IMG/VR virus record: IMGVR_UViG_3300037840_000123
Coordinates: 1-53,516 of that record
DNA length: 53,516 nt
Origin: a virus
Taxonomy: Duplodnaviria > Caudoviricetes
Reading direction: 5' to 3' (one strand)
Of the stretch, positions 1-53,516 are shown piece after piece (within the stretch, counting starts at the first letter, position 1; every line of letters starts with the position of its first letter). Made by a program: the position numbers and the translations under genes. The notes below the pieces were generated by a model, which saw only the letters and a list, made by a program, of their open reading frames with translations, was not told where the DNA came from and searched no databases.

Positions 1-38
1 TACGCCGCCGCCGCCAACGCCGCCGCCGCCGCCAACGC
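1..38. repeat. Terminal direct repeat (identical to 53479-53516); circular assembly overlap
   Basis: TACGCCGCCGCCGCCAACGCCGCCGCCGCCGCCAACGC occurs at both ends and the reading frame is continuous across the junction. It lies in low-complexity sequence, so the true repeat copy number is uncertain. Confidence 0.8.
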
Positions 39-261
39 CGCCGCCTACGCCGCCGACGCCAACGCCGCCGCCGCCGCCAACGCCGCCGCCTACGCCGCCG
101 ACGCCAACGCCGCCGCCGCCGCCGCCAACGCCGCCGCCGACGAATCCAAACATCCTAAAGACTTCTATTTCAATCTCTCGGCGTCGCTGGCACTGGAAAC
201 GCTCAGGGAGTTGAAAAGTCCGGGGGTGGCGTTGCTCAAGAAGAAAAGAGGCCGCAAATGA
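1..261 (+). CDS. 3' part of the Ala-rich repeat protein that starts at 52975
   Basis: Frame 1 reads YAAAANAAAAAN...DESKHPKDFYFNLSASLALETLRELKSPGVALLKKKRGRK*, in frame with the ORF at the right end. Confidence 0.8.
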   Translation, partial: YAAAANAAAAANAAAYAADANAAAAANAAAYAADANAAAAAANAAADESKHPKDFYFNLSASLALETLRELKSPGVALLKKKRGRK

Positions 262-446
262 CGCAGTCGCAAAAGTACGCGAAGCGAGGACACGAGAGAG
301 GGCCGGACCATCCTCAACCTGGAGGAGCTGGTGGAGGGGATGTTGTCGCCAGCGTTGTCCGAAGACTGTAATCGAATTGACGCGGTGCATGGAACGCCGC
401 TGCCAGTCGAAGCGGAATCCGAGCAGGAATTTGAGAGGCGAACGCG

Positions 447-869
447 ATGACCTACATTGAGATGACAGCTTCACGTTGGCTAGAGAAGGCGCGGGAGCAT
501 CAGGTTAAGCTGCGCAAGTTGATAGCGGATTACCATCCATCGGCCCGGCGTCCGGCGGCATTGAAACGGGAAGCCGTATTGATGACTGATGGCGAAGCAG
601 TAATAGTGGACGCAGCCACGATGCCGATTACGGCTCCAGCGGCAGAGCAGGCGTGCCAGCATGTGCGAACACAGATTCGCAAGGAGGAGCCGGACGACCC
701 ACTTACCCGTTGGGATAGAGCTATTACCAGTGGCGATATTGGCGAGATTGATTCCCTGCTCAATGGTGCGTGGTTCGGGGTTCCTGAGTCAACAGGATGC
801 TGGAATATCCCCGGATTCAACGAGGCGGTGGATTTGATGGACGATCCACCAATGGAGCCAGAGCGATGA
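447..869 (+). CDS. hypothetical phage protein
   Basis: 140-aa ORF; GAGG upstream; ATGA coupling to neighbours. Confidence 0.7.
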   Translation: MTYIEMTASRWLEKAREHQVKLRKLIADYHPSARRPAALKREAVLMTDGEAVIVDAATMPITAPAAEQACQHVRTQIRKEEPDDPLTRWDRAITSGDIGEIDSLLNGAWFGVPESTGCWNIPGFNEAVDLMDDPPMEPER

Positions 870-1018
870 TCCCCCCAATCGAAGCACAGGCGATCCTCGA
901 CCGCCGGCACAACTGGGAGCAGCCCTCGCGCTGGCAGCGTGTCCTAAGCTGGCTGGGCGGACTGGCGATCTCACTGGCGTGCTGGGCAGTGATGGCGTGG
1001 GCGTGGTTTGGGCGCTAA
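866..1018 (+). CDS. small membrane protein
   Basis: ATGA overlap with previous stop; C-terminal hydrophobic helix VLSWLGGLAISLACWAVMAWAWF. Confidence 0.6.
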   Translation: MIPPIEAQAILDRRHNWEQPSRWQRVLSWLGGLAISLACWAVMAWAWFGR

Positions 1019-1036
1019 GAGGAAGGCGGTGAGGAC

Positions 1037-1306
1037 ATGAGCGGGGAACGGGAAGTTAGAGCACTCGAAGCTGACAAGTTCATGAACGAGTTCAAGGATT
1101 CGCCCGAATGGAAGGTCGAGAATAAGAATCCATTTCGCTGGCCGCATACCTTTGCCGCGAAGTGTGCCGCCGCCTTCGCCCGCCGTCAGGTAGTCGAGGA
1201 ACTGCGAAGGCTAGCGGGCGTTACTCACGGTATGGGATTCAAGCAACCGATTGCCGTTGAAGATTGGCTGAGACTTCGGGCCAACGAGATCGAGGCCGAG
1301 CCATGA
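1037..1306 (+). CDS. hypothetical protein
   Basis: GAGG RBS; 89 aa. Confidence 0.65.
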   Translation: MSGEREVRALEADKFMNEFKDSPEWKVENKNPFRWPHTFAAKCAAAFARRQVVEELRRLAGVTHGMGFKQPIAVEDWLRLRANEIEAEP

Positions 1307-1379
1307 TTTCAGTCGCAGCTAAAGACCGCGAGGGAATTGCAGGTACCAGTATGACGGCCAAGGCGCACCAAGGAGGAAA

Positions 1380-1820
1380 GTGATGATGGACGATAAGCCA
1401 TATCAGGATTACGTGAAGCAGGCGCAGCACTATTTAGCAATCGGCAACGATAAGATTTATCTGTTCAATGATAGCGCGGAGCCGCCTTGGGACATTGCTA
1501 CACACTGTGAACCAGGAGGAAGCCACAGACTCGACATCAGCACCAGTGTGCGATTCTCAGGCAAGCATCCTTGTGGTCTAACGTTCTCGTGGACATTTGA
1601 TATTGAACCGCGATCTGCGAACGGTTCAGGGCGTTACCACGTTGATGCAGAATCCATCCAGCGAGTATTGGCGAAGATCAAGGAACCGGCCCGGCAACAA
1701 TTCTGCGACTATCTCATCGACTGCGCGGCGACGATCGAGAAACGGGCCGATGAATACCAGAAAGAAGCCAGCGCGCAGTATGGACAAGCCAGCGCACTAC
1801 GAGCCGCAACGAGAGTATGA
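1380..1820 (+). CDS. hypothetical protein
   Basis: AAGGAGG RBS; 146 aa. Confidence 0.7.
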   Translation: MMMDDKPYQDYVKQAQHYLAIGNDKIYLFNDSAEPPWDIATHCEPGGSHRLDISTSVRFSGKHPCGLTFSWTFDIEPRSANGSGRYHVDAESIQRVLAKIKEPARQQFCDYLIDCAATIEKRADEYQKEASAQYGQASALRAATRV

Positions 1821-1872
1821 CGACCAAGGCGCAAACGCGAAGCCAAGAGCTAGAGTTAATCGATGTGGAAAC

Positions 1873-1951
1873 GGTCGCATAGGGGAGTCAGGCCGTCCCC
1901 GGCACCCTGTCACGGTGTAGATCGCGGGTTCAAATCCCGCTGCGACCGCCA
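1873..1951 (+). tRNA. tRNA-Asp(GTC)
   Basis: Acceptor stem GGTCGCA/TGCGACC, discriminator G, encoded CCA; D stem GGGGA/TCCCC; anticodon arm GCACC-CT-GTC-AC-GGTGT; T arm GCGGG-TTCAAAT-CCCGC. Confidence 0.93.
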
Positions 1952-1969
1952 GATTTGAGTTGGAGGCGC

Positions 1970-2353
1970 GGGAGCGCAAGGAGGCTGAGTAATGGCAATG
2001 ACTATCAAGGTACAGGTGGAGATTTATCGCGAAGGTGAAGTCGAGCCTGACGAATGTCGATGGCTTGAACTGTCGCGGGACGAGGAAGCTGACGAGATGC
2101 TCATTATTCGATTGCCGGATGGCCGAACCAGCATAACCGTTGGGACGGATGAGTTACTCGCCGGAGTTGCCGCGATCAAGCAGCACATTTAACAATCGGG
2201 GAGCGCAAGGAGGGACAGTGAACTACAAAGAATACCAGAAGCATCAGCAGAAGGTGGCCACTGACGATTCGCCTTACTTTCAGTGTCCGTGCGAGAGATG
2301 CGCCCACTATCGGGCTGTATTTGCGGACGAATTAGAGAGGGAGCGCAAGGAGG
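1970..2353 (+). repeat. Start-associated 15-bp repeat GGGAGCGCAAGGAGG, 3 copies (1970, 2199, 2339)
   Basis: Three exact copies, each ending in a Shine-Dalgarno 4-7 nt before a start codon. Confidence 0.85.
1992..2192 (+). CDS. hypothetical protein
   Basis: Follows repeat/RBS copy 1. Confidence 0.65.
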   Translation: MAMTIKVQVEIYREGEVEPDECRWLELSRDEEADEMLIIRLPDGRTSITVGTDELLAGVAAIKQHI

Positions 2354-2358
2354 GGTAA
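2218..2358 (+). CDS. small hypothetical protein (CxCxxC)
   Basis: GTG start after repeat/RBS copy 2. Confidence 0.55.
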   Translation: MNYKEYQKHQQKVATDDSPYFQCPCERCAHYRAVFADELERERKEG

Positions 2359-2612
2359 TGGCGAAGTGGATTAAATTTGAGCCCTTTCTGCATGTCGAGG
2401 GCCGCAAGACGGTAATCTGGCGCGTGATTAGTACGTCCGACATTGGCGTCCTACTCGGCGATATTCGCTGGTATGGCCGCTGGCGCAGATACTGTTTCTT
2501 TCCAAACAATGACTTGGCGCTGGTCTTCGAGCAAGATTGCTTGCGCGACATCGCCCAATTCTGCGAAGACCAAACCAAGTTGCATCGACAGAAACCGAAA
2601 GCAGGGGACTGA
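2358..2612 (+). CDS. hypothetical phage protein (WYGRWRRYCFFP motif)
   Basis: ATG after repeat/RBS copy 3; MAKWIKF start. Confidence 0.7.
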   Translation: MAKWIKFEPFLHVEGRKTVIWRVISTSDIGVLLGDIRWYGRWRRYCFFPNNDLALVFEQDCLRDIAQFCEDQTKLHRQKPKAGD

Positions 2613-2648
2613 AATGAAGACTCTGTGCGGGTTCGCCGGGAGGGAAAG

Positions 2649-3146
2649 ATGTACTGGCGCGAGGTAAGTAAGTGCGACCGAACAGCTATCACGTTCGCGG
2701 CTCCGCACTACAGCATCGCCAAGCCGCTCTCGGCAGAATTGGGGCCACCCGGCCAGAAGATTGTTCTCTTCGGGGAAGATGGTCGCGCACTCTGGGGCAG
2801 TCATCGGCCTGCGCCGTGGGCATTACGAACGCACGGAGTCAAGCGAATGGATAGTTTCACGGGGCACAACTGCTTTATCTTTCGCAATGATGGTGGGCCG
2901 CAAAGCTCAGACATCATCCGACAGGCAGTAGCAATTACAGCGATTGAATGGAACCTAGCGCCATTTATCACCTATGTGGCGATTGATAAGGTTAGGCGGA
3001 AACGTGACCCCGGCAGGTGCTTCATCAAGGCTGGATTCCGTAAAGTCAGTCGCAAGGAAAAGACGAAACACGGGCCAATGCTGCGGTTTGAGATGGGACT
3101 GGACGAGGTTAGAACCTGTGTTCAAGAATTTATTCGTGGAAACTGA
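2649..3146 (+). CDS. Mom-like (GNAT-fold) DNA modification protein
   Basis: Motifs HYS...PPG..IVL, NCFIFRNDG..SS.II..A and TYV....V....PGRCFIKAGF resemble phage Mom-like proteins. Confidence 0.6.
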   Translation: MYWREVSKCDRTAITFAAPHYSIAKPLSAELGPPGQKIVLFGEDGRALWGSHRPAPWALRTHGVKRMDSFTGHNCFIFRNDGGPQSSDIIRQAVAITAIEWNLAPFITYVAIDKVRRKRDPGRCFIKAGFRKVSRKEKTKHGPMLRFEMGLDEVRTCVQEFIRGN

Positions 3147-3147
3147 T

Positions 3148-3456
3148 ATGAGACTTCTGTGCGCGTTCGTGGTGCTCTCGGGAATGGCTATGGGGCAACG
3201 TTTCCCAGGTTGCCTGTCCTTCATTCCGTCTGACTGGCATGTCGATAATGTTACCGTCGATTGCGAGAAGAAAACGATCTCGGGCCTGCCGCCCGTTATT
3301 GCGCTTAACAGGAAAGTCGAGCCAGAGAATGTCCCGGCGATCCGCGTGAAAGACTACTGCTACATCGAGGGCGGATTAACGCCGGAGGATTGGAAGAAAT
3401 CGCCGCACCCTAGCTTTGCTTCCACTTTGAAAATTAAATGCCGGGCCGAGAAATGA
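3148..3456 (+). CDS. small secreted protein
   Basis: N-terminus MRLLCAFVVLSGMAMG-Q looks like a signal peptide. Confidence 0.55.
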   Translation: MRLLCAFVVLSGMAMGQRFPGCLSFIPSDWHVDNVTVDCEKKTISGLPPVIALNRKVEPENVPAIRVKDYCYIEGGLTPEDWKKSPHPSFASTLKIKCRAEK

Positions 3457-3689
3457 ATTGCCAACTATGTAACAAATATTCGAATGGTCGTCCATATTGC
3501 CCTCCGTGTGACCGCCTGGTCGCAGCCGCCGAGAAAGAATTCGAGCAGTGGTGGGCAGCAAAAGCGTGGAGTCGCGGCAGAATGCGGGCCGCGTATAGAA
3601 ATGTAGCACGGGCAAGTTGGATGGCAGCACACCCTATTAAATTGTTGCATAAGCGCGTGGAGAAACTGGAAAAGGGGGCCAACCGATGA
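3453..3689 (+). CDS. CxxC-containing hypothetical protein
   Basis: ATGA coupling; CQLC...CPPC. Confidence 0.6.
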   Translation: MNCQLCNKYSNGRPYCPPCDRLVAAAEKEFEQWWAAKAWSRGRMRAAYRNVARASWMAAHPIKLLHKRVEKLEKGANR

Positions 3690-3931
3690 CAACTGAGCGC
3701 GGCGAGGGCTGGCGGACACTGGCCAAGAAGGCGATGGCGATTTCGAGTTTTCCTGAGCGCGATTACGCAATGATGTCGGTAGATCAGGTGGCCGACATTT
3801 TGAAGCTGGTGGCGAAGATCGTCTGGCTCCGTGAGCGCGATGATGCAGGAATGGGCTGTTCGTTTCCCAACGACGAACTGCTGGCCGCTATTTCCGAGAA
3901 GCTAAAGGAGGAATGTAATGGACTTCATTAG
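3686..3931 (+). CDS. hypothetical protein
   Basis: ATGA coupling; C-terminus encoded by the junction repeat. Confidence 0.6.
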   Translation: MTTERGEGWRTLAKKAMAISSFPERDYAMMSVDQVADILKLVAKIVWLRERDDAGMGCSFPNDELLAAISEKLKEECNGLH

Positions 3932-4184
3932 TAGCAATGTATTTGACACTTCGCAGTATTTTACGGCCAAAAATGAGCAGGGCCAGATCGTTGCTCAGAT
4001 TGTCCGCAATGATTCGCCGACAGCTCCATCAAACTTTTGGGGCTATCGTATGTTGATACCCGGACTCGGAGGAAAATCGCAGGGTAAGCACCTGCGGAGA
4101 TTTGGGCCATTTGGCAGTTTCGACGAGGTGAAAAAAGCTATCGAGGACGACTTCGCTATTTCCGAGAAGCTGGAGGGAAGATGA
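3918..4184 (+). CDS. hypothetical protein
   Basis: Lies between two repeat copies; AAGGAGG RBS. Confidence 0.65.
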   Translation: MDFISSNVFDTSQYFTAKNEQGQIVAQIVRNDSPTAPSNFWGYRMLIPGLGGKSQGKHLRRFGPFGSFDEVKKAIEDDFAISEKLEGR

Positions 4185-4312
4185 TTCAGGGTACGGTAAC
4201 GTCAAATTACACTTGGGCGATTGAATGGACATACGCATGGGAGTTTGGAGTAGATTTATGGGGCGCAGTCATGACCCCGGAGACGAGCGGGAAGCTGGAG
4301 GGAAGATCGTGA
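4181..4312 (+). CDS. 43-aa hypothetical protein
   Basis: ATG supplied by the repeat; MIQGTVTSNYTWAIEW...SGKLEGRS*. Confidence 0.45.
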   Translation: MIQGTVTSNYTWAIEWTYAWEFGVDLWGAVMTPETSGKLEGRS

Positions 4313-4491
4313 GCCAAATAGCTGGTATTGCGCTGATGGTTGACCCGCTTATGCCGAAGGATGAATTTTGGATTATCCGCACCGGCAGAAGCGAGACGTT
4401 TCGTGTCCACGAAGGGCCGCAAGCTGGAGAAGACCTAACCGTGTGGCTATCGAAACCGTGGATAGTAAAAGTATTCAATCTGGGAGTCTAG
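4309..4491 (+). CDS. hypothetical protein
   Basis: GTG after partial repeat/RBS. Confidence 0.5.
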   Translation: MSQIAGIALMVDPLMPKDEFWIIRTGRSETFRVHEGPQAGEDLTVWLSKPWIVKVFNLGV

Positions 4492-4678
4492 CCATGACCC
4501 CGACGAGCGAGAAGGGAAGCAAGCCGCCAGCACGATGCAAAGATTGCGGCGGCCGGTTGATTGTAACCAAGTGCGGCACTACGCACGTATCGGTGCAGGC
4601 TTTGATTAAGTGCCAGCAGAAAGCAGGACGGTGAGCCATGAAGAACGAAGCACCGCAGAGCGAGAAGGGAAGCAAACC

Positions 4679-5002
4679 ATGACACCCGACAGTTTAAGTG
4701 AGGGCGTTTATATTGCACTAGGCTGTTGGTTTGTGATTATGGTTACGCTGGAGGTGCTGTTTCGCCGAGCGGTTAACCGAACCATCCGGCAGGTAGACCG
4801 CTGGCAGCACAGGAACAACCTACAGAGGGCAGCAAACGCAGGTGAATCGGCCATAGAGTTCCATGCGATGCAATGCACCTACTGCGGCGGGTTCCACTCA
4901 GAAGACGACTGGGAATGCCCGGTGCGCGAAATTCATCTGGCAGCGGTGATCTACCACCGCTTACAAAGAGAGTTCTCATTGCGCAAGCCTCGGGCAGAGT
5001 GA
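4679..5002 (+). CDS. membrane-anchored hypothetical protein with CxxC
   Basis: N-terminal TM VYIALGCWFVIMVTLEVLF; CTYCGGFH. Confidence 0.55.
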   Translation: MTPDSLSEGVYIALGCWFVIMVTLEVLFRRAVNRTIRQVDRWQHRNNLQRAANAGESAIEFHAMQCTYCGGFHSEDDWECPVREIHLAAVIYHRLQREFSLRKPRAE

Positions 5003-5137
5003 GGGAAGCTGAGCGGCAACCCTATTCATTTTCGACAGGGTCATGGTACTGGCACGTTAATTCGCAAGAGTTGCTAGGTGCCGATACTCAGGAGGAACTG
5101 CTGGCCGCTATTTCCGGGAAGCTAAAGGAGGGTAAGT

Positions 5138-5356
5138 ATGGAAGTTAACAAGCAACGTGACCGGGACTGTTTCGCAAAGGCAGTCTCACGAGATCAATTG
5201 ACATTCACCGTAGTTGAGCAGGATATGAGTTCCTCGAAAGTGATCTGCGAATGGATCAAGGAAAACATTGAGACGTGCCCTGCCGAGAAATTAGAACACG
5301 CTTTGGCCGTTGCAATCAAGATGCGAGAATATCCGAAGCGCAAGCACGCGGATTGA
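5138..5356 (+). CDS. hypothetical phage protein
   Basis: Between repeat copies; AAGGAGG RBS. Confidence 0.65.
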   Translation: MEVNKQRDRDCFAKAVSRDQLTFTVVEQDMSSSKVICEWIKENIETCPAEKLEHALAVAIKMREYPKRKHAD

Positions 5357-5389
5357 GGAAACCGCTATTTCCGGGAAGCTGGAGGGAAG

Positions 5390-7223
5390 ATGACTGCGGA
5401 AGAAATCAGAAGGTGGGACAAATTATTCGACGATAAAAGCGTGACGGCGGAGACGGCGAGGGCACGAGCGCGGATAGAAATTGCTGCCCAACTGGCAACA
5501 TTAAACGAGAATTTGATTAAACTCATTGAAAGGTTGAGGCGCCATCCTGAATGCGAAGGCTGGAAGCCCTCCGTCCCCGCCGAGCCAGCTACTTGCCCGA
5601 CGGAAGTAAGTTGTCTAACGTGCGGAAGACTGTTTCCGGATGATGGCCATTGTTCTTACTGCAATCCGCGCATCGCGGAAGCAACCGCTCCCCGCCCACT
5701 CGCGCCTCAATTCACTTGGAGATGTATCGACCCATATCGCGCACAGTGTCCGGTTGTAATTCAGACGCACCAGGACTTTCATATCAACGAACGCCCTGTT
5801 TGCGCGCTTTGCAACGCCGAAATGTTCCGAGACAAGGCCGGCGATAAAGTTTCTGAGGGGCCGGAGACGCCTGTATCTCACTCCGTGGTTGCTGGTGACA
5901 ACACTGCGGCTCCAACACCGCAGTCCCCTCAGATTGTCTCAGATTGTCTCAGAGGGACGTTATGCGATTGATCGCCCATGCTCAGCCTGCGGAGACGGGG
6001 ACACGGAGATGAAACATCACACCCATCACGCTCCGTTCCGGATGCCGCTCGAAGGGCCAGACGCCGATTTGCCGCAAGCCGCTTGTCCTGATTGTCCTCA
6101 TCCGGCGCACGAGTACGTGTGTAGCATGCAGGTGAACGGGGTGTACTGCTATTGCGGCGTAAAGACTAAATTACCCGCTCCCGCGAAGCCCGGGCGCATC
6201 GCGGAAGAGGCCGCTCCCCCGGACGTAATTTCGTTAGCCCAAGGATTCGCCATGAGAGTAATCGATTACTTTGGCACTGGGCCAATTGACCCCAAACTGG
6301 ATGTTGATATTTTCCTGCGGCAGAAAGCTTATGAGTTGCGCGATGCCTGTCAGAAGGCCGGGGCTTGCGCTGTGACGCTCTCCAGTCACGGCGATTACCG
6401 GAAAACAGACTGTGAGAATTGCGGAAGGATGCGTGTCGAGAAAGACGGCATCTGCGAAAAGTGCAAATGGAACAATGACACACACCAGCTCTCCAGTGAG
6501 CCTAACGTTGATTGGGAGAAGACCGCCGCATCTCGCGGTAAGCAAGTGCAAGAGTTGGAGGAGGAACTTATCGCCCTTCGTGGAAGTTTCTGCCCACCCC
6601 ACCTCCAATTGTTCAACGATGGCCACTTAGAGCCACTTGATAATTGCGTTGTTTGTATCCGAAATGAGCGAGATGAATTACGGCGATTCTATGGGGCCGA
6701 ATCTACCGCTGAGACGCCCCAGATAGATAAATGTTCCGAGTGTGGAGTGCGCCGCGATAATCACCGTTACCACCGATTCCGTAAGAACGGTTATGCAAAG
6801 TGTGGGAACTGTGGTGCTTCTTGGAATGCGAAGATTGAAATCTGCCCTAAGTGTGGAGATGTCCCTAAATTCCCCGAAGCGATACCACGAGACATCGCAT
6901 CCCCCGCGCCAGCTGCCACGCCCGATCACGAAACGATTGAAGCTAACTTGTCTGACGTTGCTCGGAAGTGTTTCGATGCCTACGACATGTATAAGAATGC
7001 TTGGTTACGCGAGATGGGTGGCGTAATTCGCCCTAAATGGCACGAGATTGACGGCTTCGTACTGCGGATGCGCGATATTTATCAGAAAGCGCAGTGTGTA
7101 GACCGCATCAAGCAAATCATGTCGAAGGAACTGAAACGTGAAGGCGCAACCAAAGACAGTCTATTCGATGCTGTGTTCAAATTTCTCGCGGAGGATGGTC
7201 ATGACGAAGTTCCAACAAACTGA
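5390..7223 (+). pseudogene. Mosaic multi-zinc-finger early protein, frameshifted by a 10-bp tandem duplication (ORFs 5390-5971 and 5889-7223)
   Basis: AGATTGTCTC is duplicated at 5931-5950; removing one copy joins ...QSPQIVS to EGRYAID... as one 607-aa ORF with many CxxC pairs and Ala/Pro linkers. Confidence 0.65.
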
Positions 7224-7440
7224 GGCGGCTTCCACGCCCGAATTGTGCTACAAGGCGATAACGTATCACCTGATTGCGGGAGCCTCAAGCTATGCCTGCA
7301 TGTTGCCCAAAGGCCACGAAGGCGAGTGCCAACCGGGCGGCAACTGCTTCAAGCATGGGAAATATGTCGGTGCTACTCGGTGCCCCAAATGGCCCGATTG
7401 CGCGACGCCCCCAATTCAGCGGCCTCCCTGGAGAGGATGA
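7201..7440 (+). CDS. Cys-rich hypothetical protein
   Basis: GGAGG upstream; CMLPKGHEGEC motif. Confidence 0.5.
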   Translation: MTKFQQTEAASTPELCYKAITYHLIAGASSYACMLPKGHEGECQPGGNCFKHGKYVGATRCPKWPDCATPPIQRPPWRG

Positions 7441-8075
7441 GCGCGATGGAAACGAAATCTCAACTTTTGCTGCGAATGGCCGCGTGGATGAAAGAGCATC
7501 TGCATGAGCACGCAGAGACGGATGAACTTTGCGGAGAGTGTACGGCTTGGGAGTGTGCTGCGCGTCATCTCCGGCTAGAGGCCGGGAATATGCCACTCCG
7601 GGAACTAGCCGATAAGGTCGTCACTACCCGAACCAAGTGGCTTGAACAACACGGTGTGCCAATTTCCCCAGAGTTCTCGGAGTTCGCCGAAGCGATTGGT
7701 AATCTCGTGGATGCCGCCTACTGTGGAGCCTCTCCCGACCAAAATATACACCTGACGGAAATGACGACTCGCGCTCATGGAGCCGAAGCACGCCTCGAAG
7801 CTGCCGAGAAGGAACTGGCCGCTGCGTGGAAGGATGCCAGCATGGAATTGCCGGACGAAGACGAACTGGTATTGATTGCGGTGCGCTGTGAAGCTGAAGG
7901 CCACGATGATGTTACGCAGCGATGGGAGGAAGTTCACAGCGGCACCATTTACCGAGCCGACACGACGAGACAGTTAATTGCGGTCACCGAGGATAGCGTT
8001 GAGTACTCTGACGATGAAGTGTTGGGCTGGCAACCGCTTCCTCCCGCTCCGTCACAGGGAAAGGAAAAGGCATGA
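7437..8075 (+). CDS. DUF551-domain (Eaa-like) protein
   Basis: C-terminal WKDASMELP..ELVL...VLGWQPLPPAP signature. Confidence 0.7.
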   Translation: MSAMETKSQLLLRMAAWMKEHLHEHAETDELCGECTAWECAARHLRLEAGNMPLRELADKVVTTRTKWLEQHGVPISPEFSEFAEAIGNLVDAAYCGASPDQNIHLTEMTTRAHGAEARLEAAEKELAAAWKDASMELPDEDELVLIAVRCEAEGHDDVTQRWEEVHSGTIYRADTTRQLIAVTEDSVEYSDDEVLGWQPLPPAPSQGKEKA

Positions 8076-8317
8076 GCCGCGCCGCGAGTAAGAAGCGAAT
8101 TGTCCATCGCAATAACCTCGGTTGCGTTTTGCGATGCTGGCGACTGATGAAAGACCTCGGTCTGCGCGACGCCGCCAAGCAAATCGGCATCGGTGGGGCC
8201 ACCTTGATGCGAATCGAGCAGGGACGCGAACCGGACTTCCGCACTGTGATGCGGATTCTTAAGTGGTTAGAGCGGAGCGAAACCAATCAACTCAGGGGAG
8301 GGAAGGAACGAAGATGA
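8072..8317 (+). CDS. XRE/Cro-type HTH regulator
   Basis: LGLRDAAKQIGIGGATLMRIEQGREPD. Confidence 0.85.
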   Translation: MSRAASKKRIVHRNNLGCVLRCWRLMKDLGLRDAAKQIGIGGATLMRIEQGREPDFRTVMRILKWLERSETNQLRGGKERR

Positions 8318-8568
8318 CGCTGAGTGACGCAACGAAGCAGCACATCTCGGAATTGCGTCTGCCATTCTGGGCTGATCCTGAATCTCACATTGAACTGTAT
8401 TTGGTTCACGATCCTCAACTGGGATGGCTGCATGGCCCTTGGGTAAAACTCTATGATCGTCACGCGCAGGCCGCATTGGGAATGGAGTGCCCACAGGTGC
8501 TACTAGTAACTATATTCTTAGACGAAAATAGATGGGAGAAATTCGAGTCGGCCGGGAGGACATCGTGA
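8314..8568 (+). CDS. hypothetical protein
   Basis: ATGA coupling; 84 aa. Confidence 0.55.
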   Translation: MTLSDATKQHISELRLPFWADPESHIELYLVHDPQLGWLHGPWVKLYDRHAQAALGMECPQVLLVTIFLDENRWEKFESAGRTS

Positions 8569-8580
8569 GCCAAGGAGAGA

Positions 8581-8780
8581 GCGGACACGCGACACGTTTC
8601 GCGACACGCCCTTGTCGCGTTTCTTGTCGCGTTTTGTCACAATTTTTCTGTAAGTTATTGAAAATAATCAAAACTCATGTCGCGACTTATGTCGCAAACA
8701 CGTGCGGCGACAACAAACCCACACTCTATAAGAGTGTGGTTTGTCGCGTGTCGTAAAACCTACTGAACCTTGTCGCGTTT
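8581..8780. other. Putative replication origin (iterons, AT-rich core, palindrome)
   Basis: About 10 TGTCGC(G)/(C)GCGACA units in both orientations; AT-rich 8641-8675 with IHF-like TAAGTTATTGAAA; palindrome CACACTCT-ATA-AGAGTGTG at 8720-8738; abuts the 3' end of the RepA-like gene. Confidence 0.7.
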
Positions 8781-9656
8781 TTTAGCTCGTTGGGCAGTTC
8801 TGAGATTGCACTTCATGGCTCGCGCTACCTCGGCGGGGGTAGCAAGCGGATGGTCGATCAAATACTCCGCAGCGCGTTCCTGGATGGTTGAGGCGTGGTA
8901 TTCGACCTTAGTGACCAGCTTCCCTTCGGTTTTTAGGACCAGATCGAAAGACGGAAGTTCGTTGCCCATCTTTGAATCGACCTGAACCGTGATGATCGTA
9001 CCGTGCTGGCTAATGGTTTTCTCAAAGTGCATCAGGGTAAGGAAGTTTGCGGCTTGGGTCACGGTGCCGGCAGCGCGCTTGTTTTCCATATTCCACGGAG
9101 AATGGGTAATTACCGTGATAGGCGCCCTTCTGGATACCCTGACAAAGACTGCGTTGACCGGCCCCATATCGGACTGCTCTTTCCAGTCCCGGCCACCTAG
9201 TAGCCCTTGGAGAGTCGAAAGTACCATCCAGTCCGGCTTTACCTGGTCGATCAGTGTCATCAACTTGGCTTCCGCGTCCGTCAGGTTAAACGGGCCTGTC
9301 GCAGCTAAAGTAAAGCTACACCCCTCTCTGAGCGGCGGCAGCCCCTTGGCGAGCTGCTGGACGCGGGATTCGACCAGTATTTGAGGGTCTTCAGTCTCGA
9401 CGTAGAGCACCCTTTTCACGTTTGGGCAGGCAAAGTGTCCCCAGACAGTATGAGTAGTCACCGATTCAAGGGCCGCATAAAGCCAGTTGAGGCTTTTACA
9501 GGCATGGGGAAGGCCACTGACCAGAGTGCCAGACTGCTCAAGCAGCAGTCCTTCAATGATCCATTTGGGCTGAATCAGAGGCTTATTTTTGATTTCGTCG
9601 AGGGTGGATAACAGCCAGTGGTCTGGTATCTTCGCGTCAAATGGCGAATTCGACAT
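8760..9656 (-). CDS. AAA_25/RepA-like (SF4) ATPase with C-terminal HTH; putative replication initiator
   Basis: PKWIIEGLL...TLVSGLPHACKS, VLYVETED, VITHS; C-terminal ATPAEVARAMKCNLRTAQRA; GAGGAG RBS. Confidence 0.75.
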   Translation of the reverse strand: MSNSPFDAKIPDHWLLSTLDEIKNKPLIQPKWIIEGLLLEQSGTLVSGLPHACKSLNWLYAALESVTTHTVWGHFACPNVKRVLYVETEDPQILVESRVQQLAKGLPPLREGCSFTLAATGPFNLTDAEAKLMTLIDQVKPDWMVLSTLQGLLGGRDWKEQSDMGPVNAVFVRVSRRAPITVITHSPWNMENKRAAGTVTQAANFLTLMHFEKTISQHGTIITVQVDSKMGNELPSFDLVLKTEGKLVTKVEYHASTIQERAAEYLIDHPLATPAEVARAMKCNLRTAQRAKKRDKVQ

Positions 9657-9855
9657 AAGTTCTGTGCTCTCCTCAAAAGAGCTGGCGGGGAAGTTTTGAG
9701 GCCTTCCCCGCCAAGGGAGGGCTGTGGGAGCAGCCATCACGGATTGACTCCCCCAGTATACCCATGCGGCAACCGTTCGCAAGCAGTTTTACGTTCAAGT
9801 TCGAGCGAAGCGAGAAGGGAACCAGGTTTATCCACGGATTTATTTCAGAAAAGAC

Positions 9856-9884
9856 TTGACAAGCTATTACTAAGCGCATATTGT
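9856..9884 (+). promoter_or_regulatory. sigma70-type promoter
   Basis: TTGACA-17 nt-TATTGT in the divergent intergenic region. Confidence 0.7.
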
Positions 9885-9891
9885 GGCTTTC

Positions 9892-10029
9892 GTGAAACCG
9901 AAACAGTGCAAGTTCAGCAAGTGTAGGAACTGGTTTATTCCAGAAAAAAGAACCCAGCGGTACTGCTCGGCCAATCATCGCAACCGGGCTGGGCAGGAGC
10001 GGCTGAGAAAGCGAGCGAGGGCAAAATGA
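9892..10029 (+). CDS. 45-aa CGNR-like zinc-finger protein (probably leaderless)
   Basis: MKPKQCKFSKCRNWF...QRYCSANHRNRAGQERLR; stop overlaps the next ATG; absent from the ORF track. Confidence 0.65.
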   Translation: MKPKQCKFSKCRNWFIPEKRTQRYCSANHRNRAGQERLRKRARAK

Positions 10030-10415
10030 GTCTCAACGTCAAGTTGCTGAGGAAGATCAAGAAGCACATTCTCAAAGAACCGCGCCGATTCTTTATGTAC
10101 GACGTGATTCAGACTGGGCAACCACGTAAGGAAACTTACACAGATGATAGAGGTAAACAGGTCAAATTTCCTTCGTGTGGTACTGCCGCCTGCATTGCGG
10201 GATGGGCCTGCGTGCTCAATCAAGCACCAGTGAGCATGCGGGAGGCTGAATACCTCCTTGGAATAAACGGCCAAGAGGGAACAAATCTTTTTCTGGTGGA
10301 TTTCTGGCCGCAGCCATTTCAGGATAAGTTCAACAATGCGAAAACCGGGATTGTGCGCGCCAAGATTGCCGCTGCCCGTATCGACCACTTCATCCAGACC
10401 AAGGGGGCCAAATGA
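10026..10415 (+). CDS. conserved phage hypothetical protein (CGTAACIAGWA motif)
   Basis: 129 aa; ATGA coupling. Confidence 0.75.
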   Translation: MSLNVKLLRKIKKHILKEPRRFFMYDVIQTGQPRKETYTDDRGKQVKFPSCGTAACIAGWACVLNQAPVSMREAEYLLGINGQEGTNLFLVDFWPQPFQDKFNNAKTGIVRAKIAAARIDHFIQTKGAK

Positions 10416-10684
10416 CTTCCTCTCAATTCCAGCAAATCTCGCTCGAACTCGATACCGGCCTCTCCAGGCTGCGCCATGAGATCGCCCAGCGGGGAGAGGA
10501 CAACTTTGACCCTTATCTGTTCGCTCAGGGACTGCTGCTGAAGCTGCGGGTGGCCTTCCATTTGATCGGGAAGCAACTGCTCGAACAACGGGAGACCGTT
10601 TCCGATCTTCAGTACCAGAATGAGCAGTGGATGGGTCAGATATGGCCAAAGGAGATGAATTGTGTCGAAACCGAAATTCTGTGA
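10412..10684 (+). CDS. hypothetical protein
   Basis: ATGA coupling. Confidence 0.6.
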   Translation: MTSSQFQQISLELDTGLSRLRHEIAQRGEDNFDPYLFAQGLLLKLRVAFHLIGKQLLEQRETVSDLQYQNEQWMGQIWPKEMNCVETEIL

Positions 10685-10889
10685 AGTCGTGATTCCACCA
10701 GCGGGAGCCAGCGTGTTTCCGTCGCACTCTCTTGCCGGATACAACGTGTGTTCGGACTACGAAGGCGATGCTGGTCGCCATCTCTTTTTTCGCAAGCCTG
10801 AGTCTGTCGCTGCTCCCAAAACGAGAAAGCCGCGAGCGAAGAAAGCTACTCCTTATAACCCAGTACATGGAGAGCCTGCTGGCTACTGA
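10662..10889 (+). CDS. hypothetical protein
   Basis: AAGGAG RBS; GTG start. Confidence 0.55.
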   Translation: MSKPKFCEVVIPPAGASVFPSHSLAGYNVCSDYEGDAGRHLFFRKPESVAAPKTRKPRAKKATPYNPVHGEPAGY

Positions 10890-10891
10890 AA

Positions 10892-11389
10892 ATGACCGTT
10901 TCCTTTACTATCCCCGGCACTCCCAAGGCCAAAGCCAGACATCGTACCGTCTGCTTATTGCGCTGCCCCGCCTGCCAGCGGCAGACGATGGGGTCGCACT
11001 GGGAGTGTCCGCATTGCGGCCACAAGGGGCTGACGTTCATAAAGAATGAAAACTACGCCGATACCGACCAGAAAAATTATGAGCGTTTCGGCGCGATGTG
11101 CGCCCAGCAGGGCATGATTGGCAGTGAAAAATTCGTCGGCCCCTCGCAGGTCACCTGCACGTTTCTGTTCGGTATTCCGAAAACTGGGGCCAACAGCAAG
11201 AAGCAAGAAGGCGACTGGCACACGCAGCGGCCCGATGTGGACAACTGCAAAAAAAGCGTGCTGGATTTTTGTAACGCGCTGGTTTGGGCGGATGACTGCA
11301 TTATTGCCCGGATTGTCGGAGAGAAGCGATGGACACTAGGAGTGCCACAGACTTTGGTGACAGTGCAGTCCTTGGAGAGTCTCGCATGA
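10892..11389 (+). CDS. rusA: RusA-family Holliday junction resolvase with zinc-ribbon insertion
   Basis: FTIPGTPKAKARHR; RPDVDNCKKSVLD; VWADDCII. Confidence 0.85.
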   Translation: MTVSFTIPGTPKAKARHRTVCLLRCPACQRQTMGSHWECPHCGHKGLTFIKNENYADTDQKNYERFGAMCAQQGMIGSEKFVGPSQVTCTFLFGIPKTGANSKKQEGDWHTQRPDVDNCKKSVLDFCNALVWADDCIIARIVGEKRWTLGVPQTLVTVQSLESLA

Positions 11390-11598
11390 AAGTAAAAGTT
11401 TGCCGTCATTGCCGAGAGCCAATCGGAAGGAAAAGTAACTACCATGTCTGGTATCACCACTTGGATGACGGCCCCGACGCTTACCTTCAATGCAAGTGCC
11501 AGTGCGATGAGTGTTCGTTAATTCCGGCGGTGGAACCGCCCGGAGGATGGCAAGGAGCGGCTGATCCCTGCTGCGATGGAGAGGTAGCCGAGCCGTGA
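11386..11598 (+). CDS. Cys-rich hypothetical protein
   Basis: ATGA coupling; CRHC, CKCQCDEC. Confidence 0.55.
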   Translation: MKVKVCRHCREPIGRKSNYHVWYHHLDDGPDAYLQCKCQCDECSLIPAVEPPGGWQGAADPCCDGEVAEP

Positions 11599-11683
11599 AA
11601 ATCCTCAAAGAGATCGCCATCATCGGGATACTGGCAGTGGTTGGGACGGCGCTGGTGCTGATGATTTTGAATGTACTGGTGAA

Positions 11684-12547
11684 ATGATGATCTATCTCGA
11701 CGCCACAGCCCTGAAAGCCTGGAGTGACTGCCGGGAGTTTTACCGGAACCGGGAGATCCTGAACCGCGTCTCGGCGGTTCCCAACATACATTACGAATTT
11801 GGTAAATATGTCCATGCTGCGGTCGAAGAATTCTGGAAGGGTGAACCATTCGAGAAAGCGTTGGCAGTCGCCTCCGAGATGTCGCTCTTGTATCCAGTAA
11901 AATCTCTCAGCCCTACAGAGATGCAAACGTGGCAGCGATTGATTGAGGGACTGCCAGACGTTCTGGCAGCATACTTTGATGCTGTCGAGTATTCGCCGAC
12001 GCAGTTGATCTGGTGCGAGCAAGAGTGGTCTCTACCCTACAACAGCGACGTGACACTCTGTGGACGACTGGATAGGCTGATGGTCGGTCCCCGGCTTGTG
12101 GATGTCAAAACAGCCAGCGAGATAAACCGTGGCAGCACTCCTTGGAAGCAGGCGTACCGAGAGGAGAAGCTACTTGACCTTCAATTTCAGTTGTACGACT
12201 ACTGGCTATCGAAGTCTGGAACGCCGCCGATTGAATGCTACCTCGAAGTCATCCTGAAACCGTACAAATCAAAAGCTGCGAGATATGAACGGATTGATCT
12301 GCCGGAAGTCATCACACCTTCTTACCGAAAGCGGTTCGAGCAGCAGTTGGCGTGGAAAATTTCAGAGATCACGCACTACATCAAGAACTACTCCGATCAG
12401 CGACCGTGGCCGATGGCCGGAGGCTTGGCCTGCACTACTAAATACGGAGAGTGTAGCTACGCTCCAATTTGTCGCTGGGGAGAAATTCCGAAGACACTGG
12501 TTAATTTCAAGCCCAGAGAAGAACACCTTTCAATACGCCGTACTTGA
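11684..12547 (+). CDS. PD-(D/E)XK exonuclease (Cas4/RecB-like)
   Basis: N-terminal Cys; FGKYVH; GRLDRL; VDVKT; QFQLY; three C-terminal Cys. Confidence 0.85.
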   Translation: MMIYLDATALKAWSDCREFYRNREILNRVSAVPNIHYEFGKYVHAAVEEFWKGEPFEKALAVASEMSLLYPVKSLSPTEMQTWQRLIEGLPDVLAAYFDAVEYSPTQLIWCEQEWSLPYNSDVTLCGRLDRLMVGPRLVDVKTASEINRGSTPWKQAYREEKLLDLQFQLYDYWLSKSGTPPIECYLEVILKPYKSKAARYERIDLPEVITPSYRKRFEQQLAWKISEITHYIKNYSDQRPWPMAGGLACTTKYGECSYAPICRWGEIPKTLVNFKPREEHLSIRRT

Positions 12548-12567
12548 CTTGATAAGGATAAAGGTTA

Positions 12568-12723
12568 ATGTCCGATCTGAAGACAGTTCAGTTTTTATCC
12601 TCAGTCGAAAATATTGCTATAGCTGCGATGGCAGTAGTAACTATGTCGGCAGTTGTGGCCCGGTTTTCGATCTTCTGTTGGCAGTGGGTCACTAGAAGTT
12701 TAAAGAGGGAGGGGGTGAAGTAG
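12568..12723 (+). CDS. 51-aa membrane peptide
   Basis: MSDLKTVQFLSSVENIAIAAMAVVTMSAVVARFSIFCWQW...; AAGG upstream. Confidence 0.45.
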   Translation: MSDLKTVQFLSSVENIAIAAMAVVTMSAVVARFSIFCWQWVTRSLKREGVK

Positions 12724-12791
12724 CGGGAGCTTCCCTGCGGGAAAGAGCCACAGTGCGGCTGGTGCTGTGCCCAAAGGTTCTCCCGCTACTT
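12718..12791 (+). ncRNA. Candidate multibranch structured RNA
   Basis: Perfect 12-bp closing stem AAGTAGCGGGAG/CTCCCGCTACTT enclosing hairpins TTCCC/GGGAA and CACAGTGC/GTGCTGTG (G-U pairs favour the + strand). Confidence 0.5.
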
Positions 12792-12825
12792 GATTCCCTT
12801 ACCCTAAATAAAGTGAGATGAAAAT

Positions 12826-13620
12826 ATGAACGAAGGAACCGTGGTTACTGCCAGCGATAAGGCCGCCCTCGCCAAGGAGGACATCAAGGAAAAGATACTC
12901 CGCCAGAAACGTGAGCAGGAACAGTCTGAAATTGACCAGCTCTGTTTGGGGGATTCCCTTGAATGGACCCGCCTCACTCCACAGGCGCAGATCCTCTACA
13001 TCCGCAGTAAGCGGTATTATGTTTCCGACAAGGATGGAAGCGCCTACATTTCCATGAAAGCAGTGGATGCGATGGGCATGGTCGGTTACGCGATGGAGAA
13101 GAAACTCTCCGTTCTGGGGAACGATATTTACCCACTGTTCAAGCGGATCGACGGCGAGTGGCGAGTCACCAATTTCGGGGTATCCTCGGAAGCAAGGGCG
13201 CGGGTGGCTAAAAATGAAGGAGTAAGTTTCGGCCCTCCGCATTACAAAGATGTCACCCGTCCTTGGCCAAGGAATTCCTTTAACTCCAAGCCTTTCTGGA
13301 CAGAGGAAGATATCGGCATCGAATGCACCATTAACATGTACGTGGGCGCCGTCTCGGAGCCGTGTGTGTTTACGGCGTGGCTCTCGGAATGGTATATGGG
13401 CAAGCCGGAGGACAAGGGACGCCGTAGCTTCTGGGACAAGAACCCTAGCTGGATGCTGATGGTAAGGGCCAAGGATAAAGCCATCACACTTGGCTCCGGT
13501 GTTGGACAAAGCGATCCCCAGCAGGATGATGTACCTGAAATACAGGTGGTTCCGCCAAGGCCGCAAGTGGTCTCGACCGAATTTAAGGAAGTACCGATCA
13601 AAACTCAAAAGGAGAATTAA
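12826..13620 (+). CDS. Bet/RecT-like single-strand annealing protein
   Basis: EWY...SFWDKNPSWMLMVRAKDKAI resembles the annealase W..P..ML...A motif; next to the exonuclease. Confidence 0.65.
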   Translation: MNEGTVVTASDKAALAKEDIKEKILRQKREQEQSEIDQLCLGDSLEWTRLTPQAQILYIRSKRYYVSDKDGSAYISMKAVDAMGMVGYAMEKKLSVLGNDIYPLFKRIDGEWRVTNFGVSSEARARVAKNEGVSFGPPHYKDVTRPWPRNSFNSKPFWTEEDIGIECTINMYVGAVSEPCVFTAWLSEWYMGKPEDKGRRSFWDKNPSWMLMVRAKDKAITLGSGVGQSDPQQDDVPEIQVVPPRPQVVSTEFKEVPIKTQKEN

Positions 13621-14256
13621 ATGACTGAATACAAGCGCATTCCCGCAGGAAAGTACGGCACCAGTAAAGCCCCTGGTCTGGAGATCATCCAATATCAGGG
13701 AGCGAAACTGCAAGACGACGGTTCCACCCGTCACGGCTTGCTGGTAAAGGCGATCTCCATTTCCAAGGAGCAAGCGGAAGCAGCGGTGAAGGCGTCAGCC
13801 AACGGCTCCAATCTATCGGATGCGGTAAAAGCTTACATGCTGGAGCCGGAAGTGCCGGATGGAACCCAATTCCTGAATGTAACCTTCCGTCCGGAATGGC
13901 TGACGGCGGAAGCGGTCGCCTTGGCCTTCAACAAGGAAACCTGGGTGGAGTTTGGAGCCAAGCCGAACCTGGATGCGACTTCCAATCTGAAGGCATCCAT
14001 CACCGAGTTGGCAGCCACTTTCCTGTCATCCGAGCAGATCCAGCAGGAACAACCGCTGATTGACGCATACGACAAGATTGTGACCCAGATCCGCATCAAT
14101 CTATCGACGCTGCTTCATCTGGAACGAGCCGCCGGCATGCCGTTCACCTTTGACCCGGATTTCGAGAAGTTCAAGGGAACCAAGTTCTCCGGCAGAGTGA
14201 CCGAAAAACCGGGAACAGGTGGCCGGGGGCCGATGTTCAATGTCTATGTGGACTAA
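13621..14256 (+). CDS. hypothetical protein (recombination module, possibly ssDNA-binding)
   Basis: AAGGAG RBS; directly follows the annealase. Confidence 0.7.
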   Translation: MTEYKRIPAGKYGTSKAPGLEIIQYQGAKLQDDGSTRHGLLVKAISISKEQAEAAVKASANGSNLSDAVKAYMLEPEVPDGTQFLNVTFRPEWLTAEAVALAFNKETWVEFGAKPNLDATSNLKASITELAATFLSSEQIQQEQPLIDAYDKIVTQIRINLSTLLHLERAAGMPFTFDPDFEKFKGTKFSGRVTEKPGTGGRGPMFNVYVD

Positions 14257-14694
14257 ATGATTCCCGCCGAGCACAAACTCGGATTGGAACCATTGTGGTT
14301 CACTGGGAAAGAGTGGGCTGATGGAACAGCCCACCACTTCCTCCGGCAGCAGTTTGAATTGCGGGTTCGCCAGCAAAGGATGCGATCACAATCAAAATCC
14401 GGGCCATCGGTTGACACCTCCGATCCGGTGTCCGACTGCGATCAACAAGCCCGTCCTGTCGCTTCGCTCCACACCACGGGCAAGTATAGCAGGACAACCC
14501 GCACTGGAAACGCTTACTACGACGCGCATTATGTCGGTTTCTATGACCATTTGCCGAGACGGCATCAAGTCGGACTAAAAGCGTGTGCACGGCTAATCCA
14601 ACGGGCCGAACCGTTGGTGGGGGTTTGGGAAGGGGGCGAAGCCCCTTTCCCTCTATACGGGAGAATGAAATGCTTACTTGTGAGCGGGTGGTAG
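14257..14694 (+). CDS. hypothetical protein
   Basis: Abuts the previous stop. Confidence 0.55.
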   Translation: MIPAEHKLGLEPLWFTGKEWADGTAHHFLRQQFELRVRQQRMRSQSKSGPSVDTSDPVSDCDQQARPVASLHTTGKYSRTTRTGNAYYDAHYVGFYDHLPRRHQVGLKACARLIQRAEPLVGVWEGGEAPFPLYGRMKCLLVSGW

Positions 14695-14960
14695 TCAGAA
14701 ATAAAGGCAACTATGACATTTACGGAAAGCTGATCAAGTGGCATGAGAAGTGTGGACTTCGGGCCGAGGAGCATGAACTGACTGGTCAACTGGCGATAGT
14801 GAAGGCAGTTCTCTGTGGCAGGCATTATCTGGAAGCCCTAGAAGAGATCAGGAAGCAATCTCTGGGGATCGGTAAGCCCAACTATCATACCAAGGCCAAG
14901 GAACAGATGGACTTCAGTGATATTGGTCGCTCAGATGCGAGCGAAGCGAGCAGGCAATGA
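14670..14960 (+). CDS. hypothetical protein
   Basis: GGAG RBS before ATG. Confidence 0.55.
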   Translation: MLTCERVVVRNKGNYDIYGKLIKWHEKCGLRAEEHELTGQLAIVKAVLCGRHYLEALEEIRKQSLGIGKPNYHTKAKEQMDFSDIGRSDASEASRQ

Positions 14961-15182
14961 GTGGCCCGTCCCCGCCACCTCCAGTGCAAGCGTGGGCACG
15001 AAGACTGGGAGCCGTATACCCGGAAGACTCCCCAGGGGAAGCTGTCCACGACCCGAAGGTGTAAGCTGTGTCATCGGCTGAGTGGCAGCAGAAGCTGGGA
15101 AAAGAAGAAGGCGCTAAGGTTAATCCGATTCATGGAGGCATTTCATGGAAATATTCCGGTGGCTGAGCCGTGGATGTGGTGA
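14961..15182 (+). CDS. small zinc-binding protein
   Basis: CKRGH...RRCKLC, a motif often appended to phage HNH proteins. Confidence 0.6.
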   Translation: MARPRHLQCKRGHEDWEPYTRKTPQGKLSTTRRCKLCHRLSGSRSWEKKKALRLIRFMEAFHGNIPVAEPWMW

Positions 15183-15201
15183 GCCGGGAACGAATGCCCG
15201 G

Positions 15202-15462
15202 ATGCGACGGCTGCTGGGTGCCAGACCAAAAGCGTCCCGCTATGTTCATGCCCAGCCCAAAGATGTCACCGGCATCGAAAGGGTGGCTCTCGAATATGCA
15301 GCGGAAGCGGCTATAGACGGATTGCTAGAGATACCCATCTGTGATCTTCCAGCGGCGTATCTCATGGGAGAAGTCAAGCTGTCAACTGACGATTTATACG
15401 TTCCCGGTTCCCGGTTGCCACGGCATATTGGGAGGTGGGTGGCGGAAGAGGAAAGAGGATGA
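15202..15462 (+). CDS. hypothetical protein
   Basis: Fills the operon; start uncertain. Confidence 0.45.
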   Translation: MRRLLGARPKASRYVHAQPKDVTGIERVALEYAAEAAIDGLLEIPICDLPAAYLMGEVKLSTDDLYVPGSRLPRHIGRWVAEEERG

Positions 15463-15560
15463 CCTGCCATAACATCCTTCTTGGCGACGGCAATTCCTGG
15501 CAGTGTTTGGATGTGAGCAATTCCGCTCACTGCCACATCTCGCTCCGCTCGCCGGAGATT

Positions 15561-16061
15561 ATGATTGCATTTCTCGTCATTATCGTCCTACTATTGATTG
15601 GAGCAATTCTCTTGGACCGACACTTTCACAAAGAAGAAATCGGGCTGCTGCGGGACATCGACCGCACCGAACGGAAGATTCTTGAACAGCTTGAACCGAG
15701 ACTGAGCTTCATCAAAATCAAATTTCAAAGGGGTAAGATTATGGCAGAAGGACCGGTAACACTTTCAGTTGGGCAGAAGACAACCGCATCCATCGACGGG
15801 TTTGACCAGAACGGGGCACCCTATTTGGGTGTCATTCCACCCGTTACGTTCTCCATCGACAACTCAGCAATCGCCTCATCGACACCGAACAGCGACGGCG
15901 TGACGGACGTGGTGGCTGGGATATCGGCTGGCGTGGCTAATCTGACGGCTACACTGACCAACGCCGCTGGCACCAAACTGACCGATACCGAGACGGTGAC
16001 CGTTACCGCCGTGGTTCCGGTGCTCAGCTCCATAAAGGTGTCGTTCTCCGCGCCCGCGTAA
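15561..16061 (+). CDS. Membrane-anchored Ig-like (Big_2-like) protein
   Basis: N-terminal TM IAFLVIIVLLLIGAILL; VTLSVGQK...FSIDNSAIAS...VAGISAGVANLTAT...TVTV. Confidence 0.7.
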   Translation: MIAFLVIIVLLLIGAILLDRHFHKEEIGLLRDIDRTERKILEQLEPRLSFIKIKFQRGKIMAEGPVTLSVGQKTTASIDGFDQNGAPYLGVIPPVTFSIDNSAIASSTPNSDGVTDVVAGISAGVANLTATLTNAAGTKLTDTETVTVTAVVPVLSSIKVSFSAPA

Positions 16062-16068
16062 CTCAGGA

Positions 16069-16097
16069 TGGGGCTGCCGCAAGGTGGCCCTTTTTTA
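16069..16097 (+). terminator. Rho-independent terminator
   Basis: GGGCTGCC-GCAA-GGTGGCCC followed by TTTTTT. Confidence 0.8.
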
Positions 16098-16102
16098 AAT
16101 AT

Positions 16103-16178
16103 GCCGCTGTAGCTCACAGTGAGCACCGGACTTTTAGCCCGGAGGACGTTGCGAGTAACGACGCAGCCTGCGGCTCCA
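16103..16178 (+). tRNA. Non-canonical tRNA-Lys(TTT)-like element
   Basis: GCCGCTG/CTGCGGC acceptor (1 mismatch) + T + CCA; D arm GCTC/GAGC; anticodon arm CCGGA-CTTTTAG-CCCGG; T arm GTTGC/GCAGC with a 10-nt loop lacking TTC. Confidence 0.6.
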
Positions 16179-16191
16179 AAATTGGAGGCTT

Positions 16192-16620
16192 ATGAAACGA
16201 CTCGCATTGCTGTCCATCTTTCTCGCGCTGCCACTGCTGACCGGATGCGCCAAGCAGGCCGCGACCGCTCCCGTCCCCGGCTGCAACAACTCAACCGACT
16301 GCACCGCTGCACGGGCCATTGGCGACGCACAGGCGGCCATCCATTCCATCAAGACCTGGGAAGTATGCTCAGATTCCGCTTTCCCGGCCACAGTGACCTT
16401 CGATGGCCAGACAGCGTCTTGCACGGCTACCGCTGGCCCATTCCCGAAGGCATTCCGTAAGCCACTGTTCGACGCGGAAAACGCTTACAACATCGCGCAG
16501 GCGGCTGGCCTTGCCTACCACTCAGGAGTGACGACCAATCCGGCTGCGTTGTCTGCGGCTGTATCGCAGATGACAGCAGCTATTACTGCGCTGCTGAATC
16601 AGACCGGGAGCGTTAAATAG
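16192..16620 (+). CDS. lipoprotein
   Basis: MKRLALLSIFLALPLLTGC lipobox; GGAGG RBS. Confidence 0.8.
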   Translation: MKRLALLSIFLALPLLTGCAKQAATAPVPGCNNSTDCTAARAIGDAQAAIHSIKTWEVCSDSAFPATVTFDGQTASCTATAGPFPKAFRKPLFDAENAYNIAQAAGLAYHSGVTTNPAALSAAVSQMTAAITALLNQTGSVK

Positions 16621-16621
16621 C

Positions 16622-16882
16622 GTGGAATCGCAGGCACAAAACGCACCACAGTTAACTGAATACCAGATTCACATGCTGTTGCTTGAGGCCAGCACTAAAT
16701 GCACGCTTACGCCGGAACCGCACGAGTTTCACGATTCACATGCTGGATATGATGGCTTGGGTTATGACAGAAGGCCACGTATTTACCGAACTCTTTGTCC
16801 GCGCGTGGCCGATGAAATGTTTCGGCTTGGAGTAGACGTGGTGAAACGATATCCCTACCTGCACCCGAAAGGAAATCTATGA
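16622..16882 (+). CDS. hypothetical protein
   Basis: GTG start; coupled to the next gene. Confidence 0.5.
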   Translation: MESQAQNAPQLTEYQIHMLLLEASTKCTLTPEPHEFHDSHAGYDGLGYDRRPRIYRTLCPRVADEMFRLGVDVVKRYPYLHPKGNL

Positions 16883-17214
16883 GCTTGGCATTGCTCCTGC
16901 TAAATCTGCTCCCCGGCGTTATTGGCCAGTTCCCCGGCATCTCAACCACCATCAAGAGCATCATTGGCGACATCACAGCCTCGCTGGGCGCCATCTTCGC
17001 GTCAGGCGTGGTCTCGCAGCCTTCGGTGAACACGGCTCTGGCGGCGTGGGCTGGCGTCTTAGCGGCCCTGAAGGCGCAAGCCAACCTGCCAGCAGCTACC
17101 TTGGCAGCGATCTCTCAGCTTGAGATCGCGGTGCAGGCAGCCTTGTTGCAGGATGAGGTACTGGCGAAGTCAGTCAATTGGGGTGCCATCAACCCGATCG
17201 CGCCCGTGGCTTAA
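16879..17214 (+). CDS. hydrophobic amphipathic protein (possible lysis accessory)
   Basis: AAGGA RBS; Ala/Leu-rich; converges on the endolysin. Confidence 0.65.
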   Translation: MSLALLLLNLLPGVIGQFPGISTTIKSIIGDITASLGAIFASGVVSQPSVNTALAAWAGVLAALKAQANLPAATLAAISQLEIAVQAALLQDEVLAKSVNWGAINPIAPVA

Positions 17215-17690
17215 GAAGCGTTGACTTCGGCCCAGAAGGCTGCTTGACCTTCATTTTGATAGATTTGGCGCGCTTCGTCGTTCGGGGTGACTGGGAACCG
17301 GCCCGTAAGTTGCAGGTGAGGGTCATCTTGCAGTCTGAGCCAGTTGGCCCCAGAAACCAGCCCCAGAGAGACGCCAACAGCTTCCATGCGCTTCCACTGC
17401 GGGTGGGAGGCATTCCAGTCCACTGAGCCATCAGGATTGAGCACAGCGCAGTCACAGGCTACTCCGAAATTATGCCAGGATTCTCCACCTTTGGCGTTGG
17501 TCACGATATTCCCTGGTGCCGTTCTCCCTTGTGCGTAAAGCGCATTCTGCTCAGCCCACGTCCGCAGCCCGGCGGTCACGATGATCTCAATACTTTCCTG
17601 CTCAAGCATTTCCGCAAGCGTGGTGATCTTGTCCGCCAGCGCCGGATTGACGAAGGAGAGTTTAACCTCACTGGATGCATTCAGGCCCAT
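17211..17690 (-). CDS. Endolysin, M15-family (L-Ala-D-Glu-type) peptidase
   Basis: GLRT.AEQNALYAQGRT.PG.IVTNAKGGESWHNFGVACD; DDPHLQL. Confidence 0.92.
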   Translation of the reverse strand: MGLNASSEVKLSFVNPALADKITTLAEMLEQESIEIIVTAGLRTWAEQNALYAQGRTAPGNIVTNAKGGESWHNFGVACDCAVLNPDGSVDWNASHPQWKRMEAVGVSLGLVSGANWLRLQDDPHLQLTGRFPVTPNDEARQIYQNEGQAAFWAEVNAS

Positions 17691-18313
17691 GTAAACTCCG
17701 CATTCTGGATGAGTTCTGAGAACGTCCCACTGTTGGCGCCAAGATCGAGCTGCACCTGAAAGTTGGCGGAATCTGCCCAATTCGACTGTATGGCCTTCAG
17801 GTTCCCGAGACTTGAGGGTATCGGGAATATCAAACCATCAATCTCGACCGAAACAATCGAGTAGGTTTTCGCCCCAGTGTCGAACTTATAGACGTAGACA
17901 AAGGTATGCCACACGCCTGGAGTGAGCTTTCCCGGCTTGAACCCGGTGTCAATCCAGTTGCCCTGCGCGTTCGATATTTGTAGCATGCCGCCCTCGGCAT
18001 AGTTGAGTTGCGAGGAGAAGTTATAGATGTAGGTGGCAATCGAGACCTTGGTATCGAACTCCAACGCCTGTGCGGCGGTCAGGGAATCCGCATCCACCAT
18101 CACCTGAAACGACAGCGACAGGTTCCCGGTATTTGGACAGATGGGCCGGGAGATCGCCGCCAGCCAGTCGGCATATTTCGGCCCTTCGGTGTAGAGCAGC
18201 ATGAGGCCGCCAAGCTGGAAGAATCCGTAGTTGGTGGGCGAGACCCCGCCGATGTTTGCCCCGACTTCTTTCTTCCAGTCGGGGAGAGATTGAAGCTGGG
18301 AATCGGTAATCAT
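17681..18313 (-). CDS. beta-rich protein, possible ConA-like/lectin fold
   Basis: 210 aa; aromatic beta-strand pattern; GGAG RBS. Confidence 0.6.
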   Translation of the reverse strand: MITDSQLQSLPDWKKEVGANIGGVSPTNYGFFQLGGLMLLYTEGPKYADWLAAISRPICPNTGNLSLSFQVMVDADSLTAAQALEFDTKVSIATYIYNFSSQLNYAEGGMLQISNAQGNWIDTGFKPGKLTPGVWHTFVYVYKFDTGAKTYSIVSVEIDGLIFPIPSSLGNLKAIQSNWADSANFQVQLDLGANSGTFSELIQNAEFTWA

Positions 18314-18489
18314 TTGGTGGATGCTTTCTCCTGCTGATCGAAGTGAGGATACGCGATCGCCAGCAATTCCTGCACGGTAATCTTCTGTTTCAGTGTCCGC
18401 AGTTCCACCTGGATGTCGTGCTGGCCCCACGCGCTGACGTCCGCCTTCAGGATTGATCCATCCGGCGCGTCATACTCAAAGTGGGCCAT
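18310..18489 (-). CDS. small hypothetical protein
   Basis: AAGGAG RBS; MAHFEYDAPDG. Confidence 0.55.
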   Translation of the reverse strand: MAHFEYDAPDGSILKADVSAWGQHDIQVELRTLKQKITVQELLAIAYPHFDQQEKASTK

Positions 18490-18715
18490 CTTGCTCCTTT
18501 GCTGGCACTCCGGCCACGGTGACCGAGTGCGCGTCGCGCTCATCCTGGCGTCCCTGCGCCTTGGAAGCCAGCACCAGCTGATCCAGCCGGCTGTTGACCG
18601 CTTTGTGTACCTCATTCAGCTTGTAGATGACCGTAATGAGGCCACTCACTGCCACGATAAACGTAGGTGCGCCACTGATGAGCAATGCGATGTAATCTGG
18701 CTTGGCGGCTTGCAT
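18476..18715 (-). CDS. small single-TM protein (holin-like)
   Basis: IALLISGAPTFIVAVSGLITVI followed by VHKAVNSRLDQL. Confidence 0.65.
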   Translation of the reverse strand: MQAAKPDYIALLISGAPTFIVAVSGLITVIYKLNEVHKAVNSRLDQLVLASKAQGRQDERDAHSVTVAGVPAKEQDGPL

Positions 18716-18927
18716 CAGTTTGGCCTAGGAGGCTTGTCTTGATGCTCCCAATCCGTTCCAGCCCTGTCGTCTACGGTCGGCGAGTAGGGAACCGGCTCAT
18801 CGAATAGCGATGAATACTCGTAGATTGCCGAGCCATTCAGCGCAATATAGCGGGTCTTGTCCGGCCATGCGTCCCGCCATGCGATTTGACCTGCCTCCAC
18901 ATCTGCGATTGCGTCATCATAGGTCAT
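18715..18927 (-). CDS. DUF2829/Tad2-like protein
   Basis: MTYDDAIADVEAGQIAWRDAW...PYSPTVDDRAGTDWE matches the family pattern M.F..A...G....R..W...D..A.DW. Confidence 0.65.
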   Translation of the reverse strand: MTYDDAIADVEAGQIAWRDAWPDKTRYIALNGSAIYEYSSLFDEPVPYSPTVDDRAGTDWEHQDKPPRPN

Positions 18928-19262
18928 TGTGCTGCTCCCGTGTGAATGATATTTCCTTGTTCATCCCGAACCGTCTGCCAGCCAAACTCCTTGCCCGCAA
19001 AACTGCTGCATGTGCTCTGCTGCTCGAATACAACATCGTCAGTCTCGCCCGCCTCAAATTGGGGGTCGGGCATGTTCCGGCAGACATCGAACACGAACGG
19101 CTTGCCGCCGCCAACATCCACTAGATAGCGATAAGGTTCAATCGCCCGGACAACGTGCATCCGGTAGCTGCCGGTATGATCGTACTGTTCGAGTGAGTGC
19201 GCCCCCCAGCCCATCATCAGACCTATGAGAAACACGAATACCCGGAGCCCCCGCTCACTCAA
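18924..19262 (-). CDS. membrane-anchored hypothetical protein
   Basis: Probable TTG start; TM VFVFLIGLMMGWG. Confidence 0.55.
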   Translation of the reverse strand: MSERGLRVFVFLIGLMMGWGAHSLEQYDHTGSYRMHVVRAIEPYRYLVDVGGGKPFVFDVCRNMPDPQFEAGETDDVVFEQQSTCSSFAGKEFGWQTVRDEQGNIIHTGAAQ

Positions 19263-19482
19263 TGTAGGGGAACGGCTCCAGGTCGAGCTTGGACTCGAAA
19301 CGCGCACAGTTGGTGCGAAGGTCGCGGAGTTCCCGGGCCTGCCCGTCCAGTTTCTTGCCCAGCGCATCGTTACGTTCGAGATAACGTATAAACAGCTTGC
19401 AGCAAAGACCAAATATGCCACTCGCTGCAAGTAGAAGGAGGCTGTTGATAAATCCAATCCACGAAATAGCCACATCGTTCAC
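19255..19482 (-). CDS. TM + coiled-coil protein (holin-like)
   Basis: WIGFINSLLLLAASGIFGLCC followed by a heptad-like segment; start uncertain. Confidence 0.55.
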   Translation of the reverse strand: MNDVAISWIGFINSLLLLAASGIFGLCCKLFIRYLERNDALGKKLDGQARELRDLRTNCARFESKLDLEPFPYIE

Positions 19483-19499
19483 TCCCGGCGAAAGTTGGT

Positions 19500-19670
19500 T
19501 TAGCGCGGTACTATTCCGATTAGATGCCCGCCCGCACCCAAGGTCAGCAGGAAAGCCAAAAGTCCCGTCCAAAACATGATCTTGCCAATCTCAGCTAGTT
19601 TCGGATTGGCGCAGAGGGCGAACATCAGTAGACCGATGAGCGCGACGAGCAGCGAGAAATATATTTCCAT
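19500..19670 (-). CDS. 56-aa two-TM protein
   Basis: MEIYFSLLVALIGLLMFALCANPKLAEIGKIMFWTGLLAFLL...; AAGGAG RBS; absent from the ORF track. Confidence 0.7.
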   Translation of the reverse strand: MEIYFSLLVALIGLLMFALCANPKLAEIGKIMFWTGLLAFLLTLGAGGHLIGIVPR

Positions 19671-19672
19671 GG

Positions 19673-20119
19673 TTAGGCTCCTTCTTGTTTTCTTGTTTCC
19701 GGTGGTGGTGGATTTGCGATCATTGACTTTGGTAAAGGTGCTGGCATCTGCGGCAGCCAGTCCTTGAGATATGGTACTTTACTCAGCGCGAAATCCAATA
19801 GGTTATCGACGCCTAGCCCAAAGAACAGCGCGAACACGGCGTAGTGGGGAATTGCCGAGTGAAATTGCGTATTCCAGTGGAAGAATGTAAGCACGGTGCT
19901 CAAAAGCTCCGGGTAGAAGGTAAGCCAATAAACCCCGCCGCCCGCGATGGCCCGCACCAGAAGCGGAGGCCAGCAACGCTGAAAGAACTGCCCATAAGTG
20001 TTGGCAATCGGATTCGGCCCGTTGACGAGGTAGTAGGCCCGTTTGAGGATGTAGGTCAGTTCGCCGATGACGAACCAAAGCCACAGCCACGAAAGACTCC
20101 ATAGCGGATTCGTTGTCAT
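19673..20119 (-). CDS. multi-TM membrane protein (holin candidate)
   Basis: Three or more hydrophobic segments. Confidence 0.7.
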   Translation of the reverse strand: MTTNPLWSLSWLWLWFVIGELTYILKRAYYLVNGPNPIANTYGQFFQRCWPPLLVRAIAGGGVYWLTFYPELLSTVLTFFHWNTQFHSAIPHYAVFALFFGLGVDNLLDFALSKVPYLKDWLPQMPAPLPKSMIANPPPPETRKQEGA

Positions 20120-20126
20120 GGTTCCC

Positions 20127-20558
20127 TCAGTTCACATTCGGCACTGCTGTTACCGGCCCCGGCGTTTGCGGTGGTGCTGGTATCTGAGCACAACCCTCGG
20201 CTGAGAGTGTGCTCTTGAGACCTCCGCTGCCGACGGCTGCCGCTTGGTAATAGAGCGCGGTTGCCCCAGCCGGAATATTGTTGTCCTGAAAGGCCACTGT
20301 TCCGCCGCTTGAAATCAGTCCGGTCACGTAGGGCGTTGTACCCTCGGTACCGGAAGTCGTGCCGCGGTAAAGGTTGTAGCTAACTACTGTCGGCGGCTGA
20401 GTGGATGCCGCAAACGAGACCTGGACGCAAACTGCCCCTACTGGTTGACCGGGGCAACCTTGGGTGCCAATGGTCGAGCTACAGCTTGTTGCGGCCCACG
20501 CGTTCACTCCAGAAGCGCATAGCCAGCTCAAGCCGATCAGCCACGCCAGTTTTCTCAT
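20127..20558 (-). CDS. signal-peptide-bearing FN3-like protein
   Basis: MRKLAWLIGLSWLCASGVNAWA; YNLYRGTTSGTE...YYQAAAV...S. Confidence 0.7.
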   Translation of the reverse strand: MRKLAWLIGLSWLCASGVNAWAATSCSSTIGTQGCPGQPVGAVCVQVSFAASTQPPTVVSYNLYRGTTSGTEGTTPYVTGLISSGGTVAFQDNNIPAGATALYYQAAAVGSGGLKSTLSAEGCAQIPAPPQTPGPVTAVPNVN

Positions 20559-20679
20559 AAATCCTCCGCAAGACATTCTTGACCGCGCTCTCCGTGATGC
20601 CCAGCCGGAAGGCAATCCACTGGTTCTTCCAGCCGATAGCTACGAGCTTAATCACTTCCCGTTGCCGTGAATTCATCAT
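20479..20679 (-). CDS. stand-alone LuxR/GerE-type HTH protein
   Basis: SRQREVIKLVAIGWKNQWIAFRLGITESAVKNVLRRIYEKTGVADRLELA. Confidence 0.85.
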   Translation of the reverse strand: MMNSRQREVIKLVAIGWKNQWIAFRLGITESAVKNVLRRIYEKTGVADRLELAMRFWSERVGRNKL

Positions 20680-22652
20680 GGCAATAATGGATCGAGTCCT
20701 GAAAAATTAACCAACATGCTATCGAAATATACAAACCCGCCGCCAGGGACATCGGCCCCGGAGAACACACCGTAGAATATCGAAGTCCAGTTGACGGTTT
20801 GCGCCGTTCCCGTTAGTGTAGTCCCAAGCTGCGCCACGATGTAACCGCCGCTCGAATAAGCCGGTCCGGGGCAAGTCTGCGCGTACGACACATTGTTTCC
20901 GCTTACCGTGATACTGGAGAAAGTTCCGTTCCATGCTGCCGGACTAGCGTCTTCAAGAACAATCGTTTTCCCGGTAATCACATTTCCATCGGCGGGCAAT
21001 CCGGCGGTGGTCAGTGTCGTAGTTCCAGCCGTGCAGGAGGCTCCGGTTATCGGTGTCGCCGTGTAAAGCTTGATGGTGTGGTTCGTCGAGGCGTTGTTCG
21101 AGAAATAAATGTCAATCCAGTACCACTCGTTTGTGATGATGGCCCAACTGGATGTTGTGTCCGTTCCGCCTTGAGTCGTGATCTCGATGTTGCAGGCGCT
21201 TTTGACATTCGCGTCAACATAGTTGTTTCCGTTGACGCCCTTCAGGGAAATGAAGTTGCCGCCGCTGGTCGAGCAATTCGCGTCCCAGTTGAACCACATG
21301 CCAAAACTGATTGGCCCGAACGTCGAATAGCTGGACTGAAAAGAATCTCCCGGAGTAAACGCCCAGCGTTCCTGCGAAGCCCCGTCCCCCGTGAATACGG
21401 TTCCTAGAGTGCCCGCCCCGGCCGCCGTATTTGACCCATCCCCCAGTCGTCCGGGTGGACTGATTGGAGGTTTGTTGGCGGCTGTTCCCGCAGTCATCTT
21501 GCCATTTTGCGGACCTTGGTCTGCCCAATTCCCTCCCGAGAATCCGAGAGTAGAAGCAGCCAAGCACGCTGCTGTGAGGGATGAACCGTTGGTGCAACTG
21601 TCGAAGCCGATGTACATGCCCTCCGTAAAGGGCGAGGGATTGTAGCTGAATGTCATGCCGCGCGTGAAGGCCGTGGCGCTGGTGATTGTCCATGCGCAGG
21701 GAGTCGTGGTTTGCGCTCCAGCAAAACCCTCCTGAGTGCCCGCCGAGTAATTTTGGTTTGCCGCTGAATATGGCGCATTCACGGCACTGATTGCGATGTT
21801 TCCCGTGTCCCCGATAACCGCGCAGGTCTGTATTGGGCTTGTTCCGCTGGATGTCTGGGCCGGGCCTGTGATGGTGGTCGAGGCCGTGGGAATCCATTGC
21901 GCGGTGTCGTTGTCCAACCCAACCTGAGATGGACTTACACCCGGATGCCATTCAGTGATAAAGACGTGTCCTGTAGCCGTTTGCGGGACGGCCGTAGGAG
22001 TAAATGTTGCGCCGCTGGTTCCACCCGTCCAGATGTGAGAGTTATCCGGGCTGCCAGTAACCTTGTAGATCACCATCGACGAACCATTGTTACCGATGTT
22101 CACAGGAACCGGATAGTAGACAATTCCGGTCGCGCCGCTTGTCGCTTGGGTGACTGTCTCTCCGACTGTGAATGTTCCACTCGTCACCGAGCCCGCCGTG
22201 GGAGCGATGAAATAGAACGTCAGCGGCGACGTGCCGCCGTTTGTATAGGACGGAAGAACATAAGTGCATCGCGGAATCCACGTAACACTATTGAGGCCGT
22301 TGCTGCATCCAACACCGGCAAGCTGTACATTGCTTCCAGCGGATGTGCCCAGAGTATAAGTCTGCGCACCGGCAACAAAGACGGGGGAGAATGTTCCGTC
22401 GCCCAACTGGCCACTATCCGAATAAATGACGTAGAGGTTCCCAGCCGTCAGGTTGCCCGTGCTCATCGTCACTGAGGCTTGATAGACGCCCGAAGGCGAG
22501 GCATAGCCGCTTTGGACGAAGGTAATAGGGGGCGTCCCCGGAGCTACAAGCATCCCCTTGGAGATGACCATTCCCTTGGAGACCTCTATTCCCTGCCCGA
22601 AGGCGAGAGAGCATAACAGCGGAATCCAGAGACCTTTTAGTAAATGACGCAT
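20676..22652 (-). CDS. signal-peptide-bearing fibre/adhesin-like protein
   Basis: MRHLLKGLWIPLLCSLAFG-Q; Gly/Ser/Thr-rich beta domains; ConA-like segment near the C-terminus. Confidence 0.75.
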   Translation of the reverse strand: MRHLLKGLWIPLLCSLAFGQGIEVSKGMVISKGMLVAPGTPPITFVQSGYASPSGVYQASVTMSTGNLTAGNLYVIYSDSGQLGDGTFSPVFVAGAQTYTLGTSAGSNVQLAGVGCSNGLNSVTWIPRCTYVLPSYTNGGTSPLTFYFIAPTAGSVTSGTFTVGETVTQATSGATGIVYYPVPVNIGNNGSSMVIYKVTGSPDNSHIWTGGTSGATFTPTAVPQTATGHVFITEWHPGVSPSQVGLDNDTAQWIPTASTTITGPAQTSSGTSPIQTCAVIGDTGNIAISAVNAPYSAANQNYSAGTQEGFAGAQTTTPCAWTITSATAFTRGMTFSYNPSPFTEGMYIGFDSCTNGSSLTAACLAASTLGFSGGNWADQGPQNGKMTAGTAANKPPISPPGRLGDGSNTAAGAGTLGTVFTGDGASQERWAFTPGDSFQSSYSTFGPISFGMWFNWDANCSTSGGNFISLKGVNGNNYVDANVKSACNIEITTQGGTDTTSSWAIITNEWYWIDIYFSNNASTNHTIKLYTATPITGASCTAGTTTLTTAGLPADGNVITGKTIVLEDASPAAWNGTFSSITVSGNNVSYAQTCPGPAYSSGGYIVAQLGTTLTGTAQTVNWTSIFYGVFSGADVPGGGFVYFDSMLVNFSGLDPLLP

Positions 22653-25600
22653 GTTGTACCTGGGTTCACCGATCCAGAAGGAGTTGTGCCTGTCAATGTT
22701 CCAGTGAGTAGAAACGTCCCCGATGTGCCGCTGTTCGACTGGATCACACCCGAAGAAGACCATGGCTCATTGGTAACGTTGCTGACACTCGCCCCTGTCA
22801 GGATTGTCTGATTGGAGGTTGAAGTTGTGGAAGTCACGCTCCCGGCGGTCGAAGTGCCCGTCAGGGTCGAATAGATGATTGCATTCCCATTCACTCCCAC
22901 GGGAGCCTGCGCTGCCGTGTAGCCCAGAGCAAAAGTGTCGCTTGAAGTCGATGTCGTATAGGTGCCGGAACATTGCCATGCCCAAGTCGTCGCCGTGGCC
23001 GGAAGTGTCCACGAGCAGATGGTGTAATGGGTTCCGGTCACCGTCATATTCACAACGGCTGTCAGTTTGCAGCCATCCAGGGTAAGCTGGGTCAGCGTGT
23101 TCATGCTCAGGTAGGGGGTCGTGCCTGGAGTTGTGATTGTTGGCCCCGTGCCGCTTAATGCTAGCCCCGCTCCAGTGACCGTGCCGCCCGCATTAACGTT
23201 GCCTCCGCCGATGCCGACCGAAGTCGCCGCCGTGCCCAGCGTTGTTGCAACCACTAATCCGCCGGTAATCGAGGAAGCCGCGCTGGTCGCATCGACGATG
23301 CCTAATGTGTGGCCTCGGGTAAATATCGCATTGCTGCCCGCAACCGGAGGCGTGAGATACATATTGAAAGCGTCGGTGAAAGTCTGACTCGCTGACGCTG
23401 AAGCATAAGTAGGGCCAGGAAAGAAAATCTCGCGCTGGAGAGCAATGGTTCCAGTCGTCGCCCAAGTACGGGTTCCGGTGACGCCTAAAATGCCGGGAGA
23501 TTCTGTTCCGGCTGTCTGGCCTGTATCCGTAGGAATCGTGATCTGCCAATATGGCAGCACGCCGGATGTTCGCGCAGCCGGAGTGTGGATAGTTTCTGCG
23601 GTGAAGGTGTTGATTGCCGCCCATGTTTGAGCAGCCGACAATGCACCCACGCAACCCTTGTTGGCGGTATTGAACCACGCAATCGGACAGTGAGCGGTAG
23701 AGTCCATAACGAAGCCGCTGCCGCTTGCGATGCTGGCCGGTTCCGTTCCTTCAACGCCGAATAATTCCGCTCCGGTGCCGGGAGTAGTGACCACTGGGGC
23801 CGTGCCAAAATACGCGTTACCGAGAGGGTCGACGGTGAAAACTCCCGTATTGTTGGCACGAAAATCAATGATTCTGGAGGTTGTTGCCGATGCCGTATTA
23901 GTGACATTGAACAGCAAGCCTTCCCCTGTCAAGGAGGCGTTATTCCAAAGCGCCTCGAACTGGGCCACAGGCGTAGCGACTGTATTCGTAACGCTCCCCT
24001 GAGCGACTTCTAAAGGCGTAGCTGTCGAGTTAGTCGCTGTGCTCAACGCTACAACCGCTTGATTCGCCAGCCCATTGGTCAGAGTTCCGTTTATGGCTGC
24101 CGAGGTCTCGCCCACGTCAAAGATGTCTTGCGCGTCGGTAGTTAATGCACCATTCCAAGTTTCATTGAAATTACCATTGGCGATAGTGGTATTTGCGGTC
24201 GCCGCTGTCACCGCCGAAAGCCCAAGAGAGCTGCCGCCGAAAGCGCATTTGCCGTTATAGCAATCTATGGCAACATTGGTGAGCGCGTCTGCGGGATTCG
24301 CGTCTGTAAACGAAACCTTCCCTGCAATATCAAAATCGTAATTAGCAAATCCCAGATTATTCGCGGGCGTGAGCGTATTTGAATTCTGCTGGTCGATGAA
24401 TGTGTCCGTGATCTGATTCACGCCTTGAACTACGGCACGAATGTTTGAAGCTTCGACAGTGGCCGCGGTTCCGACTTCAACCAGCGCCGTGCAGGCTCCC
24501 GTAACATGGTTTGCGCACGAGCCGTCAATCCTGTCTACATTGACCCCTGCTATAGTCGCGGGAACTGCCAGCGGACATTTAATATCGCAGACGGTGTTGG
24601 CATAGCCCAGCGCGAGGCCGATACCCTTGTTCTCGAAATGCAGGTCTTTGAGCGTGCTCAGATTAGAGTCAAACAAGAAGGCGATATTTTGGGGAGTCGC
24701 GGAGGTTGTACAACCGTGTCCATTGGCGAACGAGACATCGTGAACTTCGCGCACCGCTGTATTGATGTCCACAAAATCAATCGTGGTCGCCACGCATCCG
24801 GAGGTTCCGCCGTCGTACGGCCCGAAGAATAGATGCTCATAAGGGCCGGAATCCTGAGCCTGGCCACCTTCGACATCGAGACCGATGTCGGTATAACCCT
24901 GAAATATTACGTTCGCGTACTTCGACTGTTCCGCCGAGAACCAGTTCATGCCCGCATCGCATCCCGCGATCTGGTTGCAGCCCAGCGTCATATTCTGAAT
25001 GACGATTCCGTAAGTAGCGGAGGGCGTGCCACTCTGCGAGTCGATTCCTAACCCGGTCAGCGGAGCCTTGATAATCCAGTTTGCGGTCGCAGCGATTGCG
25101 CTTTGGTAGCCGGGATTCTCGGTGATGATGGCATGAGTAGAATCCGTGATTTTCCCAAGAATCCCGTAGATAACATTTGCGCCCGACCAGACCATCACTT
25201 CATCGCCAAGATTCGCCGCAGAAAACGTCAGCCCGGAGCCGCCAACCGTGAGAGTCACCGTCTGCGAGTAAGAACCGATAGGGGTCACTGCCGAGGCAGC
25301 AATCGTCGCACTGCCGAGAACTGTACACGCATTGCCGCCGGTGCCCGCTGTAGCTCCGGACTCGCAGGCAAGGAATGTTCCAGCATTCGCCAGCAAAGTG
25401 CTTCCGGCCACCGGCGTGGCTCCGGGCTTCTGTCCCATCGGCCCGCAGCCTTGCATTCCCACATTGCTGTGATTGGCGACGTTGCCGGGAACGGGAATGC
25501 CGTTGGTGAGAATAATCGGGACATTGGTCAGTGTCACCCCACACGGCATGAGGATGGTAAAACTCGCGGGAGCAGAAGCGGCGAAATAGGGGTTCACCGC

Positions 25601-26350
25601 AAGCAGCGGTTGACCACCACTTTCACTTGCTCTTGTGCCCAATTCTCCTCGCGCATCAATGACGACTCCGGTGGAATTGGAAGTGGCAGCGGCGGCCAGG
25701 GCAGCCTGAATCGCGGTGCCGGTATCGCTTCCCGTAAATGATGTGCTTTGCAGGGTCGGGCAACTTGTGGCGTAGGTGGTAGAGCCGCTTGAATTAACAA
25801 GTGGACATCCCTGGGTGCCGGAGGGTGTTCCATTCGTTGCGGTGATTGTTCCGCTGCCTGAAGTAGACAAGGAGCCGCCCGAGCCGATGACTAGCGCGTT
25901 TGTGTTGGTGCCAGACGTAATGGCGCTGAATGCGGATGATCCCGACGACGATCCCAGCTTCGAGGTCTGCTGGTTTCCGTTCAGCGAGATGCTGGCGGAA
26001 CCGCTGGTCACAGTCGCCCCGCATATCTGAAAACTGTTTCCGGCTGCAACCGTGATCCAGTAGGTGCCATTGGCGGTGATCGTAGACTGCGAAGTGGATG
26101 ACCCATAAGGAGTCACGGAGACATTAGAGGCGCTGTTACCGATAGTGAGAACAGCTTGGAGCGTCCCCGACCAGACGGTAGAGCCAACGCCGATGCCTAT
26201 TGTGCCGGATTTCGAGAGGTCAAGCGATGGCGTACAACTGGATCCGCCGCCAGTGGATGGAATCGAGTAAGGGCCGGCGGAAGTGACGTTCTGGGAGAGC
26301 GCCGATGCCGTCAGCAGGATGAGAGATGCGATCAGTATGCGTATGCTCAA
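22637..26350 (-). CDS. signal-peptide-bearing tailspike/fibre-like protein (about 1237 aa)
   Basis: AGGAGG RBS + TTG; (M)SIRILIASLILLTASALS-Q; DTGTAIQAALAAA followed by beta-helix-like repeats. Confidence 0.75.
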   Translation of the reverse strand: MSIRILIASLILLTASALSQNVTSAGPYSIPSTGGGSSCTPSLDLSKSGTIGIGVGSTVWSGTLQAVLTIGNSASNVSVTPYGSSTSQSTITANGTYWITVAAGNSFQICGATVTSGSASISLNGNQQTSKLGSSSGSSAFSAITSGTNTNALVIGSGGSLSTSGSGTITATNGTPSGTQGCPLVNSSGSTTYATSCPTLQSTSFTGSDTGTAIQAALAAAATSNSTGVVIDARGELGTRASESGGQPLLAVNPYFAASAPASFTILMPCGVTLTNVPIILTNGIPVPGNVANHSNVGMQGCGPMGQKPGATPVAGSTLLANAGTFLACESGATAGTGGNACTVLGSATIAASAVTPIGSYSQTVTLTVGGSGLTFSAANLGDEVMVWSGANVIYGILGKITDSTHAIITENPGYQSAIAATANWIIKAPLTGLGIDSQSGTPSATYGIVIQNMTLGCNQIAGCDAGMNWFSAEQSKYANVIFQGYTDIGLDVEGGQAQDSGPYEHLFFGPYDGGTSGCVATTIDFVDINTAVREVHDVSFANGHGCTTSATPQNIAFLFDSNLSTLKDLHFENKGIGLALGYANTVCDIKCPLAVPATIAGVNVDRIDGSCANHVTGACTALVEVGTAATVEASNIRAVVQGVNQITDTFIDQQNSNTLTPANNLGFANYDFDIAGKVSFTDANPADALTNVAIDCYNGKCAFGGSSLGLSAVTAATANTTIANGNFNETWNGALTTDAQDIFDVGETSAAINGTLTNGLANQAVVALSTATNSTATPLEVAQGSVTNTVATPVAQFEALWNNASLTGEGLLFNVTNTASATTSRIIDFRANNTGVFTVDPLGNAYFGTAPVVTTPGTGAELFGVEGTEPASIASGSGFVMDSTAHCPIAWFNTANKGCVGALSAAQTWAAINTFTAETIHTPAARTSGVLPYWQITIPTDTGQTAGTESPGILGVTGTRTWATTGTIALQREIFFPGPTYASASASQTFTDAFNMYLTPPVAGSNAIFTRGHTLGIVDATSAASSITGGLVVATTLGTAATSVGIGGGNVNAGGTVTGAGLALSGTGPTITTPGTTPYLSMNTLTQLTLDGCKLTAVVNMTVTGTHYTICSWTLPATATTWAWQCSGTYTTSTSSDTFALGYTAAQAPVGVNGNAIIYSTLTGTSTAGSVTSTTSTSNQTILTGASVSNVTNEPWSSSGVIQSNSGTSGTFLLTGTLTGTTPSGSVNPGTTCVIY

Positions 26351-26364
26351 TTTGCCTCCTTTTC

Positions 26365-28185
26365 CTAGCGTGTTACCGTACAGCGTACTACCATGGCCGC
26401 GGGAGTGATGTTCCCGGCGGTCGGATTCGAGAGCCACACCGTCACCGTGTTCGACGTGACCACGGGCGGCAGCATCTGAATCCCGGTTTGCCATGTAGCT
26501 CCAGGCGCGGCATTGAGAGAGCACTGTGCTACGTCGGTTGCGAGTGCCCCAGTGATGGTGATGGGCGTCTGCGACTGGGAGTTGCCGCTCGCGATCAGGG
26601 TTCCGGCTGTAGTCGTGGTCCCCGAACCAATCCTCACGGCAATGATGTTCGGTCCAACTCCGGCACTCTGTGAGATCGTTGGAGAATTGATTAGTCCGAG
26701 GTTCCCTCCAGCTACGTCACCCAAGCTGAATAGGCCGCAGCCCCCCACGCCGGTCGCGCTAAAGGTGCTGTTATTGAGTGGCATCATGTTGCCGCTTGAC
26801 CAGAACGAGGCACACGCTCCGGCCGTCACCAGGTTGTTAGGATTGGCCCACGTGCCGACCATCGTGATGCCCTCAACTCTCACCTTGGCAGTAGAGAGTT
26901 CGAGGTCGATCGGGGCAGTCACCGGCGTCAGGGTTGAAGAAAAACGGCCTCCAATAAGGTTTACGCCATTGGCTGCGACCGCCGTGTTTGGAACTGTCAG
27001 ACATGTACCTGACGCACCATTTACCTCGCAGTAGAGTCCGAGGAAATTGGCGTTATCGACAAAGTTGGCAACAATGGCAACCTCATTGAGGTTGTCGGCT
27101 TCCGCTGAACAGCCCACGCAGTTGAAATTATCTACCGGGTTGGACGCACTTCCCAGCCACCACTCATGCGCCGATGAATTCAGGCTGCGACAGTCCACTC
27201 CGGTAAATTTGGCCTGAATGTTTAACAGGTCGTATCCGATTGGGCCGGCTGCCCGAACAAATGTGCTGTTACAACTGGCGTCCACCACCGCGCCGGTATT
27301 GCCCCAGCGGAAGGCGGCGACGGTTGCCGCTACCGTCGGCATATCGATCATCACATGATCCAGCATGGTTCCGCCCACGCCGTTGTCGATGTCTACAAAC
27401 ACGGGAGGGGAGGTTCCGGTTGCATTCAGGCAAAAGTTCCGGAGGGTGGTACCTTGTCCGGCCGCTCCGGTAATCAAAAATGGAGCCGATGCGCCTCCCG
27501 TCCAGGTAAGAGTAGTGGTGCAGTGGACTCCCGCGTTCTGATAAGCGGCCCCAGCCCCCTGAATGGTCAATGGAAAGGATGGAGTGATCTGGGTGGGAAT
27601 AGTAAAGTTTCCCGGCGGAACCATCAACATACATCCAGGAGCCAGGTTGCAGGCAGCAAATGCCGCGCTGATAGACGGGAACTGGTCCGCCCAGATGACG
27701 CGCTCACCGGAGAATCCGTTCAGCGGGGATTTCGACTGCTGGTAGCCCAAGTTTCCACCGGGGGTAGACGCTCCGGAAGGCGGCGGCAGGAATGCGGATT
27801 GCGACTGGATTTGTGTGGAGATATCTTGTGACGAAGTCAGCGAGAGCGGAGTCATGGTGAAACAGGTCAGCGTGCTCAGTGATGGCGAAGAGCAGAAGGA
27901 AAATTGCCATTGCGGGTTGGCCGAGGATGGCTGGATCAAGGAGGTATTGGTCAGCGAGATCGAGAAATGACCGAAGGAATCAAGGGCAGAGATGACCACG
28001 ACAGGATTGACCGGGTTGGTATTATTGACTGTCCACGACTGGCCGGAGGGAGCAAGAACGGCGCGGCCGCTTCCCCCGGCGTAAAGGACGCCGCTTGGGT
28101 CCTGAACGGTTCCTGTGACGGTGATCTGCTGGCTCCACGAGAGAGGAGTGAGCAGCCACAGGAGGATTGTCAGTCGTCGTATCAT
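26365..28185 (-). CDS. signal-peptide-bearing beta-helix tailspike-like protein
   Basis: MIRRLTILLWLLTPLSWS-QQ; ITVTGTVQDPSG N-domain; ISAAFAAC...VPPGNF (pectate-lyase-like entry motif). Confidence 0.75.
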   Translation of the reverse strand: MIRRLTILLWLLTPLSWSQQITVTGTVQDPSGVLYAGGSGRAVLAPSGQSWTVNNTNPVNPVVVISALDSFGHFSISLTNTSLIQPSSANPQWQFSFCSSPSLSTLTCFTMTPLSLTSSQDISTQIQSQSAFLPPPSGASTPGGNLGYQQSKSPLNGFSGERVIWADQFPSISAAFAACNLAPGCMLMVPPGNFTIPTQITPSFPLTIQGAGAAYQNAGVHCTTTLTWTGGASAPFLITGAAGQGTTLRNFCLNATGTSPPVFVDIDNGVGGTMLDHVMIDMPTVAATVAAFRWGNTGAVVDASCNSTFVRAAGPIGYDLLNIQAKFTGVDCRSLNSSAHEWWLGSASNPVDNFNCVGCSAEADNLNEVAIVANFVDNANFLGLYCEVNGASGTCLTVPNTAVAANGVNLIGGRFSSTLTPVTAPIDLELSTAKVRVEGITMVGTWANPNNLVTAGACASFWSSGNMMPLNNSTFSATGVGGCGLFSLGDVAGGNLGLINSPTISQSAGVGPNIIAVRIGSGTTTTAGTLIASGNSQSQTPITITGALATDVAQCSLNAAPGATWQTGIQMLPPVVTSNTVTVWLSNPTAGNITPAAMVVRCTVTR

Positions 28186-28355
28186 GCCCGCTTCCTTTTG
28201 CCGCGATGGTATCCACCACGCTTGGTGAGTCGGCCTTCGTCGGCCATTCCTTCGGCTTCACCAACTACGGCCTCCCCAGGAACGCCTTCTCGACGAAGTT
28301 TAGAAATCTTGATCCTTATGGGGGACTTGCGGTCGCGTTTCTTCTTCCTGCTCAT
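28182..28355 (-). CDS. 57-aa basic protein
   Basis: MSRKKKRDRKSPIRIKISKLRREG...GYHRGKRKRA; ATGA-coupled on both sides. Confidence 0.65.
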   Translation of the reverse strand: MSRKKKRDRKSPIRIKISKLRREGVPGEAVVGEAEGMADEGRLTKRGGYHRGKRKRA

Positions 28356-29860
28356 CTCTGGTCTCCTTGACCTGCACCTACAGTCTGCGTGAGTTGGCCG
28401 GCGAATGGCAACGGGCGAGGAGGAGGATTGACCCCTCTTCGCAGCATCCGCTCGGGTCTGCGTAATCCTTCAACTGCAATATCCCCGGCGGCCCGGCCCG
28501 CGAAAACGTCCGCCAAGCCATGCAGGAATTGTCCCGAGAACAGCGATCCCAGCATCGAGCCGACGTTCTCGGATGCCCGTCGCGATACCCAGTCCATGTC
28601 GCCGGAGGTACGGTCGAGCTGATCCATCCTCCGTTCAGCCTGTTGCTGGATTTCCTTGAATGCTCCGTAGCGTTGCTTCAGGTCGGAGTAGCCGGATAAC
28701 TTCCACTCGATCTGATCCTGTAGAGATTCCTTGACGGCGGTCATTACCGATACCGGATCACCAGAGCGGATCGCTTGATATTGTGCATCTGGTGGGAGTT
28801 TGCGAAACTTGTTGAGTTCGGCGTTGATGTCCTGCACCACTTGTTCCGCCTGCGACAGATTCATCGGATTGCGGATGAGGCTCTGCTCGATATTGGTCGC
28901 TTCGTCCTGAATCATCTTGGCCTCAGGGGGAAGTACATCTGTAGGGGTGGTACGAATTTTCATCCACGGAGTGATGCGTTTGCGTACCATATCGCCTACC
29001 TGTATCGCGTCGATCTTCCCGGCGGTAGGCGAACGGCGATAGAGGCGGCCAGCGAGGTCAGCGGCAGCCCCACGGCGGCCTTTCTCGGCGAAGTCGCGCA
29101 GCTCGGGGAAATCCTTGACCTTGGATTGCTGAAGGTCGCCTCGGAGATATTGGTAAGCGCGGCGGAGCGCAGGAACATCTTTGGTAGTGGGACGAAGCGA
29201 TCCGACGAATGCGCGCTCCTCGCGTGCAAACAGTCCCGGCATGACACGGGAAATGGCCCCTTCGGTGGCGCGGAGAGTCTGAGCCGCAGAAGGAGCGCCG
29301 CCCAGGATTTGTGCGCCGCCGCTCAACGCCTTCTGCGCTCCTTCAGGGGTCGTAATTCCTTCCTTCACTCCTTCATAGATATCGCCTACGCCATGTGCAC
29401 CATAGGCGGCCCCTTGTGCGGTGAGCAGAGCGCGGGCGGCTTTACCGACGGCTCCGGGCAGCTTGGCCATCTTGGCCAGTCCTGCCGTGGCGATTGACGC
29501 TGGGGAAGTCAACGACGAAGCCGTCTTCGAGAGATCGGACATGAATCCGGTGTTGAATACCCGGCTGGCTGCGTCTCCCGGTGACTCATTTAGCTTCGGT
29601 GGGCGGTCGCGTTCGGAATCCAGCGACTGCATGGACTCGGTGCCTCCTGTCGCCCACTTTACGATGCCCTCAGGAGTCACCAGCCCCTTATTGACGTAAT
29701 CCCAGCCCTTCTGGAACAGGGAGCGGTCTACATTGCCGGTCTCATCCACCGGGAAGTATCCCTGCGACATGGCCCGGCCAAGCTGGTCTTCAGGCAGCAT
29801 GAACTGCTGGCCACCCTTGGTGACCTTGACCTTCTTCGGCGATGTGGGTAGCTCACTCAT
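28352..29860 (-). CDS. putative internal virion/DNA ejection protein
   Basis: 502 aa; helical, Ala/Gly-rich; podovirus-typical position. Confidence 0.6.
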   Translation of the reverse strand: MSELPTSPKKVKVTKGGQQFMLPEDQLGRAMSQGYFPVDETGNVDRSLFQKGWDYVNKGLVTPEGIVKWATGGTESMQSLDSERDRPPKLNESPGDAASRVFNTGFMSDLSKTASSLTSPASIATAGLAKMAKLPGAVGKAARALLTAQGAAYGAHGVGDIYEGVKEGITTPEGAQKALSGGAQILGGAPSAAQTLRATEGAISRVMPGLFAREERAFVGSLRPTTKDVPALRRAYQYLRGDLQQSKVKDFPELRDFAEKGRRGAAADLAGRLYRRSPTAGKIDAIQVGDMVRKRITPWMKIRTTPTDVLPPEAKMIQDEATNIEQSLIRNPMNLSQAEQVVQDINAELNKFRKLPPDAQYQAIRSGDPVSVMTAVKESLQDQIEWKLSGYSDLKQRYGAFKEIQQQAERRMDQLDRTSGDMDWVSRRASENVGSMLGSLFSGQFLHGLADVFAGRAAGDIAVEGLRRPERMLRRGVNPPPRPLPFAGQLTQTVGAGQGDQR

Positions 29861-30950
29861 TCGGTGGCGGAGCCTCCGGCGTCACGGGTTCGAGATCGAG
29901 TGGTGCTTCGGTCACGTCAGGAGGAGCCAGCAACTGCTGCATCACATCCGGCCCCAGCATCCGCTCGTTCACCTTCTGGAATCCCCGTAGATTACGTTTA
30001 GTATAGGCCAGCACTCCTAATGTCACGCTGGGATTCGCCAAGGGATTGCCGCGTTGGGCCTGAAGCCGGGCAAACGCTTCCGGTCCACGGAATCCCTGCG
30101 CGCCGAGTGGGCCACGCAGGAGATTGACGTGTTCGGTCAGGGCGGCGAAGGCGGTAGCCACGGCAGACTCCTGCGGGGTGAGGGAGACGCCACGAGAAAC
30201 GAGGGATTGTACCTTCCCCTGCGGGTCAATGGTCAGGTCGATCTTCGACGCCTTGAGAAGATCGGTGAGCACGCTGGCATTCTTCTCGATAGTGTCGATG
30301 GCTCCGATGGCGGAATTGACCGCGACTGCGTTGGTGCCAGCGGAACGAAGAGTGGCGGATAGTTTCTCACGCTCGGCGAAACCACGCTGCTGCTGCTCTT
30401 GGGAGAATTTCTGCGACTTGCGTTGACGCTCATCGGCTGCCGCGCGAGCATCCTTAGCGCGTTGATTAGCGTCCTCCCGGTATTTCTTCGACCGGGCCTC
30501 AATTCCTGCCTCCGAATCGGCTTTGTCTATTTCAGTCTTAACCGCGCCAAATCCTTCTTTATAATTCCCCTGCGATGCGTACATCCCCCAGATATCCTGC
30601 GCCGCCTGCTTGCGCTTAGGGTCGGCAATAGAGTCGATGGCTTTATGGGCAGCGGCAGCAAATCCCTCATCCTCCGGCCTCATTGCGAAGTCCTTGACTG
30701 CCATCGAGCCGTCAGGATTCTGGGTGAGCGCATAAATCTTGTTGCCGATGGTCGTGAATCCCTTGTAAGCAGGACGGGTTGCAGCAGACTTGGCGGTATC
30801 CAGTTGCTGCCGGGTAACGTCCATGCCAAGCTGTTTCTGGAGTTGGTCGAGCTTCTGGCCCTGCGTGGCGAGGTTGATCTCCTTCCCCTCCTGGATATCG
30901 TTCCCAGTGCGCCCGGCTTCTTGCAGAATACTTGTCAAAAGTGCGCCCAC
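29853..30950 (-). CDS. putative internal virion/DNA ejection protein
   Basis: GGAG + GTG start; coiled-coil-rich. Confidence 0.6.
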   Translation of the reverse strand: MGALLTSILQEAGRTGNDIQEGKEINLATQGQKLDQLQKQLGMDVTRQQLDTAKSAATRPAYKGFTTIGNKIYALTQNPDGSMAVKDFAMRPEDEGFAAAAHKAIDSIADPKRKQAAQDIWGMYASQGNYKEGFGAVKTEIDKADSEAGIEARSKKYREDANQRAKDARAAADERQRKSQKFSQEQQQRGFAEREKLSATLRSAGTNAVAVNSAIGAIDTIEKNASVLTDLLKASKIDLTIDPQGKVQSLVSRGVSLTPQESAVATAFAALTEHVNLLRGPLGAQGFRGPEAFARLQAQRGNPLANPSVTLGVLAYTKRNLRGFQKVNERMLGPDVMQQLLAPPDVTEAPLDLEPVTPEAPPPNE

Positions 30951-31528
30951 TAGATGCTCCCTCCTAAGCTGCTGGTATCGCCGCTGTTCAACCCGCCACT
31001 GGGATCGTAGCTGGCCGGGAACGGCCACGTCAGGCCAGCGGTCGAGCTGGGAGCGATCGGGACTCCGGTTGGCGTGGGGGCGGTAGCCGCCGGATTCGGC
31101 TTGAACGAGTTAAGGAACAGACTCATCGCCGGGCCAAGATTGGTTGGCGGGCGGAAGGTTCCCGCCGGAAGGCCAAGCGACTGGAGAACCGCCTGCATGG
31201 CTGTGTTCTGGTTCTGCTGGTAGAACGGGGCGAGGGCTTGAGACTCGGAGGCGGCGAAAATTCCCGGCGCCTGCGAGAGTCCACGGGAGGCGAGGTTACC
31301 TTGGACTTGATTGCCAACCGCTTGCGTGAGGCCGTTGTTCAGCGGTTGCTGAATCTTGGCCGCCATCTGCGCAAGAAGCTGGGGATTTTTCAGCAGGTTC
31401 ATCACGAAATTTTGGTATTGGCCAGCCTTGTTACCTTCGAGGATATTGCCGACCTCGCCCGCGCCGACAAGTCCGCCGGAGAATAGCTTCTGCCAGTTCT
31501 GTGTGAAGAAATCGCCTAGTCCGTCCAT
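30950..31528 (-). CDS. putative ejection protein
   Basis: Gln/Gly/Ala-rich; LASRGL motif; position. Confidence 0.55.
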   Translation of the reverse strand: MDGLGDFFTQNWQKLFSGGLVGAGEVGNILEGNKAGQYQNFVMNLLKNPQLLAQMAAKIQQPLNNGLTQAVGNQVQGNLASRGLSQAPGIFAASESQALAPFYQQNQNTAMQAVLQSLGLPAGTFRPPTNLGPAMSLFLNSFKPNPAATAPTPTGVPIAPSSTAGLTWPFPASYDPSGGLNSGDTSSLGGSI

Positions 31529-31531
31529 AAG

Positions 31532-32032
31532 TTATGCTCCCGCCAACAAACCTTTGAAATCTCCGCCTGACAGTAACTGACTGAATATATCGCTTCCTCC
31601 ACCGCCACCGGGAGAGGGTGATACCGGATTTGGCTGAGGCCGGGACAGCGCGCTCAGGATGTCACCGCCTCCCTGAGAGGAAGAGGCCGGAGTCAGCCCT
31701 GAATTCCCTCCAGCGTTGAGGCCAAATAAATTGTTAATGGCCGCCTGAATATTTCCCGTTGCCTGCGGATCGTTGCCGAGGCCGGACTGAGACGCTCCCC
31801 ATTGGGCCGCGTATTCGGGAGACACGGAACCTCCGGTTTGGGCCTGCAAGGTGGGGAGCGCGGAGGATACCGCAGCCGTCTGAGCCGCGTTTTGCGGCTG
31901 GGTCAGCGGAGCCGGTGTAGTGGTTGGCTTCGGCGGAGTTCCCGATGGCTGGTTGGCCAAGTCGAGTCCAATAGTGGTCCCGGTGGTAGCCGCCGCTGCA
32001 ATCAATGGAATGAAGGGGATGACGAACGGCAT
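31532..32032 (-). CDS. putative ejection/pilot protein
   Basis: Hydrophobic N-terminus MPFVIPFIPLIAAAA; Gly/Ser-rich. Confidence 0.55.
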   Translation of the reverse strand: MPFVIPFIPLIAAAATTGTTIGLDLANQPSGTPPKPTTTPAPLTQPQNAAQTAAVSSALPTLQAQTGGSVSPEYAAQWGASQSGLGNDPQATGNIQAAINNLFGLNAGGNSGLTPASSSQGGGDILSALSRPQPNPVSPSPGGGGGSDIFSQLLSGGDFKGLLAGA

Positions 32033-32481
32033 TAAGGCATCCCCCTTAGCGGCATGGGAGCTGCCAGTAAAGTCAGGCCGTTCTTGACAGCTTGTCCTCC
32101 CAGTTTGGTGACAATACGAGCCAAGGAGGATTCCTCCTCGCGAGTTTCGTCAACAATGACCATGTAACCCTTGAAGCCGCGCTTATGGAGGGTAGATTTG
32201 AATACCCGCAACATCCGCAATAAATTAGTGGATGGCAGGCCGGGAATGATCTGTAACCGCCAGATTATCGCCATTCCATGACACGGAGACGCCATCAGTA
32301 TTCCAGTAAGCTCACCCGCGAATTCCGTTACCCATATCCACTCCGGATCAAGCTGACCGAGAATATCGAACCCAATATTAAGTGTCGATGGTATCTGCTC
32401 GCCGGGATAAAGATGACGGACACGGGTCGCAGGAGTCAGCCACTGGAGCACGTTGTCATGGATGATCGGCTGCGTCGTCAT
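32032..32481 (-). CDS. GNAT-like virion assembly protein
   Basis: WVTEFAGELTGILMA...; lies between nozzle and ejection genes as in P22/T7-like phages. Confidence 0.5.
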   Translation of the reverse strand: MTTQPIIHDNVLQWLTPATRVRHLYPGEQIPSTLNIGFDILGQLDPEWIWVTEFAGELTGILMASPCHGMAIIWRLQIIPGLPSTNLLRMLRVFKSTLHKRGFKGYMVIVDETREEESSLARIVTKLGGQAVKNGLTLLAAPMPLRGMP

Positions 32482-35243
32482 ACCACCGCCCCCGTTGCCA
32501 CAAGTCCCACTGGACGAGGTTCGAGGTGAAATCCAAAAGAATCAATTACTATCGGCCCAAACCCGCTGATGACCGCATCGAACCTGTCGTTGGTCGCCAG
32601 CACGGGACACTCTACCGCGAAGTCTCCTGATGAGGACGGCATTGACACCTGGAGCGTGTCCTGGGAAATTCCAGCCACTCGCGGCCTGATGAACAACGAG
32701 GAATTATTCTGCTGGCCCCGTACCATTATCCGGCGGCAGAACAGGCGCTCATCGGGATCCTTGGACGCTACGGCAGGAGTCCGCATCTGCCATGCGACTT
32801 GAGTGGGAGAGGAGCTTCCGGCTACGGAAGTCGCCCATTCCACATCCGCTGCCTGCCATCGCTGGAGCGTGCCATCCAGGTAGGAGCCGAACAGGGTGAC
32901 CACCTGCGATACCACGGTTCTCACCTGAATCATGGTGGATACGGGGAATGGAAGATCAACCACCGACCACGCTTTCAGGGTAAGGTCGAAGCAAAGAATG
33001 CGGGTCAGCATTCCATTCGACGATCCCTGGCCGAGGTTGGCCACCGGAATCGCGGTGACGTACATCGGAGGATTAGCGGTCTGCGCCGACCACGCTACCG
33101 ACTGCCACGACTGGTCGATGGGGACGATGTCCACCAAGTCGGGATCGTCGTTGATAAACAGGTACGGTTGAATCTGCGGCGAGATCACGCGGTCGTTCAC
33201 GCCGTCGAAGATGGCGAATCCTAAATGTGCAATGCGGCCAATGCCGAATCCGGGGATGAACTGAAGCGTTCGCGGACACATACATCCCATGTCAGTCTCG
33301 GCTCGTTGGATGGCGAAGTTATCGGACCCGAATACGCCGACAATCTGGTAGACCGCGTATTGTTTCATGGCTACCATGGAGCCTTCCGGCGGAATACCCT
33401 GTGCGGTGATGGTGAAGACAGCGAGGCCCATGCCCTCGGTGCCGTCGTCCTTGTCGAGGAAAGCCTGGTTAATCGGGTTCCACGACTGAAGGTTATTGAT
33501 GTCGCACATGCGGAGCGAGCAGGGGCCGTCGAGACCGGTGGAAGTGTTCGACGGGGAAGTATTGAACATCCACACCGAGCCGGAGTAGACGGCGATATGG
33601 GCGCATCCGGGGGGCGGAGGAGCGGCGGAATTCAAGGCACCTGCGTTTACCCAGATAACCGATCCATCGGCCACGGTGGCTCCCACGGCGGTAGGGAAAG
33701 AAGGCTGAGAGCCGCCGGAAGTTCCTCCCTGGATCGCTTTATAGTAGAAGCCGTTTGAAACGGTTGGCGTAATGATGGAATTGACCGCGTAGGCCACGGC
33801 CGTAGTCCATACCGGATACGAGGGAGTGAAGGTAGAAATCACCGGGACGGTGGTGATGACCATGCGACCGCCCGAGGATGATCCAGCACCGATGGCATTG
33901 GGATTTACGATTTTGATGTGAGTGGTGTCGGGAAGCGCGATCACGACGAAGGCCGAAGCCCCATTGCCGTTTGTGTTGTAGGCGTTATTGGTGATGCCTT
34001 CGAGATAGATATTGGCCCCAAGGGCCTGCGTGAGGTTAAGCCCATGGGGGCCGGAAGTCTGGATAGTAACGACTCCGTTCGCATCCACTGAGATCGAAGT
34101 GATTCCGGTTTCACCGGCTGGATTCGTAGGAGTTCCACTATGGTCGGAATAGACCTGCGGCGCGAACCCGTTGCCTAACGCCAGTACGGCCTGATTAGTG
34201 AACTGCACGATCTGAGGAATCAGGCTAACGCCGCCCACGATACCACCGGAAGGAGTTGAGCCTTGTTGTCCGCCGCCGCCGAATGTTCCGCCTCCGGGAA
34301 ACCCGTCAGGGAAGCGAACATCGGCAGGGAAGAATGCCGCAATGAGTTCATCGTTATAAAGGATCCCATAAGAGGCCGGGCGCATGACGTAGAGCGCGGT
34401 CTGCTGGGTGGTATCAGCAAGAGGAGGCGACTGGCTGAAGAAGAACGTTCCTCCCGTTGAGGACTGCACGGGAGAGTGGGTGCCCCCTGTAAGCGATAGA
34501 ACGGAGTTCGAGATATTGTAAGAGACAACGTAGGTGCCATTCAGGACAGAGTTGGAACCGGCAGTATAGATACCGGAACCTCCGCCAGAAACCTGGAAAT
34601 CAGCCGCCAGTGTCAGCACGTAATTGGCGGGAATAGCCTGCTCGATCAGGGAGGTCACGGACAGGGTGACCCCAAGAGTGGCTGCTCCGGTGTCCGTATA
34701 GGCAAGGGCCGTGACTGGCAGGCCCACACCAACCAGCAAGGTCTCGCTGCCGGAGGCCGTGCCCCGGTAGATGTTGTAGGCAACAGCATTGGGAACAACG
34801 TTCCACGCTAGCGCGACAGAAAGGTTGCCGCCGGAAGGAGTGGCTGAGACTTCATTAGATGCGACAGTCTCTCCGCCAACGCCGTCGAGGGCAGTCACAA
34901 CGTAATACTGCTTAATGCCGGTAGAAAGAGAGCCTCCAGCGGCTAGGGTGGCGGTAAGGTTAGCGGGCGCTCCTAGTGGCTGGTCGAGAGCTTTCATTAG
35001 GCGGAGATAGTAGGGAGCGACTCCGGTCGGCTGGAAGAAGAATTCACACATGGCCCGGCCGCGACCAAGGGTGGGGACACCGTTGTAGGCATTTACGATG
35101 GCGGAACCGTCTACAGTTTTCAGGGCGCCGCGCTTAGTCGCCAAAAGATTGGAGGCACGGGGAATGGAACCTTTCGGTTGGGTCAGAACGCCGGTCGAGG
35201 CATCAACCATTTTAGGAAATGGTCCGAACGAAACCGGCTTCAT
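32478..35243 (-). CDS. tail nozzle / head-stabilisation (P22 gp10-like) protein with inserted accessory domains
   Basis: About 921 aa; propeller-like C-half (MGCMCPRTL, FAIFDG, ISPQI); inserted FN3-like and CBM5/12-like segments. Confidence 0.65.
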   Translation of the reverse strand: MKPVSFGPFPKMVDASTGVLTQPKGSIPRASNLLATKRGALKTVDGSAIVNAYNGVPTLGRGRAMCEFFFQPTGVAPYYLRLMKALDQPLGAPANLTATLAAGGSLSTGIKQYYVVTALDGVGGETVASNEVSATPSGGNLSVALAWNVVPNAVAYNIYRGTASGSETLLVGVGLPVTALAYTDTGAATLGVTLSVTSLIEQAIPANYVLTLAADFQVSGGGSGIYTAGSNSVLNGTYVVSYNISNSVLSLTGGTHSPVQSSTGGTFFFSQSPPLADTTQQTALYVMRPASYGILYNDELIAAFFPADVRFPDGFPGGGTFGGGGQQGSTPSGGIVGGVSLIPQIVQFTNQAVLALGNGFAPQVYSDHSGTPTNPAGETGITSISVDANGVVTIQTSGPHGLNLTQALGANIYLEGITNNAYNTNGNGASAFVVIALPDTTHIKIVNPNAIGAGSSSGGRMVITTVPVISTFTPSYPVWTTAVAYAVNSIITPTVSNGFYYKAIQGGTSGGSQPSFPTAVGATVADGSVIWVNAGALNSAAPPPPGCAHIAVYSGSVWMFNTSPSNTSTGLDGPCSLRMCDINNLQSWNPINQAFLDKDDGTEGMGLAVFTITAQGIPPEGSMVAMKQYAVYQIVGVFGSDNFAIQRAETDMGCMCPRTLQFIPGFGIGRIAHLGFAIFDGVNDRVISPQIQPYLFINDDPDLVDIVPIDQSWQSVAWSAQTANPPMYVTAIPVANLGQGSSNGMLTRILCFDLTLKAWSVVDLPFPVSTMIQVRTVVSQVVTLFGSYLDGTLQRWQAADVEWATSVAGSSSPTQVAWQMRTPAVASKDPDERLFCRRIMVRGQQNNSSLFIRPRVAGISQDTLQVSMPSSSGDFAVECPVLATNDRFDAVISGFGPIVIDSFGFHLEPRPVGLVATGAVV

Positions 35244-35301
35244 CGCAGCCCCCGATCGCGAGACGCAGTGGTAGAGGCCGTACGGGATTTCTTCCATCGC
35301 T

Positions 35302-36552
35302 TCATGGTCCGGGGATGATTTGGCCTCCTGCTATTGTATTGTTAAAAATATTAGGCCGCTGTGACGCATATCCGCTGACCTGAACCTGGCTGACGACGCC
35401 CTTATTTGCCAGCATCCACTTCGTCGCTTCATCGAAACACTGCTTCTCCAGATCCGCCGCCGCCTTCATGTCCAGCTCGTTCTTCTTGGCCTGCGCCAGC
35501 ATGTAGAGCGGGAGAATGCCTTCCCATCCCATCGGCACCGGAAGCTGCTGATAAGCCTGCCCCGGCGAGAGCAGGTTCGAGGGAAGGATGCGCTTGCCGC
35601 ACCAGAACAGACTTAATTCGGTGACAGTGGTTCCCAGGGGCCACGCCTGCGCGAGTGAGCCGCCGATGCCGCGAATAAGGCCAGAGATGGCACCGCCGGC
35701 GAGAGACGCATAGGCCACGAACTCGGTGCCGATCTGTGCAAAGCCGAATGGGAGAAGAAACGCGCCCGTGTTGGCGATGGCAACAGAGGAATCCGCGGCC
35801 CCCATCCCGGCGGTGGTTGCGGTCATGCCCGAGGAGCGATCCGGCTGGTAGCTGACTTCAATCACCTGCTGGTTGGAAAAGATGGATACCGAGACGTTCG
35901 AGAGCACGGAGGTCGAGACTGCGTTGCGGCGGAAGAAGTCGCCGCGCCGCCCACCCTGCACCCAGTAGCCGCCGTACCACACGTCGGATATTTCCACCCA
36001 CTCGCCAGGGAGGACGTAAAGCGGCTGGCCTGCGACGGTAGGAACGCCGCAGTAGTCGAGGAGACCGCCGGTCACGCGGGAGATTTTATTCAGCCCCTCG
36101 TTCATCCAGTCGTAAAGGACAGCGGCAGAGAAGGCTTTGCCGTCGGAGTCCATCATATAGGCGGAATTGCGCGTTGGGGGAGCGCCGAATCCGGTGGGCG
36201 GGGCGGAGATGGTGAACGGAGAGGTAGTGGACTCGACGAATTGAATCTCGGTGCCCGGCGCACCGTTGGGAAGGGTAAGATAGGCGCGGATGGCTACCGC
36301 TCCGGGGAGGAGAGCAGAGCCGATGGATATCCCCTGGTTAGCTCCAACGATAAGACCGGCAGCCTCTCCGGTCGGGGCGGTCTCTCCCCAGGGATTGCGC
36401 TGAGTGATAACACAGGCGTAGGTGCCAACCGGAAGGGTGCTTCCGGCAGAAGTCACCACGCCGGACGAGACCGGAGACGGAATCGGCAGAGTCGGCGGAA
36501 GATCGGGGATCTTCGCCCGCGTGCGGAAGATCATATCGCCGATCAATGACAC
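35302..36552 (-). CDS. head-tail adaptor-like structural protein
   Basis: LYDWMNEGL..., TVAGQPLYVLP, W...LPLYMLAQA; directly precedes the nozzle gene. Confidence 0.6.
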   Translation of the reverse strand: MSLIGDMIFRTRAKIPDLPPTLPIPSPVSSGVVTSAGSTLPVGTYACVITQRNPWGETAPTGEAAGLIVGANQGISIGSALLPGAVAIRAYLTLPNGAPGTEIQFVESTTSPFTISAPPTGFGAPPTRNSAYMMDSDGKAFSAAVLYDWMNEGLNKISRVTGGLLDYCGVPTVAGQPLYVLPGEWVEISDVWYGGYWVQGGRRGDFFRRNAVSTSVLSNVSVSIFSNQQVIEVSYQPDRSSGMTATTAGMGAADSSVAIANTGAFLLPFGFAQIGTEFVAYASLAGGAISGLIRGIGGSLAQAWPLGTTVTELSLFWCGKRILPSNLLSPGQAYQQLPVPMGWEGILPLYMLAQAKKNELDMKAAADLEKQCFDEATKWMLANKGVVSQVQVSGYASQRPNIFNNTIAGGQIIPGP

Positions 36553-37307
36553 TACTTCGCCTCCAGTATAACTCCGTGCCCGGCCTGTTCGGTCACCATC
36601 GGGTAGCTGTCCGGCGGAAGAAAGTAGGGAAGGCCTTCGGAGACATCCCAGTGCTCGCAGAGGACTCCGCCGTGGCCGAGGATTTTGAATCCGGCTTCCT
36701 TGACCGCGCGGCAGAAATAGGAATCCTCATTCCCCTGCGCCTTCAGCTCGAACAATTCCTGCTCCTTCATCTCGGCCAAGGGGCGGAATTTATAAGGCTG
36801 GTCGTTGATCTCGTCCACGGTCTTGAACCACGGCTTAGGGAGATCGGAGAATAAGGAAGTATCGATCAGCATGCAACCAGCGCCGATGGCGGAGCACTCG
36901 AAGACTTCGCCGGATTTCCATTCCCAGAACGGTCCGCTGCCAGATTCGCGGAATACAATCGGTTGTGCCGGATCGGCCTTGATGCAGTAGATACCGCCGA
37001 TGATTTTGAACAGGGGGTCAGCGAGCTGGCGCTGGCGTAGTTCGTAGAGGAGCTTGTTAACGGCAAAGTGGGGAGGGACGACGTCCTCGTCGAGAAACCA
37101 CAGGTAGCCGATTTTCTTCTCCAGCGCCTGCTCGACGATAGTAGTGCGAGCATCAGCCACTTCCTGAGACTTGGTGATGAAGTAATGGAGTTTGGTGTTG
37201 ATCGGCCAGCCCTGAACCGCGAGCGCAATTCCCCATTCTGGAACGGTGGGTTTGCCGCTGAGGGGGATGCCGACCGCAAGCCCCCGGTTGATGACTTTCA
37301 TGTCCAT
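36552..37307 (-). CDS. GT-A fold (GT2-like) glycosyltransferase
   Basis: VADARTTIVEQAL; YLWFLDEDVVPP (DxD); IGAGCMLI; PKPWF; NEDSYFC...AGF; CEH. Confidence 0.85.
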   Translation of the reverse strand: MDMKVINRGLAVGIPLSGKPTVPEWGIALAVQGWPINTKLHYFITKSQEVADARTTIVEQALEKKIGYLWFLDEDVVPPHFAVNKLLYELRQRQLADPLFKIIGGIYCIKADPAQPIVFRESGSGPFWEWKSGEVFECSAIGAGCMLIDTSLFSDLPKPWFKTVDEINDQPYKFRPLAEMKEQELFELKAQGNEDSYFCRAVKEAGFKILGHGGVLCEHWDVSEGLPYFLPPDSYPMVTEQAGHGVILEAK

Positions 37308-37332
37308 GTAGATGTCCTCTTCCTAAAAGTTG

Positions 37333-37361
37333 TGGGGCGAGGCTGTCTAAGCCTGCCCCAC
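37333..37361 (-). terminator. hairpin (terminator or processing site) after the capsid genes
   Basis: GTGGGGC-G-AGGC...GCCT-GCCCCAC stem; short U tract follows on the minus strand. Confidence 0.45.
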
Positions 37362-37393
37362 TGTACCACTAAGCCACCCTGCAAGGATAAAGA

Positions 37394-38116
37394 TTAGCCG
37401 ACGGTTCCTGATACCTCCACATCCATGACGGCGGTCGGAGCGGTGCCGCCAAGGGTATAGTTCACATCCACCTCGGTCACATTGATGTCCACCATGAAGG
37501 GGATGACGAAATCGAAGCCGGACTCGGACAAAGAGCCGGCAGTCGAGGTGCCGGAATTGGCATAGTTGCCAAGCAGGGTGATGGTCGCCGATGCCAGGGC
37601 GCTGGTGATGGCTGCGGAAGTGGACAGAGTGATCTGGCCGGCAGACTGATAGCTGGCCACGGTCGAATAAAGGGGAAGCGTCTGGCCCGCGTTACCGGCT
37701 TTCGAGATTGCGATAGCGGCTCCGACCTGCGATGGAGTGAACGGGTTCGAGGCCGAGGTCACTACCTTGAGATTGGTGGTTGCCATCGCTCCGTTGGTGG
37801 CAAGCGAGACGCCGCCGGGAGTGACAGAGACGCCGGGGACGGTAGCCACTACAGGATCGTTGATGTAGATGGCGACCACCGAGGTTCCGTCGTCCACGTT
37901 AACGATTAGCGACAGGAGAGTGGGGGAAGTGCCGCCAAACTGATAGAGCTTCACCCGCACGTAACCGGAGGTGATCGCCGGCGTCAGTCCGGTCAGGGAG
38001 ATTTGTGCCTGCACGGTTCCCGAAAGAGCGTTATTGACCGACATAAACAGGGTGTCATTCTTGATCGGCGAGCCGAAGCCGGGAAGGATGCGGGCAATGC
38101 TGCGTGAAAATGTCAT
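37394..38116 (-). CDS. probable capsid decoration/minor structural protein
   Basis: Directly after the MCP; AGGAG RBS; Thr/Ser/Val beta-rich. Confidence 0.6.
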   Translation of the reverse strand: MTFSRSIARILPGFGSPIKNDTLFMSVNNALSGTVQAQISLTGLTPAITSGYVRVKLYQFGGTSPTLLSLIVNVDDGTSVVAIYINDPVVATVPGVSVTPGGVSLATNGAMATTNLKVVTSASNPFTPSQVGAAIAISKAGNAGQTLPLYSTVASYQSAGQITLSTSAAITSALASATITLLGNYANSGTSTAGSLSESGFDFVIPFMVDINVTEVDVNYTLGGTAPTAVMDVEVSGTVG

Positions 38117-38138
38117 TTCAATGTCTCCTGTTACTGCA

Positions 38139-39137
38139 TTACGCGATGCTCGTGATGGACAGAGCCGTCCTCGGGTTGACATTAGTCAACTGAAGAACCA
38201 CAACTACCCTAGAGACTACGACTTCCTGGTTGCTGGCCATCAGCCAGGGGCGGATGATGAAGTATCCGCGATTGTGGTAGTTCATCCAGAAATACTTCGA
38301 GTTCCACATCCATCCGGTCCCGGCGGTCGCGTACTGCGAAGCCAGCACGGTGCAGTTGTTGAACCGGAAGTGGTAGCGGATCGAGGTCTGCACCGGCTCT
38401 TTGTCGCTCATGTTGTTGATGGAGCGGATGATGGAGGCGGTCGAGGTGCCGGCCTGGGTGAACTGAATCTTGAAATTGCCGTAATCGGTGTTATTCAGCA
38501 AGAGCGTGTCAGGCTCGTCGTAACCGAAGACGATGGACTGATAGGCTTGCTCGGCGACGGTCGGTGTTAGGTGAGCGGAGCCGGCGGATACTGAGGTAGC
38601 AGGATTCCACGCGGTCGTGGTCGATCGGTTGATGCCCGCGATGGTGTTGTTCTGGGTGCCGATCCACGCCGGAATATTGTCGAGGTCAATGGAGGTATTC
38701 TGCGGCGCGGTACCCCAACCCGCGCGGGCCAGTTTAGGGAGGAGAGAGGCCGCGCAAGCTTGCATCTTTGCCTTCACCACGTCAATGGCAGACGCCCCGC
38801 CAGAGCCGAGAATGATATCAAGCACTGGAACCGCACAGGATTGGTAGTAAGCGCGCCACACCTGGTTCGCGGGCTGAATGGAATCTACGACGGAGGTATT
38901 CAGCACCTGGTCGCCCCAGAACGCGCCGCCGGTCGGTTCCTCCTGAGTAAGGAGCGGAAAGACGAGTTCAGCGCCAGTCACGTGCTTTCCGGAACGCTGG
39001 AATGCCCAGTATTCAGGGGACGGATTCAGGACAATGTCGGACATGAATGGGGCGATTTTTTTCTGGCTTATGCTGTCCAGAGTGTTCTGCATGAGCGCGC
39101 TAGGACTCTGGATACCAGTACCTGTAACTCCAGCCAT
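38139..39137 (-). CDS. major capsid protein
   Basis: 332 aa; follows the scaffold; AAGGAAGG RBS; IAGINRST..W and EPDTLLL segments. Confidence 0.8.
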   Translation of the reverse strand: MAGVTGTGIQSPSALMQNTLDSISQKKIAPFMSDIVLNPSPEYWAFQRSGKHVTGAELVFPLLTQEEPTGGAFWGDQVLNTSVVDSIQPANQVWRAYYQSCAVPVLDIILGSGGASAIDVVKAKMQACAASLLPKLARAGWGTAPQNTSIDLDNIPAWIGTQNNTIAGINRSTTTAWNPATSVSAGSAHLTPTVAEQAYQSIVFGYDEPDTLLLNNTDYGNFKIQFTQAGTSTASIIRSINNMSDKEPVQTSIRYHFRFNNCTVLASQYATAGTGWMWNSKYFWMNYHNRGYFIIRPWLMASNQEVVVSRVVVVLQLTNVNPRTALSITSIA

Positions 39138-39263
39138 ATTACCTTCCTTTCAACAACATAGCCGTAAATAGGCTAAAGCGTTGACCATCCCCGCAGGGGG
39201 TGATTTTTCTCGTTCGTGTGGACAGTGTCCCCACTTACCTTTAGAACAAATCTGCCTTCGTTC

Positions 39264-40082
39264 CTACTGAACGATGTCCTCCGGAGTCAGAGTACCGAGT
39301 TCAGACAGCATCCGGGCGAGATCGGGATCGGCGGTCACGACGTCTCCCAGGTCTTCGAGGTTCTTGGACGGGTCGATGGTGGTCGCGGCGCGATCGATAC
39401 GACCCGAGGCGGAAGTGGGGCGGCCACTGGTGGCTAAGCGTCCACGGGTCACGCCTTCCTTGAATCCTTCCTCGCGGGCAGACTTGCGAATTTCTTCGAG
39501 ATCGTTGGCCCGGGTCAGGTCGAGGATGGCCTTCTCGACCGACGGAAAGCCGTACTCGTCGAGGATTTTCTGCTGGGTCGCATGGCCGAGGACTTTATTC
39601 ATGTCCCAGTCTTTGTACTGGTCGGATTTCTTCAGCCGTTCGGCGTTGGCGGAAAACTGCCCTTTCCAGCGTTCAGTGGCGAAGATGGTCGCGGCCTGCT
39701 TGAGCTGGCCGGAGAGCGTATCATAATTGGCCTTCGCATCTTTCAGTTCTTTCTCCAGGGGAGAGAGACGCTTGCGGACCGGCGCCCAATATTCGGCGGA
39801 ATCGAAGTCATCGCCAGCGTCAGACGCGGTGCGAACGACGGCGGCGGATGCAAGTTCCTCCTGCTTCTTGGTCAGTTCCGAGAACAAGGTGGCGGACTTT
39901 GTGGCTAGCTCCGCCGCGGCCTCACGATCGCGCTTGGCTGCCTCCAGTTGCTCGGACAGCGCCTTCTGCTGTTTCTTGGTAAGATCGCGGAAGCTGCCCA
40001 GCTTTACCTTGTTTCCCTTCAACTCAAATTCCGTGTCATCGGGAAGGTCGGTCGTGTTTGCGAGAATTTCTTCGAGGGTCAT
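39264..40082 (-). CDS. scaffolding protein
   Basis: Acidic coiled-coil; FELKGNKVKLGSFRDLTKKQQ; directly upstream of the MCP. Confidence 0.7.
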   Translation of the reverse strand: MTLEEILANTTDLPDDTEFELKGNKVKLGSFRDLTKKQQKALSEQLEAAKRDREAAAELATKSATLFSELTKKQEELASAAVVRTASDAGDDFDSAEYWAPVRKRLSPLEKELKDAKANYDTLSGQLKQAATIFATERWKGQFSANAERLKKSDQYKDWDMNKVLGHATQQKILDEYGFPSVEKAILDLTRANDLEEIRKSAREEGFKEGVTRGRLATSGRPTSASGRIDRAATTIDPSKNLEDLGDVVTADPDLARMLSELGTLTPEDIVQ

Positions 40083-40094
40083 TTTTTATTCTCC

Positions 40095-40526
40095 TTAGAA
40101 ACTTGCCTGCGCCGGCGATCCGCCCTGCTGGGGAGGATTCGCCGCGCCCATGGCGATTGGATTTCTGACCGCCGCGTCCACGTTCCCCGCTTGGCTGATC
40201 TCTTTAATCACCCGGTCGAACTGGGGGATCAGCTTTGACAACTGGCCGGAGACGTTCGGCAGCCGTTCCAGATTCTGTACCATCAGCACTGCGCACATCT
40301 GTTTCATGGTCTTCAGCTGGCGCAGAAGCATTCCCGGATCCGCGCCCTTGAGTTCCGATACTTGCTGCGCGTAGTCGGATGCTGGATCACCTCCTTGCGG
40401 AGAGCCGCCGGCAGTCATCGGGGAAGCCGCTGCGGCAGGACCGCCGCCCGAAGGAGTAGCACCTCCAGCAGTGCGGGCTTGCAGGGCGGCCAGCACGGCA
40501 GCTATCGGATTTGGTTGAGCAGACAC
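40095..40526 (-). CDS. hypothetical head-module protein
   Basis: Pro/Gly/Ala-rich ends with a helical core. Confidence 0.65.
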   Translation of the reverse strand: MSAQPNPIAAVLAALQARTAGGATPSGGGPAAAASPMTAGGSPQGGDPASDYAQQVSELKGADPGMLLRQLKTMKQMCAVLMVQNLERLPNVSGQLSKLIPQFDRVIKEISQAGNVDAAVRNPIAMGAANPPQQGGSPAQASF

Positions 40527-40742
40527 TTATTTCTTCTTCGTCCCGTCGGTTTCGATGCAATAGACAATATCGAGAGGGTCGGCCAGCTTGCCGCCGAGGC
40601 ACATGCCGGGAGCCACGCCCGCCATATCATTCGGGGGGACGAGTTCGTCGCCCTCGGCGTCGATGTTCAATGGGCCGAGGATGTCGGGAAGGGCTTTGGT
40701 CGGGCGGCCGTAAGTATCTGGGTATCCGGATTTCTTTGCCAT
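40527..40742 (-). CDS. small hypothetical protein
   Basis: GAGG RBS; 71 aa. Confidence 0.6.
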   Translation of the reverse strand: MAKKSGYPDTYGRPTKALPDILGPLNIDAEGDELVPPNDMAGVAPGMCLGGKLADPLDIVYCIETDGTKKK

Positions 40743-40981
40743 TACTTTTTACCTCTCTTCTCCGGCCATGACCGGAATTCTACGTCAGGAACTTCTTCCC
40801 CATCCGGCGCGAAGCCGCAATGGTTGGGAGGGAGGTATCCAGCAAGCGCGGGATTATTATCGTACTGCATCCCGGAATATGAATCGATGGCGGGGGACAG
40901 AGTGACAAAGCGCCGCTCCGTCTGGAATGGAACCCGGTTCACTCGTCCCCTGGCATCGTCTTGCACGGAGAAGACCCTCAT
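40742..40981 (-). CDS. small hypothetical protein
   Basis: TAATG coupling; 79 aa. Confidence 0.55.
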   Translation of the reverse strand: MRVFSVQDDARGRVNRVPFQTERRFVTLSPAIDSYSGMQYDNNPALAGYLPPNHCGFAPDGEEVPDVEFRSWPEKRGKK

Positions 40982-41012
40982 CTTTCCGGTTTACTGCGTT
41001 GGACAACTGAAA

Positions 41013-41057
41013 CTACTTACGCTTTCCACGTTTGCCGCCGCGATGCTTTTTCGCCAT
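41013..41057 (-). CDS. 14-aa basic micropeptide MAKKHRGGKRGKRK
   Basis: Strong GAAAGGAG RBS 7 nt before the ATG; long hairpin upstream. Confidence 0.55.
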   Translation of the reverse strand: MAKKHRGGKRGKRK

Positions 41058-41121
41058 AGTGTTGCTCCTTTCCGGTGGAGCACCTTCATACTGAAGGGAG
41101 CAACCTCCACCAAAACTAAAC

Positions 41122-41265
41122 TTATCGCCGGCGTCCGGCTCGCATCCCCCGGCGTTTGTGCGCCTTTGCGCCAGTCGATCTCATCCCTTTGTCTTCTTCA
41201 TGGTTCGCCGGATGCTTGTCCGCCATCTTGTGCGGAGGAAATCGTTTCACCTTGCGGGATTTCAT
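41122..41265 (-). CDS. 47-aa basic protein
   Basis: MKSRKVKRFPPHK...HKRRGMRAGRRR; GGAGG RBS; ATGA coupling. Confidence 0.6.
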   Translation of the reverse strand: MKSRKVKRFPPHKMADKHPANHEEDKGMRSTGAKAHKRRGMRAGRRR

Positions 41266-41519
41266 GCGTATGCCTCCATGCGGCGGGCGGATGCGAAGTT
41301 TGCCGGATCGTTGACGTATTCCATCATATTCAGTGCCTGAGACTTCAGATGAGCGTGAAAGGATGGTTCGTCAAGATGCGCGACGTTACAGTGCGGCTCG
41401 AAGAAAGATGGATACTTGCGCCCGTCGACGGCGAACTGGGCCAGCCATTGTTCTCCGTCGCGCCGGAGGACCAGTAGCTCGAAGTTGTGACCGTCCAGTT
41501 CGGGATCGAGTGCGCTCAC
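41262..41519 (-). CDS. hypothetical protein
   Basis: Fills the operon; start uncertain. Confidence 0.55.
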   Translation of the reverse strand: MSALDPELDGHNFELLVLRRDGEQWLAQFAVDGRKYPSFFEPHCNVAHLDEPSFHAHLKSQALNMMEYVNDPANFASARRMEAYA

Positions 41520-41542
41520 ACTGAGAGGAGTAGCAGGGGAGG

Positions 41543-41785
41543 TTACTGAATAGCAATGTGGGCGTTGGCGTAGTTGGCGTATTCGGAGTAAGGAACGCCA
41601 ATGCGCCAGTGGCCGCGCGGCTCGCGCCGGAGACGGTAGCCAAGGGTAAGGATGAAGCCGTCGTGGCACCACAGGCGGATGCACTCGTCGGATTTCGAGA
41701 ACATATCGGCGAGGACGGAGAGGGGGATCCATGCGATGTCGCCGTCGATGCGGATGGGGCGGCGGTAGCGGAGGGGGCGGGTCAT
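41543..41785 (-). CDS. excisionase/MerR-like winged-HTH protein
   Basis: IPLSVLADMFSKSDECIRLWCHDG...GHWRI. Confidence 0.65.
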   Translation of the reverse strand: MTRPLRYRRPIRIDGDIAWIPLSVLADMFSKSDECIRLWCHDGFILTLGYRLRREPRGHWRIGVPYSEYANYANAHIAIQ

Positions 41786-42333
41786 GCCACTACCTCTAGC
41801 GTCTGCCTATGTGGGCACACTCCAGTAAACCTCATCGCACAGTTACAATTCCAACAAAGAACCCGAAACCCCTCAGGAAAATTATTCTGCTTCAGCCAAG
41901 TATAAAAGGCAGCACCGTATCTCTTTATAGATTCTCGGTGCTTGGTTCCTCCACCTTCGACGTGGTCAATGGTAAGAAAGTCAAGCGTAGCTTCAGCACA
42001 ACAAGCGCATGATCCTCCATAGTGTTGCAACACTTCTATTTTTGTTTTCCTACGATACCCCTTGTATTTCTCTGGATGCTCTCGACAATAACGATTGTTT
42101 GATTCGCGCACCCTGTCTCTATTTTTCTCTACCCATTCACGTTTTTTGGTCAACTTCTTATCGCGATTAGCCCAATGGTAGGCGCGGGCAGCGGCGCGTA
42201 TCTTGTCTGCATTTTTGGCGTAGCATCGCTGATTCCATTCCTTTACCTTGTCGGGATGGGCACGACGATACTCGCGCATATCGGCAATCGACTTGGCTTT
42301 CTCTTTAGCGGTTTTTCTTTCCCAAGAAGTCAT
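41782..42333 (-). CDS. HNH homing endonuclease
   Basis: Basic helical repeats; CACC; LTIDHVEGGG; LCWNCN; lower GC than flanks. Confidence 0.85.
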   Translation of the reverse strand: MTSWERKTAKEKAKSIADMREYRRAHPDKVKEWNQRCYAKNADKIRAAARAYHWANRDKKLTKKREWVEKNRDRVRESNNRYCREHPEKYKGYRRKTKIEVLQHYGGSCACCAEATLDFLTIDHVEGGGTKHRESIKRYGAAFYTWLKQNNFPEGFRVLCWNCNCAMRFTGVCPHRQTLEVVA

Positions 42334-42336
42334 AAA

Positions 42337-44085
42337 CTAGCGAGGTCTTTTTATTTTAGCCATAGCCGCCAACTCTAGCTCCCTATTTTTTTGTTCGGCA
42401 AGCTCGGATGCGTTGGGAATATCTGCTGCTTCTAAAACTGCTGAAGTAGGCAGCATCCCCGCTTTCCCGAGCGCGGCCACAACCGAGCGCATCGCCGAAG
42501 CTGACATCACCCGCAGGGAGCCTTCGTCGAGGAATGCGTCGTAGTCGGAGTAGTTGGCAATGGGAGACCATTCAACGTAAGAGAGGTCGCCCTTGTCGGG
42601 GACGGCCATCTTGTCGGCGATTCCCTTGTAGCGGGCGTCCACGTAGAAGACGATCTGAGCCAGCCGCTGGAGGGACTCGGCGAGGAGTCGCGCACGAAGG
42701 CGGGTCTGATACTGGGACTGCCACAGGGAGGCGTCAAACAGGTCGGGGGAAATGTTGCCCGCGCCTTGTTGGCCCTGGCGGCCCTTCGAGAATCCCTGAA
42801 GTTCGTCCTGGAGGGCGAGTAGGGACGCCGGAAACGTCATCATGTGCTGCGGCAGGGATTGAGGGTTGAGCACCACCGGGGGCTTCGAGTTCGGATTGAT
42901 CATCAGGATTTCGCCGGGAAGCCAGCCGATGGCTTGCGGATCAAGACCGCAATTGGTCTCCAGAACGATCACGCCGTTATTAGTGCGGATGATGTTCTCG
43001 GTGAACTGGGCGTAGAGGCGCTCAGAAAGGTTCTGGAGGTCGCGGGTGAGTTTGATCGGCGGCGGCCCCCAGATATTGTGCAGGGTGGGCATCGCGGACA
43101 GGCGAACAAGGGGAAATGTGCCCCGGTCATCGTCAGGAAGCTGCGGGCACCAGTTGTTGCCGTCGGCGAGAATGATCTGTTCACAGTCGGTAATCCAGCG
43201 GCCGTCCGGATAGGTGTACTCGAACCGGGGATGGACCAGCAGCCGGGAGATGGCCTTCGAGCCGAGATTCTCCTCTACTTTCTGCCGCGTGTTGTCGAAC
43301 AGGTAGGTATGGCGGACGCGTACGCGGTTGGAGCGGAAGATTTTCGTCTGCGGCGATTCTCCCTGCTGCGACAAGGGGGAATACTCCGGGAACTCCAAGG
43401 AGCCTTCCTGGAGACCGTAGGGATCGGCATCGCCGGACTGGTAGACGCGGGGCCGGACGAACCGTCCGTGCTCCGGCCACTGGCGGCGCACGTCATCGAT
43501 ATACATCCAGTCCCACCACTGTACCCATGACCAGTCGGCTTCGGAGGTGGAAAAAGGATCGGGGGCGACGGTCTCGGGATCGCGGGATTCAAGCCAGGTG
43601 CGGCCCTTGCCCCGGCGCGCGTTCGGCTGGAACCCAACCTGGAGCCATCCGAGGTTAGTGAGCATGGCGTTGATGGTGGCGAACAGAATGCGGTTGTTGT
43701 AGCAACCCTGGCGCCAGTTGGCCTGGTAGTATTTCTCCCTGGCTTCGTCGCGTTTACCCTCGGTAGCGATAAATATCTTAGGAGAGGAATCGGTGATATC
43801 GGTGGCTTCGTTCAGGACAAGAGTCTGGAGTTTGGGAATACGGACGCGGGGCCGGAATGAGGGGAAGTTTCCGATGTCGTCGTCGAGGGAATAGAACTCC
43901 TTGACTTCTCGGAAGTAGTCGCGGCCCAGGTGCTTATCGCGCTGGGCCAGGGAGACTCTCTCCAATTCATCCAGTTGGCGGCAGAGGGCGCGGTCGGCGT
44001 CGTTGGTGAGAGAAGCGGAGGAGGATTTCTTAGTGGTAATAATTTTATCGTAACCCACAAACCCGAAATTTGGCCCCGCGCTCAC
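42337..44085 (-). CDS. portal protein
   Basis: About 580 aa between terminase and scaffold; DPETVAPDP, FPLV, WG...RDLQ, PGEIL motifs of podoviral portals. Confidence 0.8.
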   Translation of the reverse strand: MSAGPNFGFVGYDKIITTKKSSSASLTNDADRALCRQLDELERVSLAQRDKHLGRDYFREVKEFYSLDDDIGNFPSFRPRVRIPKLQTLVLNEATDITDSSPKIFIATEGKRDEAREKYYQANWRQGCYNNRILFATINAMLTNLGWLQVGFQPNARRGKGRTWLESRDPETVAPDPFSTSEADWSWVQWWDWMYIDDVRRQWPEHGRFVRPRVYQSGDADPYGLQEGSLEFPEYSPLSQQGESPQTKIFRSNRVRVRHTYLFDNTRQKVEENLGSKAISRLLVHPRFEYTYPDGRWITDCEQIILADGNNWCPQLPDDDRGTFPLVRLSAMPTLHNIWGPPPIKLTRDLQNLSERLYAQFTENIIRTNNGVIVLETNCGLDPQAIGWLPGEILMINPNSKPPVVLNPQSLPQHMMTFPASLLALQDELQGFSKGRQGQQGAGNISPDLFDASLWQSQYQTRLRARLLAESLQRLAQIVFYVDARYKGIADKMAVPDKGDLSYVEWSPIANYSDYDAFLDEGSLRVMSASAMRSVVAALGKAGMLPTSAVLEAADIPNASELAEQKNRELELAAMAKIKRPR

Positions 44086-44387
44086 TGAATCGGCTCCGTT
44101 TCTTCCAGGGGAACATGCGCACTGAGCCATTCCGCGATCTGATCCCCCGGCATCTCGCCGCCGGCAGTGTCGGCCTTGCGGAATTGCTCGATGTCGATCA
44201 GCATTCCAACCATGTCCTTGGCGGTAATGAGGCCGGAGGATACGAGGACGGAGGCGTTTCGGGATACTTTGTCTTCAAGGTCGGTCCACGCCTTGTTACG
44301 GCCCTCGCGGCGCAGGTCGGCGAACTCGCGGAAGACTTCTTCGAGGACTTGGGCGGCGTTGCGGACAAGGTGGGCATCCGGTCTCAG
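44082..44387 (-). CDS. hypothetical protein
   Basis: 3' part of ORF 44082-44618 not overlapping the upstream gene; start uncertain. Confidence 0.5.
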   Translation of the reverse strand: MRPDAHLVRNAAQVLEEVFREFADLRREGRNKAWTDLEDKVSRNASVLVSSGLITAKDMVGMLIDIEQFRKADTAGGEMPGDQIAEWLSAHVPLEETEPIQ

Positions 44388-44833
44388 CCCTCTAAGGGAA
44401 TCGTTTCCACTCTCTGTCTCGACAGAAATTCCCGGCGAATCCGGGCCGCGTTCGCCAGGGCGATCCCCCGGCGTTCGATTCCGGCGAGTTCGGCCTCGCT
44501 TCGCGGGCGGGTCGCTGACGGCGGAGGAGAGGTAGCTGGCGGACTGGGTGCGGGATGAGACGGAGATGGACTCAACGGGTCCTGCGGAGATGCGGGAGCT
44601 GGCGCCGTCAACGGCCATACGGCAAGGTTCCTCGTACCGAATCGTAGCACAAGTTCGTCGGATTGCAAGTTGGTGTCTTCGGTGACGTAGGGAGGCGCGT
44701 CGGCGGACTGCATCTGACGCAGGTGGACGAGGGGAATGCGGAGTTCCCCGCCGCCGCGTTCGAGACAGAGTGCGCCGAGCAGGCAGGTGAGGTAGTGGAT
44801 GCGGGATTCGAGGGAACGGTCAGTGGGAGGCAT
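44384..44833 (-). CDS. hypothetical protein
   Basis: TGATG coupling; Pro-rich linker. Confidence 0.6.
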   Translation of the reverse strand: MPPTDRSLESRIHYLTCLLGALCLERGGGELRIPLVHLRQMQSADAPPYVTEDTNLQSDELVLRFGTRNLAVWPLTAPAPASPQDPLSPSPSHPAPSPPATSPPPSATRPRSEAELAGIERRGIALANAARIRREFLSRQRVETIPLEG

Positions 44834-45051
44834 CAGTCATCTCCGGTTCTAACGCCGAACAATTCGTTCATGGTAACGTGAGCCGCCTGGTCAAGCATCC
44901 ACTTGAGTTCACGGTAAGTACAGTTGGTCTTTACTGTGATCGCATCCTCGGATTCCAGCAGGATGACGACCCGTTGCGCTTTTTCTACTGCCGCAAGCGC
45001 CTGCATCAGGACTTCCTGCGGAGGCTTATCGCTGGTATCTATGCCGCCCAT
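44833..45051 (-). CDS. small hypothetical protein
   Basis: AGGAG RBS; coupled to the terminase stop. Confidence 0.55.
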   Translation of the reverse strand: MGGIDTSDKPPQEVLMQALAAVEKAQRVVILLESEDAITVKTNCTYRELKWMLDQAAHVTMNELFGVRTGDD

Positions 45052-47864
45052 CAGACGACTCCTAAAGTTTCCCGGCAGCGTTTCTTCATCGCCGCGCTGC
45101 CCGAACCACGAAAGATGTTGGCGAGGTCGCCCTTCAACCATTGCGTCGTATCAGGCTGTACGCGGAGCTTCGATAGCGCCGACGATGAGCGATCCTTGTC
45201 CATGACGTTCGCGGTGAACGACATGATGTTCGGGGGAGGATACTGGGAAGCGGCGACGACGGCCAGCATGGAGCTTATAAGGATATCATCATGGCCGTAT
45301 TCGACCTCCCAACGCAGGCCGCCGGACAGAGTGCAGAGATCCATCTGGCGGATCAGTTCCTCGTCCTTGGGACGGAGGCCGCCGGGGAGGTTCTTCATCC
45401 CGTCGCGGAGTTTTCCACGGAAGGTCGAGAAGAGGAGATCGCGGGTGCGGGAAGTGGTTTCCCAGCCTTGGGACTTGGAGCGGGCAGCGGAAGCCACCTT
45501 GTCGTCCTTACCCTTCCAGATGTAAATATTCGGATAGAAATATTTATCGCGGAGAGTGTTGTTGCACCATAGGCCGAGATTGCCGGTGAGTTCAACAATC
45601 ACCATCGCATTGTTGTACCAGCGGCCTATCTTGTCCACGTTCTCGGCCAGTTCAGGAATGGAGATTTGGTTGGAGGCGAAGCGGGCCGCGATATCTCCGG
45701 TGGAGCCGTTATAGACGGTGATAGCCTGAAAGTCTCCGGATTCGATGCCACGGGAGCAATCGACGCCTACATAGTACCAGGCGCGCTCAATGGGGAGTTC
45801 CCAGATCAGAGTGGGGTAGGTGGCGCGGGATTCTTCAAGGACGATCTTGCCGCCGGAGCGGGCCAGCTTTCCCTTATTGATCGGGGGGGCTTTGGTCGAG
45901 ACCGCGTAGTTGATTTCCTGCGGGGTGAAGGCAGGGTCGCCGGTGGCGATGAAAGCTACCTCAGGCGTGTTGTGAGAGAGAAGTCCGTTTGCACAAAAAG
46001 CGTGCATATCTTCGATGGTTACATCAAATACTTCCTGCTCTCCTGCACGCTCTATACTCACCACTTCGTCTAGATATTCAATCTTGGCGCGGCGGGTATG
46101 GTTTGTCCATCGCGGCTGATAACCCTTACGGCAATTCTTCCGCTCGCTGATGAATCCGATCTCTCGATTGAAAATTATAGACTCCTCTGTTCGAAGATCA
46201 AGAGTGTTGGCCATTCCTTTATTTTTTGTCTTTCTACTCTTGACTCGGCTGGTGATTCCAAACCCCAACAGGAGAAACTGAACGTCTCGCAGAAATTCAG
46301 GATACTTGGAAAATAATGACACTCGTGGCTGCCCGTATCCATTGAATCCATCGGACTCAAACAGTCCGCGCAGAAATTCACGCACTACTTCACGAGGAGA
46401 CCGCCAGATACAGGGAGGAACACACACTTTACGAATCGTCCTATCGTGACCTCTCTGCTCTCTCAGAATACCTAGATGATTAGCGTACTCCCTAAATCCG
46501 GTTCGGGTCACTCTCACATCCGAACATCCCTTTTTACTCCCAGTCTTGCGGGTCTGGTGCGCTCCAAAAAATTGATCAAACAGAAACTCAACATCTCTAA
46601 CCACATCCTGATCAAGACCGCAGCACGCAATAGAAATCACATTGCAAGAGTAGGAACCGTCTCCCATGAAGTATCCGAGAAACCTCCCTAACTCTGGAGA
46701 TACCGTGATTGAATGTTCCGACATCACCATGTCACACCAATGAACCACATCGTACTGGCGAGAGAAGGTAGGACGAGCGAGTCTGATCTTCTTGCCCACT
46801 GAATCACATAACCGGAGAAGATTTCCGTTCTCATCAATCATCGGGTGATTTCCGGTTCCGATGATTTCTCGTCCAGCTGCGGTGGTCGCCTTGACTACTT
46901 CGTGGACTCCCTGAGAGCTGTAGTATTTTATTTTTCCGCTCTCGGTGGTGTAGTTGGCGCGAGCTTCCCGAATTGGAATGATGCCAAACTCTTCGGTGGA
47001 AATGCGGGTGTCTCCGACTAGGCACCAGGGATATTCCTGCGCGAACTTCTGGTCTGAGCCGTCGCATTCGCCTTCGAGCACCATTCGCATCCATGCGACC
47101 TGAGCGCGAGTGCAGGAGAAGGGCTTGGCCATGAGTTCGCGTTCCAGGTCGGATGCGGGAGCGTCTTCGGCTTCGAGTTCATCGCGGACGCAGGCCGGGT
47201 CTTGCAGCCAGGAGAGGAAAATTGGAGTGAAGCCGTTCCATTTCGGGGGGCGGGTGTTGGCACGCACCCAGAATTCATAGAAGGTCTGGCCAATACCGGT
47301 GCGGCCGAAGGCGGTGGATTCCAGGATTACGGCGGTGTCAGGCGCCTTGCTAACTGCCGGAAGCATTCCAAGAAAAGAATCAGCTCCAGGATATTGCGCA
47401 GCCTCCGAAAGATGAAGAAAGGTGAGAGTCAATCCACGACCGCCGCCAACACTTCCAGCAGTCGCAATGTCCAGATGGGAATCACCAGCCGCGTGATTGA
47501 AAATGATCTGGCTGGCGCGGACATCGCAGCATTTAGTCTTCTGGTTGAGTTCGAGCGCAAGGTCTCTGGGGACACGGAATAGTCCTTTCTGGCTGACATC
47601 TTTCAAATGGGCGACGATCAACGCGTGGGCTTGGGCGCGGGCGAGGCAGTGGCAGAAGGCCAAGGCGTCGAAGTAGGAGGACATACCGACGCGGCGCGAC
47701 TTGAGGACAATATTGCGTATCCATTTATTTTTCTCGTAGGCACGCCGGGTCAGATCATGTGCCTTGGCTTGGTTGGGATTGAAGATGAACGGGACGGAGA
47801 TATTTTTTTCCCGATCTTTTATTGAAAGCTTTTGTAGCAGCGCTCTCGACCTATCCAAGTTCAC
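45051..47864 (-). CDS. terL: terminase large subunit (contains intein)
   Basis: NPNQ; VLKSRRVGMSS (Walker A); LHLSEAA (Walker B); ILESTA; QEYP; YYVGVDCSRG; HDD. Confidence 0.95.
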   Translation of the reverse strand: MNLDRSRALLQKLSIKDREKNISVPFIFNPNQAKAHDLTRRAYEKNKWIRNIVLKSRRVGMSSYFDALAFCHCLARAQAHALIVAHLKDVSQKGLFRVPRDLALELNQKTKCCDVRASQIIFNHAAGDSHLDIATAGSVGGGRGLTLTFLHLSEAAQYPGADSFLGMLPAVSKAPDTAVILESTAFGRTGIGQTFYEFWVRANTRPPKWNGFTPIFLSWLQDPACVRDELEAEDAPASDLERELMAKPFSCTRAQVAWMRMVLEGECDGSDQKFAQEYPWCLVGDTRISTEEFGIIPIREARANYTTESGKIKYYSSQGVHEVVKATTAAGREIIGTGNHPMIDENGNLLRLCDSVGKKIRLARPTFSRQYDVVHWCDMVMSEHSITVSPELGRFLGYFMGDGSYSCNVISIACCGLDQDVVRDVEFLFDQFFGAHQTRKTGSKKGCSDVRVTRTGFREYANHLGILREQRGHDRTIRKVCVPPCIWRSPREVVREFLRGLFESDGFNGYGQPRVSLFSKYPEFLRDVQFLLLGFGITSRVKSRKTKNKGMANTLDLRTEESIIFNREIGFISERKNCRKGYQPRWTNHTRRAKIEYLDEVVSIERAGEQEVFDVTIEDMHAFCANGLLSHNTPEVAFIATGDPAFTPQEINYAVSTKAPPINKGKLARSGGKIVLEESRATYPTLIWELPIERAWYYVGVDCSRGIESGDFQAITVYNGSTGDIAARFASNQISIPELAENVDKIGRWYNNAMVIVELTGNLGLWCNNTLRDKYFYPNIYIWKGKDDKVASAARSKSQGWETTSRTRDLLFSTFRGKLRDGMKNLPGGLRPKDEELIRQMDLCTLSGGLRWEVEYGHDDILISSMLAVVAASQYPPPNIMSFTANVMDKDRSSSALSKLRVQPDTTQWLKGDLANIFRGSGSAAMKKRCRETLGVV
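45969..47024 (-). mobile_element. 352-aa intein with LAGLIDADG endonuclease
   Basis: W/CLVGDTRI start; TGNHP; LGYFMGDG; FLRGLFESDG; VFDVTI...SHN/T end. Confidence 0.93.
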
Positions 47865-47912
47865 GTGTCCTCCGAAAACGAACCCGTGCCGTTGATGGAT
47901 TGGTAGATAACA

Positions 47913-48500
47913 TTAGTGCCTCGACAATCCAGAGACCGTCCTCGCCAACTGATAGCCATGCGTGTAACAGAGCATCGAGCAGCACACGGCCGGTTCGGAG
48001 ACACGCACGCCGTCCTTGATAATAAATGCCCCATCGTCGCGGAATACCCATTTACCATCGGGAATCTGGCCACGGCACTGGGCAACGACTGATTTCGCCA
48101 CCTTGGATTTGTGGAGCTGGGCCCAGCAGGTGAGCATCCGGGGAGCGGTGGTCTGCCGGCGGAGCACGATCTGCGAGGCGGATTCATAGGCGCGCTTGAA
48201 GTCGGATAGACAGGCGAGCGCCCGCGCCAATGGAGAATGCTCCCAGTCGATGTCGTGGTAAGTCGCGTCTTTGGTCACCTTGCCGTGGGGGATCAGGTGG
48301 GAGGCGCGGGACTTGCGGGGGCGTGCGTTGGGACGGGGGGTGGAGAGGGCGACGGAGACTTTCTCGTCCTCGCTCAGCACCACGTCGGCGACAGGAGACT
48401 TAGTGGTTATCGGTTCCGCTCCAGCCTCGTCTAATTGTTCAACGGCCTTGCGTTCTCGCGCTTCGGCCTCGGCGATTGCGGAATCGATGATGTCAGCCAT
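47913..48500 (-). CDS. hypothetical protein upstream of terL
   Basis: GAGGAG RBS; 195 aa. Confidence 0.7.
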   Translation of the reverse strand: MADIIDSAIAEAEARERKAVEQLDEAGAEPITTKSPVADVVLSEDEKVSVALSTPRPNARPRKSRASHLIPHGKVTKDATYHDIDWEHSPLARALACLSDFKRAYESASQIVLRRQTTAPRMLTCWAQLHKSKVAKSVVAQCRGQIPDGKWVFRDDGAFIIKDGVRVSEPAVCCSMLCYTHGYQLARTVSGLSRH

Positions 48501-48669
48501 GCGACTCCTCTACGGCAGGATTCTTGTCTGGGTATTCCAAGAATTTCTGCTCGCCACATTTGGTGCAGTAGAGAGAGCGTACATAACTAACCCCCTGCCT
48601 GCCTTCTGATTCAGCCACAACAAAATTGTGGCCAGCTTGTTTACAGTGTATCTGTCCGACTTCATTCAT
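48493..48669 (-). CDS. 58-aa zinc-binding protein
   Basis: HCKQAGH...YCTKCGE; AGGAG upstream. Confidence 0.55.
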   Translation of the reverse strand: MNEVGQIHCKQAGHNFVVAESEGRQGVSYVRSLYCTKCGEQKFLEYPDKNPAVEESHG

Positions 48670-48774
48670 ACGCTCACACTCCTTCTTCCACGATAAAATT
48701 ACAAAACAGGTAGCGCGTTCGGACTTCGCAGGCGATGATCGGATAGAACAGTTCCGGATTACCCCATTGTTTCA

Positions 48775-49035
48775 TCACGCACTCACCCGCCTTCTTCCCA
48801 TATCGAACATCTTCGGTCGCTGGGCCATCTCACGCTCTTTCGCCGAGGCTTCCTGCACCTTTTTCACCTGGTTCGCCCAGCGCGCATGGTCAACCGTGCG
48901 GGGACGGGAGACCGCCCAAAGGAGATGGCAGGTGGCGCAGGTGAACATGTAGGATTCGTCGGTTTCTCCGAGAAGGCGGAGCTGGGAGCGGGGACATTTC
49001 CCTTCTCGAAAGTTGGGGCATCGGGGAAGATTCAC
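48775..49035 (-). CDS. zinc-ribbon hypothetical protein
   Basis: CPN...CP...CATC; GGAG RBS. Confidence 0.6.
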   Translation of the reverse strand: MNLPRCPNFREGKCPRSQLRLLGETDESYMFTCATCHLLWAVSRPRTVDHARWANQVKKVQEASAKEREMAQRPKMFDMGRRRVSA

Positions 49036-49188
49036 GTCCGTTTACTCCCGCGAACCTGATTACGCATCGGATGCCTCTTCTCGTCGTCCTTCTGCCACTT
49101 TCGCATGTTGTTAAGTTCCACGCGATCTTCAGCGGGAGTCTGATTGGGGTCTCCGATGTGGCGACGAGGAGAAGTCTTTTTGGGATGA

Positions 49189-49338
49189 TTAGGCATTGTC
49201 GGGGTCCCTGAGATCGTCGAACACCCGGCGATTGACTTCCTCCACTTCCTTCTTGGGGTGATCGGGATCGTCGAGCACGATACGACCGGATTCGATGTCG
49301 ATCGGGTCGGGCAATCTGTCTGAAGGCGGCTTGGTCAT
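49189..49338 (-). CDS. small acidic protein
   Basis: GAGGA RBS; MTKPPSDRLPDP. Confidence 0.45.
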   Translation of the reverse strand: MTKPPSDRLPDPIDIESGRIVLDDPDHPKKEVEEVNRRVFDDLRDPDNA

Positions 49339-49486
49339 TTCTGTTTCCTCTCCGTCATCGAGCGGTCGTCGGTCGCCAAGGCCCGGCAGTCCCGGTTGGG
49401 GCATCTCTCGGGAGGAGTGTCCCCGCGCGGAAGCCAACGCCAGTCGCAGCAGGTGCAGCGCCAGGCGCAGGTGGTGATGGATACAA

Positions 49487-49705
49487 TCATAGTCCAGCGT
49501 GCCCCGCATCCGATAGCATCCGTTTTAATTCTTCTTCGTAGAGCGCTTGGGATTCACGCCATGATACTTCGATGTGGGACACGAGGTCGGCTTCAGAGAC
49601 CAGGCGCCATAGCCATAGGGGAACCCAGTCTCGCTTGGTGAATAGTCGGCGAGGGTGACGCTCGATCATTACTGACTGGGAGTAGGGGAGGTGGTCGCGT
49701 TCCAT
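49487..49705 (-). CDS. hypothetical protein
   Basis: AGGAG RBS; 72 aa. Confidence 0.55.
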   Translation of the reverse strand: MERDHLPYSQSVMIERHPRRLFTKRDWVPLWLWRLVSEADLVSHIEVSWRESQALYEEELKRMLSDAGHAGL

Positions 49706-49765
49706 GAGATAAGGGTCTCCTGCTACGAGAGGTATAACACGAGATGGCAGAGTGCGCCAAGGGAA

Positions 49766-50341
49766 TTATTTCTCCTCGGGCCGCCGCATCACGAACAGGA
49801 CGTCATCCTCCAGTTCCCCGACGCGCATCAACTCCTTCGGCCACGGCTGCGGGGACTCCTCGACCAGCCGGCGGTGCCCGGACTCGGGCGGCTGCAAATC
49901 TTCAATCACGTAGTAGCCGCCAGGAGCCAAGGACCAGCCAAGGACGGACAGCGACAGGAGTTGGTGGGCCAGGAGATGGGATCCGTCATCGACGATGAGG
50001 TCGCAGGGTCTTACTTCGACCGCGATACGCTCCAGATCGATCCGCTGTGACTGGTCGCAGTAGTAACACCTGATGCGCGACGACGAAAGGAAGGAGGATT
50101 CGTTGATGTCCACCCCGATGATTTCAGTGGAGGGGAAATAATCCGCCCACATCCGCAGCGAGGCGCCGTCGTCTATGCCGATGCCGATCTCCAGTACCCG
50201 CTTCACTGACTCGCGTCGGTCACTGAACAGGGAGTGGTAAGTGGGAGTGTAGTTGTGCCCGACGGGGGCGTGGTGGCAGGGGACGGCGGAACATTTATCG
50301 GCGCGATAGCGGATGGCCAGATTGCAGAGGGGAGTGGTCAT
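49766..50341 (-). CDS. class I SAM-dependent (sugar O-type) methyltransferase
   Basis: VLEIGIG..GASLRMWADYFP; GVDI; DLIVDDGSH; LAPGGYYVIED. Confidence 0.85.
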   Translation of the reverse strand: MTTPLCNLAIRYRADKCSAVPCHHAPVGHNYTPTYHSLFSDRRESVKRVLEIGIGIDDGASLRMWADYFPSTEIIGVDINESSFLSSSRIRCYYCDQSQRIDLERIAVEVRPCDLIVDDGSHLLAHQLLSLSVLGWSLAPGGYYVIEDLQPPESGHRRLVEESPQPWPKELMRVGELEDDVLFVMRRPEEK

Positions 50342-50757
50342 TGGAGAACACGTTTCCTTTCCCGCTCAAGAGAGCAATGCTCAGAGTGGGTTAGTAGCTG
50401 CATGTGATCTGGATTCTGACACAATTTATTTCGACACTTATGGTCTATCTCAAGGCCGGGAGGTATCAACCCGCGCCTAGATTCGTAGGCAAACCTGTGG
50501 GCAAACACCTTTCGCTGGCCAACGCTAAACTTTCCATACCCTCCGCGTTTGTACCGCTGGCCTCTCCATGCCCAGCACTCAGATTTAGAGAGAACAGCTA
50601 CCTTGCTCCAGAATCTAACCTCTGGAGATGGCCGGGGATGAATATAGAACTGCCGTTGGCACTCATGAGAACAGTAGGTAGTAGCTCTCCAACGTTCGAT
50701 TGGGAATGAACATACACGGCACAACCCCTTCGTAATTTTCCGATGAGAGCGAAGCAC
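50338..50757 (-). CDS. HNH endonuclease (HNH_3-like)
   Basis: RFWSKV..CWAW.G..GYGKF..AHRFAY..IDHKCRNKLCQNPDH. Confidence 0.9.
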   Translation of the reverse strand: MLRSHRKITKGLCRVCSFPIERWRATTYCSHECQRQFYIHPRPSPEVRFWSKVAVLSKSECWAWRGQRYKRGGYGKFSVGQRKVFAHRFAYESRRGLIPPGLEIDHKCRNKLCQNPDHMQLLTHSEHCSLERERKRVLQ

Positions 50758-50762
50758 GCCAA

Positions 50763-50790
50763 AGTGTAGCACCCCATTAAGAAAAGTCAA
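50763..50790 (-). promoter_or_regulatory. leftward (late-arm) promoter
   Basis: TTGACT-16 nt-TACACT with extended -10 TG. Confidence 0.55.
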
Positions 50791-51013
50791 GTGGGCTTTT
50801 ATACCAAACTAAAACAGGGTAGGAGTTTATAGGAGCGTTCCTCGCGCGCAACGTTGGTCGGACGCTCGCTTCCTCGACCATCCCCTCGCGTTTTCGCGCA
50901 TGGGTGGGTAACGTCCCTGGGAGGATTACATTGATGCGCGTCTATATAAAGGAGGTGGCACACGTCGGCGGGCCGGCGCCATCGGGTATAGCTCGGAGTG
51001 ATAGCGGTACTGG

Positions 51014-51220
51014 TCAGAATAGCTGTCGCGTGGGAGGGAAGGAGGCCGGCGTGGGCGGTGAGGATGTTTCCTTCGCCTCACGCCGGCGCGCGACGTTAGC
51101 CATGAAAGCCGCGTGAGCTTCAGCGGCAGGGACGCGACCTTGCTTACGGATGGACGCGTGCGCGTGGAGTGCTCCCTTGCGTGCGCGAGCTTTCCTCGCT
51201 GTTTCTCGCGTAAACAACAT
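51014..51220 (-). CDS. small basic hypothetical protein
   Basis: MLFTRETARKARARKG...; weak RBS. Confidence 0.4.
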   Translation of the reverse strand: MLFTRETARKARARKGALHAHASIRKQGRVPAAEAHAAFMANVARRREAKETSSPPTPASFPPTRQLF

Positions 51221-51256
51221 GCGCCCATGCTACGCCAGCCTGTGCAAATCTGCACG

Positions 51257-51297
51257 ATATTGAAAATGAATTTCAATTTCAATATAAGTTGTTGATT
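51257..51297. promoter_or_regulatory. 14-bp imperfect palindrome plus IHF consensus site
   Basis: ATATTGAAAATGAA-T-TTCAATTTCAATAT; TAAGTTGTTGATT fits YAANNNNTTGATW. Confidence 0.55.
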
Positions 51298-51316
51298 CAA
51301 TGGTTAATAAACACCA

Positions 51317-51345
51317 TTGACAAACATCATCATAATCATCATAAT
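51317..51345 (+). promoter_or_regulatory. rightward early promoter overlapped by tandem CATCATAAT repeats
   Basis: TTGACA-17 nt-CATAAT. Confidence 0.75.
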
Positions 51346-51351
51346 CATCAC

Positions 51352-51462
51352 ATGAAGCGTACTCACCCATGCAAGTGCAAGCGATGCGGGCACGACTGGA
51401 AGGCCAGTAAGACAGAGCCGAAGTCGTGTCCGGCCTGTAAGCGGTATGACTGGAATAAATAA
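51352..51462 (+). CDS. 36-aa zinc-ribbon protein (probably leaderless)
   Basis: MKRTHPCKCKRCGHDW...PKSCPACKRYDWNK. Confidence 0.7.
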   Translation: MKRTHPCKCKRCGHDWKASKTEPKSCPACKRYDWNK

Positions 51463-51483
51463 TCTGGGATGGAGGGTATGAGG

Positions 51484-51810
51484 ATGACGCAGCACACAAT
51501 CAAGATGTACGGCGAGATTAGCGGACCTATATGGATGCCCGCTGTGGATTGCACCAAGGAATTCAATGTCAAGCTAGTACGCATTCCGCGCAATGCTGAC
51601 ACGCGAGTCGCACACTCACATGGTTGGCCGATGGAAATTTCAGTTCTTCGGGATGCCCTGCTCACCATCACTAACGATGGAGACTTTCAGAACGCCTCTA
51701 TTACGTGGGCTGTGCTCGAAGTATCACAGCGCAAGGGCAACAAGACGATCACGCGGACGTGGGAACTGCGAGGCAAAGGCGAGAACGCGGATTGCTTCGC
51801 GCAAGCCTAG
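51484..51810 (+). CDS. hypothetical protein
   Basis: GGAGG upstream; start 51478 or 51484. Confidence 0.65.
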   Translation: MTQHTIKMYGEISGPIWMPAVDCTKEFNVKLVRIPRNADTRVAHSHGWPMEISVLRDALLTITNDGDFQNASITWAVLEVSQRKGNKTITRTWELRGKGENADCFAQA

Positions 51811-51878
51811 GAAACTCTCTTGCTCTGCTTCCGGCCTCGCAGCTTGGAGCGGAGTTGGATGGTTTCAAGGGAGGGAAT

Positions 51879-52142
51879 ATGCGACAAGTTTCTAGATGGC
51901 TTTGGACTTCAAACGCACACCCGATACCAAATCACGGATTCTCGTTTTCGCAACCAGTAAGCGCCATCAAGGCCAGGCAACTAATCCGCCAGGTTTGGGT
52001 AGACAATGGACCGGCTCGCCGTATGCCATCCGGCTTCAAACTGTCCGCCCCTGTCACGCAACTGCTGCGAACAGAGTCTAATGGTCCATCTATAAAGACC
52101 GTAGATGGTATTGACATTCTCCCGTTCAAGGTGATGCGCTAA
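51879..52142 (+). CDS. hypothetical protein
   Basis: GGAGG RBS; stem-loop at 51811-51866 upstream. Confidence 0.6.
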   Translation: MRQVSRWLWTSNAHPIPNHGFSFSQPVSAIKARQLIRQVWVDNGPARRMPSGFKLSAPVTQLLRTESNGPSIKTVDGIDILPFKVMR

Positions 52143-52291
52143 TGGATTCTCAAATCACATTCCGCATCGACCAGGCGACCAGGGACAGGATTCAGGAGCT
52201 AGCCGATGCGCGCAAGTGGACTTTTAGTCAGATGGCGAGGGAGTTGTTAGAACAGGCGCTGGCGCAATTCATGGAGGAGGCAAGGCGATGA
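52142..52291 (+). CDS. ribbon-helix-helix (CopG/Arc-like) regulator
   Basis: MDSQITFRIDQATRDRIQELADARKWTFSQMARELLEQAL. Confidence 0.8.
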   Translation: MDSQITFRIDQATRDRIQELADARKWTFSQMARELLEQALAQFMEEARR

Positions 52292-52509
52292 CGTACACAA
52301 ATAAGGGAGAATTATCTGATCTAAATCTCACCAATAATCAGTGGCATTACGTTGAGAACGCCAGCAACGGCGGTCTTAGATTTTCTCTATCAGAAGCTGG
52401 CGAACGTGGCGAGGATGATTTTTACGAAGCGATCCGGCAAGAGTTGGCAAAACGGAGCAATGCGCCGCACTTCGTGAGCGAAGCGAAAAGCGGGGAGGTG
52501 GGAGGGTGA
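52288..52509 (+). CDS. hypothetical protein
   Basis: GGAGG RBS; ATGA coupling. Confidence 0.6.
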   Translation: MTYTNKGELSDLNLTNNQWHYVENASNGGLRFSLSEAGERGEDDFYEAIRQELAKRSNAPHFVSEAKSGEVGG

Positions 52510-52724
52510 CATTCGAACAGGCAATGACGAAGCTAGAATCCGACCGCAAGGCCATCGAGCAGGCGCTAAGCGGATTGGAAACCGTCAAGGGGTTGCACAC
52601 GATGGGCGAAGGACGACAGAGCCGTAAACCTATTCGCTTCGGTGCGCTGCAACCTTCGTAAGCAGATGCAGCAGTAACGTCCGGGCACGCGGCGAGGTTC
52701 GGGGCCGCTGGGGAGGATACGACA

Positions 52725-52943
52725 ATGAGCAAGAAACATTTTATCGCACTTGCAGATGCTATCCGGTCGCACAATGAATACGCTGTGCGTGATGCCAACA
52801 CTACACCGTTTACTCACGAGCAGATGATTACCCTCGCGGAGTTCTGCCGCGATCAGAACGGCAGATTCAACCGCGAACGCTGGCTCGGCTACATCGCTGG
52901 TACTAATGGCAAGAACGGCGGCGCAATCAAGAAGGCCGCATAG
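52725..52943 (+). CDS. conserved small phage early protein
   Basis: MSKKHFIALADAI...LAEFC..QNGRFNRERWL. Confidence 0.75.
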   Translation: MSKKHFIALADAIRSHNEYAVRDANTTPFTHEQMITLAEFCRDQNGRFNRERWLGYIAGTNGKNGGAIKKAA

Positions 52944-52974
52944 GGCTAAGATGCGCTCGGGGAGGGCGCGGGAG

Positions 52975-53516
52975 ATGACGCAGGCCACGGCAACATTCGA
53001 CATCAAGAAGTTCAACGTAAAGGAATTCGACCGCATCCTTGCTTGTGGTCTCAGCCACGGCCTAGGTAAACGCGACGGCCAAGTGTGTATCGAAGCGGCC
53101 ATCTGTCAGGTCATGGGATTGCCGCATGGGGATGATCCGGGATGTGTGGCGGAATCGGTCAGGCGGTACAAGATTCGGCTGAATGACGGCAATTGGAGTT
53201 CGCCGCAAGCGCGGGCTGAGGGATTGCACGATCTAGGACTGGCGCAGCTGGGGAGCAAGGGCGTGGTCAAGGATGAGGAGTTCGCCGCGAAAATGGCCGA
53301 GAAGACGATTCGCGTGCTGATTCCGGCGCTGTTTCGGGATGTGCTCGGGGATAAGCCGGATTGTCTAGAAGCGGCGAAACGATGCGAGGATGAAGGGACA
53401 AGGGAGGCAGTTTTGGCTGCGAGGCATGTGGCGAGATACGCCGCCGCCAACGCCGCCGCCGCCGCCAACGCCGCCGCCTACGCCGCCGCCGCCAACGCCG
53501 CCGCCGCCGCCAACGC
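52975..53516 (+). CDS. 5' part of the Ala-rich repeat protein (continues at 1-261)
   Basis: MTQATATFDIKK...CIEAAICQVMGLPHGDDPGCV...IRLND...; open to the window end. Confidence 0.8.
   Translation, partial: MTQATATFDIKKFNVKEFDRILACGLSHGLGKRDGQVCIEAAICQVMGLPHGDDPGCVAESVRRYKIRLNDGNWSSPQARAEGLHDLGLAQLGSKGVVKDEEFAAKMAEKTIRVLIPALFRDVLGDKPDCLEAAKRCEDEGTREAVLAARHVARYAAANAAAAANAAAYAAAANAAAAAN

Follow-up and report, generated by a model that had tools for sequence, protein, structure and literature searches.

Predicted Sec leaders on the fibre-like late proteins of an uncultured short-tailed phage suggest host-recognition proteins made outside the cytoplasm

Textbook assembly of tailed phages is wholly cytoplasmic, and their receptor-binding proteins are assumed to fold in a reducing environment. 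The fibres and spikes known from these phages carry no signal peptide, fold and attach in the cytoplasm and, in podoviruses, are added as the last assembly step. In the late gene order of T7, which serves here as the basis of comparison, the gp17 fibre gene comes after the internal proteins. Exported proteins are encoded within or beside the tail-fibre region of some phages (Lom of lambda, Llp of T5, Cor of phi80 and T1), and these are single small outer-membrane proteins or lipoproteins that act in exclusion or conversion. Virion proteins with Sec leaders are found in filamentous phages, where pIII and pVIII are made in this way and pIII has periplasmic disulfides; inoviruses assemble at the membrane and are extruded without lysis. 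We know of no tailed phage that attaches exported fibres, a topological step without precedent to our knowledge. In bacteria, an export signal followed by a parallel beta-helix is found in Pantoea WceF and Vibrio RbmB, chromosomal genes of EPS or biofilm clusters, and WceF has been described as a tailspike-like trimer with a 28-aa Tat signal (PMC7949094). A literature search covering listings and abstracts, together with passages of PMC5723332 and PMC7949094, turned up no tailed phage whose receptor-binding proteins are reported to have Sec leaders.

The window, i.e. the whole stretch of 53,516 nucleotides that was analysed, holds a phage genome of 53.5 kb that is complete, with direct repeats at its termini. 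The phage is uncultured, short-tailed and of the portal and HK97 type. Its late gene order is T7-like (terminase, portal, capsid, adaptor, large tail protein, five internal proteins, four fibre-like genes named A to D, holin candidates), an order by which gene A occupies the place of gp17 in T7. The features needed for the argument are the following:

35302..36552, minus strand: adaptor-like protein of 416 aa without leader (PF24175 SU10_adaptor, E=2e-4, below the curated cut-off)
32478..35297, minus strand: large tail protein of 922-939 aa (nozzle candidate) after the SU10-adaptor-like gene, with an FN3-like segment and no leader
28352..32481, minus strand: five leaderless genes (149, 166, 192, 391 and 502 aa) whose products have hardly any Cys, in the podovirus internal/ejection position
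26365..28185, minus strand: gene A, 606 aa, ATG start, AAGGAA upstream
28132..28185, minus strand: leader of A, MIRRLTILLWLLTPLSWS, aa 1-18, cut predicted before Q19 (QQ)
27781..28131, minus strand: conserved N-terminal module of A, candidate docking domain
22637..26350, minus strand: gene B, 1237 aa, TTG start, AAGGAGG 5 nt upstream; its leader (aa 1-19) is M/L-SIRILIASLILLTASALS, ending in TASALS and followed by QN
20676..22652, minus strand: gene C, 658 aa, ATG start, weak RBS, 16-nt overlap with the end of B; its leader (aa 1-19) is MRHLLKGLWIPLLCSLAFG, ending in SLAFG and followed by QG
20479..20679, minus strand: GerE/LuxR-type HTH regulator gene, 66 aa, within the fibre module (PF00196, E=8.9e-10)
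20127..20558, minus strand: gene D, 143 aa, ATG start, GGAGGA 4 nt upstream; its leader (aa 1-22) is MRKLAWLIGLSWLCASGVNAWA, ending in VNAWA and followed by AT
19500..20119, minus strand: two small proteins (148 and 56 aa) directly after D, multi-TM by their translations, holin candidates
17211..17780, minus strand: M15/VanY endolysin without leader (PF02557, PF13539; phrog_15351 endolysin, E=1.6e-30)

The adaptor-like protein is kept across the clade, and the large tail protein, a nozzle candidate by its position, has homologues of 42-61% identity at 21 viral loci; against GenBank phage records it matched through its FN3 segment only, in major tail proteins of Arthrobacter and Gordonia phages. 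The five genes that follow, whose order is conserved among relatives, occupy the position expected of putative internal or ejection proteins. Neither of the two multi-TM proteins matched a known family, and they would act as holins; holin-dependent lysis is in fact implied by the absence of a leader from the endolysin. Beyond the lysis genes lies a leaderless protein of 210 aa (17681-18313) with no recognised fold and no significant match in a PDB sequence search. No integrase family was found among the ORFs scanned, and the phage looks lytic. Scanning of the 16.5-29 kb interval for promoters and terminators gave no excess over shuffled sequence, and the 166-nt gap before A folds no better than its shuffles (z=-0.95).

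An initial annotation of this DNA had placed the starts of A to D and read an export leader at each of them, and both points hold: the genes have ribosome-binding sites and n-h-c leaders ending in SWS before Q (A), ALS before Q (B), AFG before Q (C) and AWA before A (D). By a self-written n-h-c heuristic, which returns about 4-6% positives on control ORFs, all four are Sec-type leaders of the signal peptidase I class, that is, with a positive n-region, an uncharged h-region of about 8-16 aa, small residues at -3 and -1 and a total length of about 15-30 aa. The pattern goes beyond chance. When the late operons of 12 related phages were compared under the strict form of the rule, leaders were found in 29/33 fibre-module ORFs of at least 150 aa and in 8/131 other late ORFs (Fisher p=9e-21), and three of those eight are fibre-module genes that a fixed distance cut-off had misbinned. 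Two relatives carry module genes without a leader (741 aa in L002; 509, 305 and 107 aa in L013), which could be the true virion fibres of those phages. Thus, the proposal that no signal-free fibre gene remains stands for the module of the window and fails for these two genomes.

Among the best 149 representatives of the N-terminal module of A, a presequence of 12 aa or more (median 19 aa) is found in 140, and 131/140 pass a crude leader test. At -1 there is A in 93 and G in 33 (126 of the 140 together), at -3 there is A in 86, and at +1 Q in 122. In the family alignment, identity is 23% over the leader columns and 38% over those of the domain, whose conservation sets in at +1; this indicates that the property of the leader has been kept and its sequence has not. 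Homologues of B and C have leaders as well. The N-terminal ~110 aa of B are common to P0030, P0033 and P0034, all three with leaders, and the four full-length homologues of C (P0019-22) have a leader in 4/4 (3/4 under the strict rule) and an even number of cysteines in 4/4. Loss of the leader in homologues, which would have spoken against the initial annotation, was therefore not what was found.

Other classes of export signal were considered. A Tat signal was rejected, as RR occurs in only A, L012 and P0045 of 21 aligned presequences, the other 18 having KK, KR, RK or a single K or R at lengths of 16-23 aa. No Cys stands at +1 in A-D and there is no lipobox, which excludes a lipoprotein (signal peptidase II) signal, and a pilin-type signal was likewise rejected on sequence.

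The second line of evidence comes from the cysteines. The predicted mature forms of A, B, C and D contain 16, 24, 10 and 4, all even numbers, amounting to 1.6-3.3% of residues, against 0.9-1.2% in the portal, capsid, adaptor and nozzle candidate; the claim that the four proteins are rich in Cys is thus borne out. Cysteine is absent from the four largest internal proteins, and the 149-aa one has a single residue. Across the clade, mature Cys counts are even in 22/24 leader proteins (p=1.8e-5), with a Cys content of 2.04% versus 0.63% in controls, and leaderless controls with any Cys have an even count in 23/54. Among database homologues the count is even in 106/122 (p=9e-18). Taken together, the conserved leaders and the even mature Cys counts make the predicted export and oxidative folding of A-D well supported, although the even counts could in principle reflect oxidation after release.

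Regarding the bodies of these proteins, only A has the right-handed parallel beta-helix that marks tailspikes and depolymerases, predicted at residues ~160-516 of an AF2 model with a mean pLDDT of 61 (55-87 within the beta-helix region). The layout of A comprises the leader, a transthyretin-like N-domain (aa 19-~135), a linker, the beta-helix and a C-terminal beta region. The beta-helix gives VIA Z scores of 17-20 to many tailspikes and glycanases: the top structural match is RbmB (Z 19.9), followed among bacterial enzymes by PfbA (Z 19.8) and AlgE4 (Z 19.5), and the tailspikes CBA120 TSP2, Fri1 gp49 and HK620 score about 18-20. The N-domain, modelled at pLDDT 87, gives Z 8-9 to transthyretin-like domains, and some of its hits in BFVD are annotated as tail fibres (E 1e-4 to 1e-2). 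Foldseek against the PDB returned nothing at E<=1e-3 with either model. Both folds, beta-helix and transthyretin-like, are generic, and secreted bacterial enzymes typically show them as well.

The beta-helix, lectin or FN3 bodies that had been read from the sequence are therefore upheld for the helix of A, and the other three stay at the level of leads or motifs. Pfam and PHROGs gave nothing above threshold for A-D. B has an ESM Atlas score of 0.84 to "putative Fiber" and pectate-lyase clusters, a lead towards a fibre-, beta-helix- or pectate-lyase-like protein. The C-terminal half of C may be LamG-like, again as a lead, its Atlas structure rows (LamG-like and unnamed clusters) having TM 0.65-0.73 by target; C also has a ~55-aa motif in common with the nozzle candidate and other phage structural proteins, and a C-terminal DPLLP that is invariant. 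A viral-contig scan with C returned one partial locus, L032, in another genomic context, and is uninformative. D gave no significant match in a PDB sequence search and has a 17-residue FN3-type motif, YNLYRGTTSGTE, in common with the nozzle candidate.

The N-terminal module of A may serve to dock the protein on the virion. Its profile recovers 978 representatives at E<=1e-3 in proteins of about 80 to 2355 aa, where it is almost always N-terminal. In 11/12 clade phages it occurs in one copy per genome and on unrelated C-termini, so that the pattern of a conserved N-terminus with exchangeable C-termini is present across related phages. In this respect, and in their position after the internal proteins, A-D are like the tailspikes and fibres of podoviruses (T7 gp17, P22 gp9, the CBA120 TSPs, the Acinetobacter and Klebsiella depolymerase tailspikes), and A has the right-handed beta-helix of CBA120 TSP2, Fri1 gp49 and HK620. 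They differ from them in that every module protein of the window carries a Sec-type leader and has even and enriched Cys. Modelling of the adaptor (416 aa, 12-row alignment) with aa 19-140 of A (21-row alignment) gave a complex score of 0.00 in both runs, which counts neither way.

The distribution of the module is likewise that of a phage element. It was found in 2/401 genomes sampled within the class to which the only named MAG with the module belongs, and among 401 Acidobacteriota genomes there was no prophage of the clade, the nozzle-candidate profile matching at FN3 level only, in two genomes. Searching 50,697 GenBank phage records with the N-module of A, the body of A and C, a set of queries that left B and D aside, gave no match. 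A viral-contig scan with gene A alone as query had no matches, but alignment-based scans did find relatives. The host is probably a diderm, a member of Acidobacteriota, as judged from a single MAG contig of 3 kb and a single distant match on a chromosome.

These data suggest that host-recognition proteins in this clade are made outside the cytoplasm, a situation undescribed for tailed phages. The reading that we prefer, at about even odds of being right, takes A-D for receptor-binding proteins whose maturation is periplasmic and which are added to the tail only when the cell lyses. The order of events that we infer for export, cleavage, disulfide formation, virion association and attachment in such a host would be as follows. 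A-D would make up the tailspike and fibre set and be synthesised as precursors, each with a Sec leader that signal peptidase I can cleave. Late in infection, the unfolded proteins would be translocated to the periplasm of the diderm host, where the leader would be cut off ahead of the conserved Gln and folding would place every cysteine in a disulfide. Meanwhile, capsid, portal, adaptor, nozzle candidate and internal proteins would assemble into fibre-less particles in the cytoplasm. The holin would then open the inner membrane and release the leaderless M15 endolysin, the two compartments would merge, and the conserved N-terminal modules would dock the fibres on the tail as the final assembly step. 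Extended to the whole clade, this becomes a two-compartment assembly with cytoplasmic heads and tails and with every receptor-binding protein Sec-exported, disulfide-folded and docked when the compartments merge, a generalisation that we put forward tentatively, at somewhat less than even probability. Attachment of the appendages is favoured by the synteny with T7 gp17, by the once-per-genome N-module with variable C-termini and by its near-absence from genomes of the host phylum. Nevertheless, the large nozzle candidate could itself bind the host through its extra domains.

The initial annotation had left a choice between exported appendages and secreted adhesins or depolymerases. Their common part, Sec leaders and oxidative folding, is strongly supported here; of the two, exported appendages are somewhat the likelier. 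The second option, which we regard as the main rival though rather unlikely, is that A-D are exported and never join the virion, acting instead as adhesins and glycan depolymerases in the periplasm or after release. Through them the phage would remove or cover the host polysaccharide or receptor in the latent period and at lysis, and so block superinfection, keep progeny off debris or loosen the EPS matrix, and host recognition by the virion would fall to the nozzle candidate or to leaderless proteins. Export and oxidative folding support this as much as the preferred reading, and the beta-helix of A matches secreted bacterial enzymes (RbmB, AlgE4, PfbA) as well as it matches tailspikes. WceF shows that a tailspike-like trimer with an export signal, in its case Tat, can be a bacterial protein (PMC7949094). 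Homologues of the body of A point the same way, the distant P0003 having a lipobox (LAAGC) and P0004 a different Sec leader. Against the preferred reading stands P0002, which is 41% identical to that body and has no leader. The leaderless genes that share the module in L002 and L013 and the GerE regulator within the module also suit non-virion proteins. On the other hand, three to five large genes, 14.8% of the window genome, would be spent on accessory functions, and most clade members would be left without a fibre candidate. A conserved N-module present once per genome with swapped C-termini is the usual signature of a virion-docked fibre, and this module is nearly absent from the sampled bacterial genomes. 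Besides, a Sec leader alone takes a protein no further than the periplasm of a diderm cell, and since the phage looks lytic, a gain through lysogeny is unlikely.

A chromosomal glycanase of the WceF/RbmB type was rejected, as A-D are late-operon genes of a phage whose genome is complete. A-D share with these proteins the export signal followed by a parallel beta-helix, as seen in A, but are late genes of a lytic-looking phage; the N-module of A is phage-restricted (2/401 genomes), and leaders in the A family are short Sec-type rather than Tat, with RR not conserved and a median of 19 aa. Whereas Lom, Llp and Cor are single small proteins, here a whole module of fibre-like proteins of 143-1237 aa has leaders, with no lipobox. 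Unlike the inoviruses, the phage of the window is tailed, with portal and HK97-type proteins, holin candidates and a leaderless endolysin.

It is improbable that the hydrophobic N-termini are uncleaved tethers or elements of assembly or oligomerisation, the proteins joining the tail in the cytoplasm. Such a role would retain the standard assembly route, cleavage in A-D is itself a prediction from sequence, and some c-regions of the A family are atypical (the -1 residue is P in one member and Q in nine). However, A or G at -1 in the great majority of the family together with a conserved Gln at +1 is what signal peptidase I needs, and we know of nothing else that needs such a -3/-1 pattern with Gln at +1. 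Positive n-regions put the body of the protein outside the membrane, the even and enriched Cys point to an oxidising compartment, and in the AF2 model of A the leader is a separate helix that is not packed on the N-domain. That the leaders are artefacts of wrong start codons or chance hydrophobic stretches is highly improbable: C does have a weak RBS and in-frame ATGs at codons 28 and 34, and the leader of D is coded within the last 80 nt of the GerE gene in a different frame, but leaders are retained in homologues of A, B and C and in the 12 phages, the frame of D has no start codon between the GerE stop and the conserved body, and A and B have no in-frame ATG, GTG or TTG within the first 40 codons, which makes a leaderless form from a downstream start impossible and disposes of the objection that the true starts lie downstream.

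If receptor-binding proteins do mature in the periplasm and join the tail at lysis, Caudoviricetes would gain a new route of assembly, and the benefit would be fibres that disulfides stabilise against the harsh conditions of soil or peat. Triggering of the holin would then act as a checkpoint of assembly besides a release step, annotation tools that discard signal-peptide proteins from lists of structural proteins would be misled, and the engineering of such fibres would probably require periplasmic or oxidising expression. Should A-D instead stay off the virion, a lytic phage devoting ~15% of its genome to exported glycanase-like proteins would represent a new form of envelope remodelling. 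The claim is directly testable because the predicted mature N-termini are exact (e.g. Gln19 of A). As a minor observation, N-x-S/T sequons have z=+1.8 in the proteins with leaders and z=-2.4 in the controls, a hint of periplasmic glycosylation too weak to build on.

The initial annotation had reported apparent Sec signal peptides in the genes at the fibre position, and these leaders have proved to be real, clade-wide and statistically strong. The 53,516-bp window, which has direct terminal repeats, is a complete virus record, and its late genes are ordered as follows:

45051-47864 (-), terminase large subunit with a LAGLIDADG intein (intein domains PF14528, E=7.7e-17, and PF14890, E=5.4e-9)
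42337-44130 (-), portal (weak SU10- and P22-type matches)
38139-39137 (-), major head protein (phrog_9953)
35302-36552 (-), SU10-adaptor-like protein
32478-35297 (-), nozzle candidate, a tail protein of 922-939 aa named by position only
28352-32481 (-), five small leaderless proteins, almost Cys-free
26365-28185 (-), A, 606 aa
22637-26350 (-), B, 1237 aa
20676-22652 (-), C, 658 aa
20127-20558 (-), D, 143 aa
downstream of D (-), multi-TM holin candidates
farther along (-), M15/VanY endolysin without leader

By this order, A occupies the place that the fibre gene gp17 has in T7.

The starts of A-D lie exactly where they had first been placed. Good Shine-Dalgarno sequences precede A (ATG), B (TTG) and D (ATG), C, which also begins with ATG, shares its first 16 nt with the end of B, and no in-frame start codon is found within the first 40 codons of A and B. 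With a slash at the predicted cleavage point, the N-termini read MIRRLTILLWLLTPLSWS/QQ in A, (M)SIRILIASLILLTASALS/QN in B, MRHLLKGLWIPLLCSLAFG/QG in C and MRKLAWLIGLSWLCASGVNAWA/AT in D. Between C and D lies a 66-aa GerE/LuxR-type HTH gene (20479-20679, minus strand; PF00196, E=8.9e-10), whose last 80 nt encode in another frame the entire signal peptide of D (20493-20558, minus strand); judging from the sequence, both products appear to be constrained over this shared stretch. Since the D frame has no start codon past the GerE/LuxR stop, D can credibly begin only at the upstream ATG, which is preceded by GGAGGA. A lipoprotein signal was ruled out for A-D, which have no lipobox, and so was a Tat-type leader, a twin arginine being present in only 3 of 21 aligned presequences; the leaders are short and Sec-type.

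In homologues, leaders were judged by conservation and by a rule of our own. A profile of the first 150 residues of A retrieved 978 representatives (E<=1e-3) from 1.84 billion library proteins, the matching region lying nearly always at the extreme N-terminus of proteins of ~80 to 2355 aa. Among the best 149 of these 978, 140 have at least 12 residues ahead of the position aligned with Gln19, the predicted +1 residue of A, and the other nine start within the domain and look truncated. The 140 presequences have a median length of 19 aa, and 131 pass a crude test for a hydrophobic core plus K/R; position -1 is taken by Ala in 93 and by Gly in 33, position -3 by Ala in 86, and position +1 by Gln in 122. 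Mean identity in a 21-row alignment is 23% in leader columns versus 38% in domain columns. Leaders are also present in the four full-length homologues of C and in three proteins with the N-terminal ~110 residues of B.

The nozzle-candidate profile retrieved 21 viral loci at 42-61% identity, representing ~12 distinct phages with full-length contigs of 54-56 kb. In L023, L027, L028 and L030, two adjacent ORFs (e.g. 347 + 715 aa) stand in place of one nozzle-candidate gene, which is either a real split or an assembly frameshift. By a strict n-h-c rule, 29 of the 33 ORFs of at least 150 aa past the internal-protein genes are positive, versus 8 of 131 other late ORFs (Fisher p=9e-21), the fibre-module bin being set by a fixed 4.6-kb boundary. 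Three of these eight positives are misbinned fibre-module genes (A of the window, one in L015 and one in L020), and the four negatives include an open-ended 784-aa ORF of L003 that by eye seems to have a leader. The true exceptions, all leaderless, are one L002 protein (741 aa) and three L013 proteins (509, 305 and 107 aa). A leaderless N-terminus (…LASDNFASGSLAAGW…) is common to the L002 protein (7783-10008), which has a weak GH32-like match (E=1.4e-3), and the L013 protein of 305 aa (19727-20644); their Cys counts, 11 and 3 respectively, are odd, in contrast to those of the leader-bearing proteins next to them. The claim that no signal-free fibre gene remains holds for most clade members, where no other fibre candidate is seen, but fails for the modules of L002 and L013.

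The richness in Cys noted at the outset was borne out, the predicted mature A, B, C and D holding 16, 24, 10 and 4, each an even number. Across 12 phages, even counts are found in 22 of 24 complete leader-bearing proteins of at least 200 aa (binomial p=1.8e-5), one of the 24 being a likely false positive with zero Cys, and in 23 of 54 Cys-containing leaderless late proteins, which is the chance level; Cys content is 2.04% in the former versus 0.63% in leaderless late proteins. Independent database homologues of at least 300 aa, with a strict leader and at least one Cys, have even counts in 106 of 122 cases (p=9e-18). Complete Cys pairing is a product of oxidative folding outside the cytoplasm. 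Even counts together with leaders therefore make export the natural reading, and A-D are very probably exported and oxidatively folded.

In the AF2 model of A (mean pLDDT 61), the leader is a helix and residues 20-125 form a beta-sandwich, which a disordered linker joins to a right-handed parallel beta-helix (residues ~160-516), the body fold that the initial annotation had anticipated. The beta-helix is as close to the phage tailspikes CBA120 TSP2, Fri1 gp49, HK620 and LKA1 (Z 17-20) as to the secreted glycan enzymes or adhesins RbmB, AlgE4 and PfbA (Z 17-20). Modelled alone (pLDDT 87), the N-domain is a transthyretin/carboxypeptidase-regulatory-like sandwich (Z 8-9) that matches annotated tail fibres in a viral model library (E 1e-4 to 1e-2) and, weakly, solved phage neck, collar and tip pieces; because this fold is common, the model is consistent with a docking role and not diagnostic of it. 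Eleven of the 12 clade phages have a single copy of the N-module (27781-28131, aa 19-~135), ten by profile and L028 by BLAST only, and none was found in L020; the C-termini attached to it are unrelated. The suspected lectin and FN3 bodies were recovered in part: the C-terminal half of C is LamG-like, as a lead only, and D has an FN3-type motif in common with the nozzle candidate. B is fibre- or pectate-lyase-like (Atlas score 0.84, a lead only). A ~55-aa motif (GET.TQ.TSGATG … TG.P … WTGGTSGATF.PT) lies in C (21950-22150, minus strand) and in the nozzle candidate (~33650-33815, minus strand), where it matches phrog_20658 'head decoration' (E=6.5e-10), recurs in other phage structural proteins, and is tandemly repeated in the unrelated database proteins P0023-P0027, one of them with a Phage_stabilise domain. 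An invariant G-x-DPLLP-COOH (20676-20693, minus strand) closes C and each of its four full-length homologues and could be a recognition or sorting motif; it matched no known signal.

A 3-kb contig from a Candidatus Sulfotelmatobacter MAG carries one homologue, and the N-module occurs in 2 of 401 sampled genomes of its class. Among 401 genomes of the phylum, two matched the nozzle-candidate profile, at FN3 level only, and no integrase family was found among the scanned ORFs. From these observations the fibre module is phage-specific and the phage looks lytic. The host assignment is weak; the presequence lengths, 16-23 aa, are compatible with a diderm host. No cultured relative was found among 50,697 GenBank phage records with the A N-module, A body, C and nozzle candidate as queries. 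A distant copy of leader and N-module (345 aa) lies at ~80-84 kb of a 150-kb bacterial contig (G266:C24; loci L008 and L009), its neighbours being a small leaderless protein and ParB- and HNH-like genes, and may belong to a different, integrated element with the same module.

Overall, the chances are about even that A-D are receptor-binding proteins with periplasmic maturation that dock on finished particles at lysis. Given export, this reading is favoured by synteny with T7 gp17, by an N-module that is conserved while its C-termini are swapped, by a distribution restricted to phages and by the fact that most clade members offer no other fibre candidate. A-D would mature in the periplasm and, once holin and endolysin merge the compartments, would dock on completed particles. 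In T7 and P22, assembly ends with the fibres or tailspikes, which can also be attached in vitro, so docking at lysis is physically plausible; to our knowledge, late docking of exported fibres has no in vivo precedent. A would work like a tailspike while departing from the cytoplasmic, leaderless synthesis usual in that family. In filamentous phages coat proteins are likewise exported, but assembly takes place at the membrane; Lom, Llp and Cor are small single exclusion proteins. Of the initial interpretation, export is well supported, and the assembly route stands as a good and testable, though unproven, hypothesis. Sec leaders on tailed-phage receptor-binding proteins were not found described in the literature covered, which takes in few subscription journals, and attachment at lysis, if confirmed, would be categorically new. 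The main alternative, less probable, is that A-D are exported depolymerases or adhesins outside the virion, in which case the host would be bound by the nozzle candidate or by leaderless proteins. Bacterial parallels are WceF (PMC7949094) and RbmB, which combine an export signal with a beta-helix as A does, although A is not a chromosomal polysaccharide-locus gene. That the leaders are uncleaved N-terminal anchors fits the data poorly and is improbable, and their being an artefact, likewise a poor fit to the data, is highly improbable.

At the end of the plus-strand arm, a 142-aa predicted lipoprotein (…LLTGC/AKQ; 16192-16620, plus strand) adjoins a 208-aa protein (15435-16061, plus strand) in which a Thr/Val-rich, Ig-like-looking region follows a single TM segment; neither gave a family match. 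A single tRNA gene, tRNA-Asp (GTC), is located close to the left genome end (1873-1951, plus strand).
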